From a virus (taxonomy: Duplodnaviria > Caudoviricetes): a DNA stretch of 55,547 nt. A program made the position numbers and the translations under genes. The DNA is taken from IMG/VR virus record IMGVR_UViG_3300037961_002849, positions 1 to 55,547 of that record; one strand, written 5' to 3'. The notes below the pieces were generated by a model. That model did not search any database and was not told the origin of the DNA. It was given only the letters and a program-made list of their open reading frames with translations. This document shows positions 1-55,547 of this stretch, piece after piece (the stretch's first letter is position 1; every line of letters begins with the position of its first letter).

Positions 1-231
1 GACCAGATGGGGCTGTCTAGAAAAAAACTTGGCCCCCGGGTGGTATATCCTTTAGTAAAGAGGGAATATATATACAAGCACTTTGATAAGCTGTCACCAA
101 AGACGGAGCTCGATCAGATGTTCCATGAAAATAAATACAATTACCGGGTGAGGTATGCTTTGTCCCAGAGGGGACGTTTGAACGTACAAAGATTCTACCG
201 CAAGCTAGAGGCTCCGGATAGTATCATCTAA
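1..231 (+). CDS. 5'-truncated hypothetical protein, possibly winged-helix (MarR-like) DNA-binding
   Basis: Frame is open from position 1. C-terminal RVRYALSQRGRLNV resembles a wHTH wing/last helix. Confidence 0.45.
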   Translation, partial: DQMGLSRKKLGPRVVYPLVKREYIYKHFDKLSPKTELDQMFHENKYNYRVRYALSQRGRLNVQRFYRKLEAPDSII

Positions 232-466
232 ATCTTTTTACAATCTTTTGGATATCGGCAGAGTACCTAGCGAATTGCTTCCCCTTCTTGGTGGCTTTTC
301 TTTTCTGCCTCATAGCCTTAGCATAGAGCCCCGCCTTTTTTAGTGCGGCTACTGCCGCTGCAGGGAAATACGGCTCCCCGGTTTTTGAGCTTTTCTTACC
401 GCTGGCTGTTTTCCAATTTTGCTTGGTCCAGTTCTTTAACGACTGTTGTGGTTTTTTGAGGGCCAT
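224..466 (-). CDS. Small basic protein, DUF5872-like C-terminal half
   Basis: QQSLKNWTKQNWKTASGKKSSKTGEPYFP motif, very Lys-rich. Start overlaps the upstream stop (TAATG). Confidence 0.6.
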   Translation of the reverse strand: MALKKPQQSLKNWTKQNWKTASGKKSSKTGEPYFPAAAVAALKKAGLYAKAMRQKRKATKKGKQFARYSADIQKIVKRFR

Positions 467-732
467 TAGTTCTTATACCCTCCCCCCGCGGCTTTATATC
501 GTTTGGCTAGCATTTGAGCTTTTCTGGCAGACCACTGACCAGCGCGCCCACCTTTAGTGCCACGCATGATCGCCTGGAATAACCGCTTCCTCAACCCGGG
601 TTTTGTATAGTTACCAGATTCATTGACACGCGATTTTACCTTACCCCCCTTTTTATAGGAAGCAGGTAACTTACCAGCCTTCTTCTTCTTAGCAATTGCT
701 ATTGCTGCTTGTTGTGCTCTACTCTTCGCCAT
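466..732 (-). CDS. Small basic protein, DUF5872-like N-terminal half (start revised to MAKSRAQQ)
   Basis: NYTKPGLRKRLF...GTKGGRAGQWSARKAQMLAKRYKAAGGGYK motif. TATCTTTG box lies 5 nt upstream of the ATG at 732. Confidence 0.65.
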   Translation of the reverse strand: MAKSRAQQAAIAIAKKKKAGKLPASYKKGGKVKSRVNESGNYTKPGLRKRLFQAIMRGTKGGRAGQWSARKAQMLAKRYKAAGGGYKN

Positions 733-737
733 CAAGG

Positions 738-745
738 CAAAGATA
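738..745 (-). promoter_or_regulatory. Bacteroidetes-type -7 promoter box (TATCTTTG), leaderless transcript
   Basis: Matches TAnnTTTG and sits 5 nt before an ATG. Confidence 0.7.
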
Positions 746-949
746 CTAAATAAACAAAATAATATCACCGGACTCTACTTCATCGTAGAACTCGCAGATA
801 CAGTAATCAGAATTACATTCACACATGATCTCCCCCCATTAATAATTAAACACAGCACACCCTTCTTACACTCCTAAGTTAGCATCTCGGGTTTTTAGCG
901 GTTAAAGACCGGGGTCGTCAGAACCCCGAGTCATTATCTCTCGCAAGCT

Positions 950-962
950 TAGTGCGAAGTTA
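950..962 (-). promoter_or_regulatory. TAACTTnGCACTA promoter-like motif
   Basis: Same 13-nt motif (one variable base) occurs at 6824-6836 and 34266-34278. Confidence 0.45.
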
Positions 963-1495
963 CACATTTTATTTTATAAAATCAAGCCCCTGCGGCATTT
1001 TTGTATTACCGAATAATACACGCCAGACTTAAAGCAATACTTCAACTTGGCACGGTTAAAATACCCTCAAACAATTTATCAGTAATACGGATCGTGGGGA
1101 TTATACGTAGTATGACGACGCTTGCAAACAAAACCGGAAACGGATTCTGCAACCCAGCCCCCTACATATACACTCAGAACTCGCAAAACTTTCAGCGTTT
1201 TACCTACTAACAATCTGAGGTTCAGACTACTAACTATCGATACCTATAGCGGTACATTAACTGCATCCTGCTAACATGTTCAGACTGAGGCAATTACTGA
1301 AATGTAACGCAGTCCCCTAGTTACATCTGACAATCCCCACCCCCTTTATAGTATGAATAACTCAAATCCACCCTAGGGCACAAACTACCACATTATCCCA
1401 CATGCCTTTATGGTACTGCCTTACGGGCGATATTGCACTCTAAGTATTTAATACCTTTCTTACCCCGCCTCTTGACTTGTATCCAATATTGGTTA

Positions 1496-1503
1496 TACAT
1501 TTG
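1496..1503 (+). promoter_or_regulatory. Early promoter -7 box (TACATTTG)
   Basis: TAnnTTTG with upstream TTG elements (1472-1479), ahead of the first early gene. Confidence 0.7.
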
Positions 1504-1521
1504 TGCTGTAATCAAAAACAT

Positions 1522-1764
1522 ATGAAATCAAAGAAAGTTAAAAAGGGGCTCTACCTAGTGGAGTACAAGGGTCACAAGGTCTACATTGAGGACTGCTCAT
1601 TTGCCCTCCTCGAGCGATACATACACGGCGTACTACGATGGGCTATTTGGAGCGATACGCTTAACGTGTATGGTAATGAGGGGGAGTGGGATACATCCTA
1701 CGCCACTAAGTGGGAAGCCCTAGAAAGGTTAACCGACATACTCGAGACATCGAAACCTTGGTGA
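1522..1764 (+). CDS. Early hypothetical protein (start revised to MKSKKVKK)
   Basis: ATG at 1522 is downstream of the promoter, with an A-rich leader. Confidence 0.7.
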   Translation: MKSKKVKKGLYLVEYKGHKVYIEDCSFALLERYIHGVLRWAIWSDTLNVYGNEGEWDTSYATKWEALERLTDILETSKPW

Positions 1765-1853
1765 TTTAGCACCTAGCCAAACCCTCGCCCCGCACTGAAA
1801 CAAATGCGGGGTTGAGGTGGTAGAAAACATTACTAATTAAATTATTTGTCTTT

Positions 1854-2120
1854 ATGTCTTACAACGGATACTCCTCTTACGAGGCATGGAATATCGCTCT
1901 ATGGATTGACAATACATACGAGCTTCAAAAGACCTTTAACCACATAGTTGAACTTGCGAATGATGAGAAAATCATTGGCGCAAAGGATGACATTGTCACC
2001 ATAATGATGGGGGAATGTTTCAACGAGTTCCGTGGGGAATGTAACCCCGATGGAGTCATGGTCACACGAGAGAGAATTGAGGAATACGTTAGCATGTTCC
2101 TTGAGTATGAGGGTGCTTAA
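1854..2120 (+). CDS. Early hypothetical protein (YNGYSSYEAWNIALWIDN family)
   Basis: ORF with AT-rich leader. The N-terminal motif is typical of small phage early proteins. Confidence 0.7.
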   Translation: MSYNGYSSYEAWNIALWIDNTYELQKTFNHIVELANDEKIIGAKDDIVTIMMGECFNEFRGECNPDGVMVTRERIEEYVSMFLEYEGA

Positions 2121-2123
2121 TCA

Positions 2124-2253
2124 AAAAACTATATCAGTATGGAATACAAGACTTGCGATTATTGTTGCTACGATATCGTGTATGAGGGCGGTCCTTGGCA
2201 CGGAGAAATCATGGAACACGAATGTATAACCGAAGAAAAACTATATCAGTATG
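2124..2253 (+). repeat. 18-nt perfect direct repeat AAAAACTATATCAGTATG (2124-2141, 2236-2253)
   Basis: Seen directly. Each copy ends in the ATG of a gene. Confidence 0.9.
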
Positions 2254-2276
2254 AAAAAGCTAGAATTGACTTATGA
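2139..2276 (+). CDS. 45-aa Cys/His-containing protein (MEYKTCDYCCYD...), not in ORF track
   Basis: Manual translation. Starts at the first copy of the repeated leader. Confidence 0.55.
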   Translation: MEYKTCDYCCYDIVYEGGPWHGEIMEHECITEEKLYQYEKARIDL

Positions 2277-2484
2277 AAGCATAGCCGAAGAAATCCAATG
2301 CGGCTATTTTGGAGAGGGTGACAGCGCTGAAATTAAAGATAGGCTTAACCACCTTATTGGGGCTATCGTAGAGGCTTCAAACTATCTACCCGATGATTGG
2401 GGATGTTCAACCAAATGGGCTGAAACTGAGGAAGCCCTTTTACATACTCAAAACCTATTGACCAAGATACTTTTTAAACTTTAA
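2251..2484 (+). CDS. Hypothetical protein
   Basis: ORF in the early operon, starting at the second repeat copy. Confidence 0.7.
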   Translation: MKKLELTYESIAEEIQCGYFGEGDSAEIKDRLNHLIGAIVEASNYLPDDWGCSTKWAETEEALLHTQNLLTKILFKL

Positions 2485-2500
2485 ATTAATCTAATGCCTT

Positions 2501-3601
2501 ATGTTATCATTTGATAAAGTAATCAACCTAGACAGCGCTTTTAGCGCTTACAAATCAGCAGCAATAAATCTGCGTGATGAAAACAAAGAACTGCTCGAAA
2601 AAAGCCTAACAATATCCGCAGGGGATTTTGTGAAGGAGTTAAAAGCGACCAACGAACGATTCACCATTGAAGCGCTCGATGGGCCCGATAGATTTAACCG
2701 AAGAAATAAATACTACTATACGGACGGAAATAGAACTCTATACTTCTACCACGAAGGCGAAGACGGGAAATTTGTTCGTGTCAATATGTTGCGTGCCACC
2801 ATCGAACTAGGGTTAGGTAAATTGACTACCGAGCTTCGGTTTGTTCAGTCCAAATCTTACGAAGAGTTTGCTGAGTTTACAGCCGATGGACTTCCCCGAG
2901 GTGAGCGTAATTATAAGCAAGGCACACGCAAAGTAACGCCAATCATTGAGTCTCAGATTCACCTTGCTACTAAAATGGACGTGAAGGACGGAGAATACGA
3001 AAGCCTCCAATCGCTCAGCGATAATATGGGTATGTTGATGAATCAACTCAATAGAGCGGTTGATGGGCTAAATGAGAAAGACCTCACGCTTCAATTACAC
3101 AAGAACTTCACTGAGTACAATCAAAAGCAAGAGGAGTACCAAAATCAGTACTTTGGGTTGACAAGACTAGCCGAAGAACGACATGATAAGTTAATGAAGA
3201 ATATGCGCGCAGAACGTGACCTACTCATCTCGGAACTCAAGTCTAAGTATGCAGAAGGGTGGAGCAGTAAAGACGCTGAGGAGTTTTTTAACGATACCTT
3301 GCCTTGGGATGTAACCACCAACCATAAAGGTGAATTCGTTAAAGGTGGATACCCTTTAGGGAAGGCTGTCAACTCAATGTTCAAAAACTTCCACGGGGAC
3401 GTGGTTATCACTATAGACCCGCCAAAAAGAAAGAACAGCAAGCGCTTGGACGTCACGTACGAGGTAAGCGGAGAAGACGGAGAATACACCCGTAAAAACA
3501 CCATCGACCACGAGGATTGGTATAGAAATTTGCGATGGGGTTGTGAGCATATTGTATGCGGACGCAATTTTGAAATTAATCTAGTAAATGAAATACAATG
3601 A
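2501..3601 (+). CDS. Hypothetical protein (366 aa) with central coiled coil
   Basis: Long ORF. ATGCCTTATG motif at the start. Confidence 0.8.
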   Translation: MLSFDKVINLDSAFSAYKSAAINLRDENKELLEKSLTISAGDFVKELKATNERFTIEALDGPDRFNRRNKYYYTDGNRTLYFYHEGEDGKFVRVNMLRATIELGLGKLTTELRFVQSKSYEEFAEFTADGLPRGERNYKQGTRKVTPIIESQIHLATKMDVKDGEYESLQSLSDNMGMLMNQLNRAVDGLNEKDLTLQLHKNFTEYNQKQEEYQNQYFGLTRLAEERHDKLMKNMRAERDLLISELKSKYAEGWSSKDAEEFFNDTLPWDVTTNHKGEFVKGGYPLGKAVNSMFKNFHGDVVITIDPPKRKNSKRLDVTYEVSGEDGEYTRKNTIDHEDWYRNLRWGCEHIVCGRNFEINLVNEIQ

Positions 3602-3777
3602 AAAAAGAAGAAGCAGATCGATTGAAGGCAAAAAGCCTTGAGGACACCTTGTCCTATGTGGACACCCTTAATGAATGCGAAGAGGTCTACGAGAACGAAG
3701 AGGGCGAGCAATTCATAGTGCCCTTTGAGATTGTCAGAGATTTCTCTAGAGCAGAAAAGTTAGAACCAAATAAATAG
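3598..3777 (+). CDS. 59-aa acidic hypothetical protein (MKKEEADRLK...), not in ORF track
   Basis: Manual translation. ATGA overlap with the upstream gene, and it fills the gap. Confidence 0.6.
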   Translation: MKKEEADRLKAKSLEDTLSYVDTLNECEEVYENEEGEQFIVPFEIVRDFSRAEKLEPNK

Positions 3778-3793
3778 TAAAAATAAATGCCTT

Positions 3794-3997
3794 ATGAAAA
3801 AATTCAGATGGACCGATAGAGCCGCAATCGCATTCGTGAATGTGTACAGCGGTAACTTCAACAAAACTACGCCTACAACATCTACGTACGCAAAGTACGC
3901 AGGTTTGAAGATGGAAGAAAAACTAAAAGTATTCAAGCGAGATTGGGTTGAGGCGGAGCCCTTGGTATGCCCTTGCTGTAAAAATCATGCGGTATGA
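3794..3997 (+). CDS. Hypothetical protein with C-terminal CPCC
   Basis: ORF with ATGCCTTATG motif at the start. Confidence 0.65.
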   Translation: MKKFRWTDRAAIAFVNVYSGNFNKTTPTTSTYAKYAGLKMEEKLKVFKRDWVEAEPLVCPCCKNHAV

Positions 3998-4242
3998 CTA
4001 GAGAGCATTTTTCAGCCTACATCCTAAAGAAAAAGGGGGATTGCTACTTGACGGAAGACGATAGATGGAAGTCATTCTGCAATACCACTAGACACTTCAC
4101 AAGTCTTGAACTCGTGAAGGAAATCAAACGGAAATCCCGGGCCAAGATAAATGTCGTAGCGGTCTACGATACCTACGAAGGATTTAACTCTATCACGAAA
4201 TACGAGAGGGTAGAGCGGGTAATAGAAATAGAGGAAGATTAA
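3994..4242 (+). CDS. Hypothetical protein
   Basis: ATGA overlap, early operon. Confidence 0.65.
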   Translation: MTREHFSAYILKKKGDCYLTEDDRWKSFCNTTRHFTSLELVKEIKRKSRAKINVVAVYDTYEGFNSITKYERVERVIEIEED

Positions 4243-4247
4243 ATAAC

Positions 4248-4267
4248 GAGGGGGCGAAGACCCCCTC
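4248..4267. terminator. GC-rich hairpin GAGGGGG-CGAAGA-CCCCCTC
   Basis: 7-bp intergenic stem with no U-tract on the + strand, so it may be a processing or stability stem. Confidence 0.4.
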
Positions 4268-4270
4268 ATA

Positions 4271-4484
4271 AAAACCATTTTAAACATGGATAACACAATA
4301 GAAGAACTAAAAGATAAGATAATCTTTGTCTACGATATAGACCTAGATAATTGCACGCTAAGCCACGAAGATTGGGCGGGAATATTGTCTGAAGCTTTAG
4401 TCAATCCTAGTGAGTTTGTTGAAGACCTCAACAACGATTATAATGAAATGATAGAAGAAAGACTATGACAAAACCATTTTAAAC
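4271..4484 (+). repeat. 15-nt direct repeat AAAACCATTTTAAAC (4271-4285, 4470-4484) flanking one gene
   Basis: Seen directly. Confidence 0.85.
4286..4468 (+). CDS. Acidic hypothetical protein
   Basis: ORF bounded by the direct repeats. Confidence 0.65.
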   Translation: MDNTIEELKDKIIFVYDIDLDNCTLSHEDWAGILSEALVNPSEFVEDLNNDYNEMIEERL

Positions 4485-4507
4485 TTGGAAGTTATCCAAG
4501 ATTATAT

Positions 4508-4515
4508 TAACTTTA
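4508..4515 (+). promoter_or_regulatory. Promoter -7 box variant (TAACTTTA)
   Basis: Near-consensus, TTG at 4485-4487, intergenic. Confidence 0.5.
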
Positions 4516-4536
4516 CAGCAGTAAACAACAAGCCTT

Positions 4537-4821
4537 ATGATAAAATTATTCTTATCCGACTTCGAGTACAAGGTTACCGAAGTTGATTCAAAACTAGACG
4601 AAGCCCTAAACAAAATCACCGACAAAATGTGTAGTGATTTAGAACACGGCGACGAAATCCAACTCAATGACACCTACACATTATACCGCCATTCGGATGA
4701 GGACATGTGGGATGTATTCAACACCGCGGAGTGGGAAGAAGTAGCCTCAGTGATGTGGACATCAGCTGAAGATATTGCGTTTGACATTCAAGACAAATCT
4801 TTAATGCAGATTGACCTATGA
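4537..4821 (+). CDS. Acidic hypothetical protein
   Basis: ORF with GCCTTATG at the start. Confidence 0.7.
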   Translation: MIKLFLSDFEYKVTEVDSKLDEALNKITDKMCSDLEHGDEIQLNDTYTLYRHSDEDMWDVFNTAEWEEVASVMWTSAEDIAFDIQDKSLMQIDL

Positions 4822-5000
4822 GCAAGAGAAGAAAACCAATCGTAACAACGATGTCTCGAGAAGAGATTATGGACACATGGATTTGGCTGCCGAGGCTGCA
4901 GTTCTGCGCGTCACTTGTGCTAGGAAAGAAATGGCCTAACTGCAACCAAGATGAGCAGTATGAAGTAAGAAAATATATAATTGAAAATTACGAGTTATGA
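4818..5000 (+). CDS. Hypothetical protein
   Basis: ATGA-coupled on both sides. Confidence 0.6.
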   Translation: MSKRRKPIVTTMSREEIMDTWIWLPRLQFCASLVLGKKWPNCNQDEQYEVRKYIIENYEL

Positions 5001-5257
5001 GTAAACCAAATGTAGAGGTAACGGGGATACGTTACTTTGAAACCCGAAGAGGTATAGGATACCAATGCAAAACCAATCTCGGCTTTGAGATTTGGAACGA
5101 TGGAGATGGAGGCGCCACTTACATAGACGGCGCAGGAGTGATGCCCAACCGAGAGGTGTACAGCGTATTGAAAGAGCAATTCCCAAATGCAAACCCGCAG
5201 GGGTACGATTTCGAGGAAGCGTTAGAAGGTTTAATCAATAAGTACGAGGGAGTATGA
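4997..5257 (+). CDS. Hypothetical protein (WNDGDGGAT motif)
   Basis: ATGA-coupled ORF. Confidence 0.7.
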   Translation: MSKPNVEVTGIRYFETRRGIGYQCKTNLGFEIWNDGDGGATYIDGAGVMPNREVYSVLKEQFPNANPQGYDFEEALEGLINKYEGV

Positions 5258-5394
5258 CATCGAAACAAGCCCACGAAAAAATCGACAGCGTGAAGTTCAT
5301 GCTTAGTATGAGAGATAATGTGCTAGGAGTGCATTACCTCGAAGCGGTGGAGCAATACATCGCAGAGTTAGAAGTTAAATTAAATAATAAATAG
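5254..5394 (+). CDS. 46-aa hypothetical protein (MTSKQAHEK...), not in ORF track
   Basis: Manual translation. ATGA overlap, fills the gap. Confidence 0.55.
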   Translation: MTSKQAHEKIDSVKFMLSMRDNVLGVHYLEAVEQYIAELEVKLNNK

Positions 5395-5395
5395 T

Positions 5396-6154
5396 ATGCC
5401 GAATTGGGTAAGTAATGTAATGCATGTTGTTGGAAGGCCCGACAACATAGAAAAATTCAAGCTAGCCTTGAGAGAGAAAGACGGGGGAGAGAATGTGTTT
5501 GATTTCAACCGCTTCATAAAAATGCCTAGTCAGCTAGAGAACACAGCAGCGCCATCTTTAACCGAGCAGATTGAGTTCGCAAAGAAGAGCGGCGTTGACC
5601 CAACAAAAAACATGACCGAGTTGGAAGTGGAAGCTCAGCTAGATAAAGACGCTGAGCTCAGAGAAAAATTTGGAGCTGACAATTGGTACACATGGAGACT
5701 CAAAAATTGGGGGACCAAGTGGAATTCTTGTGATGCTGAAATCGTTGAAGAGATAGTTCAAAGTAACGGGATAGTCAACCTAACCTATCACTTCAGCACA
5801 CCATGGAGCACTCCCAATGGAATCATTGATGCCCTTGCGCCCATGGCCAAGGCTATGAGACTTACAATTGACATCTACTCCGAAGAGGAGGGAATGTACT
5901 TCGATTGTGTAACTAGGATTACTCCAAATTCTTACGAGAAAAACATTGGACAACCATTCTATTACCTAGAAGGAGATGACGGGAATCTATATCAAGTTGA
6001 TGGACTCGAAGATGATGAGATTAAAGAGTTGGGTCTAGATCCCGACGATGTGACAGCAAGTCAGCGTGGATTTGTGTGCGACAACACGGGAGATTTGTTT
6101 ATTGATTTTGAACGCACCGATAAAAAAGTAATATATGCAAAAGAAAAATCTTAA
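5396..6154 (+). CDS. DUF1281/YubB (Api92-like) ferredoxin-like domain protein
   Basis: MPNWVSN, FDFN..IKMP, WYTWRLKNWGTKWN and FSTPWSTP signatures. Confidence 0.8.
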   Translation: MPNWVSNVMHVVGRPDNIEKFKLALREKDGGENVFDFNRFIKMPSQLENTAAPSLTEQIEFAKKSGVDPTKNMTELEVEAQLDKDAELREKFGADNWYTWRLKNWGTKWNSCDAEIVEEIVQSNGIVNLTYHFSTPWSTPNGIIDALAPMAKAMRLTIDIYSEEEGMYFDCVTRITPNSYEKNIGQPFYYLEGDDGNLYQVDGLEDDEIKELGLDPDDVTASQRGFVCDNTGDLFIDFERTDKKVIYAKEKS

Positions 6155-6512
6155 TGTAACGCAGAAGGTTCTTAGGTTTATCAAGAACGAAAAACCCGAG
6201 CACCTGCATCAAGTACAATCGTTTGTGAGAGCGGTTAGTAATGCGAAGAGTGACAGCAACGAAGGCTTTTACTCTAGCAATATCAAGAGGCTCCTTGACC
6301 GGGGGTTGATTAATAGAATCCACACCGGGAAGTATATTGTAACTGAGTTGGGGGAGCTCTACATTGAAGACCGAATGGCGGCTAATAGAATCATAATTCA
6401 AGAGCACCAAAAAATCAAAATCAAAGATGCTTGTGAGCTACTTGATAAGATAAAGCAGCAGCTCATTGATGGAGAGTATGAAGAAGGAGATACGATAACA
6501 ATAAAGGTTTAA
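6135..6512 (+). CDS. Putative winged-helix DNA-binding protein
   Basis: SSNIKRLLDRGLINR...KYIVTELG pattern. Confidence 0.55.
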   Translation: MQKKNLNVTQKVLRFIKNEKPEHLHQVQSFVRAVSNAKSDSNEGFYSSNIKRLLDRGLINRIHTGKYIVTELGELYIEDRMAANRIIIQEHQKIKIKDACELLDKIKQQLIDGEYEEGDTITIKV

Positions 6513-6514
6513 TC

Positions 6515-6823
6515 ATGAAGTATTATATAGTTTATAATCCCGACACCGAGCAGTTTGACCTGCGCGACAAAGAACTATGCAAGACGATATTCTCGTCTTC
6601 ATCACGAGGAAGATGCGAAGCTCGCCTCGAAGAGATTGTAAGAGAAAGTTACAAGCCCGACATGGAGAAGATGTACTACTTGATGGATAGGATGGGTGAG
6701 ACTTTACAATGTATCAAAGAGTGGGAAGGACAGCGCAAAGGTGTGCAAGATTTCGATCTCACAAGAGCACTACATTTGCACGCTCAAATGCAAATCGCTC
6801 TTGGTTTACCGCTCAAATATTAA
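6515..6823 (+). CDS. Hypothetical protein
   Basis: ORF in operon. Confidence 0.65.
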   Translation: MKYYIVYNPDTEQFDLRDKELCKTIFSSSSRGRCEARLEEIVRESYKPDMEKMYYLMDRMGETLQCIKEWEGQRKGVQDFDLTRALHLHAQMQIALGLPLKY

Positions 6824-6841
6824 TAACTTAGCACTAATTAA
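6821..6841 (+). promoter_or_regulatory. Promoter-like motif TAATAACTTAGCACTAATTAA before the recombination/replication module
   Basis: 19/21 identical to 34263-34283. Confidence 0.55.
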
Positions 6842-6851
6842 ATTCAATCTT

Positions 6852-7412
6852 ATGAGTAAATTAAACTCCGCACTCGTAGCAGTGCAGTCAGCGTTGAAGG
6901 CGCCTAAGGGTCAGTTCAACAAGTTCGGTAACTACAACTACCGTAGCGCCGAAGATATCCTAGAGGCAGTCAAGCCTCTACTCGCAAAGAATGGTTTGTC
7001 TATGACCATATCTGATGAAGTGAAAGAGCTTGCCGGAATACTATTCATTGAGGCCGTGGTTCAAGTAACTGATGGCGATTCCATAGCAGCAGTTTCAGCG
7101 CAAGCAGGTATCGACCCTAACCGAAAGGGGATGGACATAGCTCAGTGCTTTGGAGCTTCAAGTTCATACGCTAGAAAGTATGCCCTCAACGGCATGTTCT
7201 TGATAGATGATACTAAAGATGCAGACGCAACCAACACGCACGGCAAGAGAACGTCTTCACCTGCGGCAAAGGATGGCGAGTGGTTTACTAAAGCGGTAGA
7301 CTACATCAAGAAAAGCAAGGACAAAAACCAAGCGTTTGAAATGGTCCTTAGCAAGTACAAAGACAGCGCCAGCGAAAAGCAGATTGAAGCACTCAAAAAG
7401 TTTGTGCGATAA
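6852..7412 (+). CDS. erf: ERF-family ssDNA annealing protein (start revised to MSKLNS)
   Basis: LKAPKGQFNKFGNYNYRSAEDILEAVKPLL and GASSSYARKYALNGMFLIDD motifs. Confidence 0.9.
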   Translation: MSKLNSALVAVQSALKAPKGQFNKFGNYNYRSAEDILEAVKPLLAKNGLSMTISDEVKELAGILFIEAVVQVTDGDSIAAVSAQAGIDPNRKGMDIAQCFGASSSYARKYALNGMFLIDDTKDADATNTHGKRTSSPAAKDGEWFTKAVDYIKKSKDKNQAFEMVLSKYKDSASEKQIEALKKFVR

Positions 7413-8179
7413 TGGAGTTCGCCACCTTACTACAAGAAAAGGTAGGCAAAGGATACTTGTCTTACAGCAGTATAAAGCATGCTCTTAGCGACATAAGGCT
7501 ATGGGAAATGTATATGGCTGGGCAACTGAAGAGAGAGTCGCAGGCTCTAAGCTTTGGGAGCGTGTACGACACACTATTATTTGAACCCGCCGAATATACT
7601 AACCGCTTCTTTACCTTTGACGACAAAGAGATTTGTGATGAAATCGGAGGCAAGAACCCACGGGCCACAAAGAAATACAAAGAGTGGCGCGACGATCTGA
7701 TAAGCCAAGCAGAGAAAGAAGATAAGCGGATAGTTTCTGAAGATGATTACATCATGGCAATCGACATGATATCTAGGCTCGATGATTGTGGTCTGCTTGA
7801 CAGCCACCTCAGCGGGGAAGTGCAGCTAGAGTTTAACAGCTGGATTGAAGATGTTCCGGTCCGTGGGTTTTTGGACTGCAAGATTCCCAACGTAATCATT
7901 GATAGCAAGAGCACCCGTAGTATCGGAGGCTTTAAGCGTGATGTGTTTTCTTTTGGATACGACATACAAGCATACATCTACACTTCGGTATTTCCGGACA
8001 ATGAGTTTGCTTGGGTTGCACAAGAGAAAGCATACCCGTATCTTCCTGCACTAATTCATGCCAGCGAGGATACACTTCGTAGTGGAGAGTTTAAGTTTTG
8101 GAAAGCGGTTGATACTATCAAGAACCACTTTGCAATTGACCGACCCGCCACTACCTTTTATAAAGAATTCTATGTTTAA
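7412..8179 (+). CDS. PD-(D/E)XK exonuclease (RecE/ExoVIII-like, DUF3799)
   Basis: LSYSSIK, RGFLDC, IIDSKST and YDIQAYIY motifs. Adjacent to ERF. Confidence 0.85.
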   Translation: MEFATLLQEKVGKGYLSYSSIKHALSDIRLWEMYMAGQLKRESQALSFGSVYDTLLFEPAEYTNRFFTFDDKEICDEIGGKNPRATKKYKEWRDDLISQAEKEDKRIVSEDDYIMAIDMISRLDDCGLLDSHLSGEVQLEFNSWIEDVPVRGFLDCKIPNVIIDSKSTRSIGGFKRDVFSFGYDIQAYIYTSVFPDNEFAWVAQEKAYPYLPALIHASEDTLRSGEFKFWKAVDTIKNHFAIDRPATTFYKEFYV

Positions 8180-8194
8180 TTTAATATCTATATC

Positions 8195-8503
8195 ATGAAC
8201 CAAAACGAGAATGTTTTAGCAGGTTACTTCAACGAGATGAAAGTTTGGAGTGACACGGACAGCAAGTTTGTCCCATTTACCACCGGAGTTAGTGGAGAAT
8301 TTAGCTTCACCTTAGAGGAGCTTGAGGATGTGAAGAAGTTCGCAACCCATAACGCAAAGACACCACGAGTTTACTTTGAGCTCAAGATGTCTCGCAAGAC
8401 CGGGCGTCCTTACGCTATCGTAAAAGACCCGAGCACCTGGGGGAAAAAGCAAGACAATAAATCAGCACAAACTGCTGAGGCGTCTGATGATCTCCCGTTC
8501 TAA
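8195..8503 (+). CDS. Putative single-stranded DNA-binding protein
   Basis: Acidic DDLPF C-terminal tail, located next to ERF and the exonuclease. Confidence 0.65.
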   Translation: MNQNENVLAGYFNEMKVWSDTDSKFVPFTTGVSGEFSFTLEELEDVKKFATHNAKTPRVYFELKMSRKTGRPYAIVKDPSTWGKKQDNKSAQTAEASDDLPF

Positions 8504-8825
8504 GATAGAAGATACCTTGTACCTTTTGTTATGTTTTGCGTGGGGGATGGAGAGAGTCAGCTCTGTCCCCCCAATATACAGCGCCAAAAGGGCAGGCAAG
8601 GAAGTGTCGTTTACCATAGACATCATAAAACATGACGACAAAACAATAACGCTCAGTAAAAAAGGAGAATCTGATTACCGGGTAATCATAATACCTAACA
8701 AAGTTGGAGACAACCTAATCTTGCTAGAAAGCAAAGATGTTAGGGGCAGAGATGCCATGACCTTTCAAGAGCTTGCACCACTGATTAAGTACAAAGAAAG
8801 AATCGAATTTAAAGATGGAGTATAA
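8487..8825 (+). CDS. Hypothetical protein (start uncertain)
   Basis: ORF with a strong hairpin at 8541-8571 in its 5' part. Confidence 0.5.
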   Translation: MISRSKIEDTLYLLLCFAWGMERVSSVPPIYSAKRAGKEVSFTIDIIKHDDKTITLSKKGESDYRVIIIPNKVGDNLILLESKDVRGRDAMTFQELAPLIKYKERIEFKDGV

Positions 8826-9165
8826 TTTAGAAGACACCCCCGAATACTACATAGGAGAGCATAAGGGTATTGAGGCTATGGATGTGGTCTTAGATTTTCA
8901 GAGGAATAATTATAATATAGGGACAGCACTTACCTACTTGATGAGGGCTGGGAACAAGCCCGATAATCCAATGAAACAAGACATCATAAAAGCAATAGTA
9001 CACCTAAAAAAAGAACTCGACCTTATCGACTATGAAAGTAACAATATATCAATCAATAACAGACACCAAGAATCCATTTCATATCCCTATTGGTACAGCA
9101 CTCGAACGGATAAAGCACGGGAAGAGCAAGGACATAATAGAGAAGATAAGGGACACGGGGAATAA
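8815..9165 (+). CDS. DUF3310 (T7 gp1.7-like nucleotide kinase family) protein
   Basis: YY...GIEAMDV...YNIGTALTYLMRAGNK...DIIKA pattern. Confidence 0.75.
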   Translation: MEYNLEDTPEYYIGEHKGIEAMDVVLDFQRNNYNIGTALTYLMRAGNKPDNPMKQDIIKAIVHLKKELDLIDYESNNISINNRHQESISYPYWYSTRTDKAREEQGHNREDKGHGE

Positions 9166-10867
9166 AGATTATAAGATATCCCTGCCAGCGGTATTGTTTA
9201 GTGGTGTGTTTGAAGAACGCAAAGACTCGGGCATAAAGCAACACAGCGGGTTCTTGGTCCTAGACATTGACGACCTCAGCGATCCTTCTGAAACAAAAAA
9301 CACTTTGTCTCTAGACTCATACACTTATGCATGCTGGATATCACCTAGCGGTAAGGGGGTTAAGTCACTAGTAAGAATCAACGACAGCGCCCGTCATCGG
9401 GAACACTTCTTTGCCATAGAGAAATACTACCAAAAGAATTACTTGATTGATGTTGACCCCACCGGCAAGAATATATCAAGAGCCTGCTACGAAAGCTATG
9501 ACCCCGAGCTGTATCTAAACGAAGACAGCGAAGTCTTTACCGCTTTTGTTAGTGAAGAGAAAAAAGAAACCAAGCCCAAGCAAGAGGTAGTAAAGCCTCA
9601 AGAGTATACTGACTACAACAAGCTGAACATTGCAGCGTCAATGATTCGTAATGCTGCGGACGGCGAGAAACACCATGCCCTTTACAATGCCTCGAGATTA
9701 TGTGGCGGGTATATCGCAGGCGGGAGGATGCTTGAGGATGAAGCAATTCGGGTGTTGGAATATGAGATATCTCTAAGGGACATCAAAGATTTTGAGCATG
9801 CAAAGAGGACTATAAAAGATGGCATCAACGAGGGCAAGGGCATGCCTATCCACGAGGTGCTTACCTTTGAGAAAACCGAGCAAAGAAAGCAGCGCATAAA
9901 GGATGGGGACATGAAGTTCATAGCCCCTACTGACGATGACTTTAAATGGATTGAAGACTTTGCTAACGGCAAGATCGAGCTGGGCCTCACAACGGGGAGC
10001 GAAACACTAAACAAATTCTTTAGATACAAGAGAGAGTTTACTATACTCAACGGGCACAGCAACGTGGGTAAGACAACCTTTTGCTTGTTCCTAATGGCTA
10101 ACGCCAGCATACAGCATGATTGGAGGTGGTGTGTGTACAGCTCAGAGAACACTACGGCCAGCACGAAGATGAGGCTGATGGAGTTTGTTACCGATAGGAA
10201 AGTACATCGGATGAACAACAAGGAGCTAGCGAGCGCATACAGCTGGGTAAACAAACACTTCATCTTCTTTAGCAATAGAGACATGTATTCTTTCCACGAC
10301 ATTCTAGCTTTCACTGACAAGGTGCGTGAGAGCCAGCATATAGATGCCCTATTCATCGACCCCTACAACTCACTAAAGATTGAGATGGGTCAGCACTCTA
10401 AGATAGGTGTTCATGAGTACCACTACGAAGCGGCATCAGAGCTATTAAATTACAGCGTCAATAATGAACTCGCAATTTGGTTAAACACTCACGCTGTAAC
10501 TGAGGCGCAACGACGCAAGGACCCGGAAGGATATCCTATCGCGCCTTATGCTGAGGACAGTGAGCACGGTGGCAAGTGGGTCAACCGCTGTTCCTGCTTC
10601 CTCACGATACATAGAAAGGTCCAGCACCACGACCCTATAGTACGCAAGACAACAGAGCTGCATGTGCGGAAGGTTAGGATTGTTGAAACCGGAGGTGCAC
10701 CTACTCCTCTTTATGAGCCCATTGAATTTCAAATGAATATCACCAACACCGGATTCTATTGCACGAAGGATAACGGCAAAAAAATATTCAAGCCTATCAG
10801 CGAGGAATTCGAAACGTACATTCCTCCAAGTAGCAGTGAGGAAGCATTTGATTTATCAGACATATGA
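9032..10867 (+). CDS. Primase-helicase: VirE_N/BT4734-like N-terminal domain plus DnaB-like helicase
   Basis: LPAVLFSG, HSGFLVLDIDD, ISPSGKGVK and SYDP motifs; Walker A GHSNVGKT; Walker B LFIDPYN. Confidence 0.85.
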   Translation: MKVTIYQSITDTKNPFHIPIGTALERIKHGKSKDIIEKIRDTGNKDYKISLPAVLFSGVFEERKDSGIKQHSGFLVLDIDDLSDPSETKNTLSLDSYTYACWISPSGKGVKSLVRINDSARHREHFFAIEKYYQKNYLIDVDPTGKNISRACYESYDPELYLNEDSEVFTAFVSEEKKETKPKQEVVKPQEYTDYNKLNIAASMIRNAADGEKHHALYNASRLCGGYIAGGRMLEDEAIRVLEYEISLRDIKDFEHAKRTIKDGINEGKGMPIHEVLTFEKTEQRKQRIKDGDMKFIAPTDDDFKWIEDFANGKIELGLTTGSETLNKFFRYKREFTILNGHSNVGKTTFCLFLMANASIQHDWRWCVYSSENTTASTKMRLMEFVTDRKVHRMNNKELASAYSWVNKHFIFFSNRDMYSFHDILAFTDKVRESQHIDALFIDPYNSLKIEMGQHSKIGVHEYHYEAASELLNYSVNNELAIWLNTHAVTEAQRRKDPEGYPIAPYAEDSEHGGKWVNRCSCFLTIHRKVQHHDPIVRKTTELHVRKVRIVETGGAPTPLYEPIEFQMNITNTGFYCTKDNGKKIFKPISEEFETYIPPSSSEEAFDLSDI

Positions 10868-11316
10868 GAAGGAAAAAGAGAACGGGCGCAGTAAAGAATG
10901 TCCGCAAGGCAACATATGACGGCATAACATTTCAGTCTAGACTAGAGCTTTATTGTTACAAGAAGTTGAAGTCTGCAAAGATTTCTTTTAAATATGAGGG
11001 GCAAACCTTTGAGGTGCTCGAACCTTTTAGACACGAGGGATTCTATGGGAAGAAAGCATCTAGGGGGTTCAGCTTGAAAGAAAACAAACTGATCAGAGCG
11101 GTCACTTATACACCAGACTTTGTCTCTCACGATCATGGGTTTGTCATAGAAACTAAGGGGTTCGTGCCATCGAACCACAGCTTTACGCTTAGATTCAAGA
11201 TGTTTCTTTATTGGCTGAAGAACAATTCTATGGGGGGATATGATGTTTACATACCCCGAAACCAGAAGGAAGTAGACGAGGTTATACAACACATTGTTAA
11301 TAAGATATCGAGTTAA
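10864..11316 (+). CDS. PD-(D/E)XK endonuclease, T7 endonuclease I/DUF1064-like (possible resolvase)
   Basis: YDGITFQSRLE, TYTPDF and IETKG motifs. Confidence 0.8.
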   Translation: MRRKKRTGAVKNVRKATYDGITFQSRLELYCYKKLKSAKISFKYEGQTFEVLEPFRHEGFYGKKASRGFSLKENKLIRAVTYTPDFVSHDHGFVIETKGFVPSNHSFTLRFKMFLYWLKNNSMGGYDVYIPRNQKEVDEVIQHIVNKISS

Positions 11317-11366
11317 ACAGAGGGATGGTGCGCGGTTTGTTTTAATTTAAGGAAAACGAAACAGCC

Positions 11367-11576
11367 GTGGATTCGAAAGAACTTTCCAGATTATATTACA
11401 ACGCTTGTGAAAATGCTCATAGAGAAATCGATGAGCTGTACGAAGCCTGCCATTCGGCTCAAGGGAAACCAAATGTAGATACAGAAAAAATAATACAACT
11501 TCTACAGAGAGTAAATCAAAAGGTAAGGATAGAACTTGATTTAATAAAAACGGCTGTCATAGAATATCACGAATGA
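11367..11576 (+). CDS. Hypothetical protein
   Basis: GTG-start ORF coupled to the next gene. Confidence 0.55.
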   Translation: MDSKELSRLYYNACENAHREIDELYEACHSAQGKPNVDTEKIIQLLQRVNQKVRIELDLIKTAVIEYHE

Positions 11577-11926
11577 CAGACCACGCCACGCACCGCTGCA
11601 GTAAATGCAAGGAAGTTAAACCTAAACATCAATTCCATAAAAGCAACACCCACTCTGCGGGAGTTCAGCGGTATTGCAAGGGGTGTAAGAAAAAGATAGA
11701 CAGCAAAGGGCACGGGAAGTACAAGGGTAAATATGCCGTGTACTACCTACCAAAACACAACTACATTGGAATGTCAAAGAACTTGACAAAGAGAATGCAG
11801 AAGCATAGAAAGCGTGGCAAAAATACCACGGGATTCAGAGTGTTAATCGCAACAAAAAATGCAAAACTTGCACATACAATAGAAAGTCTTTTTCATATTC
11901 TAGGTTTTAAAGGTTTTAGATATTAA
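11573..11926 (+). CDS. Zn-finger (CxxC...CxxC) plus GIY-YIG-like nuclease
   Basis: CSKC and CKGC, then AVYYL...YIGMSKNLTKRMQKH. Confidence 0.7.
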   Translation: MTDHATHRCSKCKEVKPKHQFHKSNTHSAGVQRYCKGCKKKIDSKGHGKYKGKYAVYYLPKHNYIGMSKNLTKRMQKHRKRGKNTTGFRVLIATKNAKLAHTIESLFHILGFKGFRY

Positions 11927-12390
11927 TCATAATCAATGTAAGTAATACTTACTTCTCCCCCTTCTTCAAGCTCCTTAGCAATCGCCGGATAGATTCTCTT
12001 ATACGCACTAACGCTAGAGCCAATGAATCCATCACTACTACCAAAGTTTGTTTTCTGAGTATCACCAACAAGAAGACACCCAGCAGTGTGCTCATCAGTA
12101 TTACCAGTGTGAATAAGAATGTACTCAAAGTTAGGTACATCACGAACCCATAGCATTCCCTTGTGCATCTCGCCATACTTAGCTGTATATCTGCTATGAA
12201 ATCCTCCAGTAGTACGAAGCGTAACCTTGTAAGTTCCTGCCGGGACTCTAGTCTCTGACATAACCTTTACACTTCTGTGCTCATCCTCTAACGTATAGCA
12301 TAAGAACTTACGCTCCCCACCGCTAACATCAAACAACAATCCGTTTGTGCTGTCTGATTCACTACTAAATCTTAAAACTTCTAGCTCCAT
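11923..12390 (-). CDS. DUF5675 protein (L,D-transpeptidase-like, putative endolysin)
   Basis: CYTLED, VPAGTY and ILIHTGNT...TAGCLLVG motifs. Next to a holin-like gene. Confidence 0.8.
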   Translation of the reverse strand: MELEVLRFSSESDSTNGLLFDVSGGERKFLCYTLEDEHRSVKVMSETRVPAGTYKVTLRTTGGFHSRYTAKYGEMHKGMLWVRDVPNFEYILIHTGNTDEHTAGCLLVGDTQKTNFGSSDGFIGSSVSAYKRIYPAIAKELEEGGEVSITYIDYD

Positions 12391-12842
12391 TATTTATCAC
12401 TTTTAACTGCTGCCCCAAAGTAATATCCAAAGATCGAAAGGGCAACCCCCTCAACAATACCTATGAGGTGAATGAATATCTCTTTGTTTGTAGCGGGGAC
12501 CTCCAGGAAAACAATTGATAGTACCAAGAACCCAAACGCCGCCAAGCCGACAAGGCCAGTGACATTAAACAACCAATCCTTAGCTCCAGCCTTGATCATG
12601 TCTGACTGACGCTTGCGTGCGCTATCACGATCCGCAACTTCTAGCTTATAGATATCCATCAGTTGATTGTTCAACTCTTGCTTTTCCTCTGGGCTTATCG
12701 GAGTTATATCTGGGTCATCAATCAATCTCTTAACGATGCCCAACGCTCCTTGGTCTGGGAGTAAATCACCTACTACATCTAAAACCTTTGGGGCCTTTTC
12801 TTTTAGAAGCTTCCCCAGCTTCATGTTCTTAATCTTATCCAT
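12390..12842 (-). CDS. Putative holin
   Basis: Two C-terminal hydrophobic helices, DRDSAR and IFGYYFG motifs. Confidence 0.65.
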   Translation of the reverse strand: MDKIKNMKLGKLLKEKAPKVLDVVGDLLPDQGALGIVKRLIDDPDITPISPEEKQELNNQLMDIYKLEVADRDSARKRQSDMIKAGAKDWLFNVTGLVGLAAFGFLVLSIVFLEVPATNKEIFIHLIGIVEGVALSIFGYYFGAAVKSDK

Positions 12843-12843
12843 C

Positions 12844-15800
12844 TTAGTTATCTTCTAAATCCAAAAAATAATTTCTAACAATACCGTCTCTGTATGCTCT
12901 CCAAGGATAGACACCGCCAGTATAAGTTCCGCGAGAGTGTCTGTTGTATATGGACTTGAGCGCAGATATTTTCTGAGAGTTGTTCATCTTTTGATAAGCA
13001 GGGCTAGTAACAAGTCTTTTTACATCTTTATACCGAGCTTGACCAAATGATTTCATCATAGCATGAGCGTCCTTAGGCATTATAGATATGTAGTTAGGCT
13101 CATTAACATTAAGCCCATAGTAAGCAGACTCCTGCTTGGTAAGTAATATTTTTAGTTTACCTACCGCTGAAGGGTATCCCGGAATTACATCAGTATCTCC
13201 CGTCTCTTTAAACAAGTTGTATATGTCGATCTTAACCGGGTCTTTTGAGCTTATTCTAGATTTGAATACTCCAAAAGTATTGTACAACCAAGGGTACTCT
13301 TTGTCGCTATCAAAGAAAAGAGAGCCTCCGCCTTCTGGAGTTTGAGTTATAGACTCACCCCAAATGTTTACTCTAGGCACAACGGACTCTCCTAGACCAA
13401 AGAAGTTGAAGGTCTTATCTCGGAGTATGTTTTCCATTGAGTTGTCAATACCCGGGTTCGGATCTCTATAGTCGGGCAAGTACTCGCGTCCAGAGCGGTA
13501 GAATGCACTGAGTGAGTTAGGCAATACAACTGAGAATCCTGCACGCATGATGTTGTCTAAGTACTTGGTTAGCTGTCTCTCATTCGGGTCAGCCAACAAC
13601 TTAATAACCCCATCAATACCAGTCAAGAACGACTGGTCCATCATAGACCCTAAGACCCCGGGGACAACGCCCGTGATATCAGAAATGAAGTCCATAAAGT
13701 TATCAGAGCGGTTCAGTACCTTGGCGTCCATCTGAGCGTCACGCATCACAGCCTTAATACCTACAGCTTGAGCAGCTATAACAGCACCGCCCAGACCAAG
13801 CTTCTGATAGTTAAACCAAACATCATCTGCTTGAAGCGTTGGGTCTTCACCATTAATCAGCCTCTTGACACCGCTAATATTTATAGAGTTCGGAGGAGCA
13901 GTACTATACTTCATGTCTCTTTCCTTCTTTCCGTCCGCATCTATAGGGGTGGTGATCAACCCATCCTCCATCAACTTTTGAGTTGTTTTGTAAAGCAACC
14001 AGCTGATAAATGATTTGGCAAGAAGCTCAGAAAGCTCTCGGTCAGAAACCTTTTTCCCGCCTCTAATAGTTTTCTTTAGAACTAACGATAGCAATGGCAT
14101 AACCGGATGAGCAAGCTGTATACTCTGAGACAAGATATTCGCTGGTGTTTTTATATAAGGGATGTGCATACGCACCATAACACGGAAAGCGTTTTCCAAA
14201 AACGTACTTCTCTCGCCAAGAATATCAGATGCTTTAGCTATAGACTTATTTATAGCTGTGGCAAATTGGTTATCCTCTTGGAAGGTAACTCTTAGTCCTG
14301 CCTTTTCAGCTCTAGCCTTATACTCTTCATTAGGATATTTTAAGAATCTGTTTAGCTCTTCACCCTTCAGACCCAAAGACTTTCCTATACGATGAAGCTC
14401 ATAGCCCTCCATTAATCTATAGAAAGGCATATCACCAAACGCAAGCAGTCTAAACATGATATTAGCGGGACCACCGCCAACAGCCTCTAGGAATTTCTTA
14501 GCACGGAAATTAATCTCGTTTAACTTTGTGCCGTTCTTAACTGAATCCGGGAGCCTATCGCTGTTAGCTAGAATCATACCGAATGCTTTGATAGGAGCCA
14601 GCTGAAGCTGCATGTTGTATTCAAACTTATCATTAGCAATCGCCCTACCAATAGCACTTAGATAAGCTTCTCGAGCGCCAACTCCAAATTGCTTAGCCGC
14701 GTGTATTGCTGCTGGTATAGAAGGTGGCAGTGTAGCAAGAGAAGGGTCGACTTCTCTGCCCATAGATTTCTTAATGCCTCTGATAAGAACCTCAGCACCA
14801 TAGCCCAATGTCTTGTCAGCCAACATTATAGGAAGTGTAGCAAGGTTAGCGGTAATGTTTACCAGCTGAGAAACCGGGGTAAGAAGATTCCCTTGGATTA
14901 TCAACCCAATGAGCCTGCCCCAAGTCGTAGCAAAGTTTGTATTGAAGTCGTTAAGTTTACTGGTAGCTTCAGAAACTCTGTTTCTAGCATCTTCCAGTCT
15001 GTCTTCAATAGCTGGTATCTTGTTAGTCTCTGAGGTTTCTGACAGCTCCTTAATCAAAGACTGAACGTCTTGTTGCGCGTCGAACAACTCATCAACAATA
15101 CCCCCCATGGTTTCATACTCAGAATCAGATAGAGTTGTGCCGTTAGCCTCGTAGATATTGTCTACTAGATCTTTCATGCCTGCCGGGGTTTGCCCTTTAA
15201 CCTCAGCAAACTGGCGGAGCAACTGCCCCACAGCAGTACCCGTCTCAAAGAAACGCTTCAAGACAGCTCTGTATTCTTTTGTCTTCCCTTGATTCTGTAA
15301 TCTTTTTAAATATTCAAGTGTCGCTAGCACACGGAAGTCTCCACCAGCTAAAGAGCTCATCGCGTCGTTGATTACAGAAGGATTATCGCCATCAGAAATA
15401 GCGATATCTTTCATCTCAGCAAGCAACTCCTCAATAGACATTGTCTCTAGCTCAGATTTAATCTGATCGATCTTCTGAGGCTCATAGAACCTAGACATAT
15501 CTTCAGCTAAATCCTTTCTGATTGACGCCTCAAATGGGACGTTAGGGTCTAAGCTCTTGAACATCTTGCGAGCATGACGTCTTTCTTTTGTCTCTAGCCT
15601 AGCTCGATCACCGCTATCTACATACCATTCTGGGTAGAAGATACCGCCGGCTCTCTCAAATACTTGATCTTGAGCTTCATCGAAAGAAATGTTTCCGTCA
15701 GCATACTCTTGCCATATAGCACGAACGTCAGACTTGTTTTTCTTCTGAGCCTTAAATCCAGGCGTGAATAAAGTCCTAACGGCTTCCCAAGTAATAGACT

Positions 15801-18800
15801 GCATCTCTCTTGCGAGCAAGCCTTTTTGTTCTGCAGCATTACGATAAGCCTCAGCGTAAGCAAAGTATACACCTTTGATTCCAAGGTTAGAGCTACCAGC
15901 TTTAACATCGATAGCCGCAGTACCACCACCAAAGTTATGGAAGACCTCAGCGTCTGAGCCCGATAGAGGGAGAAGTTCTGCAGCAGCTACAGCATGAGTG
16001 TCTATGGTTACGTCTCCCGTGTCTGAGTTCGGGTCGTTGATGTTGTTAAAGAATGATCTCACTTTGTGCTGATCGCCTACTTTAGAATCAATGTTTTCCA
16101 TCGTGCCATCGATAGCGATAGAGGTAGCAGAGGAAATCTCAGCATAAGAACCCCAGGCCATTGTCTTCATCTCTCCATTAGCCTTCTTGCCATATCCAAT
16201 GCGCTCGCCAATAGGGCTGACGATGTGATAGTTGCGATCCTCAAACATCTCGTTATATGTACGCACGAACATCGCAGACTCCAAAGCAGCGTTATCGCCT
16301 TCAATTATTTCTCTTAGAGACTTGCCCACCATGCCTTGAAGCACAGCCTTTCTTTTTAAGTATGATTTGTAAGCCTCTTTAGTGGCCTTTCTTTTAAAGT
16401 CTTGCTGGTTTAGAATTTTATTCTTGACCTTCCGCATATTTCTCAGAGCGGTATTATACATAGACTTGCTAAACTCAGTGTCTTTCTGACTGCTCATCAC
16501 GCGCATCACTGACTCGCCAAGGGCGATGTTCTGATACCAATCCTTCTGAGGAGAAAGCGCAGCCAAGATACCCGCAGCCTGCTCTTGAGTATAGCCATAG
16601 CGAACAGCTAGGTCTTGAGCGGTAAGGTTTGCACCTACGTACCAAAGCTTTGAGTACTTCCTTACATCTTCGCTAAACGAATCATGAAGTTTGATTAAGT
16701 TTCTAGTAGCTCGGTCAACAAAAGTTTTGTAGATTTCATCTGCTCTGGTAATCTCTGCATCAGTGGGCTCGCGTTTGATGTCTAATTTTTTAGCATCCTT
16801 AATGTCCGACATGAAAGTGTGTGTAGACAAAATATAAGCACCACGAACATATACCTTAGGAGCAAACTCTTTGGTATACTCCATTGTAATTTGTCGAGAG
16901 CCGTCAAAGTTAGTGGTATTGTCAGCTGACGCAGAAGTGTTTCTAGCTGGTGATACTCTGCTTCCAGCCCCAACCTTATCTACAGCTTGTGCTACAATCT
17001 TATCATCTAGACGCGCGCGATTGCCGTTCTGCATGTAGTCAAGCTTATCTTTAAGAGACTGCAATATCTCTGCCTCTTGCTTAGCTCTTTGCTCAAATAT
17101 CCCTTGGAACCTAGTCTGAATGCTTTCGGGTTCAAACAGCGGAGTCTCAAATCTAGAAATCATATCCTTGAGTCCAGGCTCGTCTATGTTTTTAGTAAGC
17201 TCTTCTGCTATGACTCCAGCAGAAAAAGGTATAGATGAATTATCTCTATATGCGGCAAACAAACTGGTTCCGTCAACATAAGGAATCTGTATGCCATATC
17301 CGGACTGCGTCACTAAATCTCTAGCCGGATCTACTTCGATAGAGATAGGATTCACATCGGGGAGCCTTAGGTCTTCACGAAGATTATATCCATCTTTAGG
17401 CTTATGCAAAACATCATGCTGTGTTATTATCGCCTCGTCTTTTATTGTGGCATATTGAGGGATAAACTTGTTCTTTGTTCCCTCACTGACTTCGTTCTTA
17501 AAGAAAAGATTTCTAGCAATGGTACTTTCATTACCCATTAACATGTGGTTACTTTGATGACCGTCTATATCAAACACCTCGAACATCGGGAATCCGTTAA
17601 TGGTAGTTTGAGTTTTTGAGAAACCCACATTAAAGTCATGAAGATCTGGAGCAGCAATCCCAAGCTTTGCCATTGAACCAGTCATCTGCCAAATGTTCAT
17701 CGCATACCCTACGAGATCATCAATGGTCATTCTACCATCGCGCTCTGCTCTACCAATAGGATTATCAGCAGATCTTGTGAATCCATCTTTTTCAAGGATA
17801 TCGTTGAGTGCTCTAGAGGCCTCTTCGTCTTGCATCACTGCTAACAAATGCAAACCAACATTTTCGGTTTTTGCTATATCTATAGCGGTTTCGTAGATGT
17901 CTCCTGGACTTGGACCAATAGTCTCTACTAGACTAAATGACTTGTAGTAAACATCATGAATAGCTCTAACAATAAGTCTATAAATATCTTGAGCAGTGAC
18001 ATCTACGCCTCTATCAAACTTATCTGTTTTAATATCTACGTAATCCTTTGTAACAAACACGTGAGAGCCAGTGCCCATAAACGTATCAGCAGCATCTAAG
18101 AACATCGCGCCCATCCCATGATACTTAGCAAGCCCAGGGAGCTTTCCATTATACTTGTTTAAGTATATGGCCGATATCTGAGACTCTCTTAAACTCCTTG
18201 TTTGTTTAACTACTGTTTTACCGTCAAGTGTTTCAACCTCATAGGCGACTCCATAAGCACCATCACCGAGCCTTCTAACCTTAGAGATAGCCATGCCTTG
18301 AGACAGCATATACTCTTCAAGCCTAGCTCTATTAGCGGTAGTTGGTGTGCTCTTTTGTTCTGCCGATTGAGCGCTTTCAACACGGTACTCATTTATAATT
18401 TCTTGTATTTTTTCACTAACCCGCCCTCGATAATCTATAAAGTCGTCGCCGTTTACAGCAAGTCTAAAAGCCTTGGATGAGGTTGACTCATCAACAAAGA
18501 AAAGCCTATTGTGCATTACCCGCATGAACCTATTGTCTTGCTCAGAGTGCATAAGATTAACAACACCCAGGGTGTCTAGTATTTTTCTTATGGCATCTGA
18601 ACCCGGCTCACCAACAGACTCAGCATCCGATATAGATACACCTTCGGCGTCAAGGATAGACTTTATCATTGTTGGTGTGATAATATCCAACCCTGCCTGC
18701 TCGTAAAAATATTTTGCTGAAAACTTGTTCTCGCTAGGACCATCTGAATAAAAGACATCTGTTGATGATTCTTCGCGAATGTTTCTTGATGCAGTATTAA

Positions 18801-21800
18801 TGTTATCTCGATAAATTTTAATAACACGAGCTTGATGCTCGGTAGGCTCTAAATCATCGAATCGCTTCATCTCATTCACAAGTTGGCCGTCTATATCAAA
18901 CAACTTGTACTGAGAATACTTCTGAAACTTATCAGTGCTTTGAGGCTGAGCAAATCCAATGTTGCCGTAGTGAACATCTGGCGCAATGAAACCAATCTTC
19001 TCTAAACTCTCACTCATTTGGTAAGCATTATCTAAATAAGCTAATGCAAGATCAAACATCTCGAGTTTTGTAAATGGTATTGTAGAATCATATACCTCAG
19101 AATAATCATCTGGGAAATTCATTTCTGTGAATGCTCGCGCACCGCTTTCTATTATGTCTGCTAGATAAGTATACATAGATTCACTTACAGCGCCAGGAAT
19201 GGTACTGTCTGATCCAATATATTCTCTTAAAAAATTGTTTATTATTTCCCCAATTTCAAGAGGCGTGACAGTGCTCCCTTCTTCAGCAGTCATGATTGTC
19301 GGCACAAACTCTTTAATCTGATAAATCAAAGGCTCTGTCTTGCCGGTAGCAGAAACAGCAACATCATAATACTCTGCAAGGCCGGGTAGGTTTCCGTTAA
19401 ACTCACGCACATACACAGCGGAAGCTATTGTTTCTGTAACAGATTGAGCTTCTTTAACTACCACGTTGTTACCGCTAGCGTCTTTAACCAAGAATGCATA
19501 TCCAAAAGCTCCAGACCCTAGGACCTTCATCTCTGATAGGTCTAGGTTTCTATCTAAGGCAAAGTCTACCAGTCGAGCTCTGTCTCCATCATTAGCATCG
19601 CGCTCTTGACGCATTGCCTTACCCGGATTATTGTTCGGGTTTTCTTTGATTCGTTTAGCGATATCAAGGATATATATCTTCTGACCGCTACGATATCCCT
19701 GCGTTACTCTTTCTACTAAGTTTACGAGCTCATTCTCGCTCTTGAGTTTGAAACTAGAGAGCTTGCCAGATAATATTTTATTTATAGCACGTCTAGACTT
19801 ACCCTTAAATGTTGCATCAAGCTGATTTAAGTTGTCGTTTATGTCTGCTATAATACCAACGATCACCTCTTCCTCCGCAACAGCTATGGCGTGTTCTTCG
19901 GAATGCCCTCTCTCTATATAAAATGTAACGTAGTCATTGAATCGCTCATCCATTTTTTGACGAAGAGATTCATTATTGATGCTTTGTAAATCGTTGTATA
20001 AAGAAGTGCGAACCCTTGGCTCTAGAACCATGATATTACGCAGACCTGCGTGAGCAAATTCCTCGCGGATCGCCGCAGTAGTTGCGTTGAACATAACGTG
20101 AATAGCTGGTCCACCTTCTCTTTCGTGCTCATAGAACGCTTCATAAGGGCCTCCAGTAGCACGCTGTAAAGACTGTTTTGTTCTATGAATGATAACACGG
20201 GGGGCTTCAGTGTACTTATCTGTAAACGCATTGTATGCGCTGTTAAGCATCTTCGCTATACGAGGGGTAACTCCGTGACGTTTTGGATTTACCGCACCAC
20301 CACGAATCTCTATAGAATTATCTATCTCCTCAGAAGCTTCTCTTGCTTGCTCTAGAGATGACGCTGCCTCCTCCGCGGCGCTTGGCGCTACTCGCTGGGC
20401 TGGCCTAGGAGCTGGCTCAACACTTGGTTGCGCTTCTGTTGCGGCAGGTTCATCAACCTCTGGTATAGATCGTTCTGCTGTTTGCTCTGCTGCGAACTCT
20501 CGTTCGGCTTGCTCAATGGCTTGTCTTGCTGTTTCATTGCTCTCAATTATTTGGTTAACTTTTGCTCTATCTGATGGGTTTTCTCTAGCTGATAATAATA
20601 TTTGATATGCAGCATCCATAGCATCTTGCCCGTATAGCTCAACTACTGCACCGCTTTCGTCTTTCATTTGCACACGAACACCGCGCTCTGCCTCTGCAGA
20701 AATAGCGGTTGGTGTTTCTAATGGTACAAACTGACCCCCACCAAATATAGATATCGCGTTTACCCCAACCTCTGGGTCAATGCTAAGTCTTGTGCCTTCT
20801 GCTATGTTCGGGTTATCTGGTTTTTGGTACAAGAAAGTACCGTCTTCTTGAACCGCTAATGTCTGACGTTCAGCAATCGCAGGCTCAAACATTCTAATAG
20901 TAGATGGGTCCACCTCGCTGCGCTGCCCAAGTTCTACTTTTTCTGTTTCAGTCTCAACCACCAATGTAGGATTCTCTGGAGTACCCTCAAGGCGGAGAGT
21001 ACCTTGTACCTCTGTCCCGTCTATAGGTCTTTCTGCGATAACCTCAGTGCCATCTTCAAGTGTATTGATAGTTATAGGGTCTACTGTAGAAGCGCCTTCT
21101 GCTACGGAGCGAGCTTCAGTAGGAACGACTGGTGTAGCCAACTGGTCCATGTCAATTGGGTCAATAGCTGGGGCAACTTCCTCAACTTCAAAGACACCAA
21201 AATTATCCATTAGGGTTACAATCTCAGCACCTAATCTTGATTTAAGTTTTGTATCTGTGGCCTCCCGCATTTCTTGTTGGAGGGAAAATATTTTTTGACT
21301 CTTGTCAATTAAATCTAATTGTTGATCTTGAGTCAGTTCTTCGAAAGCTCTAATGTTTGCATTGAGCATTTCGTATTTTTTATTTCTAAACTCTTTTAGG
21401 TCGTCTTTTAGGGTTTGCTTAGCTTCTTTGCCCCTTACTTTTTTAAGCTGGTCTTTAGTCTCTTGTATCTTTTGCTCTACTACTTGTACTTGACCATCAC
21501 CCATAAGTGAAGCAGCGGTTGTTATACTACTTCCGTTGGCTTTGTTTTTTTGCGCCCACTGAACATAGGTTCTCTCTGAAGTAGGTGTCATAAGTTCGTT
21601 ATAGCGTGAGCTTACAGCTCGAGTAGCTGCCGCAGGAGCTGCCATCACTGGCCCCCCGAGCGCTTCCATAACAATATCAAGACCCGATGTAACTTCCCCT
21701 TCTTCAGCAATCTGACCGGCAGTTTCACCTAATGCACCACCAGTAGCGTCAACTAATATTTCTGCTCCTGCAGCCTTCATTACGCTACCGCCAGCTTTTC

Positions 21801-22818
21801 TTACAGCTTGTGCGGTTGTCCCCCCAGCTCCGGCCAATAATGCGTCAACAGAAGCAATAATAGCTGCGCGCACTTTCCTGCGCTCCATTGCATCATGAAT
21901 TTTTTTTAAGCCCTCTTCTGACTCAAATGTCTTTGCGATTTCTTCGGGGTCGGTTGTGTCGATGTGTAGTTCTTCCATTGCCATACTTATGGCCTCAGAC
22001 ATCTCAAGGGCATAAGACCCTGCAAATGCTGTCCCCGTGGCCAAACCAACACCAGTACCTATAAGATAACCCGCGGGTACAGTAATCTCAGCAAGTGGAC
22101 CACCAGCAAGACCACTAGCAACTCCAACAGCCTGGCCTTCGGCAACACTAGCGGATACTGTTTTAAGCGCCCCCTCACTAGCAAAGCCCGAGACTACAGA
22201 AGAGAAAAAATTACCAAGCAATTCTGGGAGAACAACATTTGTAATTCCGGACACACTGCCAAAAGAAGCCCAAGTCAATGGGTCTTTTTCGTTTCTGTAT
22301 TTTTCTTGAAGCTCGTTGTAATAAGCTAATCGCTCAGCAGCATCTATATTATTCTCTGGATCGCCATCTAATAAATCCTCTTTAGCACCAGTAGCCAATC
22401 CAGTGGCTACAAAGTTATTATACCATCTAGCAGCGCTGCCAAACCAGTCGTCTCTTTCTACAAACCAGTCGTCAGCAATAAGTGCATGACGATATTCTCT
22501 ATCGTTTATTTCTTGGGGCTTATTATTGGGGGCTGAGCTTTGTACAAACCTTTCTTCTAAAAGGTCATCCGAGAAATTTGTAAAGTCAGACTTTTGCTCG
22601 TATGATAAGTCCAAACCAGTATCTTCCAATCCAAAATCCGTAGTAGGAGTGACTTGGGGCGGTAGTTGAGTTTGAACTTTTTTTTTACTAAAAGATTCTA
22701 GGGCACGAGTTACTTCATCATAAGAAAACCCATTATCAATACCCATTGCGAACAAGCGGTCCTCGCTGTATCCACTATCAAAGCCGCTCTGCAATAACTG
22801 CAGTAATTCCTCGTTCAT
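12844..22818 (-). CDS. Giant virion/ejection polyvalent protein (hydrophobic segment, zincin-like domain, 2 protein kinases, glycosylase-like domain, LPD-like C-terminus)
   Basis: 3324 aa at the end of the structural operon. Motifs are detailed in the findings. Confidence 0.8.
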   Translation of the reverse strand: MNEELLQLLQSGFDSGYSEDRLFAMGIDNGFSYDEVTRALESFSKKKVQTQLPPQVTPTTDFGLEDTGLDLSYEQKSDFTNFSDDLLEERFVQSSAPNNKPQEINDREYRHALIADDWFVERDDWFGSAARWYNNFVATGLATGAKEDLLDGDPENNIDAAERLAYYNELQEKYRNEKDPLTWASFGSVSGITNVVLPELLGNFFSSVVSGFASEGALKTVSASVAEGQAVGVASGLAGGPLAEITVPAGYLIGTGVGLATGTAFAGSYALEMSEAISMAMEELHIDTTDPEEIAKTFESEEGLKKIHDAMERRKVRAAIIASVDALLAGAGGTTAQAVRKAGGSVMKAAGAEILVDATGGALGETAGQIAEEGEVTSGLDIVMEALGGPVMAAPAAATRAVSSRYNELMTPTSERTYVQWAQKNKANGSSITTAASLMGDGQVQVVEQKIQETKDQLKKVRGKEAKQTLKDDLKEFRNKKYEMLNANIRAFEELTQDQQLDLIDKSQKIFSLQQEMREATDTKLKSRLGAEIVTLMDNFGVFEVEEVAPAIDPIDMDQLATPVVPTEARSVAEGASTVDPITINTLEDGTEVIAERPIDGTEVQGTLRLEGTPENPTLVVETETEKVELGQRSEVDPSTIRMFEPAIAERQTLAVQEDGTFLYQKPDNPNIAEGTRLSIDPEVGVNAISIFGGGQFVPLETPTAISAEAERGVRVQMKDESGAVVELYGQDAMDAAYQILLSARENPSDRAKVNQIIESNETARQAIEQAEREFAAEQTAERSIPEVDEPAATEAQPSVEPAPRPAQRVAPSAAEEAASSLEQAREASEEIDNSIEIRGGAVNPKRHGVTPRIAKMLNSAYNAFTDKYTEAPRVIIHRTKQSLQRATGGPYEAFYEHEREGGPAIHVMFNATTAAIREEFAHAGLRNIMVLEPRVRTSLYNDLQSINNESLRQKMDERFNDYVTFYIERGHSEEHAIAVAEEEVIVGIIADINDNLNQLDATFKGKSRRAINKILSGKLSSFKLKSENELVNLVERVTQGYRSGQKIYILDIAKRIKENPNNNPGKAMRQERDANDGDRARLVDFALDRNLDLSEMKVLGSGAFGYAFLVKDASGNNVVVKEAQSVTETIASAVYVREFNGNLPGLAEYYDVAVSATGKTEPLIYQIKEFVPTIMTAEEGSTVTPLEIGEIINNFLREYIGSDSTIPGAVSESMYTYLADIIESGARAFTEMNFPDDYSEVYDSTIPFTKLEMFDLALAYLDNAYQMSESLEKIGFIAPDVHYGNIGFAQPQSTDKFQKYSQYKLFDIDGQLVNEMKRFDDLEPTEHQARVIKIYRDNINTASRNIREESSTDVFYSDGPSENKFSAKYFYEQAGLDIITPTMIKSILDAEGVSISDAESVGEPGSDAIRKILDTLGVVNLMHSEQDNRFMRVMHNRLFFVDESTSSKAFRLAVNGDDFIDYRGRVSEKIQEIINEYRVESAQSAEQKSTPTTANRARLEEYMLSQGMAISKVRRLGDGAYGVAYEVETLDGKTVVKQTRSLRESQISAIYLNKYNGKLPGLAKYHGMGAMFLDAADTFMGTGSHVFVTKDYVDIKTDKFDRGVDVTAQDIYRLIVRAIHDVYYKSFSLVETIGPSPGDIYETAIDIAKTENVGLHLLAVMQDEEASRALNDILEKDGFTRSADNPIGRAERDGRMTIDDLVGYAMNIWQMTGSMAKLGIAAPDLHDFNVGFSKTQTTINGFPMFEVFDIDGHQSNHMLMGNESTIARNLFFKNEVSEGTKNKFIPQYATIKDEAIITQHDVLHKPKDGYNLREDLRLPDVNPISIEVDPARDLVTQSGYGIQIPYVDGTSLFAAYRDNSSIPFSAGVIAEELTKNIDEPGLKDMISRFETPLFEPESIQTRFQGIFEQRAKQEAEILQSLKDKLDYMQNGNRARLDDKIVAQAVDKVGAGSRVSPARNTSASADNTTNFDGSRQITMEYTKEFAPKVYVRGAYILSTHTFMSDIKDAKKLDIKREPTDAEITRADEIYKTFVDRATRNLIKLHDSFSEDVRKYSKLWYVGANLTAQDLAVRYGYTQEQAAGILAALSPQKDWYQNIALGESVMRVMSSQKDTEFSKSMYNTALRNMRKVKNKILNQQDFKRKATKEAYKSYLKRKAVLQGMVGKSLREIIEGDNAALESAMFVRTYNEMFEDRNYHIVSPIGERIGYGKKANGEMKTMAWGSYAEISSATSIAIDGTMENIDSKVGDQHKVRSFFNNINDPNSDTGDVTIDTHAVAAAELLPLSGSDAEVFHNFGGGTAAIDVKAGSSNLGIKGVYFAYAEAYRNAAEQKGLLAREMQSITWEAVRTLFTPGFKAQKKNKSDVRAIWQEYADGNISFDEAQDQVFERAGGIFYPEWYVDSGDRARLETKERRHARKMFKSLDPNVPFEASIRKDLAEDMSRFYEPQKIDQIKSELETMSIEELLAEMKDIAISDGDNPSVINDAMSSLAGGDFRVLATLEYLKRLQNQGKTKEYRAVLKRFFETGTAVGQLLRQFAEVKGQTPAGMKDLVDNIYEANGTTLSDSEYETMGGIVDELFDAQQDVQSLIKELSETSETNKIPAIEDRLEDARNRVSEATSKLNDFNTNFATTWGRLIGLIIQGNLLTPVSQLVNITANLATLPIMLADKTLGYGAEVLIRGIKKSMGREVDPSLATLPPSIPAAIHAAKQFGVGAREAYLSAIGRAIANDKFEYNMQLQLAPIKAFGMILANSDRLPDSVKNGTKLNEINFRAKKFLEAVGGGPANIMFRLLAFGDMPFYRLMEGYELHRIGKSLGLKGEELNRFLKYPNEEYKARAEKAGLRVTFQEDNQFATAINKSIAKASDILGERSTFLENAFRVMVRMHIPYIKTPANILSQSIQLAHPVMPLLSLVLKKTIRGGKKVSDRELSELLAKSFISWLLYKTTQKLMEDGLITTPIDADGKKERDMKYSTAPPNSINISGVKRLINGEDPTLQADDVWFNYQKLGLGGAVIAAQAVGIKAVMRDAQMDAKVLNRSDNFMDFISDITGVVPGVLGSMMDQSFLTGIDGVIKLLADPNERQLTKYLDNIMRAGFSVVLPNSLSAFYRSGREYLPDYRDPNPGIDNSMENILRDKTFNFFGLGESVVPRVNIWGESITQTPEGGGSLFFDSDKEYPWLYNTFGVFKSRISSKDPVKIDIYNLFKETGDTDVIPGYPSAVGKLKILLTKQESAYYGLNVNEPNYISIMPKDAHAMMKSFGQARYKDVKRLVTSPAYQKMNNSQKISALKSIYNRHSRGTYTGGVYPWRAYRDGIVRNYFLDLEDN

Positions 22819-22826
22819 CTAGTATG

Positions 22827-24209
22827 TTATTGTGGGGGCATCGGAGGTCCCGGAAGCGAAGACTTTTCTTCGTCAACTAATTCTATCTTAGCCCCTTGGT
22901 TTAACGCATTTTGTTTTTTAAGTGCATTCACATAAGCGGCGTATTCTTTACGCCCCTCTGTCCCAATAGGTCTGATAACTCTACTTACGTTCTGATAACG
23001 AGTTTTCTCGTCCCAACCCATCACTGGAGTATTGCTTATTTCTCCGGTGCTAGGGTCTTGATAATATGCAGTTGCGACATTTTCCTTAACAACAATCCCC
23101 GTTTCACCCTCAAGTCTTGCTGCGCCTAGCACAACTCTTTGGTAAGTAGGGGTGGCTTCTTGTCCTGGATCAGCCTCAATCAATACCTTAATTGGTTTTT
23201 CAAAGGTAGGGATTTTTGCTTTTAATTCTGTGGTAGTCTTTGTTTTAGAATCATAGTCATAATCCTCTTTGACAAATGTCACCGTGTCAGAGCCATCATA
23301 GCTTACACCAGCATTTTCTTCATCTCTTCTTCGTGAGTTAATAGAACTAGCCTGGCTCCACGCTTGATCCATATACATCTGACGAGCTTCAGCCATTTTT
23401 GCTGGGTCGCCTAAAATATCTTGAATTCCAAGACCTATATCTTCTTGCCCATAATCTCTTAGAGACATCAAAGCAGCTGCCGAATAGTTTAAGCTTTGTC
23501 CATTAGAGTTGTTAGCGTTAAATCTAGCGGTCAAAGTGTTCATGAAATCTTCCTTGCTTCTCCCGTAGTATAGCGCGGCGTTGCTATTCCCGTATTGTTC
23601 TGGAGCAACAACTGATGGGATCTTTGAGGTTGACTCAAAAACCAATGCATTATTAGGGTTAAACATAGGATCTTGCGAGGCCCTCATTGTGCTGCCAGCA
23701 CCAGTACCGCTAACAACAACAGTTCCTAGTTCAGCATCCCATCTAGGAGCAGTTTCATATCCTTTATAGCGGTCATTAAACTGCATGCTCATGCTCTCTG
23801 GTGTGGTGGTAAATTTTTCAGAATTACCTAGCCCAGTAAGCAGTGTTGATCTATCTGCATTATACAGCCCCTCATGACGAGAAATGTATTCATTAGCTTC
23901 ACCAATTATACGGTTGATTGAGTTTAAATTTTCTTGCGTTGGATTTTCAGAATACTCTTCCAGAGCGATTTCATATCCGTCATGATACGCGGAAAAAACT
24001 TGCTGAGCCTTTTCAGACATAAATTTAACAGAACCCTCAGCGCTAGACATTGCTTTCTCAAATGCCCCTACCCTTGCAGCCGACTGCTTAGCTTCTCTAC
24101 GCTGCTCCTCAGCGCGCATAGAAGACATCTGTATTTGATCGCGGATACCTTGTACCGCTGCTCGAGTAGCTCCAGAGCTATAGTCTAGTGGTTGTGATAT
24201 TAAACTCAT
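22827..24209 (-). CDS. Putative internal virion/ejection protein
   Basis: Lies between the tail genes and the giant protein. Helical N-terminus. Confidence 0.55.
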   Translation of the reverse strand: MSLISQPLDYSSGATRAAVQGIRDQIQMSSMRAEEQRREAKQSAARVGAFEKAMSSAEGSVKFMSEKAQQVFSAYHDGYEIALEEYSENPTQENLNSINRIIGEANEYISRHEGLYNADRSTLLTGLGNSEKFTTTPESMSMQFNDRYKGYETAPRWDAELGTVVVSGTGAGSTMRASQDPMFNPNNALVFESTSKIPSVVAPEQYGNSNAALYYGRSKEDFMNTLTARFNANNSNGQSLNYSAAALMSLRDYGQEDIGLGIQDILGDPAKMAEARQMYMDQAWSQASSINSRRRDEENAGVSYDGSDTVTFVKEDYDYDSKTKTTTELKAKIPTFEKPIKVLIEADPGQEATPTYQRVVLGAARLEGETGIVVKENVATAYYQDPSTGEISNTPVMGWDEKTRYQNVSRVIRPIGTEGRKEYAAYVNALKKQNALNQGAKIELVDEEKSSLPGPPMPPQ

Positions 24210-25069
24210 TTTGCTGCGTCTTTTTCAAATCTATTAAGTAGCGTGGTAACGTATCTAGAAAGTGGTGACTTTTCTTGTTCAGCCAATTCTTTCATTTTCT
24301 TAGACTGTGTAGGATTAAATACATACTCACCCCCAGTAGCCTCTCCAATTTTTTTACCGTTTCTTACTAGGTCAATAGGGTTGTCTTCATGACTAAACTC
24401 CCCGGGGGTTAGCATTCCGCCTCGTTCAATACTGCCGTATCCACTCAGTTTACCGCTACTATCTTGATTGCTACTGCCTCCACCGCTTTTATTGCCACGG
24501 CTTGGATAGTAAATATCCATGTAGTCGCTATCAGAATAAGCGCCAACTGCCATAGTACCAGCTTGAGCTAGGTTATTGATAGCACTTGCTTGCATCTGTC
24601 TACCAGCTTGATAGCCCGCTTGAGCAGCCCCCAAATCAGTAAAGTAGCTTTGAGCACCAAACTGAGTATTTATCATATTAGTGCGCTGTTGAGCTCCAGC
24701 CAATCCTTCTAGTGCAGAAAGTTCTTGCTGCTGCGCTTGTGCTCCAATACCTGCAATTGTTGCGTCCGTTCTGCGCTGAGCTGCTGATAGACCCCCAATC
24801 AATGCGCGAGAACCGCCAGCCTGCAGAGCCGCAGCAGTATCGGCCATGCCTTGCTGCGCCTGCATAGTAGCAAGCTGAGCGCCTTTGTTTTCTTTGGCCT
24901 TCATATATAGGTCAAAGTATTCTTGCGGCGTCTCCATTTTAGGGATGCCGGCAGAGCGAATCTCTTCCTCTCGTCTTTCTGCTTTCTTAGCTTCTGCTCG
25001 ACCAGAGAGGTATTGAGCTCCCGCTGAAACCCCTTGGATTATAAGCATTCCGGTTACTGGATCTATCAT
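24206..25069 (-). CDS. Putative ejection/pilot protein
   Basis: Ala/Gln/Gly-rich, with C-terminal GG..TPGEFSH..NPID..GEATGGEY motif. Confidence 0.6.
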   Translation of the reverse strand: MIDPVTGMLIIQGVSAGAQYLSGRAEAKKAERREEEIRSAGIPKMETPQEYFDLYMKAKENKGAQLATMQAQQGMADTAAALQAGGSRALIGGLSAAQRRTDATIAGIGAQAQQQELSALEGLAGAQQRTNMINTQFGAQSYFTDLGAAQAGYQAGRQMQASAINNLAQAGTMAVGAYSDSDYMDIYYPSRGNKSGGGSSNQDSSGKLSGYGSIERGGMLTPGEFSHEDNPIDLVRNGKKIGEATGGEYVFNPTQSKKMKELAEQEKSPLSRYVTTLLNRFEKDAAK

Positions 25070-25086
25070 AATAGTATACTATTTTA

Positions 25087-25094
25087 CAAATTTA
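25087..25094 (-). promoter_or_regulatory. -7 box TAAATTTG
   Basis: Intergenic, upstream of the ejection genes. Confidence 0.55.
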
Positions 25095-25098
25095 ATAA

Positions 25099-28000
25099 TT
25101 ATCTCTGATTCAACGCCGAGTGCATAGGGCTGTCAACAAAAATAGTGTTAATACCATAAAGCTCTGATTTTGAATCGTGTACTGAATTAGTTAGTTCAAC
25201 TTTAGCGTAGTAGTCTCTTAATGCATCACCCTCATCTTTCGCGGTAAGTTTTGCTACAAGTATCTTACCCTCTTCTGAAGAGCTTAGCGCAGTGTTGGTA
25301 GTTATTTTTTTAGAACCATCAATACTTGATATCGTTGCATTAAGGTTTGTCATAGTAGTGCCGTCTACCTTGTGCAAGGCTGCTCCCAAAGGAATAGGCA
25401 TTCTATTTATTCTGTTATCAAATGTTACCGCAGTACCAGTAACATCATCTACTGTGCCAATGGTAATGTAGTTAGCGGTAGATGCTGTGGTATCTCTAGG
25501 TATTGCCGCATAGTAACCACGCTCTCTCTCATCAAAATCACCAGTAGCAATACTCGTGGTTTGGTCTGAGGTAGACACAGTTGCCGACCATAAAGAGTCT
25601 CCTTCTATAGATAGCGCTTGAAATGCTTTGACCATGGATGGGTTTGCGTTTGCAACAATCGTAACCTTTGCGCTGTAGTTTGACCCATAGAAATTGCCGT
25701 AGCTTGAGCTAGCACCATGCTTCCACATGATTTCGGTCTGACCGCTAACCGTAACGGGTTTAAAAGAAAAGAAGGTATCATTCAAGTGGGCGTACATATG
25801 TGGCGAGAAAGAATAAAAAGATGTAAACACGCGCTTGTTATGGCTGTAGGCCAAAGTAAAGCCCGTATAGCTTCCTCTATCCTTACTAGTTAATACGTAT
25901 TCAGAATTATCTGGGTCGAATCCAGCTACGATATCCATTTCTGTTTTACCGCTTTGGGTGAGATATGTAGAGAAATTTTTATCAAAGAAAGAATCCATAT
26001 TAGGATCGCTGATAGGAGTAATGCCGTCTCTTGAAATACGAAGCACTCTTTGAGCCTTAACGTCAACAAAGTACATCATTCCAAATCGCTCTACAACAGC
26101 AGCAGGATAGCCACTAGAACCAAAATCTCCAGCGTAATAGTTTGGCGTACTAAATACTACATTAGAAACAACAACATTTTGATCGCTCAAAGTCTCTAAC
26201 AAGTTTCTGTTTACCCCAACAATTCCGACCTTGTTTTCTTGAAACACATACAGCCTATCTGTCTGATCAACAAGTCGATCTATCTTACCGTGCCTAATCT
26301 CAAAGTCTGAGAAGTTGGCGGTAGTTGCATTAAAGCTGGACAAGCCCAAGACACTGCTATCCGCAATGAACGGGTCTGAATATGTAACAGAAGAGCGTCG
26401 GCGAACCTGCTTAGCGTCATCGTTTATAGCATGAGGCCTGCCCATTGAAGTTACAGCAGAGTCATAGAAGTCACTGGCTTTAGGAGACTCTACATATTTA
26501 CGAACGTATAGATACTCGTTATAAAGATCTTGGTCATACTCTGAATTAGACGTGTCGTATTTAGCCATAAGTAGGTCACGAGGTCTGAAATATACATCAC
26601 CGTCTGTAAGTTGAACAACTGGATACCCGCCATCGGTTGCATCTCCTACGTGTGCTCCGCCAGTAATGTTGTAGACCTCGCCAATTTCATGGTATATCGT
26701 GTCGTTGTTTACCGTATTAGGGGAAAGTATCTCCACGATAACTCTTTGACCCCAATCGTCACTTGACGCCTTAACCTTTGTAAGAGTAAAACCATTGTAA
26801 GTCTTGAGAGAATAATCTTCGTCCCTAATCACAACAAATGTAGATGCTCGGCTTGGGGTAACATCTGAAGCGTTGGTTATTACTTCTTTGCCCAATACTT
26901 TAAAAACCTGCTCGTCTATGTACTGCTGGGTTTGTGTTGAATCATTGAAGGAAATAATACGTAGTACATCTCCTTCTTTATACGTATACTCTAAATTAGC
27001 GCCCTTGTCATTTGAGTAAGAATCTGGACTTCCCTCAATAGGGAATATGTCTAAGAATATCTTTTCATCTGAATCTTTGTAGTGTGCGCCCGCAACACCA
27101 AACTGCATAAAGTTAGAGTAGGTTTCGTTGCCTCCGTATACTATCTGATATTTCTTTGCCCAAGAAGGAGGAGTGTGCTTGATCTTTAGATCGATTCTAA
27201 CCGCGCCGTGATTACTACCACGACCAGCGGCCTTGTATCCGCCAACATGTACACCGTCTATTTTCTGAACAAAAGAAGACCTTCCTTTCCCGTCATAATA
27301 TACGATACCAAAGTTATGAACAGCACTTGTTTTAAACGAAGTAATGCCAGCTTCGAAAGTGTCATCTGCACCAACAGATACGCTTATGGCGCTGGTATCA
27401 TATGTAAATTCCGAAGGTGTTAAAGTAACAACACTTGTAGCGTTGGTATCTGAGACAGTGTTATTGTTTATACGAACAGCTCTCAAACCGCTGACATAAG
27501 ATATCTGAAGCTTTAGCGAAGATAGCCTTAGGTTTATCCTTCTCTTACCCGTGCTTGAAAAACTGGTGTCTTTTTCTATGTTGACGTTTACCTCCGTGAA
27601 ATTTACAGCCGCTTCAACATCGTCGTTTAGGCTAGCCGAGCTACCCCCTCCAGAAACAGCGGTGACTATCCCGTTGACATTGTATACAAGTGAATTGCCT
27701 TGGGTAAATGTGTAGTTGATGTCAGACTCAGCAGCGAATGCATCAGCGACTGCATCTAGTATCTCATCCTTAGTCATCTCACTTCCTACTACTATAGTGT
27801 GGCTAAACACCTTGGAGGTAGTAAACGGAACGTCAATAAAACCACTACTGGCATTACCGTATCCAATACTACCAGTATTTGATCCAATATCAAAAGTATC
27901 AGTAAATAAAAATCCACTACTTTTCGTCAGTCTATACTTACCAGAAGACGTACCAGATAGAGTAGCCTTTAATCTAATGATAGAGCCTTTAGGGTAGCTG

Positions 28001-29172
28001 TCATCCATAGCCGTACCATCAATGATAATAGCTGGACCGACAGTGGTATTGCTGTTATTTTGGAACGTAGCGGTAATCTTTCCGGAAGCAGGCTTAGACT
28101 GATACACGACAGAGGACTCTACATCGATATTTATATTGTCAAAGCTTTCTGTATAGTCTCCATACACCAATCTATTTCCAGATATGCTAAGCGCGCTTGC
28201 TTTTAGCGGTACATTATCAAAGGTTTTGTCTACCTCTGAAGTAGCCACCGCTGGAAACATACCGTCATTAGAAAAATTAAATGTACCGCTAGCTGAAGTT
28301 CCGTTGTCTACTTCCCCAATCTTATAGAAGACTGTAGTCCCACCAAGACGGGCAAGGAATCGAATAGACTCAACTTCCGATCCGCCGTTCTGATAGGACA
28401 AAACAATCTTATTATTTTCTCGCTCAAACTCTTTCTCTATAACTCCAGCACCATAGGTGTTTGGGTTGATAGCTATCTTAGAGTATGTTGAAATAGCACT
28501 AACCTCTCCATCTTTGTAGATATATTGGTACGCAAACTGAAAGGTTTTGTCTAAAACGTTGTTACTTTTAGACGTTGAGTCTGTAGCGTAAGTAAAGGTG
28601 ATTGGTTGTAGCGGTGGGGTTTTACACACCGAAAAGAACTCTTTCCTTTCTTCATCTGTATAATAGTTGGAATTGGTTGAATCTCTCCAAATCTTATCTC
28701 GACTTGTGAGCATTCTATCAACATTAATTTTGTTTGGTTCGCCCTCCCCATCTGTAAAATACACAATAGCCTCATCGTCGCTATTAAAAACAACAGCTGC
28801 ATCTACAAAGCTATCTGCATTAAAAGTCAAAATACCGGTGGCTGAAAACAGTTTTTTATATTTGTCCGATACGGCATCGTACAGATATATCTGGTGGGTT
28901 GGGCCGACACTAACATGACAAAAGAAAAGAACGTACTGCTTCTTAGGCACAGTGATCGTACCCACAACGTTTACATTGGCACTGATAAAGCCACCATCAC
29001 TAGCGGCATCTTCTGAAATATGAGTGTTACCCTTAATGGTTTTAATAACACCAGCATTTCCATCGTCATCAGACGAAACCCTTACGTTCTCTGCATTCAA
29101 CATCTCTATCGGCTTGAGTAGCTTCTCATCCGAAGATTTGTTGAGATATTGTGGTACGTTTTTAATTATCAT
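25099..29172 (-). CDS. Tail stabilization/nozzle protein (P22 gp10-like, crAss-type)
   Basis: 1357 aa, beta-rich. FQFAYQYIYKDGEVSAIS, GNRLVYGDY and HNFGIVYYD motifs. Follows the ring proteins. Confidence 0.8.
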   Translation of the reverse strand: MIIKNVPQYLNKSSDEKLLKPIEMLNAENVRVSSDDDGNAGVIKTIKGNTHISEDAASDGGFISANVNVVGTITVPKKQYVLFFCHVSVGPTHQIYLYDAVSDKYKKLFSATGILTFNADSFVDAAVVFNSDDEAIVYFTDGEGEPNKINVDRMLTSRDKIWRDSTNSNYYTDEERKEFFSVCKTPPLQPITFTYATDSTSKSNNVLDKTFQFAYQYIYKDGEVSAISTYSKIAINPNTYGAGVIEKEFERENNKIVLSYQNGGSEVESIRFLARLGGTTVFYKIGEVDNGTSASGTFNFSNDGMFPAVATSEVDKTFDNVPLKASALSISGNRLVYGDYTESFDNINIDVESSVVYQSKPASGKITATFQNNSNTTVGPAIIIDGTAMDDSYPKGSIIRLKATLSGTSSGKYRLTKSSGFLFTDTFDIGSNTGSIGYGNASSGFIDVPFTTSKVFSHTIVVGSEMTKDEILDAVADAFAAESDINYTFTQGNSLVYNVNGIVTAVSGGGSSASLNDDVEAAVNFTEVNVNIEKDTSFSSTGKRRINLRLSSLKLQISYVSGLRAVRINNNTVSDTNATSVVTLTPSEFTYDTSAISVSVGADDTFEAGITSFKTSAVHNFGIVYYDGKGRSSFVQKIDGVHVGGYKAAGRGSNHGAVRIDLKIKHTPPSWAKKYQIVYGGNETYSNFMQFGVAGAHYKDSDEKIFLDIFPIEGSPDSYSNDKGANLEYTYKEGDVLRIISFNDSTQTQQYIDEQVFKVLGKEVITNASDVTPSRASTFVVIRDEDYSLKTYNGFTLTKVKASSDDWGQRVIVEILSPNTVNNDTIYHEIGEVYNITGGAHVGDATDGGYPVVQLTDGDVYFRPRDLLMAKYDTSNSEYDQDLYNEYLYVRKYVESPKASDFYDSAVTSMGRPHAINDDAKQVRRRSSVTYSDPFIADSSVLGLSSFNATTANFSDFEIRHGKIDRLVDQTDRLYVFQENKVGIVGVNRNLLETLSDQNVVVSNVVFSTPNYYAGDFGSSGYPAAVVERFGMMYFVDVKAQRVLRISRDGITPISDPNMDSFFDKNFSTYLTQSGKTEMDIVAGFDPDNSEYVLTSKDRGSYTGFTLAYSHNKRVFTSFYSFSPHMYAHLNDTFFSFKPVTVSGQTEIMWKHGASSSYGNFYGSNYSAKVTIVANANPSMVKAFQALSIEGDSLWSATVSTSDQTTSIATGDFDERERGYYAAIPRDTTASTANYITIGTVDDVTGTAVTFDNRINRMPIPLGAALHKVDGTTMTNLNATISSIDGSKKITTNTALSSSEEGKILVAKLTAKDEGDALRDYYAKVELTNSVHDSKSELYGINTIFVDSPMHSALNQR

Positions 29173-29996
29173 AATTTAGGAGCCTGCTTGGTATTCTTAC
29201 GAATAGTCTTGAGCGCTTCTTCTTTGGTGAATGTTTTCATTCTAGAATTAGCAAGTCTACGCTCATTGTAATATTCTGTGCGTGCGCGCATCTTTTCCCC
29301 CATGGGGACACTAGCCTTGTTCTGAACGAGCTTGTAATATATGTATGCACGCAATGCCTCCTCCATAAACACATGGACCGTAGGGTTCTTACTGCGCGCT
29401 TCATCACAAACATACTCCATAACAACAGCGCTTACGCCATCATTTATGCTTAATTCTATACGGCTTTGATCAAGGTTGATTCTATACTCACCGTTGTACT
29501 GTCCTCCACCAAGACCATATAACTGACCATTACTATTTTCGTACAAGTAGTTTCTAAATACATAAGAGTCGTATCCCCTAAGAGCGTTATACTCTTCTCC
29601 ACTCTCTGTAACATCTACTCTATCGAAAACTCCATCAGAGTCAGAATCTATAGCGTTGGCTGCAACTAGGTCGCTGCCGGAGGTAACCTTATACTTTTGG
29701 GCAATATGCATATTTCTGTTTTCACCAAAAACATACACCAGGCCGTCAGCACCAATAACACCAATCTTGATTAAGTCCACATAATCGTCTGGTAATTCAA
29801 CGGTATTATTGGTCGCATTTACATTCATCTTTAACGACCTAATCTTTTGAGAGATATCAAAGCCCATTTCGCGAATACCGCGAAGTGCAAATGTTCTTAC
29901 GATTGTATCTGTAGCATTGGCCACAAAGTCATCTCCATCAATGGTGATGATGAAGTCGTTAACTATCTGTTCTAAGTTTACGTAATTCCTAGCCAT
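29169..29996 (-). CDS. Tail ring/tubular (head-tail adaptor) protein
   Basis: ELPDDYVDLIKIG motif and synteny. Confidence 0.7.
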   Translation of the reverse strand: MARNYVNLEQIVNDFIITIDGDDFVANATDTIVRTFALRGIREMGFDISQKIRSLKMNVNATNNTVELPDDYVDLIKIGVIGADGLVYVFGENRNMHIAQKYKVTSGSDLVAANAIDSDSDGVFDRVDVTESGEEYNALRGYDSYVFRNYLYENSNGQLYGLGGGQYNGEYRINLDQSRIELSINDGVSAVVMEYVCDEARSKNPTVHVFMEEALRAYIYYKLVQNKASVPMGEKMRARTEYYNERRLANSRMKTFTKEEALKTIRKNTKQAPKL

Positions 29997-30733
29997 TATT
30001 TACTTTTTTTAATATCCTCTTGGCTTGCATAGGTAAACACATCTTTGTCTCTCAAGTTAATGCCTATAAGCATCGCAAGCTCAATCACTAGTTCGGGAAC
30101 ATAATGATCTGGCAATTCAAAATCTACACTCGTAGCTGCATTATATACATGCACGCCATTAGATGTGTTAAACCCAAATGAAGGCAAACTAGCTGTACGG
30201 GCCCCCGTTGTGGGATTTATTCCTTCTGGGTATTTGTAGTATGTCATTCTTACCTTCTGAATACCGGTAGGGAAAACCTCTATATCATCTGAAACCAAAG
30301 CTATTGGATGAGATTCACTGGGAGCGGACAAATCACTTTTTAATATGTAGTCGATCTTAGACTCATCATATAATATTTCTACGTTGACCCTTGTACTTTC
30401 GCCCAACAAAATAGACCCGGTAGAAGTTATTGCTATCAAGTACGCAAAATCGTCTGGTTTTGCAAATACCCCATTAGCCCTGGACAAAGTAGATGTTTTA
30501 GCCAAGATAGATAAATCTTCTTTCGTTTGATTAACGGTAGACAAATGACGTCCACTATCAGCTTGGCGTAAGCGTAAGCGCTTACCTTTATTAAGCCCTT
30601 CAAACATGCCTCTAAAGACATTTACCTGCGCGATCTGAGCAAAGTTGTTGAACACAGATGGCGTGACAAAACCTTTTTGCTCCTTATTTGCGAGGTCTTT
30701 TAGGGTGTTATATACCGTATTAACACTAGCCAT
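29996..30733 (-). CDS. Tail ring/tubular protein
   Basis: ANKEQKGFVTPSVFN and DFELP motifs, synteny. Confidence 0.7.
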   Translation of the reverse strand: MASVNTVYNTLKDLANKEQKGFVTPSVFNNFAQIAQVNVFRGMFEGLNKGKRLRLRQADSGRHLSTVNQTKEDLSILAKTSTLSRANGVFAKPDDFAYLIAITSTGSILLGESTRVNVEILYDESKIDYILKSDLSAPSESHPIALVSDDIEVFPTGIQKVRMTYYKYPEGINPTTGARTASLPSFGFNTSNGVHVYNAATSVDFELPDHYVPELVIELAMLIGINLRDKDVFTYASQEDIKKSK

Positions 30734-30754
30734 TTTATTACTTTTAGATACTTA

Positions 30755-30762
30755 CAAATATA
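30755..30762 (-). promoter_or_regulatory. -7 box TATATTTG
   Basis: Directly downstream of a terminator. Confidence 0.6.
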
Positions 30763-30764
30763 CC

Positions 30765-30792
30765 AAAAAGAAAGGGGCGGTTTCCCGCCCCT
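30765..30792 (-). terminator. Rho-independent terminator
   Basis: AGGGGCGG-TTTC-CCGCCCCT stem with a U-rich tail on the - strand. Confidence 0.75.
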
Positions 30793-30821
30793 CGCCTTAT
30801 AACTTAATGAGTATCAATATA

Positions 30822-31604
30822 TTATAAATTACCCACTTTTTGCTCTAACTCGCTAAGGACCAAGGCCCCTTTATCTGTCATACAGAAACGAGTTAATACA
30901 TCTATCGAATCTTGTCCTGCTGGTGTAGAAACGATTAGTCTACCGCTATCAAACCAATAACAACCAGACGGGTCTATTTTGATTACTTGATACATGTCAG
31001 CCTTCTTAACCGTAGCTCTTACAGCAACCATGGGGTTGTCAAAGCTTTGCAAGAAGCCTCCGGGATTAGAACGAGCCTGCTGCAGAAGATCAAAACGAAT
31101 CTCACTTGCAGGTCTATCTACGTTTATGTTATAGAATAAAGCAATAGGAACAAGATCGTCAATACCTTTATCTCTTACCGCATTTACTGCATCAAGAACT
31201 TCAAACTCTTGATTTAACTGCTCCTCAGCATTCTTCTCGTTGTCAACCATGTGGAATCTATCTCCTCCATTCGCAGCATTACCGGGATGCAAATCTAAAT
31301 ACTTAATTAGATTCGGCTTGGTATAGGGAACGTACAAAAGCTTGTCATAAAACATGACGTGTTCTCTTTTTGCAAATTCACTTTGTTCATCTCTCCAAAC
31401 AGATCTTTCGTTTGGACAATAACGCAACTCTCGAACAGTGTTGCTGGTTTCATCATAAACAGTTACTCCGCCTTGTGGCAAGGAGTATACAATACCTCCA
31501 CCTTTAGTAACTGCATATACTCTGTCTTTTTTTTCAAAGACTTCTTTTTTTGAAGCTGCTTTACTAGATTTTGTAGCAGCCTTTTTTACTGATGCTGATG
31601 CCAT
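30822..31604 (-). CDS. Conserved protein downstream of the major capsid gene
   Basis: RELRYCPNERS and LHPGN motifs, synteny. Confidence 0.65.
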   Translation of the reverse strand: MASASVKKAATKSSKAASKKEVFEKKDRVYAVTKGGGIVYSLPQGGVTVYDETSNTVRELRYCPNERSVWRDEQSEFAKREHVMFYDKLLYVPYTKPNLIKYLDLHPGNAANGGDRFHMVDNEKNAEEQLNQEFEVLDAVNAVRDKGIDDLVPIALFYNINVDRPASEIRFDLLQQARSNPGGFLQSFDNPMVAVRATVKKADMYQVIKIDPSGCYWFDSGRLIVSTPAGQDSIDVLTRFCMTDKGALVLSELEQKVGNL

Positions 31605-31674
31605 CTTATAATAGTATTAAATTAAAATAAAAAAGATATAAGGGGGAACCGAAGCTCCCCCCATATCATAGTAA

Positions 31675-33039
31675 TTACTTAGTAATCAAAGCGTGACGGT
31701 TAGCGCCACGAGTTACCAAACAAACCTCAGAGCGGTAGTTGAACTGAGCAAAGTCATTACCGTCCGTGCTAGCACCTAACACAGAACCAGTTAGCCAGTG
31801 CTCCATCTCACGGCTGTAGCCGTTAGAAGCTTTGTAGTTCAATTCCAATGATGGGTTGCGATCACCAGTCTTAGCATCTACTACTGTAGATAGTGGGATA
31901 GCAGCACCAATAAACTCTTTAGCTTCTCCCAACAATTGTGGATCGTTCAAAAGCTTCCAGTCATGCTTGTGGAAAGTATATCCACCACGTTGGAAAGATT
32001 TGAAACCTAGCTGTACAGCCATGTCCGCATCGTTGTTGAATGCTCCGAATTGAGTTGCAATACCAGAGGTTAATGAAGAAGCGCTTCCTTTAGCTAGCAA
32101 GTCATCGATAGCTAAGTCTTGGTCACGGTTAACGTACAATGCGTACTCAGCGTTAGCACCTTGCTTGTCAAACTCTTTAATCAAGTTGTCAAAGTCAGAT
32201 AGAGCAAGCATTGCTGCTTCAGAAGCACAAGCGACATTGATACCGCGGTCAGCGATTGCTGCAAAGTAACCTTCAGAACCAGAAATACCGCTCAATGCAG
32301 CATCTGATGAAGTTACTTTTTGACCTAACAACATCATCATTTCACGCTTGTCCATGAAACGCTGACGAGTATCAGCTTCGTTTTTCATATACCAGCGGTA
32401 GTCACCGTTGCCCAAGTTAATCCAACCGATGTTAGTAGCTTGAGAACCAGAAACTTTGTAAGTTTCTTTCAAGATCATGTAATCGTTTGTACGCTTAGTA
32501 ACGTTGCTTTCGTAGAATTCGCTTGGCTGGTCAGTACCTTGTGCATACAAGTTACCAACGATTGCCATCTTACCAGAACCAACTGCGAGCTCTGGCAAGT
32601 TGCCAGTTACTAAGTTTTTGATAACGTAACTAGTACCCGCTGTTACTGCTGAAACGTAAGCACGCTGACCACCAGCTAGCAATACGACATCTCCTACACG
32701 AACAAAAGTAGTTTTAGAACCTAATGTTACAGTTTGAGAATTACCTGCAGCAATTGCAGAACTAGATACAGTGTACTCTTGGATCGGGTGTAGACGAGTC
32801 TCTTCCCACCATTGTACTTGGTCGTTAGTACCGGCAGCCTTAACAGCACCAGTAAGTTTCAAGAAACCGGTGATACCTTGATCACCGAATGTTTTTACCA
32901 ACAATTCACGGTTATCCGGCTTGTTGATTTCGTCGATAAAATCGCCTAGCGCGCTATATTTTTCAATCGTTGCGCGGCGTACGATATTTTCTGATGGGCT
33001 ATCAGCATCGTTATATGCCCCAGTAATTGTAGAAGCCAT
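31675..33039 (-). CDS. Major capsid protein
   Basis: 454 aa following the scaffold. GSEGYFAAI and LGFKSFQRGGYTFHKHDWKLLND motifs; highly expressed codon style. Confidence 0.85.
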   Translation of the reverse strand: MASTITGAYNDADSPSENIVRRATIEKYSALGDFIDEINKPDNRELLVKTFGDQGITGFLKLTGAVKAAGTNDQVQWWEETRLHPIQEYTVSSSAIAAGNSQTVTLGSKTTFVRVGDVVLLAGGQRAYVSAVTAGTSYVIKNLVTGNLPELAVGSGKMAIVGNLYAQGTDQPSEFYESNVTKRTNDYMILKETYKVSGSQATNIGWINLGNGDYRWYMKNEADTRQRFMDKREMMMLLGQKVTSSDAALSGISGSEGYFAAIADRGINVACASEAAMLALSDFDNLIKEFDKQGANAEYALYVNRDQDLAIDDLLAKGSASSLTSGIATQFGAFNNDADMAVQLGFKSFQRGGYTFHKHDWKLLNDPQLLGEAKEFIGAAIPLSTVVDAKTGDRNPSLELNYKASNGYSREMEHWLTGSVLGASTDGNDFAQFNYRSEVCLVTRGANRHALITK

Positions 33040-33061
33040 TTTTTAAAATCTTTTGGCGTTA

Positions 33062-34177
33062 TTATTTAAACTTCATCACGTTGTCTTTGCCTCCTAATAA
33101 AGCATTGACAATTTGATCTTCAACTGGATTTCGATCTTTAGTTTGTTGAACCGGGCTAGAGGCATCGACATTAGCGGCACGAGTTACAATGTTTTTCTGC
33201 CCATCACCAAGTCCTTGGCGGTAAGCAGACTGAACAATACTATCGATATTGTCGATAATAGTACGGTGTGCACTTAATGTCTCATGATCCCAAGAACCAG
33301 AGGCATCAACATATTGATCGAAAAACTCATCAAGTCGAGCATTCTTGTCTTTTAACGACGAGCGGTAATTGCTATCTATAGTATACTTGAACTCATTTCC
33401 TTTACCTAAATCGAAATCTAGGGATTCCATGTTGTCAACTACTTTAGACATAGTGCTTACCCACTTGTCGTCTATCGGACTTTGAATCTCTTGCTCTTGA
33501 GGCTCTGCTTTTTCTACTGGCAACATATATCCATTTCGGACTTCATTGATTTTAGAGCGCGCCTTATCAGCATCCATTTTTAACTGAAGCTTAGAGTATG
33601 AGATTTCTTGTTCATCGTACATATTCTCATCCACCTTGTACTTCTTGTCCATAAGGAGACTGATCTCTTCGTTAGAAAGATTAGGGAAATCACTTGCTAA
33701 TTCTAGCCTAACTACCGATAAATCGTCCATTTCGGACGGGTTTAATGATTGATAGCGAAACCAGTCTTCTGGGCTGCGACCCGTCTTCTCAACAAAGTCA
33801 GCAATAACCTTAATACTTTCTGGCAAAAGAATCTCTTCTTGAACCGGAGTTTCATTTCCAAAGCTAACGTCATCCCAAGAACTGAACTTGGTATCCATCT
33901 TTTCATTTAGATACTCTAAGAACGTAGCGTCTATATCGATGTCGTCATCTTCTGTCGAAGAACTTTGCTGTATTTGTTCCGGCTCAGCTTCCGGTTTATC
34001 TTCCTCCGCTATTGGGGCCTCTGGCTCCTCTACGGGTGTTTCTTCTTTTACCTCTTCTGTAGCGGTAGGTTCAACTACTTCAGCAGAAGAATCGCTTTTA
34101 AATTCCGGAGTATCGCTAATTTCGACACCCATTGCAGAAGCCGCAGCTTCTAGTGATGATTGAACTGAACTTGCCAT
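33062..34177 (-). CDS. Capsid scaffolding protein
   Basis: Acidic, disordered N-terminus. Directly upstream of the capsid gene. Confidence 0.7.
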   Translation of the reverse strand: MASSVQSSLEAAASAMGVEISDTPEFKSDSSAEVVEPTATEEVKEETPVEEPEAPIAEEDKPEAEPEQIQQSSSTEDDDIDIDATFLEYLNEKMDTKFSSWDDVSFGNETPVQEEILLPESIKVIADFVEKTGRSPEDWFRYQSLNPSEMDDLSVVRLELASDFPNLSNEEISLLMDKKYKVDENMYDEQEISYSKLQLKMDADKARSKINEVRNGYMLPVEKAEPQEQEIQSPIDDKWVSTMSKVVDNMESLDFDLGKGNEFKYTIDSNYRSSLKDKNARLDEFFDQYVDASGSWDHETLSAHRTIIDNIDSIVQSAYRQGLGDGQKNIVTRAANVDASSPVQQTKDRNPVEDQIVNALLGGKDNVMKFK

Positions 34178-34204
34178 ATAAATTGATTTTCAATAAATTA
34201 TACA

Positions 34205-34212
34205 CAAAGATA
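34205..34212 (-). promoter_or_regulatory. -7 box TATCTTTG for scaffold/capsid operon
   Basis: Intergenic consensus match. Confidence 0.65.
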
Positions 34213-34262
34213 GGTATAAAAACATTTTTTTTAGAGCAGGGGTTGAAATTGTAAACAAAAGT

Positions 34263-34283
34263 TAATAACTTGGCACTAGTTAA
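34263..34283 (+). promoter_or_regulatory. Promoter-like motif TAATAACTTGGCACTAGTTAA
   Basis: 19/21 identical to 6821-6841. Confidence 0.55.
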
Positions 34284-34301
34284 GCTTAAAAGATATGCCT
34301 T

Positions 34302-34676
34302 ATGAAGAATGTAATTCTAGTGTTAGCAATTTTATTAGTAACACAAACTCAAGCACAAAGTCTATTTAAAGACACCCGAGTGGTAAACGGAGTAAGATAT
34401 ACCGCTGCGTACAACAGCCCGGAAAAGGTAATGTATGTTCAGCAAGACCACTTTGATTTTACTCTAGCTGCAGACAGCTTTTCAATTCAAGTAATGAACG
34501 ATATTCAGTGGAATGCGTACGTAGACTTTATTGTTAAAGAAGAGGATGCTTTTTTTAGAGATGGGATGTACTATCTTCCCAATGATGAGCAAGTATTTAA
34601 TACAAAAAAAGAAGATGAGTTTTTAGATGGCACATACATCTACCATCTTTTTGGGTCAGTGGATAGTGGTCAATAG
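34302..34676 (+). CDS. Exported protein with signal peptide, oppositely oriented (moron-like)
   Basis: MKNVILVLAILLVTQTQA/Q signal peptide. Has its own promoter and terminator. Confidence 0.75.
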   Translation: MKNVILVLAILLVTQTQAQSLFKDTRVVNGVRYTAAYNSPEKVMYVQQDHFDFTLAADSFSIQVMNDIQWNAYVDFIVKEEDAFFRDGMYYLPNDEQVFNTKKEDEFLDGTYIYHLFGSVDSGQ

Positions 34677-34696
34677 GGTTTTTACTGATTGGTATT

Positions 34697-34728
34697 AAAA
34701 AGAAGAGGGGCTTAGCGCCCCTCTTTTT
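34697..34728. terminator. Bidirectional terminator between convergent genes
   Basis: AAGAGGGGC-TTAGC-GCCCCTCTT flanked by A and T tracts. Confidence 0.85.
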
Positions 34729-35164
34729 ATTTGTCTCCGTATTTTTTGCGGAAATCAGCCACGGCTTTTGACCGGGCTTCATCATAAACGTTTTTTGATT
34801 TAGACATTTTTACAAGATCAGAATAATCAGAATCAGACATAGCCATGTCTTTACCCGATTCATCAATAGAATACTTTCCTCCTACACCGGCTTGTCTCAA
34901 ACCCTCACGCATATAATTAGCGGTCAGCATCATTAACTCTCTCTGCGGGTCAATTGCTCCGCCATCTTCGTACTCGTCTTCTGACATCATACCGCCTTTT
35001 GCCATCATGGATTCTTTCTCTGGCATCATACCACCATACTCCATGAGCATTTCCTTGGCTATCTCGCGTTGCTTAGGATCTTTTAGCAAAGCTGCCATCA
35101 TGCCGCCCGAAGCGTACATTTCTTTCATTTCGCCGCCTTTGGCATATTTCTTTCCTATTTTCAT
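34727..35164 (-). CDS. Small Met-rich putative virion cargo protein with repeated (Y/M)xxGG motifs
   Basis: YAKGG, YASGG, MEYGG, MAKGG and YEDGG. Confidence 0.7.
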   Translation of the reverse strand: MKIGKKYAKGGEMKEMYASGGMMAALLKDPKQREIAKEMLMEYGGMMPEKESMMAKGGMMSEDEYEDGGAIDPQRELMMLTANYMREGLRQAGVGGKYSIDESGKDMAMSDSDYSDLVKMSKSKNVYDEARSKAVADFRKKYGDK

Positions 35165-35191
35165 AATTATGTCATTTGTTACGTAACGTCA

Positions 35192-35199
35192 CAAAGATA
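35192..35199 (-). promoter_or_regulatory. -7 box TATCTTTG
   Basis: Intergenic consensus match. Confidence 0.6.
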
Positions 35200-35233
35200 A
35201 AAAAGAAAAGGCCCCCTTATCGGGAGCCCTCTT

Positions 35234-35410
35234 TTAGCTGTGCTGTGTCATTACCTTAAACGGAACCTCTAATGATCCACCCTTATGTGGCTTGAACTCG
35301 CCCTCGTGAGGCATCAAAAAGTAACGTCCTCTTTCGGTCATCCAATGATAACCGCTAGGAGCCTTGACGCTTACTTCCTTTTTTTTGTTTTCTTTTCTTT
35401 GAACTTTCAT
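35234..35410 (-). CDS. Small basic protein (APSGYHWM motif); likely start MKVQRK
   Basis: ORF with an in-frame ATG at 35410. Confidence 0.6.
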   Translation of the reverse strand: MKVQRKENKKKEVSVKAPSGYHWMTERGRYFLMPHEGEFKPHKGGSLEVPFKVMTQHS

Positions 35411-35471
35411 CGCAACAGATATTTTTTTTAGCACACTTGCACTCCTTAGGTTCTAATACACACCACGTCAT
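35355..35471 (-). CDS. 38-aa Cys/Lys-rich peptide (MTWCVLEPKECKCAKKNICC...), not in ORF track
   Basis: Manual translation. ATGA-coupled to the upstream peptide gene. Confidence 0.35.
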   Translation of the reverse strand: MTWCVLEPKECKCAKKNICCDESSKKRKQKKGSKRQGS

Positions 35472-35572
35472 GAGCCACACGCTTCACAGTCTTCCGGGTT
35501 GGAGATGTTACACGTCGGTTGGTCAGCAGCTTCTAGATCAGTTACCCAAGAAGCAAAAGAGTCTTGTCCCAT
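35468..35572 (-). CDS. 34-aa peptide ending CNISNPEDCEACGS (NrdA C-tail-like), not in ORF track
   Basis: Manual translation: MGQDSFASWVTDLEAADQPTCNISNPEDCEACGS. AT-rich leader. Confidence 0.7.
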   Translation of the reverse strand: MGQDSFASWVTDLEAADQPTCNISNPEDCEACGS

Positions 35573-35611
35573 AGTATTATGAGTTTTAAAAATTAATAAA
35601 AAAAATGGTAA

Positions 35612-35794
35612 TTATTTACCCTTCACGGCATCTATAACATCCTTCGCCTCATCCACAGCATTGCTAGCCCTACGCTGCGTTTCTTCTACGGCTGCTATAA
35701 CTTTCTCGTCTAGCTCAGTCTGACCTAGAACGTATTTCCAAAAACGGCTATAGGTTTCTTTAATCCAAAGCCAAAATACTTTTAAATGTTTCAT
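35612..35794 (-). CDS. Small membrane-associated hypothetical protein
   Basis: Trp-rich amphipathic N-terminus. Confidence 0.65.
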   Translation of the reverse strand: MKHLKVFWLWIKETYSRFWKYVLGQTELDEKVIAAVEETQRRASNAVDEAKDVIDAVKGK

Positions 35795-35796
35795 AT

Positions 35797-36906
35797 CTAT
35801 CTAAACTGGTAATTAAGTCCACACTTTACTAAATAGAGCTCTCTATCCCAATACTTCATATATTCTCCCTCGATAAAGATACCCCAATTCAATCCAACTT
35901 TATACCCCAGTATTAGACCAGCGGAGTAGTCCATCCACTGCCCGGGTATCCAGTGGTTTGTAGTTTCTAGTTGATCCGCAAAATTCTCATAAGAAAAATT
36001 AAGATCACCTACAACGTGCCTATGCCAAGGCAATAAGTTTGCCCAAGAGTGAATCCAGAAGTCCTCGTTATAGTGATAATAGTCAACACCCATTATTGCG
36101 GACACGCTACCCAAAGCACCTATGCTGTCTAGTTTTGTTCTGTTGTAATCGTTGACGATGTCTCCATAAATATATTTACGAAAGTCTTCATCTGTATCAG
36201 CGACCTTAACTCCATTAGCATCTTCCCAGAACCAATCAAAATTATCTAGGACATCATCATTGTCATAATCAATGCCGTAGTAATAGTCTTCATATCCATA
36301 TTCAAAAGCAAGCTCCCACCAAGGGTTAAACTGTAAATAATCAGCAATAGGATTATAACCGTATGGCATATGCTGTCTGTACGCAGCTCCTAAGCTAAAG
36401 TCTAATTCTCCTAAATGAAGTCTTAAACGAGTATCAACCTGGGTATAGTTTAGATTAACCAGTCCTTGATCATAATACTCGCCCTTTACCATGAAGTACT
36501 TATTCAAGTACCTTAAAAAGTATCTTTGATTGATGTAGTCTCTACCCTGCTGTCTGCCTCTATCGTACTGAGCTAGGTATTCAAATCCCTTAACAGCTCC
36601 TACAGTAGCAGCGGTAGAAGTGTTTGACTGATTATGCCCATCGTAAAATCTATTCTGACGATTCTCATATTCAAATCTAGCTACACGACGAATCCCTACT
36701 GTAGCTCTGTAGTCAAAAGGATTTTCAATAGTTATGTTTTGCAAGTCGCCGCCTTGAGTGACATAGTATTCTGTCTGCGCCTCCATAGGAGATGCGGCCA
36801 TGGCACTAGTATAAACAGTGCTGTACTTAAAAAAATTCTTTACAATGTTTTGAGAAAACGATTGTGTTGATATGATAAAGAATGTTATTAAAAATATTTT
36901 TTTCAT
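35797..36906 (-). CDS. Putative outer-membrane beta-barrel protein
   Basis: Signal peptide, alternating aromatic beta-strands, C-terminal GLNYQFR beta-signal-like end. Confidence 0.65.
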   Translation of the reverse strand: MKKIFLITFFIISTQSFSQNIVKNFFKYSTVYTSAMAASPMEAQTEYYVTQGGDLQNITIENPFDYRATVGIRRVARFEYENRQNRFYDGHNQSNTSTAATVGAVKGFEYLAQYDRGRQQGRDYINQRYFLRYLNKYFMVKGEYYDQGLVNLNYTQVDTRLRLHLGELDFSLGAAYRQHMPYGYNPIADYLQFNPWWELAFEYGYEDYYYGIDYDNDDVLDNFDWFWEDANGVKVADTDEDFRKYIYGDIVNDYNRTKLDSIGALGSVSAIMGVDYYHYNEDFWIHSWANLLPWHRHVVGDLNFSYENFADQLETTNHWIPGQWMDYSAGLILGYKVGLNWGIFIEGEYMKYWDRELYLVKCGLNYQFR

Positions 36907-36907
36907 C

Positions 36908-37261
36908 TTACCACTTGTTAGCCCCCGTTATTTTATCGACCTCTTCTTGAAGTTCTGAATAGTGAATGTCTAGATTTAATGAAAGACCTGCTTCCCACCG
37001 CTTTATCTCCTTACCATTATTATACAAAATAACAGTAGGGACAGAGCGTATACCTTCACTCTCTTTTAATTCTGGATCCTTGTCTATCCAAGCTTTGTAT
37101 ATTTTACAATCCTTTACTCTGGCTATATCTGAAAAATTGTTTGACGAATTAAACTCTGCGTTATAATGCACCAACACAATTCCTTTAACGCTAATCTTGT
37201 TCTTATTATCAAATGTTTGTGACGGCACTAAAAAGAGCACTGCTAGAATTAAGTTTTTCAT
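36908..37261 (-). CDS. Thioredoxin-fold protein lacking CxxC, with signal peptide
   Basis: LVHYNAEFN...GIRSVPTVILYNNGKEIKR. Confidence 0.7.
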   Translation of the reverse strand: MKNLILAVLFLVPSQTFDNKNKISVKGIVLVHYNAEFNSSNNFSDIARVKDCKIYKAWIDKDPELKESEGIRSVPTVILYNNGKEIKRWEAGLSLNLDIHYSELQEEVDKITGANKW

Positions 37262-37262
37262 A

Positions 37263-37541
37263 TCACTTCATTTCAAATAATCTTTCTTCGATCTTATCTA
37301 ACTGAGTTTTAATTTCCTTAACATCGCCCTGGGTGTTCATTATAGTTTCACGAACAAGCTCATCTTTGAGGTCGTATTCTGTTCGGCTAATTACTGGCGC
37401 AGGAAGCTCTTTTGCTTCTTCAATACCCGCTTGAAGATCAAAGTAGCCTATAGTTAGAACGCCTACACCCGCGACAATGGCCCCTATGGTTTTAAGAGAC
37501 AAGCCAATTACTGTGTTTTCAGATATTTCTTTTGGTTGCAT
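37263..37541 (-). CDS. Single-TM coiled-coil protein
   Basis: Hydrophobic segment followed by heptads. Confidence 0.65.
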   Translation of the reverse strand: MQPKEISENTVIGLSLKTIGAIVAGVGVLTIGYFDLQAGIEEAKELPAPVISRTEYDLKDELVRETIMNTQGDVKEIKTQLDKIEERLFEMK

Positions 37542-38425
37542 TATTTGCTTTGTTTTAAATCGTCGTATGCCTTCATATCCATGATAAAAGAGTTAACCCT
37601 TTCATCTTTATTTTTTTCTTTTCCTGCCCAATGATAGTCTGCCCAGTATTCTACCAATGGCATTTTACCAGTAAATAAGTCTGCTAAATCAGCTTTTGGA
37701 TGGGCAAGCTGATTCATTAAGAACAGATATTTTTGTTGCTCTAAAGATACGGTAGAAGCGTCAAAAGACTTAGAGGGGTATGCATCTTTAATCCAAGAGG
37801 GAATCTCGTACTTTGAGAGCTCTGGATGTGACTGATCTTTACCGCTGATAAGGTTGTACGCTCGGTTTATAGCGATGATGCCCCCATGTCCGTCGCCGAC
37901 TTCAAATTGAAAAGCACCACGCCCCGGTCCTCCGCCTTTTTGTTTTATGACTGGATCCCCCTTTGACTCATGAAATATAATTCTACTCATCACATCTTCA
38001 ATCTGTTCTGGAGACGACCCTTTTGTTCTGGCCACATAGCTTACAAGCTCTTGATAGCTGAGCTCTTTTTCTGGAGCATTTACAACACCGCCCTCTTCAA
38101 ATCTTCTTTTCTGGGATTTTGGTGGAGATTTCTTGCTTCCTCCTGGACCTGCCCAAAAAAGCTTGTCGGCCCAGTAAGCCGCGCTCATTTTACCCTTAGC
38201 GATGTTCTTAGCATGGCGCGCTTTAAAAGACTTACGCGCATCTTTAGAATAGTTGTGCCCCATCTTCTGATCTCCAAAACGAATCAAACGCACCTTGTTG
38301 CCGACCTTCGCGAGAACAACTCCTTTTTTTGTCGGGTGGCTTGGCGTGCGCTTAGCTTTGTTAACCCCTTTAAGACCGTGCTTTTTAAGGAGTCTCTTGA
38401 TTCTTTTTTTTAGATCGGTGCTCAT
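37541..38425 (-). CDS. Basic N-terminal domain (RFG...RKSFKARH...SAAYW) fused to a lysozyme/transglycosylase-like domain
   Basis: C-terminal HESKGDP...GPGRGAFQF is an SLT-like motif. The junction reads FEEGG. Confidence 0.6.
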   Translation of the reverse strand: MSTDLKKRIKRLLKKHGLKGVNKAKRTPSHPTKKGVVLAKVGNKVRLIRFGDQKMGHNYSKDARKSFKARHAKNIAKGKMSAAYWADKLFWAGPGGSKKSPPKSQKRRFEEGGVVNAPEKELSYQELVSYVARTKGSSPEQIEDVMSRIIFHESKGDPVIKQKGGGPGRGAFQFEVGDGHGGIIAINRAYNLISGKDQSHPELSKYEIPSWIKDAYPSKSFDASTVSLEQQKYLFLMNQLAHPKADLADLFTGKMPLVEYWADYHWAGKEKNKDERVNSFIMDMKAYDDLKQSK

Positions 38426-38429
38426 GAAG

Positions 38430-38437
38430 CAAAGATA
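38430..38437 (-). promoter_or_regulatory. -7 box TATCTTTG, leaderless transcript
   Basis: 4 nt before the ATG at 38425. Confidence 0.7.
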
Positions 38438-38440
38438 AAA

Positions 38441-38505
38441 AATAAAAGGGGGGCAAAAGCCCCCCCTTCAATAGTAAACCAAACTCATATAAATGCCTTA
38501 TGAGT
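38441..38505 (-). ncRNA. Candidate small antisense RNA (~65 nt)
   Basis: Own -7 box at 38510-38517, a 5' hairpin and a terminator. Complementary to start-codon regions of + strand genes. Confidence 0.6.
38444..38468 (-). terminator. Rho-independent terminator
   Basis: GGGGGGC-TTTT-GCCCCCC followed by TTTTATTTT on the - strand. Confidence 0.85.
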
Positions 38506-38509
38506 AGTT

Positions 38510-38517
38510 CAAAGATA
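38510..38517 (-). promoter_or_regulatory. -7 box TATCTTTG driving the candidate sRNA
   Basis: Consensus box with no ORF between it and the terminator. Confidence 0.6.
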
Positions 38518-38529
38518 CATATAAAAACT

Positions 38530-38772
38530 TTATTCAGCGGTTTCTTGCTCAGTATATTCTCCGGTAGCTATATCGATACTGATCGATCCGTATTTTTCTT
38601 GTAGGTCTTTTTGAACTTCAGCAAGCTCTGTCTCTACTTGATCGAGTTGCGGTAAGGATTTCATAACAGCGGCAAAGCTTCTTCCTAAAGCCGCATAAAA
38701 GTTTGTTGATTGTGAAATTTTTTCACTAACCAAGGCAAGTTCTTCCTTGGTGATTTTCTTGGATTTTGCCAT
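38530..38772 (-). CDS. Small coiled-coil tail-associated protein
   Basis: EKYGSISIDIATGEY motif, downstream of the fibre genes. Confidence 0.7.
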   Translation of the reverse strand: MAKSKKITKEELALVSEKISQSTNFYAALGRSFAAVMKSLPQLDQVETELAEVQKDLQEKYGSISIDIATGEYTEQETAE

Positions 38773-38808
38773 CTGAATTAAATTTAATTATGTAAAAGTA
38801 AAAAAATC

Positions 38809-39132
38809 TTACGATATATACTTGGTTACTGAAGTGGGATTAGCTCTTTCTGTAATCATCGCGTCTACAGATGCCTTTAGCTCCGCAACTTTATCAGCAC
38901 CCAATGCTGCCTCAACCCAAGCGGTAACAGAATCATTAGTCAAGTCGCTAAATGCTACGAAGCTTTCAATGCTGTCTGTAGCCAACGCGCAAGTTCCTAT
39001 TGTGCTATCTTCAACGCCATTGCTATCAACGCCTTTAAGACGCCAGTGTACTGTGTGAACTACGTCTGCGTTATCTCCAAGTGTGGGGTATGTGTCTACT
39101 GTTCTACAATCCCAAGAATAAGTGTTTGCCAT
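38809..39132 (-). CDS. Putative tail-fibre assembly/accessory protein
   Basis: TYSW...VVHTVHWRL...FVAFSDLT...VTAWVE pattern, synteny. Confidence 0.65.
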   Translation of the reverse strand: MANTYSWDCRTVDTYPTLGDNADVVHTVHWRLKGVDSNGVEDSTIGTCALATDSIESFVAFSDLTNDSVTAWVEAALGADKVAELKASVDAMITERANPTSVTKYIS

Positions 39133-39155
39133 TTTTTATGTTTTTATAGTTAATG

Positions 39156-39163
39156 CAAAATTA
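39156..39163 (-). promoter_or_regulatory. -7 box TAATTTTG
   Basis: Intergenic consensus match. Confidence 0.55.
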
Positions 39164-39172
39164 ATCAAAATA

Positions 39173-40129
39173 CTAGATTTGAACTACTGTCTGGCTGTTC
39201 GCATTCGCAAAGTCATAGTTTCCGCTATCGTCAGCATCGTTTACAGAAGGTGCGCTCGTTGATGTATCTCCAAATATTAAGTTAGAAGTGTAACCAGCAT
39301 TTGCTGCTGTTATGGGTTTCCCAGAATTATACATTGCGGTAATGTTTGAGCTAGAGGACAGAGCGTCCCACATATGCATATACATATAGTCCGCAATACG
39401 GCTACCCCCGGTGTTGTGGTCGTTACCACAGAAGGTTAATTCGTCAAGTGTCATATTAACTCTGCTCCCATTATTGCTTGCAGCCGAAGTTGTCAATTCT
39501 GTTCCGTTCCAATACAAGTCAAATGCTGCATCAGCTGTAGACTGAGAGGCGTCATAGTTTAAAAATAAATGAACAAAGTTATCGCTATTTACATTTCCTC
39601 TATTTGAACCTGCCCAATTGTTGCTAGAGCTTGTCCCAGTGCCACAAGCTGAATTGTTATCGTGGAGCGCCCACTGCCTATCAAAGTTTGTAGAACCGCT
39701 TCTATATCTAGCTATAAATCTGTTTAGACCATAGTCGTATTGTAAGAAGAATCTATTTGCAGTAGATGTAGTGCCAGATGGGGTTAAGTCAAAAATAATT
39801 AAGTTCAAGTCTGTTGTTGCCCATTGCGGTCTAATCCATAATGAAATACTAAAGTCTTCGGATGTAGATTCAAGCGGCTTGTCTGTTGCTGAATCCCATT
39901 TAAGATCCGTATTCAAATCCCAATAATAAAAAGCAAAATCATGGTCATAGCTGTACCATTCGCTTATAGCATGAGGCTGTTGGTCATTGGGAAAGCTTGG
40001 ACTTGAAGTGTTGATTGGCTCAACAATACTTTCAACAGCTTCGGTAATGCTTAATTGAAAATTTGATGCTTGATTTAACTCCGTGGATATATCAGAGAAG
40101 CTTATCTGTCCGCTACTTGGTAATGCCAT
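39173..40129 (-). CDS. Distal tail-fibre adhesin with LamG/ConA-like lectin domain
   Basis: MALPSSGQISFSDI N-terminus; FSISLWIRP, LYWNG and WDALSSS..ITAMYNSG motifs. Confidence 0.7.
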   Translation of the reverse strand: MALPSSGQISFSDISTELNQASNFQLSITEAVESIVEPINTSSPSFPNDQQPHAISEWYSYDHDFAFYYWDLNTDLKWDSATDKPLESTSEDFSISLWIRPQWATTDLNLIIFDLTPSGTTSTANRFFLQYDYGLNRFIARYRSGSTNFDRQWALHDNNSACGTGTSSSNNWAGSNRGNVNSDNFVHLFLNYDASQSTADAAFDLYWNGTELTTSAASNNGSRVNMTLDELTFCGNDHNTGGSRIADYMYMHMWDALSSSSNITAMYNSGKPITAANAGYTSNLIFGDTSTSAPSVNDADDSGNYDFANANSQTVVQI

Positions 40130-43100
40130 TACAATCTATTTTCTAAATCAATAATGCGCTCTTCTAACTGAGATATGATTTCTTGTTGCTCCTTTACAGC
40201 CTCAACCAACAAAGCGGTAATGTTGCCGTATGCTACAGAATGTATTCCGTCTTCGTTCTCGTGAACTACCTCTGGTAATACCTCTTTGAGTTGCTGTGCA
40301 ATAAAACCAATCTTTTGCTTCTTGTCTTCATCGTTCTTCTTAACGAATGAAACACCTTGAATCGCTTGTACCTTTTCAAGAGAGTTTTGTAATGGCTTAA
40401 TATCTTCTTTTAGTCTTTCATCAGAGAAAGCGGTAATATCTGCTGCGGCTGTTACATTACCCGAGGAATCAATAGATAATTTAGCAGAAGATAAGTTATC
40501 ATTTGCATTATCAAATACAAACGAAGTGCTACCTGCGGGCACACCTATACGCCAAGCGGCAGAACCGTTACTCTCAAACTTTTGATTTACAAGACCCGAG
40601 CTAGCCGTAGTAAGGTGTAACTTTGCGTCAATGCTTGTTTCACCAACACCTACATTACCATTTGAGTTAATGCTCAATCCTAAGGTAGAACCTCCTCCCG
40701 TATAGAGGTTCATGCTCTCGTTGTCTAATACAGTAATTCTTGCTCTTTCGGCTGAATCATCTCTAAAGAAAACATAATTCGCTTGATTGCCCATAGACTC
40801 AATATCAAACGATGCCCAGTTTGTTGAGCTAGCTCTAACCTTAATTGTTGGATTAGACCCTACAACCTCAAGGTCTTCAGCAGGACTAGTGGTACCGATA
40901 CCCATATTCCCCCCAGTAAAATAACTATCCCCGTATGAACGCAGTAATATAGTTGTTACTCCACCATCAACAGCTTTAATTACGCCTCCGCTAGCATTAG
41001 ACTCTAATTGTGACCAGTGGCTTGTATTATACTGCGACCTAACATAGCTGCCAGTAGAGGTAATAAAGCTAGTTGCCTCAAATCCACCCGTTACATTAGC
41101 GCCTGCTGAAGAAGTTTCAAACTTCTTTGAATTGTCATAGTACAATTCTGCGGCTCCATCAGCAGTAAACAACGCCATTGTTTCGTTGTCATGCTTTCTA
41201 ATTCTTACTGCATTGCCCGAGTTAAGTCTTAATTCTCCCGTACCATTGTCATGAACATAACTATTATTGCCATCGTGATATATTTCTAAATCAACGGCAT
41301 TACCAAAATATGCCTTAACATTATCAGCGTGCTGTGTGTTTTTACTAAAAATTGTTGCTACAGACCCGCCATCTAATCTGAAGTATTCAGTAACACCACC
41401 CGAGCCATCATCACATATAAACTGAATGTCAGCATCGTCAGCTTGCTGATATATCTGCAAATTACCCGTGATATTGTTTAACACGCTGTTAGTGCCATCG
41501 TGATAAATCTGTAGGTCATTACCATTACCAAAGCCCGCTAAGACACTATCGGCGTGTTTTGTGTTTTTATCAAACTGCGTAAGTTCTGCACTGCCGTCAA
41601 TTCTAATGTATTGAGCGTTACCACCGCTTCCATCATCGCAGTGAAAAATTATATCTTTATCATCAGCCGCGTTTCTTATATATAAATCACCAGTGGCATT
41701 TTCAAAATAAGAATTTGAACCATCGTGGTGTACTTGTAAATCACTTGAAGCACCAAGTTGTACTCTTGCGCCATCTGCGAATCTAAATGATTTAGAACTT
41801 TCTGTTCTTTCAGTACTACCATCTAATCTAAAGTATTCAGCTACGCCACCAGACCCGTTATCAGACTTAAATATGATGTCTTTGTCATCAGCTTTATTCT
41901 GTATAATTATATCACCCGTTTCATTGGTAATAATTGAATCTGTTGCATCATGGCTAATTTTTAAATCTTCCGAATCACCAAATGCTGCTTTAGTATTATC
42001 TCTAAATAATGCAGTTGCGGCAAAGTTTATGTTTACAGCACTACCATCTAATCTGAAGTATTCAGTACGGCCACCACTTCCATCATCACATTGGAAAGTA
42101 ATATCTTGGTCATTAGCGTCATTTCTTATATATAGAGTCCCCGTTGAATTTGCAATAAGACTATTAGTTGCATCGTGTAGTATTTTTAAATCTCCGCCCG
42201 TACCTATTTGTATTTCACCGCTATCAACCATGCGTATATTTCTTTCAAAATATACTCTTGTTGCACTACCATCTATTGTGAAATATGTAGACAAACCACC
42301 GCTTCCATCGTCAGCTTTGAATATGATGTCTTTGTCATCATTGAACTGTTGGATGTATAAATCACCGATACCATTTGAATTTATGAGGGAGTCTGTTCCG
42401 TTATGGAGTAATCTTAAATCGTGGCCATTACCAATACGCAGCTGTACGTTATCATTAAGAGTAAGGTTACCACTCGTTATCGTTCCACCCGTAGTGGTCA
42501 TACCATTACTGCTTGTAAGGTAGCCAGCATCGTTATTGAATCCACTAATATCAACGGTTGCTGGATCGCCAGTAATATCAGTCCAAGTTACGGTGACACC
42601 ATTTAAAAAGGCTAATGAACCAAGTCCACGCTGCTCAACTTCCGTTCCGTTCATTACAAGGGCAGTAGTTGATGAGCTGTTAGCGTCTCTCGTTGCGATA
42701 GTTAACCTACCCCCTACATTTACATCTCCATTAGCTTTTACTCTAAAACAAACCTTGTCATAAGTGGTGTCTGTGGTATAGTTGCCACTACCCGAAAGCA
42801 CAGCAAAACTGTCACTTGCGTCATTGTCTTTAAGACCCAATACAAAATGACCGCTACTTGGTGCTTGTAGTAAACCACCAAATGTACTTCCATCAATTAA
42901 GCCATCAATATCTGTATCTGAAGAAGTCCAATTAGTTAGTAAGCCAAAGTTGTCAATAGTTACCGCTCCCGCGACGTGTAATTTTTGAGATGGGCTAGTA
43001 GTCCCAATACCAACGTTGCCCGATGAAATGATACGCATACGCTCCGTATCACCAGTAAAGAATCTTAAATAGTTACTAGCATTACTTCCGTCAATTCTAG

Positions 43101-44769
43101 CATCAGTACCACCCCATTGAATTTTATAGGTGTCACTAAGCTGCAAATGCCCCACGGTTACAGAAGCCCCCGTTGAGGTTGTTTCAAACTTCTTAGAGTT
43201 ATCATAGAACAATTCTACCGAACCATCCGCGGTAGCAACAATCATATTTTCAGCATCATCTTGCTTGTTTACCACAAATTTGCTGGTCAATACGGTTAAA
43301 TTACCCGTGCCTTGGTCGCTTATAAAACTATGTGAGCCGTTGTGATAGATCTGCAAATCGTTGCCTGCGCCTAAGTATAGAACATCACTATCGCCTAAAC
43401 TTAAATTAGCATCAACGGTTACATTGCCGTTAAAGTATGCAGTGCCTTGGTTGTAGAAGTTATAAGAAGCATGAGCCGTGCTTATACCAACCGCAAAGCT
43501 ATTCGTTACATTAGCATCTCCATTAACAGTCAGCTCCTCTGTGGGGCTAGTGGTATTAATCCCAACGTAGCCAGACGGCAATATGGTTACTCTAGAATCC
43601 CCTAAATCTGCACTTGCAGAACCCGAGGCGCTGTTAAGTATGTGGATGTTACCTCTTGCATCACCAAATGAAGCGTCATCTCTTTCAAATACAATCGCAG
43701 AGTGTCTATAGTTAGAGTTCCCCGTTTCCGAATAACCAAAATGCAATCCTGCGTACTCTCCCGCTGATATACCACCTGCAATACTTGCTACTGCATTGTT
43801 TGTACCTAGGTAAACATCTAATTTCTTTTGAGGGCTTGTAGTGCCGATACCAACATTAGAAGAAGTAATACGCATTACTTCGGAAGTACTTGAACCAGCC
43901 GTATTAGCATTTCCGCCCGTTTCAAATATTAAATTACCGCTAGTATTTTTGATTTCAATAGAGCCGCCATTGTCAGCCATTGCTAAAATCGTAGTGGCAT
44001 CACCGCTTTGTAAATATGCTAATGTATTTGTAGTGGGGTGATATATATGAAATTTTTCCGATGGACCAGTAGTCCCGATACCAACGTTACCGCTTCCATC
44101 TACAGCAAGTCTTGGTTGACTATTAGTCCCAATAAAATACTTGTTACTTCCAGCTACAAAAGCAACAAGGTCTGAACTGCTGTCTCCGAAGTTTACACCC
44201 GCCCAGTCACCAGTACCCCATCCGCCTCTAAAAGTAGAGCCATCGTATACTCTAAATGCTCCATTAGTTGTGTCAGAAGTGTCTATTTTCCCCTCAACAA
44301 CAAGTTCTGCATGAGGGCTAGTGTTCCCAATACCTACATTGCCCGCGGCTTCTAGCCTCATTATTTCAGAGCCATTTACTAATATGGTTCCTCTGTTTGT
44401 AGAATTATATTTTATAGAAGCGCCAGTGCCGCCATCTCCAATTTGTATATTCCCCGAAACATCAAGCTTTTCACTAGGGCTAGTAGTTCCGATACCTACG
44501 TTACCAGCCGCGATATAGTTAGCTGTGCCATCAGAATAAAATGATACTTTTGCGGTTCCGCCATCATATAAGTGGAAGCGTCCACCATTTGTAGACTTCT
44601 CTCCAATTGCAGCAATTACATCTGAACTGCCAGTTGCAATTAATCGTATTCCAGAATCAGCTGATGATGCAGAATTTGATTTAACATCTAAAGGAGCGCC
44701 TGGACTTGATGTTCCAATACCAGCTTTACCGTCTACGGTTATATCTGTTAAAAATCTATTTGATGCCAT
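40129..44769 (-). CDS. Long tail fibre with C-terminal intramolecular chaperone (Peptidase S74)
   Basis: GNVGIGTTSP and DLQIYHDG repeats; SDERLKEDIK...GFIAQ...PEVV. Confidence 0.9.
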   Translation of the reverse strand: MASNRFLTDITVDGKAGIGTSSPGAPLDVKSNSASSADSGIRLIATGSSDVIAAIGEKSTNGGRFHLYDGGTAKVSFYSDGTANYIAAGNVGIGTTSPSEKLDVSGNIQIGDGGTGASIKYNSTNRGTILVNGSEIMRLEAAGNVGIGNTSPHAELVVEGKIDTSDTTNGAFRVYDGSTFRGGWGTGDWAGVNFGDSSSDLVAFVAGSNKYFIGTNSQPRLAVDGSGNVGIGTTGPSEKFHIYHPTTNTLAYLQSGDATTILAMADNGGSIEIKNTSGNLIFETGGNANTAGSSTSEVMRITSSNVGIGTTSPQKKLDVYLGTNNAVASIAGGISAGEYAGLHFGYSETGNSNYRHSAIVFERDDASFGDARGNIHILNSASGSASADLGDSRVTILPSGYVGINTTSPTEELTVNGDANVTNSFAVGISTAHASYNFYNQGTAYFNGNVTVDANLSLGDSDVLYLGAGNDLQIYHNGSHSFISDQGTGNLTVLTSKFVVNKQDDAENMIVATADGSVELFYDNSKKFETTSTGASVTVGHLQLSDTYKIQWGGTDARIDGSNASNYLRFFTGDTERMRIISSGNVGIGTTSPSQKLHVAGAVTIDNFGLLTNWTSSDTDIDGLIDGSTFGGLLQAPSSGHFVLGLKDNDASDSFAVLSGSGNYTTDTTYDKVCFRVKANGDVNVGGRLTIATRDANSSSTTALVMNGTEVEQRGLGSLAFLNGVTVTWTDITGDPATVDISGFNNDAGYLTSSNGMTTTGGTITSGNLTLNDNVQLRIGNGHDLRLLHNGTDSLINSNGIGDLYIQQFNDDKDIIFKADDGSGGLSTYFTIDGSATRVYFERNIRMVDSGEIQIGTGGDLKILHDATNSLIANSTGTLYIRNDANDQDITFQCDDGSGGRTEYFRLDGSAVNINFAATALFRDNTKAAFGDSEDLKISHDATDSIITNETGDIIIQNKADDKDIIFKSDNGSGGVAEYFRLDGSTERTESSKSFRFADGARVQLGASSDLQVHHDGSNSYFENATGDLYIRNAADDKDIIFHCDDGSGGNAQYIRIDGSAELTQFDKNTKHADSVLAGFGNGNDLQIYHDGTNSVLNNITGNLQIYQQADDADIQFICDDGSGGVTEYFRLDGGSVATIFSKNTQHADNVKAYFGNAVDLEIYHDGNNSYVHDNGTGELRLNSGNAVRIRKHDNETMALFTADGAAELYYDNSKKFETSSAGANVTGGFEATSFITSTGSYVRSQYNTSHWSQLESNASGGVIKAVDGGVTTILLRSYGDSYFTGGNMGIGTTSPAEDLEVVGSNPTIKVRASSTNWASFDIESMGNQANYVFFRDDSAERARITVLDNESMNLYTGGGSTLGLSINSNGNVGVGETSIDAKLHLTTASSGLVNQKFESNGSAAWRIGVPAGSTSFVFDNANDNLSSAKLSIDSSGNVTAAADITAFSDERLKEDIKPLQNSLEKVQAIQGVSFVKKNDEDKKQKIGFIAQQLKEVLPEVVHENEDGIHSVAYGNITALLVEAVKEQQEIISQLEERIIDLENRL

Positions 44770-44786
44770 ATTAGAATTGTATAGTG

Positions 44787-44794
44787 CAAAGATA
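44787..44794 (-). promoter_or_regulatory. -7 box TATCTTTG
   Basis: Directly downstream of a terminator. Confidence 0.65.
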
Positions 44795-44829
44795 AAAAAA
44801 AGAGGGGTGCAGTATAAGCCACACCCCTC
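44795..44829 (-). terminator. Rho-independent terminator
   Basis: GAGGGGTG...CACCCCTC stem followed by a T-tract on the - strand. Confidence 0.7.
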
Positions 44830-44851
44830 CCCATACTAATATCAATATATA

Positions 44852-46447
44852 TTAATCTATTTTAGTAACCAAAACAACTACATCTCCAGTAGATGGAGCG
44901 GTGTTAAAATCTAGAGTTACTACACTTGCGCTTGTTCTAACAACTTGAGCATATACAGTTTCATAACTTGAGGCATCATAGAGCTGAACAATTACATCGC
45001 GAGTTCCAAGGCTGTGTGTAACTGCAATACTTGTAGCACTTCCGTCACCGATAGCTGTGCGGTAAGAACGAGCAGCAAGACCAGCAGGGGTAACTGCAAG
45101 CGTAGTAGAAGAACCATCAAGCGTTTCAGCAGTTGTGGCAAGCTCAACAACCCCTTTAACAGTTGTTGACGCATCAATACCAGCGATTGTTACAGCAGCA
45201 GTTTCAGAACCAGAACCCGATACAGAAATACCCGTCCCAGAAGTTGCAGCGATTGTGGCTACATAATTCCCAGTAGTATCTGTGCCAAGGGCTACTGCGT
45301 TTGCAACAATAGTAGCAGTTAATTCTACATCGGCAGATCCGTCAATAGAAACGCTACCCGATAAATCACCATCAAGAGTAATTGTGCGAGCAGTTTGCCA
45401 TTTAGTAGCGGTGGAAGCGTTCCCCGTTAATTGACCCGTAATATTACCTGCTACAAGATCAGCCAGCTCATCTTCCGAAAATGTTGTGTTTCCAGGCTCT
45501 GTAGGATTATTTCTGTAGAACCTCCAGGCTTCACCAGATACATCAAAGAATAAACCAGCATATACCGCGCTGCTTCCACTATTATAGCGTCCATAGTAAC
45601 CAAAGTCATTAGTACCAGCGTTGTCTGTCGCCACCTTAATGTGATGGTCGTCAATTGTTAATGTAGTTGAATTAACAGTGGTTGTTGTGCCGTCTACAGA
45701 TAAGTTTCCATTAACAACAAGATTACCGGAAGTTGTAATTTCTACAGAAGAGTTAGCCCCGATTGTAGTGTTAGAATTAATTTGACCCAAACGCGACATT
45801 AAATTTGACACGCTTACATCGTCAACTGTAGTATTTCCTTCTAGAGCTGTGGTAGCTGTAGTGCCATAAGTAACGGCAAGAGTAGGCGTTGACCCCTCAC
45901 CAGTGTTTCCAGAAGTGGTAAGACCCGTAAGCGTGCCCAACGTTGCCACGTAGTTCCCAGTGGTGTCTGTGCCCAGCGCAACAGAATTAGCAGAAATAGT
46001 TGCCGCACCCCCTGCCGCGATAGTAATATCACCGCTTACATTCCCAAAGACCGCATCCTCTAAATCAGAGAATGTTACTTTTTTTGTAGCCGAAGAATCA
46101 CTTGCATCTACAAGTGGAATGTGGTCGCCTTGTGCTACGGCTGAAATAGCGGTAAGTTCACTAAGGTCTAAGTCAAGAGTTACAGTACCAGTTGCACCGC
46201 CGCCACTTAAACCATTACCCGCGGTAACACCCGTAATATCTCCTGCAATAGAAGTCCATGCTGAACCATCATAGAAACGAACTTGATTCGTATCTGAACG
46301 GTAAATCATTCTACCCTCAAAGTTATTAGAAGAAGGGTCTGCCGTTAATGATTCAAATGTAGCATTTTTAATTTGATAGCTTCCGCCCGCGGTAAGGGTG
46401 ATGTTCCCGTCAACTACCAAATTGCTTAAAAATTTTACGTCAGCCAT
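44852..46447 (-). CDS. Tail fibre protein
   Basis: Thr/Gly-rich. Duplicated VALGTDTTGNYVAT; GNASTATKWQTARTI and HSLGTRDVIVQLYD motifs. Confidence 0.85.
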   Translation of the reverse strand: MADVKFLSNLVVDGNITLTAGGSYQIKNATFESLTADPSSNNFEGRMIYRSDTNQVRFYDGSAWTSIAGDITGVTAGNGLSGGGATGTVTLDLDLSELTAISAVAQGDHIPLVDASDSSATKKVTFSDLEDAVFGNVSGDITIAAGGAATISANSVALGTDTTGNYVATLGTLTGLTTSGNTGEGSTPTLAVTYGTTATTALEGNTTVDDVSVSNLMSRLGQINSNTTIGANSSVEITTSGNLVVNGNLSVDGTTTTVNSTTLTIDDHHIKVATDNAGTNDFGYYGRYNSGSSAVYAGLFFDVSGEAWRFYRNNPTEPGNTTFSEDELADLVAGNITGQLTGNASTATKWQTARTITLDGDLSGSVSIDGSADVELTATIVANAVALGTDTTGNYVATIAATSGTGISVSGSGSETAAVTIAGIDASTTVKGVVELATTAETLDGSSTTLAVTPAGLAARSYRTAIGDGSATSIAVTHSLGTRDVIVQLYDASSYETVYAQVVRTSASVVTLDFNTAPSTGDVVVLVTKID

Positions 46448-46453
46448 TTTATA

Positions 46454-46789
46454 TTAGTTTAAGTATGCCGTGCCGCTTGTGGGGGCAGATAGGCTTATTG
46501 TTAGGTTGTTTAAATCCGTGTAAGAAACAGCTCCATGTATCAAGCTATCTGCACTGTCTGCTATAGAAACACTGGGTTTTTTACCTAAATTGTGATTAAT
46601 ATTCCAAGTAGTACTAGCAGAGCTTTGAGTAAAAGTAAAACTCTTATCTCCCGATGCCGATGCTGAGGCAATAACCCCAGTAACAGATACATTGGTAGAG
46701 GGCTGTGTTATCTTGGTTGAGGTTACTACTGTAGATATACCACTGATAGAAACAGATTGCCCAGATGATATTTCAATAATATTACTCAC
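46454..46789 (-). CDS. Tail structural protein
   Basis: FTQSSASTTWNINHNLGKKPSV motif. Confidence 0.7.
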   Translation of the reverse strand: MSNIIEISSGQSVSISGISTVVTSTKITQPSTNVSVTGVIASASASGDKSFTFTQSSASTTWNINHNLGKKPSVSIADSADSLIHGAVSYTDLNNLTISLSAPTSGTAYLN

Positions 46790-47144
46790 TTACGTCCTCA
46801 TTTACTTTAAACAAACCATATACCCATGTTTTTACTACATTACTAGCGGTAGACTGCAGATCGTAAACGTATATACCTCCAGACACTCCAGCCATTGTAG
46901 AAGCTGCTGCTGTTATTGTTAGCTTTCCAGCCGCTGCATCTCCAGCATATTCAAAAGAACTATCAGCAATAATATCTCCAGAGGAAGTATCAGTTTCTTT
47001 TACATCCATCTTCCATTGATAGCCATCTAAATCTATAGCAGCACCTGCACTATCTGTAAATGTAAATTCAAGAGTAAATGTATCTCCTTTTCTACACGTG
47101 ATATCCACTCTTGTTGCGTTGTCTAAGTTTACTTGTGTTGCCAT
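46782..47144 (-). CDS. Tail/baseplate-hub-like structural protein
   Basis: KGDTF...YVYDLQ Ig-like pattern. Confidence 0.7.
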   Translation of the reverse strand: MATQVNLDNATRVDITCRKGDTFTLEFTFTDSAGAAIDLDGYQWKMDVKETDTSSGDIIADSSFEYAGDAAAGKLTITAAASTMAGVSGGIYVYDLQSTASNVVKTWVYGLFKVNEDVSE

Positions 47145-47149
47145 AATTG

Positions 47150-47157
47150 CAAAGATA
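47150..47157 (-). promoter_or_regulatory. -7 box TATCTTTG, leaderless transcript
   Basis: 5 nt before the ATG at 47144. Confidence 0.7.
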
Positions 47158-47162
47158 CTAAC

Positions 47163-49604
47163 TTACTGGTTATCAATTAAATCGGCTATGCTATCTGGAG
47201 TATCACTTAAAGGAGGTCTTTGGTCTTTTCTTTGCGCGATAAGCTTGGATTGCTCTATAGCTTGTTTTTCCACGCGACTGTCTTTTCTGTCCTCTTTCAT
47301 GATGTCCAAGCTTGCTTTGCTACGTTGTCCCATTGCAGTTTGCTGTGCGACAATCTGAGCCTTCATAGCTTGAATTTCTTTATTATACATATGCTCTAGT
47401 TCCATCAGCTGAGCTTTAATCTTGCTTTCCATTTGGAACTTTTGCATTTCAAGCTCTGCTTCCATCTGCATTTTCTGCGCGTCTGTCTGCATTGCCATCT
47501 GCTGATTCTGTGCATTTGCTTGCTGCTGCGCCTGGATGTTTTGAAGGTTCATCTCTTGCTTGGCTTTCATGCGCTTCTTGCGGCGAACAATCAACAGCTG
47601 CTCTGCTTGATCGATGTCTCTTAGACCGCGGATTCCTATGGCGTCCTCTAAGTCAATCTCTCCGGAGGCTAGTGCAACTTGAATATTCTGCTCTAGGTAT
47701 GCAGCATCTCTATCGTCCATGTTGCCCATTATCTGAACGCCGAAGTTGTACATCGGCAGTTCACTGAAGCTAGAGAGCACACTCATGTTTGTTTCACCAA
47801 TGGCGTTTACATATATCTGATGAAGGGTGCTTCCCTGCGGGATGATCTGCAGACAGCGAATGATGTCTTCACACACGCGCTTGTATAACACTTTGGAAGA
47901 GTGGGTAACGTCGTATATAGCGTTATTACCTGCGGCAAGCTGCTGCTGACGCACCCCAACAAGTTGATCTCCTTTGGGTGATGTGCCGTCCATTACCTCG
48001 TTGATTCCGGTAGTATCGCGAATCATACGCAGGTAGTGGTTGTATAGGGCGATCATTTCATTGATGTTCCTAATGCTGTTGTCTAGAGGTCTGATAGGAG
48101 GGTTTTGGAAACCACCGTCCGGATTTTTAGAGCGGTAGTAGAATACTCCCGTTTGCTCGTAAATATCCTGGAGCTCTAGTGGCTGAAGTTCTCCTCCAGA
48201 ACCTAGCTGCACGTTTTCCAATCCTTCAATATCAATAATGATCCCGTCTGGCTTTGCTTTGGCAATAGCCTGCTGGATTTTTAGGTGGGTAAGCTGTAGT
48301 TGATCTGCAAACCCTATGATAGAAGAAACCATAGACTTAGGCATCATGCGGCGTAAGTTTGTAGCAACTACGCTGTACGAAAGGCGAGCCTTGGTGATGT
48401 CGTGAATGTTTTTCGGGATATTCTTCTTTAGCCCGTAGTTATATATATGTTGTGTGCCTAGTATAAAACTACCACCATATACTGTTGTGTTGTGTAGGCA
48501 GTGGCCCACTCTCTCGTATACAGATTCGGCTGGCGGCTTGTATTCGCTGCCTTTGTAGAAGAAGTTCTTGTTCCCGTGTCTAGACTCTTTCTCCTCGTAG
48601 TAGATTTTGTCTACCGATAAGAATTCAAAGTCCATCACCTCTACAAAATACTCATCGTACCCGTAAGACGCACGTTGAAGGCTCTTGTCGTAGTGTGAGT
48701 GTGTAAGGCGAGAGGGGTCGTTCTGGAATCTATTTCTAACGGTCCTTGCTATTGCGTGATACTCCTCTTCTGTAAACTGATCACCAGCCAACCTCTTGAG
48801 CTCTTGTATGGTAACGCGCTTTATGTGTCCGGCGTATACTAGGTCCTCAAAGTTGGGGTCTTCTGTGTAGCTGTGTATGAAGTGCGACGGGTCTACGTAG
48901 TTTTCTGTGATCCCGTAATTTGGGTCGTTGTCCCGTTTAATTACCGCAATACCAATAGTTGCAAGGTCGTTGACAGAACGACGATATGTAGCGTCGTTAA
49001 AGTTGTTCCAGTCCAGCGTCATTTTTGTAGCGATCTGGCTGGCGATTTCTGCTTGCGTTTTTACGTTGGTATCCATGAAGATTTCAGCCTCTTCGATATT
49101 TTCTGGAAGGGCGTCTGGATCAACGTCTGTTTGCACGCCCGCACTTTTAGCTTTCTTTAGAAAGTCTTTAGTGAGGATTTGTGCTTTAAGCTTATTTTTT
49201 TGTTTGTCCCTTTGCATTCGAGAAAGCGGGTCTACGGCTTCCACGTTTGGATAAGGGTCAGCAGATAAGATCTTGTTTACCACGATCTTGATAAACTTCG
49301 GAACAATAGGAACCGGAGTCCAATCGAGATTAAGCAACGTACCGTCCCCATTGTTTGGGTCCAGAGAGTTGAGTATCTGCTTGTACTTTGATGTGTCTTG
49401 GGTTCCGTTCGCGTAATCGCGAGAAGCCTCAAATTCTTTTTTTCTGCGGTAGTAGAGGGAGCCCTCATCTGACGCATTACCCCATTGATTCTCTATAGCC
49501 ATGGCATATTTTAAGCCAAATGCTTTAGACAATTTTACTTCTGGTGAAGCTAGTGGGTCCGGGAAATTCCCGTATCTATCGGATTTTTTATTACTATCAA
49601 ACAT
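47163..49604 (-). CDS. Portal protein
   Basis: 813 aa following the terminase. LDWTPVPIVPKFI and RDTTGINE motifs; Gln-rich C-terminal coil. Confidence 0.9.
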   Translation of the reverse strand: MFDSNKKSDRYGNFPDPLASPEVKLSKAFGLKYAMAIENQWGNASDEGSLYYRRKKEFEASRDYANGTQDTSKYKQILNSLDPNNGDGTLLNLDWTPVPIVPKFIKIVVNKILSADPYPNVEAVDPLSRMQRDKQKNKLKAQILTKDFLKKAKSAGVQTDVDPDALPENIEEAEIFMDTNVKTQAEIASQIATKMTLDWNNFNDATYRRSVNDLATIGIAVIKRDNDPNYGITENYVDPSHFIHSYTEDPNFEDLVYAGHIKRVTIQELKRLAGDQFTEEEYHAIARTVRNRFQNDPSRLTHSHYDKSLQRASYGYDEYFVEVMDFEFLSVDKIYYEEKESRHGNKNFFYKGSEYKPPAESVYERVGHCLHNTTVYGGSFILGTQHIYNYGLKKNIPKNIHDITKARLSYSVVATNLRRMMPKSMVSSIIGFADQLQLTHLKIQQAIAKAKPDGIIIDIEGLENVQLGSGGELQPLELQDIYEQTGVFYYRSKNPDGGFQNPPIRPLDNSIRNINEMIALYNHYLRMIRDTTGINEVMDGTSPKGDQLVGVRQQQLAAGNNAIYDVTHSSKVLYKRVCEDIIRCLQIIPQGSTLHQIYVNAIGETNMSVLSSFSELPMYNFGVQIMGNMDDRDAAYLEQNIQVALASGEIDLEDAIGIRGLRDIDQAEQLLIVRRKKRMKAKQEMNLQNIQAQQQANAQNQQMAMQTDAQKMQMEAELEMQKFQMESKIKAQLMELEHMYNKEIQAMKAQIVAQQTAMGQRSKASLDIMKEDRKDSRVEKQAIEQSKLIAQRKDQRPPLSDTPDSIADLIDNQ

Positions 49605-49627
49605 TTCGTGAGATAAAGTATTCCTTG

Positions 49628-49635
49628 CAAATATA
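49628..49635 (-). promoter_or_regulatory. -7 box TATATTTG
   Basis: Intergenic, upstream of the portal gene. Confidence 0.6.
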
Positions 49636-49658
49636 CTAAATCGCTTAACGTCATTACG

Positions 49659-51782
49659 TTAGGCATTAAACTTATACCTACGGAAAAACTTTTTCTCTGA
49701 AAAGTTAGATTTTACTTCTTCTTTTTTGACTTTTTGTGCTGCTAAAAGAGCAAGTCCAGAACTGATGGTAAGGTCAAACTTTGTTCTATTATCGATCTTA
49801 AATCCTATCCAATCTTCCAGCGTTCTGTTGAAGTACATGTTCCCAAGTGCATTGGTTTCTACGTTTACACCCACGTGGCTATGTATGTAGTCCTCTATAG
49901 CCTGGGCGTGCGACTGTATAACATCTGCAGAGTTAGAGGGTATCCCTTTTGTTTTGACGTTAACTTTACTGGAGCTTGAAGATAGATGCTGAGGTCTGTC
50001 CATCAGATACTCAGAATATCCGCGCTGCTCGAAATATCTAGCGATTCCGTATTTGTTGTTCTCTATAAGGATAGGGTATCCATAATAAACAGCAGCCATC
50101 AACACGTCTTCATAGAATATTTTAGCGAGGGGAGGTCGAGAAGCATACTCTACTACAAACATGTTGGATGGCGCTGTCATATTAAACTTGTTATAAAGAT
50201 GCATTGCACCTTTAGAGCCACGTCCATCAAGCGTAGCGTCGAGGTCGTAGCTATCGACCCCTCCAACACCAATGTGCGCGTTCCCTGGCTTTCGATGGCC
50301 ACGCTCATTGATCACTTTATTTCTTTCTTCGGCAGGGGGTTGCCAAGCAACCCGGAATCTGCCGTTAACGTCCGGGGAGAAAATCACCTTAGAATCTTGC
50401 ACACCGTTTTCCCAGACGAAGTTACCAATAACAACTGGATTTGGGTAGAGGTTGTCATTGTGTTGTACTTGTTCGTATATCTTGGTAAGATTAAATAGAG
50501 AACCTTGGATACTGTCTCGGAAGGCTTCATCCTCAGTAAAGGGGAACTGGCGTATGACTTCGTTAAGTTCCGAGTGGTCATCTTGAAGGGACTTCCTTTC
50601 ATTTTTTAAGAATGTCTTTGCGCCTATATCAACCTCTTCACTATCAATACCCATGATCGGTTCTTCTGGGTTTTCAATTATTGGGTTCCCAAACTTATCA
50701 AAGAATCCCTCCATAGCTTCATATGCGGGTATAAATATTCTGTATAGTCCAGAACGTGTCCTACCATTTTCGTTGCGGTGGTTGGGATCGGAGTCCGCCC
50801 ATAGGTCTTTATACTCTTTCCCGCCCTTGCTCATGGGGTTTACTGTAGAACCAACTATTGCTGTACCGATGATCTTGCGCCCCACTATCAAACACGTCTT
50901 TTGGATGCGCCACGCCTCACGTATATCTGTAGGCTTCTCCCATTTACCCGCTTCGTCGAGGTACATCATGTGCAGCTTCTCGCCATCGTATGCGTTATTG
51001 GTGGTGTTTTTCCAGTTGATGATTGTGTTTAGCGCCTCACCCTTACTAGAGGTCTTGTTGTTTTTTGTGATTCTCTTGCTGGGCTCACGGAATGCGAGCT
51101 CCACACGTGGGTTTGTTGTACCGTCTTGTATGGGCTTGAAGAAGAATGGGTAGGTCTTGAACATGTACACCACTTTCTTCATGAATATATTTTCCTGCGC
51201 GTCTTTCCCAGTCTTAGACTGTAGCCCAAGGAGCTTGTCTTTTACCTGGGTGGCCTCGTCTAGCAATACGGCTGCCGACATATTCGTATACCCAGAGCGG
51301 CGGCACTTAGTATATATCTGTCCCATGCTTCTGGGGTCTACCTCGCATGCTTTCTGATGGATGAAAAGTCTTTGCTGAAACTCTAAAAAGTACGGGTATC
51401 CTATGTCAAGCTTGGACCACTGCAACATCATGTAGTGCCTGCCAGTGATGTATGTGGGCTTACCGTTATTCATAAACCACATACCTTCTTTCCTGCGGTT
51501 GAACTCTTGCTGAATATAATGTATGTGTTTATCTCTGAATTCTTTTGGTGCTTCAAGCCACTCATCCATGGAGCGAACACGCTTGAGGTCGGAGGGCATT
51601 TCCCCGCGTTGCCAATATTGATCTTCTTTCTTGTTACTGCTAAAGAGAATATCTTTTTTAGCAGGCTTCTTAGGTAGCTGTATAAACAAGTCTGCGATTT
51701 CAATCACCTCTCCAGAAGTTCCATTTGGACAGATGTTTATGACCTTCTGATCATACCCCTCTATATCTACAAGACCGGCCAT
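49659..51782 (-). CDS. terL: Terminase large subunit
   Basis: KCRRSGYT Walker A, YLDEAGK Walker B, GGVDSYD nuclease motif, IENN. Confidence 0.92.
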   Translation of the reverse strand: MAGLVDIEGYDQKVINICPNGTSGEVIEIADLFIQLPKKPAKKDILFSSNKKEDQYWQRGEMPSDLKRVRSMDEWLEAPKEFRDKHIHYIQQEFNRRKEGMWFMNNGKPTYITGRHYMMLQWSKLDIGYPYFLEFQQRLFIHQKACEVDPRSMGQIYTKCRRSGYTNMSAAVLLDEATQVKDKLLGLQSKTGKDAQENIFMKKVVYMFKTYPFFFKPIQDGTTNPRVELAFREPSKRITKNNKTSSKGEALNTIINWKNTTNNAYDGEKLHMMYLDEAGKWEKPTDIREAWRIQKTCLIVGRKIIGTAIVGSTVNPMSKGGKEYKDLWADSDPNHRNENGRTRSGLYRIFIPAYEAMEGFFDKFGNPIIENPEEPIMGIDSEEVDIGAKTFLKNERKSLQDDHSELNEVIRQFPFTEDEAFRDSIQGSLFNLTKIYEQVQHNDNLYPNPVVIGNFVWENGVQDSKVIFSPDVNGRFRVAWQPPAEERNKVINERGHRKPGNAHIGVGGVDSYDLDATLDGRGSKGAMHLYNKFNMTAPSNMFVVEYASRPPLAKIFYEDVLMAAVYYGYPILIENNKYGIARYFEQRGYSEYLMDRPQHLSSSSSKVNVKTKGIPSNSADVIQSHAQAIEDYIHSHVGVNVETNALGNMYFNRTLEDWIGFKIDNRTKFDLTISSGLALLAAQKVKKEEVKSNFSEKKFFRRYKFNA

Positions 51783-51826
51783 TTAAAATATTTTTAGTAC
51801 TTTACATTAAATTAACACTGGAAAAT

Positions 51827-51958
51827 ATGAAACGATTACTTATTATTTTATCCGCTACACTACTAACGGCTTGCGCGAGCAGCTCCTCCAGCATAGACAT
51901 TACCCAGTGTGCTGTTGATGGTTGTGATATAGCTGCGATACATCATCACGCATGGTAG
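51827..51958 (+). CDS. 43-aa lipoprotein (lipobox LTAC), not in ORF track
   Basis: Manual translation: MKRLLIILSATLLTA/CASSSSSIDITQCAVDGCDIAAIHHHAW. Confidence 0.65.
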   Translation: MKRLLIILSATLLTACASSSSSIDITQCAVDGCDIAAIHHHAW

Positions 51959-52112
51959 AAATGTATTCTAGTAAAATTTCGTAACGACTCACTTTAGAGG
52001 ACATCCCAAATGTATTAGGGGATAGTGCTATTATTTGCTTGCAGTGTCTTATAGCTCCGTCGTACCCATTCCTTTCTATTAGAGACAGAGCTTCTTTTTT
52101 AAATGATTTCAC
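51900..52112 (-). CDS. Hypothetical protein
   Basis: GTGA-coupled ORF. Confidence 0.5.
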   Translation of the reverse strand: MKSFKKEALSLIERNGYDGAIRHCKQIIALSPNTFGMSSKVSRYEILLEYISTMRDDVSQLYHNHQQHTG

Positions 52113-52345
52113 TCTATCAACAATCTATCTATTTTCTCTGGATCAAACCTTCTAATTCTGCGTAAGCGCTCATTTTCTAGGGCTCGTGCTTTTTCATATT
52201 CCTCACGTCCGCTGTCAATGCCTAGGTCTGTAAACATTTTAGCGTTTCTGCGTAACACGCAGTCTATCACCATCTTGGCTTCTGGGTTTTCTGTATAGCT
52301 CATAACGGTATAAAGATAAGAAAACCTATTAAATGCCTTGGACAA
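52109..52345 (-). CDS. Hypothetical protein (start uncertain)
   Basis: ORF in operon. Confidence 0.6.
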   Translation of the reverse strand: MSKAFNRFSYLYTVMSYTENPEAKMVIDCVLRRNAKMFTDLGIDSGREEYEKARALENERLRRIRRFDPEKIDRLLIE

Positions 52346-52610
52346 CCGTGCTCTCCCACTCTAGGTCATCAGCGAATATTGGGGTGTTTTCCCCTACATA
52401 TGCGTTAAATGTGTTGTATTCTAGGTAATCTATGGCCTCTTCTTCGTTTATTTTATCATCATGGCACATCTTCGCTATGCACAGTGATCTCGAGTATATC
52501 ACTTTCCATCCTACGGGGTCGAATCCTATGATGCACTCGTCCCACCCATCAGCAAAGAGAACGTCTTCTGTGTAGGAGTACATCTCTATGATAAGTTCTT
52601 TTTTATTCAT
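52329..52610 (-). CDS. Conserved phage hypothetical protein
   Basis: ADGWDECIIG...EEAIDYLEYN...AYVGENTPIF motif. Confidence 0.75.
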   Translation of the reverse strand: MNKKELIIEMYSYTEDVLFADGWDECIIGFDPVGWKVIYSRSLCIAKMCHDDKINEEEAIDYLEYNTFNAYVGENTPIFADDLEWESTVVQGI

Positions 52611-52611
52611 C

Positions 52612-53106
52612 TTACAGTGTATTTAATTCTTCTAAATTCATTAGGTAGCAGTCATGCGAAAACCTCCAGTCTCTATTGGCCAACTCTCCCGGGTCGAGAT
52701 CCCCCTTTTTGTGGAATGAGGCTTTTTCGAAAAATTCTTTCTTCGGCATGTACCCTGCTATGTATACTTTACTCATGTCGTTCATCACATAGGTGAACAT
52801 GTAGTAATCGCACCGCTGCCTTGTGTTCCAAGAGGATACTGTAACTCGGAATCCTTCGCGCGGCTTGTAGTTTGTTCTTTTGCTTTTTACGTCGATGCTT
52901 AGTCCGTTAGCTTTGAGGTCGTAGTCATAGGTGCTTGTGTCGGTAACTTTGTTGCCTCTACCTTCCAACACGTCCAGCACAATGATCTCACCTAGTGCGC
53001 CAGCTAGGTTTCCATCACCCTTGGTGATAGATCCATTGAGCTCTTGAAACTCAAATCGAGTTCTAGCTCTTTCTAGCTGGTCCTTTGTAACACTAACTTC
53101 TATCAC
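52612..53106 (-). CDS. PD-(D/E)XK nuclease-fold protein
   Basis: GALGE...DYDL...IDVKSK. Confidence 0.65.
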   Translation of the reverse strand: MIEVSVTKDQLERARTRFEFQELNGSITKGDGNLAGALGEIIVLDVLEGRGNKVTDTSTYDYDLKANGLSIDVKSKRTNYKPREGFRVTVSSWNTRQRCDYYMFTYVMNDMSKVYIAGYMPKKEFFEKASFHKKGDLDPGELANRDWRFSHDCYLMNLEELNTL

Positions 53107-53191
53107 TATCTGTCATCTTTTTAAATAAGTAGATATGCCAGGCAATAATTAATAATATTACTACCGCCCATTCAATCAGATTCAATTCCAT
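53093..53191 (-). CDS. 32-aa single-TM peptide (MELNLIEWAVVILLIIAWHIYLFKK...), not in ORF track
   Basis: Manual translation. Fills the gap. Confidence 0.45.
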   Translation of the reverse strand: MELNLIEWAVVILLIIAWHIYLFKKMTDSDRS

Positions 53192-53306
53192 ATTCCTTTA
53201 AATCTCTAGTGCATATCTCAGCTATGCGATGTGTCTCATTTTTTTCTTTCTCAGAATTTAGTGAGTCGATTTTAATAAGCAATCGGCTCATAGTATTTTC
53301 TCTCAT
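53172..53306 (-). CDS. 44-aa hypothetical protein, not in ORF track
   Basis: Manual translation. Fills the gap. Confidence 0.4.
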   Translation of the reverse strand: MRENTMSRLLIKIDSLNSEKEKNETHRIAEICTRDLKEYGIESD

Positions 53307-53313
53307 TGCTCTT

Positions 53314-53499
53314 TTACATTTTAATTAGTCTAAGTCTTCTCTGGTACTTACGAATCAGTAGGGCTGAATTCGTTAATTGTTTTTGTAGTTCATCGGTCCA
53401 CCCAAACCTACTTGCTTGTATGGTTAAGTTGATTTGATCAAGCTCTAGCATACGGAGATACTTCTCTATCTCTCTTATGTGGCGTCTCTTTCTAATCAT
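53314..53499 (-). CDS. Hypothetical protein
   Basis: ORF in operon. Confidence 0.6.
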   Translation of the reverse strand: MIRKRRHIREIEKYLRMLELDQINLTIQASRFGWTDELQKQLTNSALLIRKYQRRLRLIKM

Positions 53500-53518
53500 T
53501 TCTCTTTGGTGTTAAAGG

Positions 53519-53656
53519 TTACCTTCCTTGTCCTCTGTATTTCTTTCTGTAGTTCTTCGATGTCTTCGTTCCGGAGTTTCTTGTTTTTGCATGTACTCCG
53601 GGGCGAGACTTCTTAGACTTTTTCAGATACACTCTTGCTGATTGCTTCTTAGCCAT
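53519..53656 (-). CDS. 45-aa highly basic protein ending KKYRGQGR, not in ORF track
   Basis: Manual translation: MAKKQSARVYLKKSKKSRPGVHAK... Confidence 0.65.
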   Translation of the reverse strand: MAKKQSARVYLKKSKKSRPGVHAKTRNSGTKTSKNYRKKYRGQGR

Positions 53657-53660
53657 TTCT

Positions 53661-53987
53661 CTATGTATTTTCTATCTCGTTGATTTCCAATGCGTTAGCT
53701 CTGTTTTCTTCAACCGCTAGTTTAAGTCCCCCTATCTCCTCCAGCGTCATGTCTAGGATGACGTCTACTTTAGATTTTATCTCGTCAAATAGATTGGAGT
53801 CCGTCATGTCGAGGGCAACAACCTTATCGTTGATTGTTTGCTCTATGGATTTCTCTAGGTTCTTGATCTTATTCTTTAGGCTGTGCTTGTAGATGTTTGT
53901 GCCTTTGACGTCGTCCATTGCCTCGAGCGTGCTCTGTAGCAGTACCGTTGTTTTTACTAGTATCTTGAAAAGATTTGCGTCTATCAT
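53661..53987 (-). CDS. Hypothetical helical protein
   Basis: ATGA-coupled ORF. Confidence 0.65.
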   Translation of the reverse strand: MIDANLFKILVKTTVLLQSTLEAMDDVKGTNIYKHSLKNKIKNLEKSIEQTINDKVVALDMTDSNLFDEIKSKVDVILDMTLEEIGGLKLAVEENRANALEINEIENT

Positions 53988-54292
53988 CTTGAAAACTTCT
54001 CTGCGAACCCACCGGAAAAATCCGACTGTTCTGTTATACCTCCCGTTTGTTTCAGCTCCTTGACCATCTGCTCGAGTCGCTGCCTTTCCTGCAGCAGCTC
54101 TCTGGCGTCGGTAGCTGTAATCTTTATCGCTTGTAGCTCAGCCTTGCGCTGTGACCCGCCGGCCTCTGGATCGACGGGCTTTTTTATTTCGTCGATCATA
54201 TTATTGATAGCCACTTCCATGGAGGCCATCAGCCTTTCAGCTGCATCAAGCGTTGTGAACTTCTTCGATTTCGACATAAAGCAAATCATCAA
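53984..54292 (-). CDS. Conserved helical protein, possible terminase small subunit (likely start MSKSKK)
   Basis: Coiled coil, upstream of terL, GGFAE C-terminus. Confidence 0.4.
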   Translation of the reverse strand: MMICFMSKSKKFTTLDAAERLMASMEVAINNMIDEIKKPVDPEAGGSQRKAELQAIKITATDARELLQERQRLEQMVKELKQTGGITEQSDFSGGFAEKFSR

Positions 54293-54842
54293 ATCTCATT
54301 CTCCAGTATTTCTCTCCGTCGATTTCTATTTCGTAGTCGGAATTCTTTGAAAACCCTACGATATCGCCTACCCTAATTCCAGCCTCTTCCAGAACCTTAT
54401 TTGTAAACGCAACCTTGCCGCGCTTATTTTCTTTCTCTTCAAAGCTTATGATTTGGATGGTGTTGCTCTTGAGCTCTTCTTCCTCTTCCATGGGGTGGAG
54501 CAGTACCCATCCCGATAGTGCTCGGATGCCGTTTTCATCTTTCACGGCGAATGCCTGGGATGAATATGGAGTGTCGGGGTGGTATCTTACTATGAATAGT
54601 TTTTCATCTTCATATACTAACCCTTGGCCTTTATCCATTACCACGTGGTGGTGGAAGTATAGTGTATCACCTTTGTTTGCGATATTTTCATCGCGCATGG
54701 GCACGGAGACGATCTCGCCTTCCATCACCCGGTGTTCAAACTCATTGTATTTTGAAGCTAGATAAAGCTCCTCCCCGTTCACCTCTATGGTGTCTTTAAA
54801 TCTCTTGGATAGACGCACCAAGAAATTCTCTACCATTTTCAT
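54246..54842 (-). CDS. Co-chaperonin GroES-like protein with two tandem domains
   Basis: RALSGWVLLHP...GKV...VGDIVGF...EIEIDGEKYWRMRFDDLL, plus an N-terminal GEIVSVP..KGDTLYF copy. Confidence 0.75.
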   Translation of the reverse strand: MKMVENFLVRLSKRFKDTIEVNGEELYLASKYNEFEHRVMEGEIVSVPMRDENIANKGDTLYFHHHVVMDKGQGLVYEDEKLFIVRYHPDTPYSSQAFAVKDENGIRALSGWVLLHPMEEEEELKSNTIQIISFEEKENKRGKVAFTNKVLEEAGIRVGDIVGFSKNSDYEIEIDGEKYWRMRFDDLLYVEIEEVHNA

Positions 54843-54845
54843 ACG

Positions 54846-55079
54846 CTAGAAATTTAAGTCATATTCAATTAAGCAGGGTACGTTCTCTACTGTTTTCCAC
54901 AGCATCAAACCTTCCTCCCCTTTCAAATATACTAAATATCTTTTGATTGAGTGTTTTGCGAGATGTCTTTCGTCCAATATAATGGAGTCTACTTTCATTT
55001 GCCCTACGCGCATACCTACGTAATACGCCATTGCGTCCTTGGGATTTTGCCCAATGACAACTTTTCTAATAAGATTCAT
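54846..55079 (-). CDS. Conserved hypothetical protein
   Basis: IRKVVIG.NPKDAMAYYVG motif. Confidence 0.7.
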   Translation of the reverse strand: MNLIRKVVIGQNPKDAMAYYVGMRVGQMKVDSIILDERHLAKHSIKRYLVYLKGEEGLMLWKTVENVPCLIEYDLNF

Positions 55080-55080
55080 T

Positions 55081-55365
55081 TTAATTTAATCTATTTATCC
55101 ACCAGTCTATTGTTCCGTTTGGGGGATCGTCTTTATTTTCCTCCCAAGCTTGCATCATAAAGTCGGTAACCTCATCGAATTCATCGTCGTTGTCAAATAC
55201 AAAATCATACACTGCGTTGAGCTTGTTTGTCTCGGACTCATCATCGATAATGCCCACGAAACAAGAGAGCACGAGTCTGTCATCGATACCGATTTCGTAT
55301 GCCATTTCTTTTATGCTGGCAAGAACCGTGGCAACAGTCTCCAAAAACTCTTGGTCGCTGGTCAT
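55081..55365 (-). CDS. Acidic hypothetical protein
   Basis: ORF downstream of a promoter. Confidence 0.65.
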   Translation of the reverse strand: MTSDQEFLETVATVLASIKEMAYEIGIDDRLVLSCFVGIIDDESETNKLNAVYDFVFDNDDEFDEVTDFMMQAWEENKDDPPNGTIDWWINRLN

Positions 55366-55389
55366 ATTATTTTTAATTTAGCTGTTAAA

Positions 55390-55397
55390 CAAATATA
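55390..55397 (-). promoter_or_regulatory. -7 box TATATTTG
   Basis: Intergenic consensus match. Confidence 0.55.
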
Positions 55398-55462
55398 ATT
55401 TAAAATCTAAGGCGCCGATGAAAGCTTCCAGATCTTTACCACCAATTATTTATTCACAGCAT

Positions 55463-55547
55463 ATGGCCGCCGCTCAACTCTGGAGGGACATTATTGATGA
55501 ATACCAAATAAAAACCAACCGGCAGCGCCGAAATGTTAGGGTGCGTC
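55463..55547 (+). CDS. 3'-truncated hypothetical protein (MAAAQLWRDIIDEY...)
   Basis: Frame is open to the window end. Confidence 0.4.
   Translation, partial: MAAAQLWRDIIDEYQIKTNRQRRNVRVR

Follow-up and report, generated by a model that had tools for sequence, protein, structure and literature searches.

A giant open reading frame in a viral sequence of 55,547 nt (IMGVR_UViG_3300037961_002849; this whole stretch of DNA is called the window below) encodes four copies of a short motif, [DN]RARL, which on the evidence of homology limits and structural modelling are genuine boundaries between the modules of one protein (Table 1). From its sequence, and from the location of its gene downstream of capsid and tail genes, the product is a putative polyvalent, ejection-protein-like virion protein. 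Several unrelated effector-type domains (two kinase-like, DUF7178 and zincin-like) are found in one chain, and the position of the gene among structural genes is the one indication that the protein is packaged in the virion. Uncultured phages often encode giant polyvalent virion proteins, which are believed to bring first-strike enzymes into the host; the motif may bear on how one chain of 300-400 kDa yields several working enzymes. The original prediction, that the motifs divide a cleaved polyprotein into its enzymes, is partly supported as a whole. The region's DNA had no match among 50,697 phage records, and a tblastn search with residues 1001-3324 matched just three records, all over the DUF7178 part.

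Table 1. Layout of the giant ORF and its motif copies (nucleotide positions in the window; residues of the encoded protein).
Feature	Position	Strand	Residues	Remarks
Giant ORF	12844..22818	-		3324 aa, 368.7 kDa; one ORF by translation
N-terminal domain	21397..22818	-	1-474	Gly/Ala-rich; common to 1430-aa minimal relatives P0039-41
DRAKV	20557..20571	-	750-754	Weaker fifth motif copy; family-conserved, inside an already conserved stretch
Zincin-like domain	19609..20298	-	841-1070	Directly upstream of motif 1
EEFAH	20053..20067	-	918-922	Aligns with HEVLH of locus L024
Motif 1, DRARL	19570..19584	-	1079-1083	Ends an Asn/Pro-rich variable linker
Module K1	18334..19569	-	1084-1495	Kinase-like
Motif 2, NRARL	18319..18333	-	1496-1500	NRARI in relatives
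Module K2	17023..18318	-	1501-1932	Kinase-like paralogue of K1
Motif 3, NRARL	17008..17022	-	1933-1937	Within a stretch of pLDDT <50
DUF7178 module	15610..17007	-	1938-2403	Folded core 1977-2399; last residues ..AGGIFYPEW
Motif 4, DRARL	15595..15609	-	2404-2408	6 aa past module end; in a stretch of pLDDT <50
C-terminal domain	12847..15594	-	2409-3324	Shared by numerous giant phage proteins and by minimal forms (~30% identity)

RARL occurs four times in the 3324-aa ORF (at residues 1080, 1497, 1934 and 2405), with spacings of 417, 437 and 471 residues, and all four sites were found exactly where they had been predicted. Written with the two residues that precede RARL, they read GDRARL (19570-19587), ANRARL (18319-18336), GNRARL (17008-17025) and GDRARL (15595-15612). 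The expected number of [DN]RARL copies, given the composition of the ORF, is 0.008; among 20,000 shuffles of the ORF, one copy appeared in 154 and at least two copies in none. When any 4-mer or gapped 5-mer was allowed, the score of four bare RARL copies was reached in 6 of 100 shuffles, so the significance of the motif comes from its shared D/N flank, its conservation and its position, and not from the 4-mer count alone. All six frames of the window contain seven RARL; three of them fall outside the giant ORF, where the stop-to-stop frames that contain them span 53-83 aa, and in the same six frames there is no [DN]RARL beyond the giant ORF. We rejected a general prohead-protease site, since the remaining ORFs of the window all lack the motif and no prohead protease family was detected.

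The motif is conserved above its surroundings in close relatives. Among the window's own protein (P0001) and P0003-7, 19 of the 20 motif columns are invariant, compared with 31 of 80 columns in the 20 residues upstream of the motifs, 45 of 80 downstream, and 59% overall. Relatives sharing the [DN]RAR sites are ~60% identical, and every motif site is kept in loci L003-L009, with synonymous codon differences. Within the ORF itself the codons of the four copies also differ (GACAGAGCTCGACTG, AATAGAGCTAGGCTT, AATCGCGCGCGTCTA and GATCGAGCTAGGCTA). These two kinds of codon difference, among copies and among relatives, rule out DNA-level explanations such as a recombination joint or an internal start signal, and they support the earlier suggestion that selection on the motif acts at the level of protein, not DNA.

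Limits of homology to other proteins coincide with motifs 3 and 4. By BLAST, DUF7178 homology ends at query residue 2398-2399 in 23 of 30 distant DUF7178-bearing proteins, and in 9 of 59 shorter proteins the match ends 1-3 aa before the protein's own C-terminus. Non-conserved sequence, mostly a G/R/D/S-rich linker, follows all 28 module ends that we inspected (those of the window's protein and of 27 of the 30 distant proteins). The C-domain homology of P0009 and P0039-41 begins at residue 2411, just past motif 4, and the homology of P0008 and P0061 begins at residues 1941 and 1937, around or just past motif 3. An AlphaFold model places motifs 3 and 4 in low-confidence stretches (pLDDT <50; aa 1928-1974 and 2401-2451) that flank a confident DUF7178 core, whose blocks are mostly at pLDDT 80-97. 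These results agree with the prediction that the motifs lie before modules. A poor model (mean pLDDT 37.9) puts motifs 1 and 2 where a helix begins that runs into the N-lobe of the kinase, which weighs against cleavage there. Homologs also exchange modules at the motif sites, as anticipated: P0009 has a different insert, of 547 aa, between the end of DUF7178 and the C-domain, and the minimal forms P0039-41 (~1430 aa) have no cargo at all. The protein thus has a repeated conserved site at its domain boundaries, as a self-processing polyprotein does.

As to the modules themselves, weak yet consistent signals suggest that K1 and K2 are kinase-like. The two are paralogs with 23% identity, and in seven K1/K2 sequences the elements G-x-G-A-x-G, V-x-K, E, D-x-H-x-x-N and F-D-x-x-G are invariant, so that the Gly-rich loop, beta-3 Lys, catalytic D..N and Mg-binding D.G residues of a kinase fold are all present. 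A profile of the modules gave weak hits in the PDB, all to protein kinases (EGFR, 0.0045; NEK1, 0.018; PKR, 0.036) and covering the Gly loop and beta-3 only, and their language-model neighbors are the Pkinase, RIO1, OspG and Kdo clusters (0.93-0.94). The predicted kinase identity therefore has the backing of catalytic-motif conservation, these hits and these neighbors, but not of Pfam, in which neither K1 nor K2 has a hit; a phmmer search of 1.84 billion representatives with K1 found its own family only and no standalone kinases. C-lobe-less kinases are described in polyvalent proteins of Bacteroidetes phages (PMC5512222).

The first reading of the third module as glycosylase-like is unsupported; the module is Pfam DUF7178, which is common to proteins bearing ART-PolyVal, LPD3, LPD22 and LPD38. 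Foldseek searches with the confident model of DUF7178 and the C-domain found nothing in the PDB under E = 0.17, and in BFVD only other uncharacterised phage polyvalent proteins, with a weak match to an entry named 'Protein inside capsid D' (E = 0.017, probability 0.15). Run against the PDB with a limit of E = 1, a C-domain profile matched nothing, and we found no similarity of the T7 gp16 type (IVP-D).

The domain directly upstream of motif 1 is zincin-like by homology to a relative with a canonical HExxH; this assignment follows from its invariant EExxH and downstream Glu and from the HExxH of the homolog. All nine giant proteins in the alignment have the domain, and EE..H does not vary among them; eight of the nine have another EE ~60 aa further on (aa 981-983), where the ninth has DE. 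An HMM of the domain matches L024, which was outside the training set, at 1.8e-16, placing HEVLH on EExxH, a strand His on H906, and NE on the second EE. A Glu on a later helix is thus available as a ligand, as in MPTase domains, and a low-confidence model (pLDDT ~45-64) has a helix, three strands, the EEFAH-bearing helix and a later EEE-bearing helix, which is the order of elements in the MPTase topology described in PMC5512222. The predicted zincin-like character is upheld by the homology to L024 but not by the domain's own motif, which is EEFAH in P0001 with no HExxH, nor by Pfam, where no peptidase was hit by the domain even at E up to 10. Among the scanned ORFs of the window no Pfam peptidase was found, and PF18818, S78, S77 and ClpP models matched nothing in this and four related phage records (four of the five being at least 93% complete). 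Language-model neighbors of the domain are LPD23 clusters, not peptidases, a Foldseek search with the model of aa 840-2010 (mean pLDDT 37.9) found nothing significant, and a search for shorter homologs of aa 841-1078 found none.

At the homologous junctions, giant proteins that have only the C-terminal domain in common with this one (~30% identity) carry a motif akin to [DN]RARL, namely [RKM]AS..[LIM]. Copies of [RMK]AS.[RKMLQ][LIMV] number three each in L016, L028, L018 and L021, five in L025 and two in L027, where ~0.2 are expected. In an alignment of seven such proteins (35-46% identical, with one pair at 74%) the copies stand at four homologous junctions, the last directly before the C-domain, like motif 4. 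Three of the proteins were scanned, and in all three a Pfam Phage_L5_gp82 domain lies between the last two copies. The flavor of the motif is specific to the protein: RAS four times in L018, EMAS in L021, GRAS in L025, and KAS/RAS in L016 and L028. A junction motif that varies in this way points to a recognition site. L024, with its canonical HExxH, has no significant repeated motif, and L017 and L019 have EExxH and lack the +AS motif; these cases count against cutting by the zincin-like domain.

We think it possible, if somewhat short of an even chance, that the motif is the recognition site of a cognate factor. The likeliest such factor is the zincin-like domain of the protein itself, with sites 1-4 as its targets. 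The protein would be a beads-on-a-string ejection or polyvalent protein, with an N-terminal domain and a zincin-like EExxH domain followed by four units (two kinase-like, DUF7178 and the conserved C-terminal domain), each opening with [DN]RAR[LI]. Site 1, at the C-terminal edge of the zincin-like domain, would be the first to be cut by that domain, and sites 2-4 would follow, giving predicted pieces of ~118, 47, 49, 53 and 103 kDa. We infer the cutting of a bond, as well as the enzyme, the bond chosen and the timing (in the capsid or after ejection), and the release of modules as injected effectors, as first suggested, is likewise a prediction. More broadly, a dsDNA phage may package a self-processing polyprotein in which an atypical EExxH zincin cuts delimiter motifs before every cargo module, with enzyme and sites co-evolving, a model to which we give somewhat less than even odds. 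Such co-evolution would give each lineage its own punctuation: [DN]RAR[LI], RAS..L, EMAS or GRAS, and perhaps GR[DE]QK, NYSI and KFSK in other polyvalent proteins.

In viral polyproteins, an embedded protease cuts at a repeated consensus. Phage head proteins, too, are processed by a prohead protease that acts on a consensus (for example SPN3US gp245, PMC10052503). The protein described here resembles both in having a short repeated consensus in the linkers between units, in having a first site that abuts the candidate protease, and in that site and enzyme would co-evolve; it differs in being a dsDNA phage virion protein with no prohead-protease family detected, and in that its cleavage is a prediction. 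Autoprocessing by zincin-like MPTase domains embedded in polyvalent proteins was predicted in 2017 by Iyer, Burroughs, Anand, de Souza and Aravind, with no defined site in the portion of the paper available (PMC5512222). Our protein is like theirs in being a very large phage chain of unrelated enzyme domains, and it shares a module with ART-PolyVal/LPD proteins. It is unlike them in its repeated lineage-specific motif, as the available text gives no cleavage-site motif ('linker' occurs 0 times), and in its domain, which is EExxH and fails Pfam PF18818. A literature search, covering papers in part, found no description of a boundary motif of this kind. The motif and the adjoining zincin-like domain supply concrete bonds and residues for testing; if the self-processing model is true, sequence alone could reveal where effectors begin and end in giant phage proteins from metagenomes, which number in the thousands, and the 2017 hypothesis would be directly testable.

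An alternative, which we consider unlikely though a serious contender, is that the motif is an uncut docking peptide, comparable to cargo-loading peptides, through which the start of each module would bind one shared partner (for instance the inside of the capsid, a scaffold or core protein, or the ejection channel) and the intact chain would be organized or threaded. The same evidence of position and co-variation fits docking, the residues following the motif look as if they open an amphipathic helix, the searches for a recognised protease came up empty, and the closest studied analogs remain intact, to judge from the accessible parts of the reports. N4 gp50 is packaged and functions uncleaved despite its MPTase domain, plasmid ArdC/TraC1 proteins have MPTase domains and are delivered uncleaved (PMC5512222, PMC13434306), and virion proteins of phiRIO-1 show no processing (Hardies et al. 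2016, PMC4819975); these cases also count against the self-cleavage model. Our protein shares with T7 gp16, the N4 gp50 virion RNA polymerase and H66 gp60 (PMC4819975, PMC13434306) a gene located after tail-tube-like structural genes, an N-terminal hydrophobic part, cytoplasm-bound cargo and a large helical C-terminal domain, and its cargo-free minimal relatives (~1430 aa) are near T7 gp16 in size. It has no sequence or profile match to the T7 core proteins or to any solved structure, however, and the available text of PMC4819975 and PMC13434306 reports no repeated junction motif in podovirus internal virion protein D. Stx phage phi24B gp47, a 2811-aa polyvalent protein with LPD and metallopeptidase domains, is present in virions by proteomics, invisible in cryo-EM and a proposed ejection protein (bioRxiv 10.64898/2026.04.10.717836). 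By that description it is comparable to ours, but the portion of the preprint available mentions no processing or motif, and proposes that its peptidase attacks peptidoglycan. What counts against docking is that a zincin-like domain always adjoins the first site, for which docking has no need, and that the small central Ala, the basic and hydrophobic flanks and the exposed linkers seem typical of protease sites. Even as a docking signal, the motif would make it easy to divide such proteins into their units by sequence.

It is improbable, in our estimate, that the motifs are cleavage sites for another enzyme, be it a phage protease that has escaped recognition or one of the host that acts once the protein has been ejected. 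The evidence from boundaries, conservation and flavor applies equally to such an enzyme; the EExxH domain is without a canonical zinc ligand, a large part of the window is functionally unassigned, and the minimal forms P0039, P0042 and P0044, each with one copy of DRARL, DRAKL or DRKKL, lack an [EH]ExxH domain. Against this are the null results described above for S78, S77, ClpP and MPTase models and for Pfam peptidases, and a housekeeping host protease would not account for a joint change of flavor across the sites of one protein. A functionless motif, whether left over from module duplication plus chance or kept as a favorable helix cap, is very improbable and already disfavored: inheritance could account for two of the four copies, K1 and K2 being paralogs, and some 4-mer equals the score of the four bare RARL copies in 6 of the 100 shuffles cited above, but the third and fourth modules, which have no relation to the kinases, carry that motif too, D/N flank included, the motif is conserved above its flanks, and related motifs occur at homologous junctions of ~30%-identical proteins at 10-25 times the expected count.

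Among more distant polyvalent proteins, we observed [KRA]FS[KRA] in P0012, P0015 and P0032, which is suggestive only, this pattern having been picked after the data were seen. A scan of 30 distant polyvalent proteins for repeated 4-mers or gapped 5-mers beat all 100 shuffles in three: P0029 (NYSI, four copies), P0008 (EAAP, a low-complexity repeat) and P0022 (GVGQ). The four copies of GR.QK in P0009 were matched by 1 of 100 shuffles.

Translation of the giant ORF, which encodes 3324 residues, places four copies of [DN]RARL (residues 1079, 1496, 1933 and 2404; sites 1 to 4) where the original prediction had located them on the nucleotide sequence. Successive copies are 417, 437 and 471 residues apart, and the motif is absent from the other real ORFs of the window. 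The expected count is 0.008, and two copies occurred in 0 of 20000 shuffles. In a look-elsewhere test, 6 of 100 shuffles contained a 4-mer or gapped 5-mer no less surprising than four copies of bare RARL, so the case for the motif rests on its flanks, conservation and position. The codons of the four copies are not the same, which rules out DNA-level homogenisation in the window protein. All four sites are kept in relatives with 54–63% identity (proteins P0003-7, loci L003-L009), in which site 2 reads NRARI and the Arg and Leu codons of the motif vary; all but one of the 20 motif columns show no variation, compared with 59% of columns across the whole protein. The family-conserved DRAKV at residues 750–754 may be a fifth site in degenerate form; it sits in an already conserved stretch, so its conservation says little.

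Sites 3 and 4 are module boundaries, by three independent lines of evidence. Among 30 distant giant proteins whose sole common part with the window protein is the DUF7178 module, the BLAST match stops at residues 2398–2399, at a conserved ..AGGIxxPxW, in 23, and at 2371–2425 in the other seven; nine of 59 shorter relatives terminate 1–3 residues past the same point, one of them marked complete by its source. Homology to P0061, P0062 and P0008 starts at residues 1937–1941, immediately after motif 3, and C-domain homology in P0009 and P0039-41 starts at residue 2411, immediately after motif 4. In a structure model from 35 sequences, residues 1977–2399 are folded (block pLDDT mostly 80–97) and motifs 3 and 4 lie outside this block, within stretches of pLDDT <50. 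The boundary evidence is weaker for sites 1 and 2. These close poorly conserved linkers (7/20 and 4/20 upstream columns invariant, against 5/5 and 4/5 in the motif), about 12 residues ahead of where protein-kinase profiles start matching; the model of this region is poor (mean pLDDT 37.9) and places both sites at the start of a helix.

Homologues exchange modules at the site 3 and 4 boundary points. In P0009, 547 different residues separate the end of DUF7178 from the C-domain, and P0039-41 (1430 residues) have an N-terminal domain and the C-domain with no cargo; the N-terminal domain (residues 1–474) was seen in P0039 only, and the C-domain in all of them. The minimal forms P0039-P0044 suggest a chassis that received cargo cassettes by insertion. 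These six relatives (1430–1564 residues) consist of N-terminal domain, motif, coiled acidic linker and C-domain, with one DRARL, DRAKL or DRKKL each before the linker, and the [EH]ExxH domain is absent from them.

The kinase-like modules that follow sites 1 and 2 (K1 and K2) are paralogues with 23% identity, and retain the Gly loop, Lys, Glu, D-x-H-x-x-N and D-x-x-G. A PDB profile search with them gave weak matches, which among the 60 listed are all protein kinases except for six designed TIM-barrel proteins, and their language-model neighbours are kinase clusters. They have no Pfam match, and a search of 1.84 billion proteins found nothing beyond their own family. In L003 and L007, from relatives about 60% identical, K1 is ~175 residues longer (592–597 versus 417) through an insertion within the module rather than at a motif. 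The third module is DUF7178, with no fold match in PDB, so the glycosylase-like assignment first proposed lacks support. It is mostly helical and confidently modelled; DUF7178 occurs widely, both within phage polyvalent proteins and as standalone proteins of 500–700 residues, and its invariants over 35 sequences include T-x-D-T-H-A and Q-S-x-x-W-E. A profile search against PDB found no relative of solved structure for the C-domain.

A domain at residues ~841–1070, just upstream of site 1, aligns in all nine proteins examined, with an invariant E-E-x-x-H; a second EE follows ~60 residues downstream in eight of them. The nine-protein profile recovers L024, a locus outside the training set, at 1.8e-16, pairing its HEVLH with EExxH, a strand His with H906 and a Glu with the second EE. 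It did not reach P0009 or L031, where HExxH occurs in similar local context. In a low-confidence structure model the domain runs from a helix through three strands to the motif helix and a subsequent Glu-bearing helix, an order that agrees with the core of the zincin-like metallopeptidase (MPTase) domains of polyvalent proteins in the accessible text of PMC5512222, which also describes active-site variants and one clade with an additional strand His. By homology to the HExxH-bearing L024, zincin-like ancestry is supported, as originally proposed, but a canonical active zincin is not: the first His of HExxH is Glu, no Pfam model matches, and the language-model neighbours are LPD23 clusters.

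The window motif represents a local version of an element found across the clade. Searching a C-domain alignment against viral contigs gave 78 loci, of which the 18 longest-matching were analysed. Giant ORFs of 3.1–3.3 thousand residues with ~30% identity to the window protein, in the C-domain only, lack RARL. The pattern [RMK]AS.[RKMLQ][LIMV], expected ~0.2 times, occurs three times each in L016, L028, L018 and L021, five times in L025, twice in L027, once each in L033 and L024, and not at all in L017 and L019. When seven giant proteins are aligned, [RKM]AS..[LIM] copies fall at four homologous junctions, the first copy after the EExxH domain and the last junction immediately ahead of the C-domain, like motif 4; a Pfam Phage_L5_gp82 domain lies between the last two copies in all three proteins scanned. 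The junctions read RAS at all four in L018, EMAS in L021, GRAS in L025 and KAS/KAS/KAS/RAS in L016 and L028. Sites of one chain thus drift together while orthologous sites of relatives differ, which fits the prediction of a shared recogniser. Other, unrelated polyvalent proteins have private repeats beside domain starts: P0029 has four NYSI, two of them 6 and 20 residues ahead of ART-PolyVal and LPD3 matches, and P0009 has four GR[DE]QK, one at the C-domain start. The '[KRA]FS[KRA]' linker repeats (PKFS[KR] four times in P0032, [AK]FSR four times in P0015, RFSA three times in P0012) are no more than suggestive. Of all these repeats, NYSI alone beat all 100 shuffles; GR.QK was equalled by one.

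We tentatively suggest that the motifs may be cut by the giant protein's own zincin-like domain. Conserved, exposed, repeated sites at each cargo boundary favour cleavage, as do the co-variation of motif flavours within each protein and the position of the first site beside the zincin-derived domain. In self-releasing viral proteases the first site likewise abuts the protease, and many zincins prefer a hydrophobic P1', which a putative cut before Leu would suit. A prediction of autoprocessing of polyvalent proteins, in the accessible text of PMC5512222, is a further point in favour. Against cleavage stand the atypical active site of the EExxH domain, the imperfect fit of L024, L017, L019 and the minimal forms and, in the accessible parts of the papers, the delivery of N4 gp50 (PMC13434306) and plasmid MPTase proteins (PMC5512222) as whole proteins and the lack of observed processing in phiRIO-1 (PMC4819975). 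Such intact proteins would accord with a docking or threading signal that is never cut, a reading somewhat less likely than cutting by the protein's own domain. Cutting by another protease would draw on the same conserved, exposed sites and is improbable: recognised protease families were not found in five related genomes, which also counts against cleavage generally. That motifs so conserved and so placed have no function is the least credible reading.

Polyvalent proteins, their zincin-like domains and truncated kinases are already known. No published account was found of an explicit boundary motif that is specific to a lineage and tied to a zincin-like domain, a point on which the supplementary files of PMC5512222 might bear.

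The 55.5-kb window is judged 93% complete, and its large terminase shares 42–47% identity with Flavobacterium and Cellulophaga podophage terminases. In T7-like gene orders, as given in the accessible text of PMC4819975, internal virion/ejection proteins occupy the position equivalent to that of the giant ORF, and by this analogy the giant protein is a putative internal virion/ejection-type protein.

Features of the window and of related loci
Feature	Position (nt)	Strand	Remarks
Structural block		-	terminase, portal, tail fibre, SU10-type major capsid protein, several PHROG 'virion structural protein' matches
ORFs of 287 and 460 aa			after structural block, before giant ORF
Giant ORF	12844-22818	-	3324 aa; follows 287- and 460-aa ORFs
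DRAKV	20557-20571	-	
K1 module	18334-19584	-	
DUF7178 module	15610-17007	-	
DUF5675 protein	11923-12390	-	just downstream of giant gene
Small ORF	11573-11926	+	weak T5orf172/GIY-YIG matches
ERF recombinase adjoining PDDEXK-like protein	6696-8179	+	
198-aa ORF	54246-54842	-	Cpn10 co-chaperonin domain
[RKM]AS..[LIM] family: L016, L018, L021, L025, L027, L028, L033	C-domain match from ~10001 (L033, from 6081)	+	positions in each locus

Follow-up and report, generated by a model that had tools for sequence, protein, structure and literature searches.

What is encoded in the 104-nt gap that separates two minus-strand genes of the structural module in this phage genome? We analysed the whole 55,547-nt stretch of DNA (the window), and observed in the gap a TATCTTTG box followed by a hairpin of 7 bp, a linker of 16 nt and, lastly, a strong intrinsic terminator, all of which lie where the initial annotation of this DNA had placed them. 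That annotation proposed a late small RNA, antisense to the start codons of several early genes and silencing their translation. Our analysis favours, with a probability of roughly 0.55, a modified form of this proposal: the element would give rise to an RNA of ∼65–70 nt (a 3′UTR in two phages of a sister clade), which would base-pair with several phage genes at their 5′ leaders and start codons. The part of the earlier proposal that stands is a conserved antisense unit, and this unit covaries with its targets. The proposal needs qualifying in that an independent transcript is not predicted in the two sister-clade phages and the targets do not all lie in the early block.

Relatives of the window were found using the 294-aa gene downstream of the element as the anchor. 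In the comparisons below, clade A consists of the window itself (G000), G001 and G002, clade B of G006, G007 and G008, and clade C of G011. The coordinates of the element, its neighbours and its predicted targets are collected in Table 1.

Table 1. Features of the element, flanking genes and predicted target start regions (positions in the window)
Feature	Position	Strand	Description
TATCTTTG box, putative promoter of the small RNA	38510-38517	-	matches the Bacteroidota sigma-A -7 consensus TAnnTTTG; hairpin base 5 nt downstream
Hairpin	38505-38483	-	ACTCATA / AGGCATTTA / TATGAGT (DNA letters)
Hairpin parts	ACUCAUA 38505-38499; loop AGGCAUUUA 38498-38490; UAUGAGU 38489-38483	-	predicted fold
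Anti-start core CUCAUAAGGCA, invariant	38504-38494	-	identical in G000, G001 and G002
Linker TTGGTTTACTATTGAA (RNA UUGGUUUACUAUUGAA)	38482-38467	-	without pairs in the MFE fold; no differences among G000, G001 and G002
Intrinsic terminator	38466-38437	-	GGGGGGGC-TTTT-GCCCCCC, then T tail UUUUAUUUUUU; fold and terminator scan
Second TATCTTTG box, promoter of the 294-aa gene	38430-38437	-	4 nt before ATG 38425; bounds the small-RNA unit
Upstream gene, 80 aa, function not assigned	38530-38772	-	no Pfam or PHROG family
Downstream gene, 294 aa	37541-38425	-	N-terminal domain resembles minor head / DNA pilot proteins
Best predicted target, 67-aa early gene, ATG 3794	3773-3797	+	15/15 at 3783-3797, plus AATAGTAAA at 3773-3781
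Predicted target, 124-aa lone + strand gene (signal peptide) inside the structural module, start 34302	34295-34305	+	11/11, ATGCCTTATGA
Predicted target, 366-aa early gene, ATG 2501	2493-2503	+	11/11, AATGCCTTATG
Predicted target, 94-aa early gene, ATG 4537	4532-4540	+	9/9, GCCTTATGA; cAGTAAAC upstream; TAACTTTA box farther upstream
Weaker predicted target, erf, ATG 6852	6849-6858	+	10/10, CTTATGAGTA; ERF family found in Pfam/PHROG searches
Weaker predicted target, 86-aa gene, ATG 4997	4995-5010	+	TTATGAGTA 9/9 at 4995-5003, plus 11-mer AGTAAACCAAA at 5000-5010

On the minus strand, the element folds into exactly two hairpins connected by the unpaired linker, with a minimum free energy of −27.7 kcal/mol (z = −4.8) that none of 200 shuffled sequences equalled. 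The same two-hairpin fold with an unpaired linker was obtained for all four relatives that were folded, again with 0 of 200 shuffles equally stable for each of them. The terminator scan assigned 12 pairs (7 of them G–C) and a loop of 4 nt to the second hairpin, and a rho-independent terminator is present at the 3′ end of the element in the window as well as in the relatives. The first hairpin is weak by itself (−5.1 kcal/mol). Its strand preference is mixed in clade A, being −5.1 on the late strand versus −6.5 on the opposite strand in the window and −4.6 versus −5.3 in G002; it is clearly stronger on the late strand only in G001 and in clade B.

TAnnTTTG is the −7 consensus of the Bacteroidota sigma-A according to PMC7366714. 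We observed eight copies of TATCTTTG in the window, seven of them on the minus strand, and these seven are all intergenic. Six sit 4–27 nt before an ATG of the structural module and the seventh is the box of the element, where the sequence upstream, GTTTTTATAtg, resembles the GTTTTTATAcc of the box at 34212. A terminator followed by TAnnTTTG is the usual junction in this genome. The putative promoter of the element would therefore fall in the box class of the structural genes, and because of this class membership the RNA would act during virion production. As TAnnTTTG is the housekeeping consensus of the host, the term 'late' is taken here from the gene neighbourhood alone. The host phylum is presumed to be Bacteroidota on account of the promoter motif and a BT4734-like domain.

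The gap is far better preserved than its surroundings. Between the window and G001, 91 of 106 positions in the gap are identical (86%), whereas the upstream and downstream coding sequences agree at 186/429 (43%) and 322/442 (73%) positions, respectively; the corresponding values for G002 are 92/106, 191/430 and 337/442. Conservation of the hairpin and linker equals that of the terminator and the boxes, while both the neighbouring genes diverge. Within the hairpin, the 3′ half of the loop drifts among the three clade-A genomes and the anti-start core stays constant, with loop lengths of 9, 10, 10 and 4 nt among the elements. In clade B the hairpin is UUCUCAU-GACA-AUGAGGA (loop GACA), and its outer two pairs (U–A, U·G) are compensatory to those of G001/G002 (A–U, G·U). 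These pairs were compared from the folds instead of from a MAFFT alignment of the six elements, which misplaced the hairpins across the clades. The terminator is present in clades B and C with different stem sequences. Clade C has the same synteny and terminator and no hairpin, and its spacer is at background (153/300 shuffles and 272/400 natural windows scored as high); since this clade lacks the element, it is not essential to this phage group. These in silico data support the view that the element is a conserved non-coding unit, composed of a structural-class promoter box, a hairpin and a terminator.

Viral contig and metagenome scans of public data yielded only two sequence types of the element. 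Exact-pattern scans of viral contigs returned only the 4 and 5 contigs already known, and the four full-length relatives from the metagenome scan have elements identical to the known types. The remaining 71 loci matched in the anchor search belong to unrelated phages. A genome scan gave matches to the N-terminal domain only and no host clue, and the phage database held no close relative of the window phage.

The complementarities that had been listed earlier, to the starts at 3794, 2501, 34302, 4537, 6852 and 4997, all exist in the sequence, and every match overlaps the first possible start codon of a plus-strand ORF. The matched genes are 4–36 kb away from the element, on the opposite strand. 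Of the 62 start regions ranked by duplex energy, that of 3794 came first (−26.0 kcal/mol) and that of 34302 second (−24.1). The linker complement (AATAGTAAA, AGTAAACCAAA or AGTAAAC) recurs close upstream or downstream of several target start codons. In the 4997 gene, TTATGAGTA pairs with the hairpin arm and AGTAAACCAAA with the linker. The latter 11-mer, at 5000–5010, is a match that the earlier list did not contain. The description of these genes as early holds for most of the matched starts, which lie in the early block, but not for 34302, which is a lone plus-strand gene for a secreted protein within the structural module. Similarly, the seed was said to reside in the loop: AAGGCA is indeed found in the clade-A loop, but CUCAU, half of the anti-start core, is inside the stem and the clade-B loop has only 4 nt. 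For these two reasons, the single-stranded linker probably shares in target recognition.

Several chance tests were applied to this complementarity. In the window, the sum of the top five local alignments between the element and the start regions was reached by none of 300 dinucleotide shuffles and by none of 400 GC-matched natural windows, from which those overlapping start regions had been left out. In the relatives, the corresponding score was reached by 4 (G001), 2 (G002), 0 (G006), 0 (G007) and 1 (G008) of 300 shuffles, and by 5, 0, 7, 0 and 0 of 400 natural windows in the same order. When the reverse complement of the element was searched against the window with BLAST-short (E ≤ 2), 6 of the 14 non-self matches fell into start windows, which occupy 2.1% of both strands; the opposite orientation gave 0/14 and a reversed control 1/8. 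The start-window matches were 2/15 in G001 and 4/14 in G002 (0/15 and 0/14 in the opposite orientation), and were weak in clade B (1/7, 2/9 and 1/10 in G006, G007 and G008).

The motif census pointed to the same start regions. ATGCCTTAT, TGCCTTATG and GCCTTATGA each occur four times over both strands of the window, at three early-gene starts and in the element. In G002, all seven copies of GCCTTATGA are on the early strand, at five called starts, one start-like site and the element, and GCCTTATG is found in nine copies against 1.05 expected. GCCTT was the top 5-mer before early-strand ATGs in four genomes (4/25 gene calls in G000, 2/19 in G001, 5/23 in G002 and 4/22 in G005), where the start sets came from a crude ATG-only ORF caller.

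Other tests were less discriminating. With the 15-mer that matches 3794, allowing ≤3 mismatches, there was no enrichment in the window (4 matches versus 2.75 expected; 31 of 100 shuffles reached 4). The exact 8-mer window test was significant in G000 and G002 and not in G006 or G008 (two targets each), and the window count included the element itself. The duplex-energy ranking placed only early-strand start regions among the top 7 in G000 and the top 8 in G002, which 0 of 100 shuffles matched. However, 10 of 100 natural windows for G000 and 15 of 100 for G002 were equally good, and we discarded this test as evidence, as being non-specific and confounded by GC content. A genome-wide k-mer ranking was also set aside, as coding repeats dominated it. 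The non-random complementarity seen in the alignment, BLAST and motif analyses indicates a seed that matches several distant start regions beyond chance and is conserved between relatives, and it supports in silico an antisense relation between the element and the starts of a group of genes of this phage.

The complementarity is also clade-specific. The early-gene leaders of clade B are different (TTGTCATG, TAACCAAYTAAAT) and match the clade-B element. GCCTTATG is not enriched in this clade (4, 0 and 2 copies in G006, G007 and G008). Its top pre-ATG 5-mer on the early strand is TTGTC (2/22, 2/22 and 2/26), which is the complement of the clade-B loop, in register with the start codon. The clade-B ortholog of the 34302 gene has the leader TAACCAATTAAATT-N8-ATG, matching the clade-B linker. 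The matrix of element and leader swaps was block-diagonal: scores were 47.5–58.5 for A on A and 48–55 for B on B, whereas the cross-clade swaps dropped to background (37–44.5 for A on B and 38.5–42 for B on A). The covariation of seed and targets, which the initial annotation had suggested as a check, was thus found, as the element and its targets differ concordantly between clades A and B. Because public data hold only the two sequence types, this covariation is in effect one evolutionary contrast. From phage to phage the motif also accompanies genes that are not orthologous, and it is seen at cistrons within an operon; per-cistron translational control fits this better than a transcriptional operator.

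Being the mirror image of several early-gene start regions, this highly conserved non-coding element, located among structural genes, probably gives rise to a small RNA able to pair with the phage's own early messages. A search of sequencing runs listed one holder of this DNA, with 0.22 of the words and not on record as RNA. We infer the following course for its production, timing, pairing and repression by pairing. In the window and its close relatives, transcription of the RNA would begin from a host-type promoter of its own, TATCTTTG, which lies a few bases ahead of the hairpin, and would end at the intrinsic terminator, which gives the predicted length. It would carry the reverse complement of the leader and start codon common to 3794, 34302, 2501 and 4537, and more weakly to 6852 (erf) and 4997, on the 5′ arm and loop of the hairpin (CUCAUAAGGCA) and on the single-stranded linker. 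Pairing may begin at the loop or the linker, upon which the weak hairpin would open and the start codon would be covered. Bacteroidota ribosomes, which do not use Shine–Dalgarno sequences, would then be blocked from initiating, and the message would be silenced or degraded.

Could the locus instead be explained by translation or transcription of the opposite strand? The statement that the element contains no ORF does not hold literally, as there is an ORF of 34 aa on the plus strand (38500–38604) and one of 28 aa on the minus strand (38385–38471), the latter reading through the terminator. However, no conserved ORF was found in the element across the six genomes compared: the length of the plus-strand frame from the same ATG is not kept, being 34, 30 and 2 aa in the clade-A genomes and 11, 8 and 56 aa in those of clade B. 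The possibility, raised with the annotation itself, that the locus is just the start of a plus-strand micro-ORF (ATG 38500) fails on the frame of only 2 aa in one relative. The plus strand does resemble other motif-bearing starts (ATAAATGCCTTATGAGT) and the 34-aa ORF follows, and one may also think of a plus-strand copy of a promoter plus leader, from which an RNA antisense to the 80-aa gene would be transcribed. Yet the frame length varies, the plus strand is without an upstream promoter box, and in G001 and clade B the late-strand hairpin is the stabler one, which makes both versions highly improbable in our estimate.

The remaining alternatives accept the conserved gap and differ on what has conserved it. 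We consider it unlikely that the motif shared by the start regions is recognised by a phage protein, whether a RegA-like repressor, a RegB-like nuclease or some DNA-binding regulator, the structural-module copy being an extra site or by-product that involves no antisense pairing. Enrichment of the motif at starts indeed requires no RNA partner, many early proteins here are without a known family, and in T4, according to PMC3014915, RegA sites span the start codon of about 30 mRNAs and RegB cuts the initiation regions of early mRNAs. But an RNA-binding protein would see the motif on plus-strand RNA only, and no plus-strand gene or promoter box is near 38.5 kb; the position of the terminator stem in the element is taken in clade-B leaders by a TAnnTTTA box; a DNA site explains neither a hairpin with such a variable loop nor its position between promoter box and terminator; and sites at operon-internal cistrons would be unusual for a transcriptional operator. 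Among the 10 small plus-strand proteins scanned, none matched a RegA/RegB-type family. Conservation of the gap as transcription punctuation only, with the anti-leader stretch as a hitch-hiker or as the neutral relic of a short inverted leader duplication, would agree with the usual terminator–TAnnTTTG junction of this genome and with clade C, which has exactly that and no hairpin; the 15-nt identity with 3794 could be the trace of such a duplication. We find this improbable, as the hairpin and linker are conserved as much as the punctuation signals next to diverging genes, and the constant part is exactly the anti-start core, beside a drifting 3′ loop half. Moreover, a relic would neither beat the 300 shuffles and 400 natural windows on several leaders in both clades nor change along with the leaders between the clades. 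Finally, the small RNA may be made and have host mRNAs or host sRNAs as its relevant targets, the phage start matches being secondary. Most characterised phage sRNAs act on host genes according to PMC12197685, but the concordant change of element and leaders between clades is unexpected if host targets alone matter, and we find this reading improbable as well. Other ideas were dropped. The 3324-aa protein as an N4-like virion RNA polymerase with hairpin promoters found no support from PHROGs. CUCAUAA resembles the anticodon loop of the initiator tRNA; tRNA mimicry was abandoned because clade B does not keep CUCAUAA.

Among the known systems, the c4 antisense RNA of P1/P7 is the closest case to the antisense RNA proposed here. 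The c4 RNA arises by processing of the transcript that also carries its target; it is co-transcribed with the target operon and serves prophage immunity. The likeness would lie in a phage small RNA that base-pairs at non-overlapping sites around the ribosome binding site of the phage's own mRNA; c4 presents the complementary bases in loops (PMC12197685). However, c4 controls one operon (ant) and has an immunity function of a temperate phage, whereas the element belongs to the structural module, on the strand opposite to its targets, and has matches at 4–7 dispersed genes 4–36 kb away. Its matches span start codons, and its complementary bases are not confined to loops, as described above for AAGGCA, CUCAU and the 4-nt loop of clade B. 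A Pfam scan of 40 window proteins gave neither an integrase nor a repressor domain. Rfam includes a model of c4; in the window no Rfam family reached its gathering score, and the best match in 38380–38580 was to an unrelated family (23 bits versus a gathering score of 58.7).

For what the element would do, T4 RegA/RegB may be the closest analogue. The likeness is in function only, namely the global post-transcriptional shut-off of early and middle phage mRNAs via a short initiation-region motif that includes the AUG (PMC3014915). RegA and RegB are proteins, whereas the proposed effector here is an RNA, and the motif here is GC-containing and clade-specific, not A+U-rich. GibS and other trans-encoded sRNAs of Bacteroides thetaiotaomicron share the TAnnTTTG-type promoter, the intrinsic terminator and a phylum without Shine–Dalgarno use, and use single-stranded seeds to pair with several mRNAs across the start codon (PMC7366714). 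GibS would be a precedent in the presumed host phylum for start-codon pairing; however, GibS is chromosomal with metabolic targets and has no sequence relation to the element (no Rfam match). The cis-antisense RNAs OOP of lambda and sar of P22 are short, have a terminator at their end and block phage mRNAs in their translation or stability (PMC12197685), but they overlap their target gene on the opposite strand, which the element, with its distant targets, does not. Literature searches, largely at the level of abstracts, found neither a Bacteroidota-phage sRNA nor a multi-target anti-start-codon phage RNA.

Most phage small RNAs described so far have host genes as their targets or work in cis on a single phage gene, and global shut-off of early messages in phages is known from proteins (T4 RegA, RegB). 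If the element works in the proposed way, a lytic-type phage would run a multi-gene regulon of its own early genes through one small RNA, regulator and targets would co-evolve as a matched set, and new genes would join the programme merely by carrying a 9-nt start tag. For Bacteroidota, whose initiation signals are poorly understood, it would also offer a simple means of controlling translation that can be programmed by sequence. A wider proposal, which we regard as possible but doubtful, is that in two uncultured, probably Bacteroidota-infecting phage clades a single anti-leader RNA, co-evolving with its targets, serves as the master post-transcriptional switch. A leader/start-codon 'address tag' (GCCUUAUGA in one clade; UUGUCAUG plus UAACCAAYUAAAU in the other) would mark early and accessory genes in sets that change, among them ORFans lacking orthologs, and bring all of them under one RNA produced together with the structural genes. 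Such a switch would be the counterpart, in RNA, of T4 RegA/RegB and the first phage riboregulator described for hosts without Shine–Dalgarno-led initiation. The prediction for the element itself is concrete, in that the RNA ends, seed and targets are defined, the sister clade supplies natural compensatory variants, and it is testable in vitro without phage culture.

The origin of the RNA itself need not be the same in all these phages. 3′UTR-derived sRNAs are a general class, and the element resembles them in G006 and G008, where it comes directly after the stop codon of the upstream gene, which abuts the hairpin, shares the terminator of that mRNA and has no box directly upstream. In these two phages the element would be the 3′ end (3′UTR) of the upstream late mRNA. 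In contrast, the window, G001, G002 and G007 have a promoter box of their own for the element: the box of the window is kept in G001 and G002, and a TACATTTG box is found farther upstream of the element in G007. Biogenesis appears, from these arrangements, to differ within one element family.

The candidate small-RNA locus of the window occupies a 104-nt gap between an 80-aa gene and a 294-aa gene, both on the - strand. The order of box, hairpin, linker and terminator that the initial annotation had described is fully present there, and its six complementarities were all found, each overlapping the first start codon available to a + strand ORF. The predicted fold consists of exactly two hairpins, the hairpin and the terminator (-27.7 kcal/mol, z -4.8, 0/200 shuffles); no Rfam family matched. 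The observation was thus borne out. Of its reading as a ~65-nt late antisense RNA silencing an early regulon, what stands is a conserved anti-leader element with clade-concordant complementarity to starts; judged by sequence comparison, the element co-varies with the start regions of the phage's own gene set.

Features of the element and of other sequences discussed
Feature	Position	Strand	Remark
80-aa gene	38530-38772	-	
Stop codon of 80-aa gene	opens the gap	-	
Box TATCTTTG	38517-38510	-	putative promoter
Hairpin ACUCAUA / AGGCAUUUA / UAUGAGU	38505-38483	-	
Linker UUGGUUUACUAUUGAA	38482-38467	-	
Terminator GGGGGGGC-UUUU-GCCCCCC and U tail	38466-38437	-	
Second TATCTTTG box	38437-38430	-	next ATG 4 nt on
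294-aa gene	37541-38425	-	
TATCTTTG close to ATG	738-745, 38430-38437, 47150-47157	-	4-5 nt before ATG
Lone + strand gene	34302-34676	+	signal peptide
TAATAACTTRGCACTARTTAA	6821-6841	+	11 nt before erf start codon
TAATAACTTRGCACTARTTAA	34263-34283	+	19 nt before lone gene start codon
3324-aa ORF	12844-22818	-	
198-aa protein	54246-54842	-	
TCCTTATGAGT gene start	G002 2149-2165 (L117)		
~45-nt repeat units	L118 (G002:20001-40000) about 16950-17000, 17700-17760		
~45-nt repeat unit	G005 about 6180-6230		

The window, an IMG/VR viral contig of 55.5 kb with an estimated completeness of 93%, has no close relative in the phage database searched. Among its + strand genes (about 1-12 kb) are those for Erf, a PDDEXK-like protein and a DnaB-like helicase that carries a BT4734-like domain; products of the - strand genes (about 12 to 55 kb) include terminase, portal, tail fibre and virion proteins. 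One lone + strand gene, encoding a secreted protein, sits within the structural block. Neither integrase nor repressor domains were found among 40 window proteins scanned in Pfam.

Relatives were found via the 294-aa protein, which has a full-length relative in nine viral contigs. In clade A (the window, G001, G002 and near-duplicates), box, hairpin, linker, terminator and second box are all kept. The element is conserved above its neighbour genes: identities for window-G001, window-G002 and G001-G002 are 91/106, 92/106 and 99/103 in the gap, 186/429, 191/430 and 260/418 in the upstream coding sequence, and 322/442, 337/442 and 376/442 in the downstream one. In the clade A hairpins CUCAUAAGGCA does not vary, and the loop differs in its 3' half (AUUUAUA, AUUGA, AUACA). 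The adjoining 80-aa gene diverges very fast, sharing 43% of its nucleotides with G001 and 41-43% of its residues with its sole two other matches, but has kept its position; its product matched no known family in Pfam or PHROGs.

The match of the element to start regions exceeds chance. When the reverse complement of the element was searched against its own genome by BLAST-short (self removed, E<=2, start windows being about 2% of both strands), the matches in start windows were 6/14, 2/15 and 4/14 in clade A (window, G001, G002) and 1/7, 2/9 and 1/10 in clade B (G006-G008). The opposite orientation gave 0, 0, 0, 0, 0 and 1 in the six genomes, and the reversed control 1/8, 0/3, 0/5, 0/4, 0/7 and 0/2. 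The summed score of the element's top five local alignments to start regions, taken from a crude ATG-only caller, was matched by 0, 4, 2, 0, 0 and 1 of 300 dinucleotide shuffles and by 0, 5, 0, 7, 0 and 0 of 400 GC-matched natural windows from outside start regions (same genome order). The duplex-energy test was weaker, 10-15% of natural windows equalling the element, and an exact 8-mer count was not significant in G006 and G008.

The target motif is a genuine, portable tag. The window has seven copies of GCCTTATG: four at ORF starts (366, 67, 94 and 124 aa), one in the element and two elsewhere. G002 has nine copies against 1.05 expected (p 1.6e-6), six of them start-like, one in the element and two elsewhere, and four of the six copies in G005, a partial contig that lacks the element region, are at starts. 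An unbiased census of 9-mers common to at least three start regions yielded ATGCCTTAT, TGCCTTATG and GCCTTATGA, each with four copies in the whole window, namely three starts and the element; the seven GCCTTATGA copies of G002, all on the early strand, comprise five called starts, one more start-like site and the element. GCCTT is the top 5-mer preceding ATG on the early strand in 4/4 genomes (window, G001, G002, G005). The tagged genes are partly non-orthologous between phages: the 60-aa gene at 4818 lacks the tag that its orthologs in G001, G002 and G005 carry, and the window has no full-length equivalent of two tagged G002 genes (198 and 215 aa). Several of the tagged starts belong to internal cistrons, so translational control would fit better than transcriptional control.

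The start of the gene directly downstream of the element in G002 reads TCCTTATGAGT, which includes 9 nt able to pair with the hairpin arm of the element itself; this is not so in the window or G001. The 21-nt, partly palindromic TAATAACTTRGCACTARTTAA precedes both erf and the lone secreted-protein gene, also predicted small-RNA targets; two matches were reached in 0/100 shuffles, and it probably serves both genes as a promoter or operator of a class of its own. Repeats of ~45 nt, TAACCAAAGTYAGT-CACCYGNGGGTG-CA... with a short stem-loop, lie directly upstream of tagged ORFan early genes in G002 and G005, none being conspicuous in the upstream regions inspected in the window; they are reminiscent of the promoter/stem-loop cassettes flanking mobile ORFans of T4-like phages.

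At the corresponding position clade B (about 69% protein identity) carries another element, with hairpin UUCUCAU-GACA-AUGAGGA and linker UUUAGUUGGUUAG followed by a terminator. GCCTTATG is not enriched there (4, 0 and 2 copies), and the top 5-mer preceding ATG on the early strand is TTGTC (2/22, 2/22, 2/26), which complements the clade B loop and is in register with the start codon. Several leaders, e.g. CCTCACTAACTAAAATTTATTTGTCATG and AAATCTTTATTGTTATGA, resemble this element's reverse complement over its full length, and the ortholog of the lone gene has TAACCAATTAAATT-N8-ATG vs TAACCAACTAAATC-N9-ATG in the element's complement. Element and leaders differ in step between the two clades, the covariation that the initial annotation had proposed as a check. 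Clade A elements score 47.5-58.5 on clade A starts vs 37-44.5 on clade B starts, and clade B elements 48-55 on their own vs 38.5-42 on clade A starts, so that an element swap scores at background. In G001/G002 the two outermost pairs of the hairpin are A-U and G.U, in clade B U-A and U.G. Clade C (G011) keeps the synteny with no more than a 24-nt spacer and a terminator between the genes, and the spacer scores at background against start regions. No third variant was found in the public collections scanned; the covariation thus amounts to one contrast and one negative control. Clade C early genes (L132-L133, about 38.4-42.7 kb) have a common leader of a different kind, TTAAATTTTCAATG or TTAAATTTTCAATTT..ATG; all six TAAATTTTC copies are on the early strand with no mirror copy elsewhere, and the structural module has no copy of the leader motif. 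Tagged leaders thus exist without an antisense element.

The element is probably transcribed. TATCTTTG fits TAnnTTTG, described as the -7 element of the primary sigma factor of Bacteroidota (PMC7366714), the presumed host phylum. Seven of its eight copies in the window are on the - strand, all intergenic; six lie 4-27 nt upstream of a structural-module start codon, usually directly after a terminator, and the seventh precedes the element hairpin, with upstream sequence similar to the context of the box at 34212. The element's promoter box is credible, and its match and intergenic placement make it plausible that the element has a transcript of its own, about 65-70 nt long and tied to the structural-gene promoter class. 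Its timing is not fixed by the box, since TAnnTTTG is also the host housekeeping consensus. The three copies lying 4-5 nt before a structural-module ATG would imply leaderless or near-leaderless mRNAs; in Bacteroides, 5'UTRs <10 nt are given as only about 3.7% (PMC7366714).

We considered whether the locus is instead a + strand micro-ORF, the case that the initial annotation had raised against itself, or a promoter copy. The + strand frame is not conserved (34, 30, 2, 11, 8 and 56 aa), and at the place of the TAnnTTTA box found in clade B leaders the element has its terminator stem. In G001 and clade B the late strand gives the more stable hairpin; in the window and G002 it does not. A protein site at the RNA or DNA level accounts for the tag at starts, but leaves unexplained its mirror image in a hairpin between promoter and terminator on the other strand. 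The way the gap is conserved, and its change in step with the leaders between clades, are difficult to reconcile with pure punctuation in which the anti-leader stretch is a neutral relic. Pairing of the candidate RNA with phage starts appears somewhat better than an even bet (about 0.55); as a less likely alternative, its targets may lie in the host.

No described equivalent of the element was found in the literature at abstract level. The proposed mechanism comes closest to that of c4, the antisense RNA of P1 and P7, whose loops pair with ant mRNA at its ribosome binding region (PMC12197685); the element differs in location, target number and probable lifestyle. Nearest to the proposed role are two proteins, T4 RegA, acting on about 30 mRNAs at sites including AUG, and RegB, cutting within early initiation regions (PMC3014915). 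From the presumed host phylum, a comparable case is GibS, which pairs with its targets across the start codon (PMC7366714).

Two further - strand genes were noted in the window. The 3324-aa ORF, within a 55-kb phage genome, has PHROGs matches (unknown-function families) limited to a ~110-230-aa stretch. The 198-aa protein carries a C-terminal Cpn10 (GroES-like) domain (E 2e-7) and may be a phage-encoded co-chaperonin.
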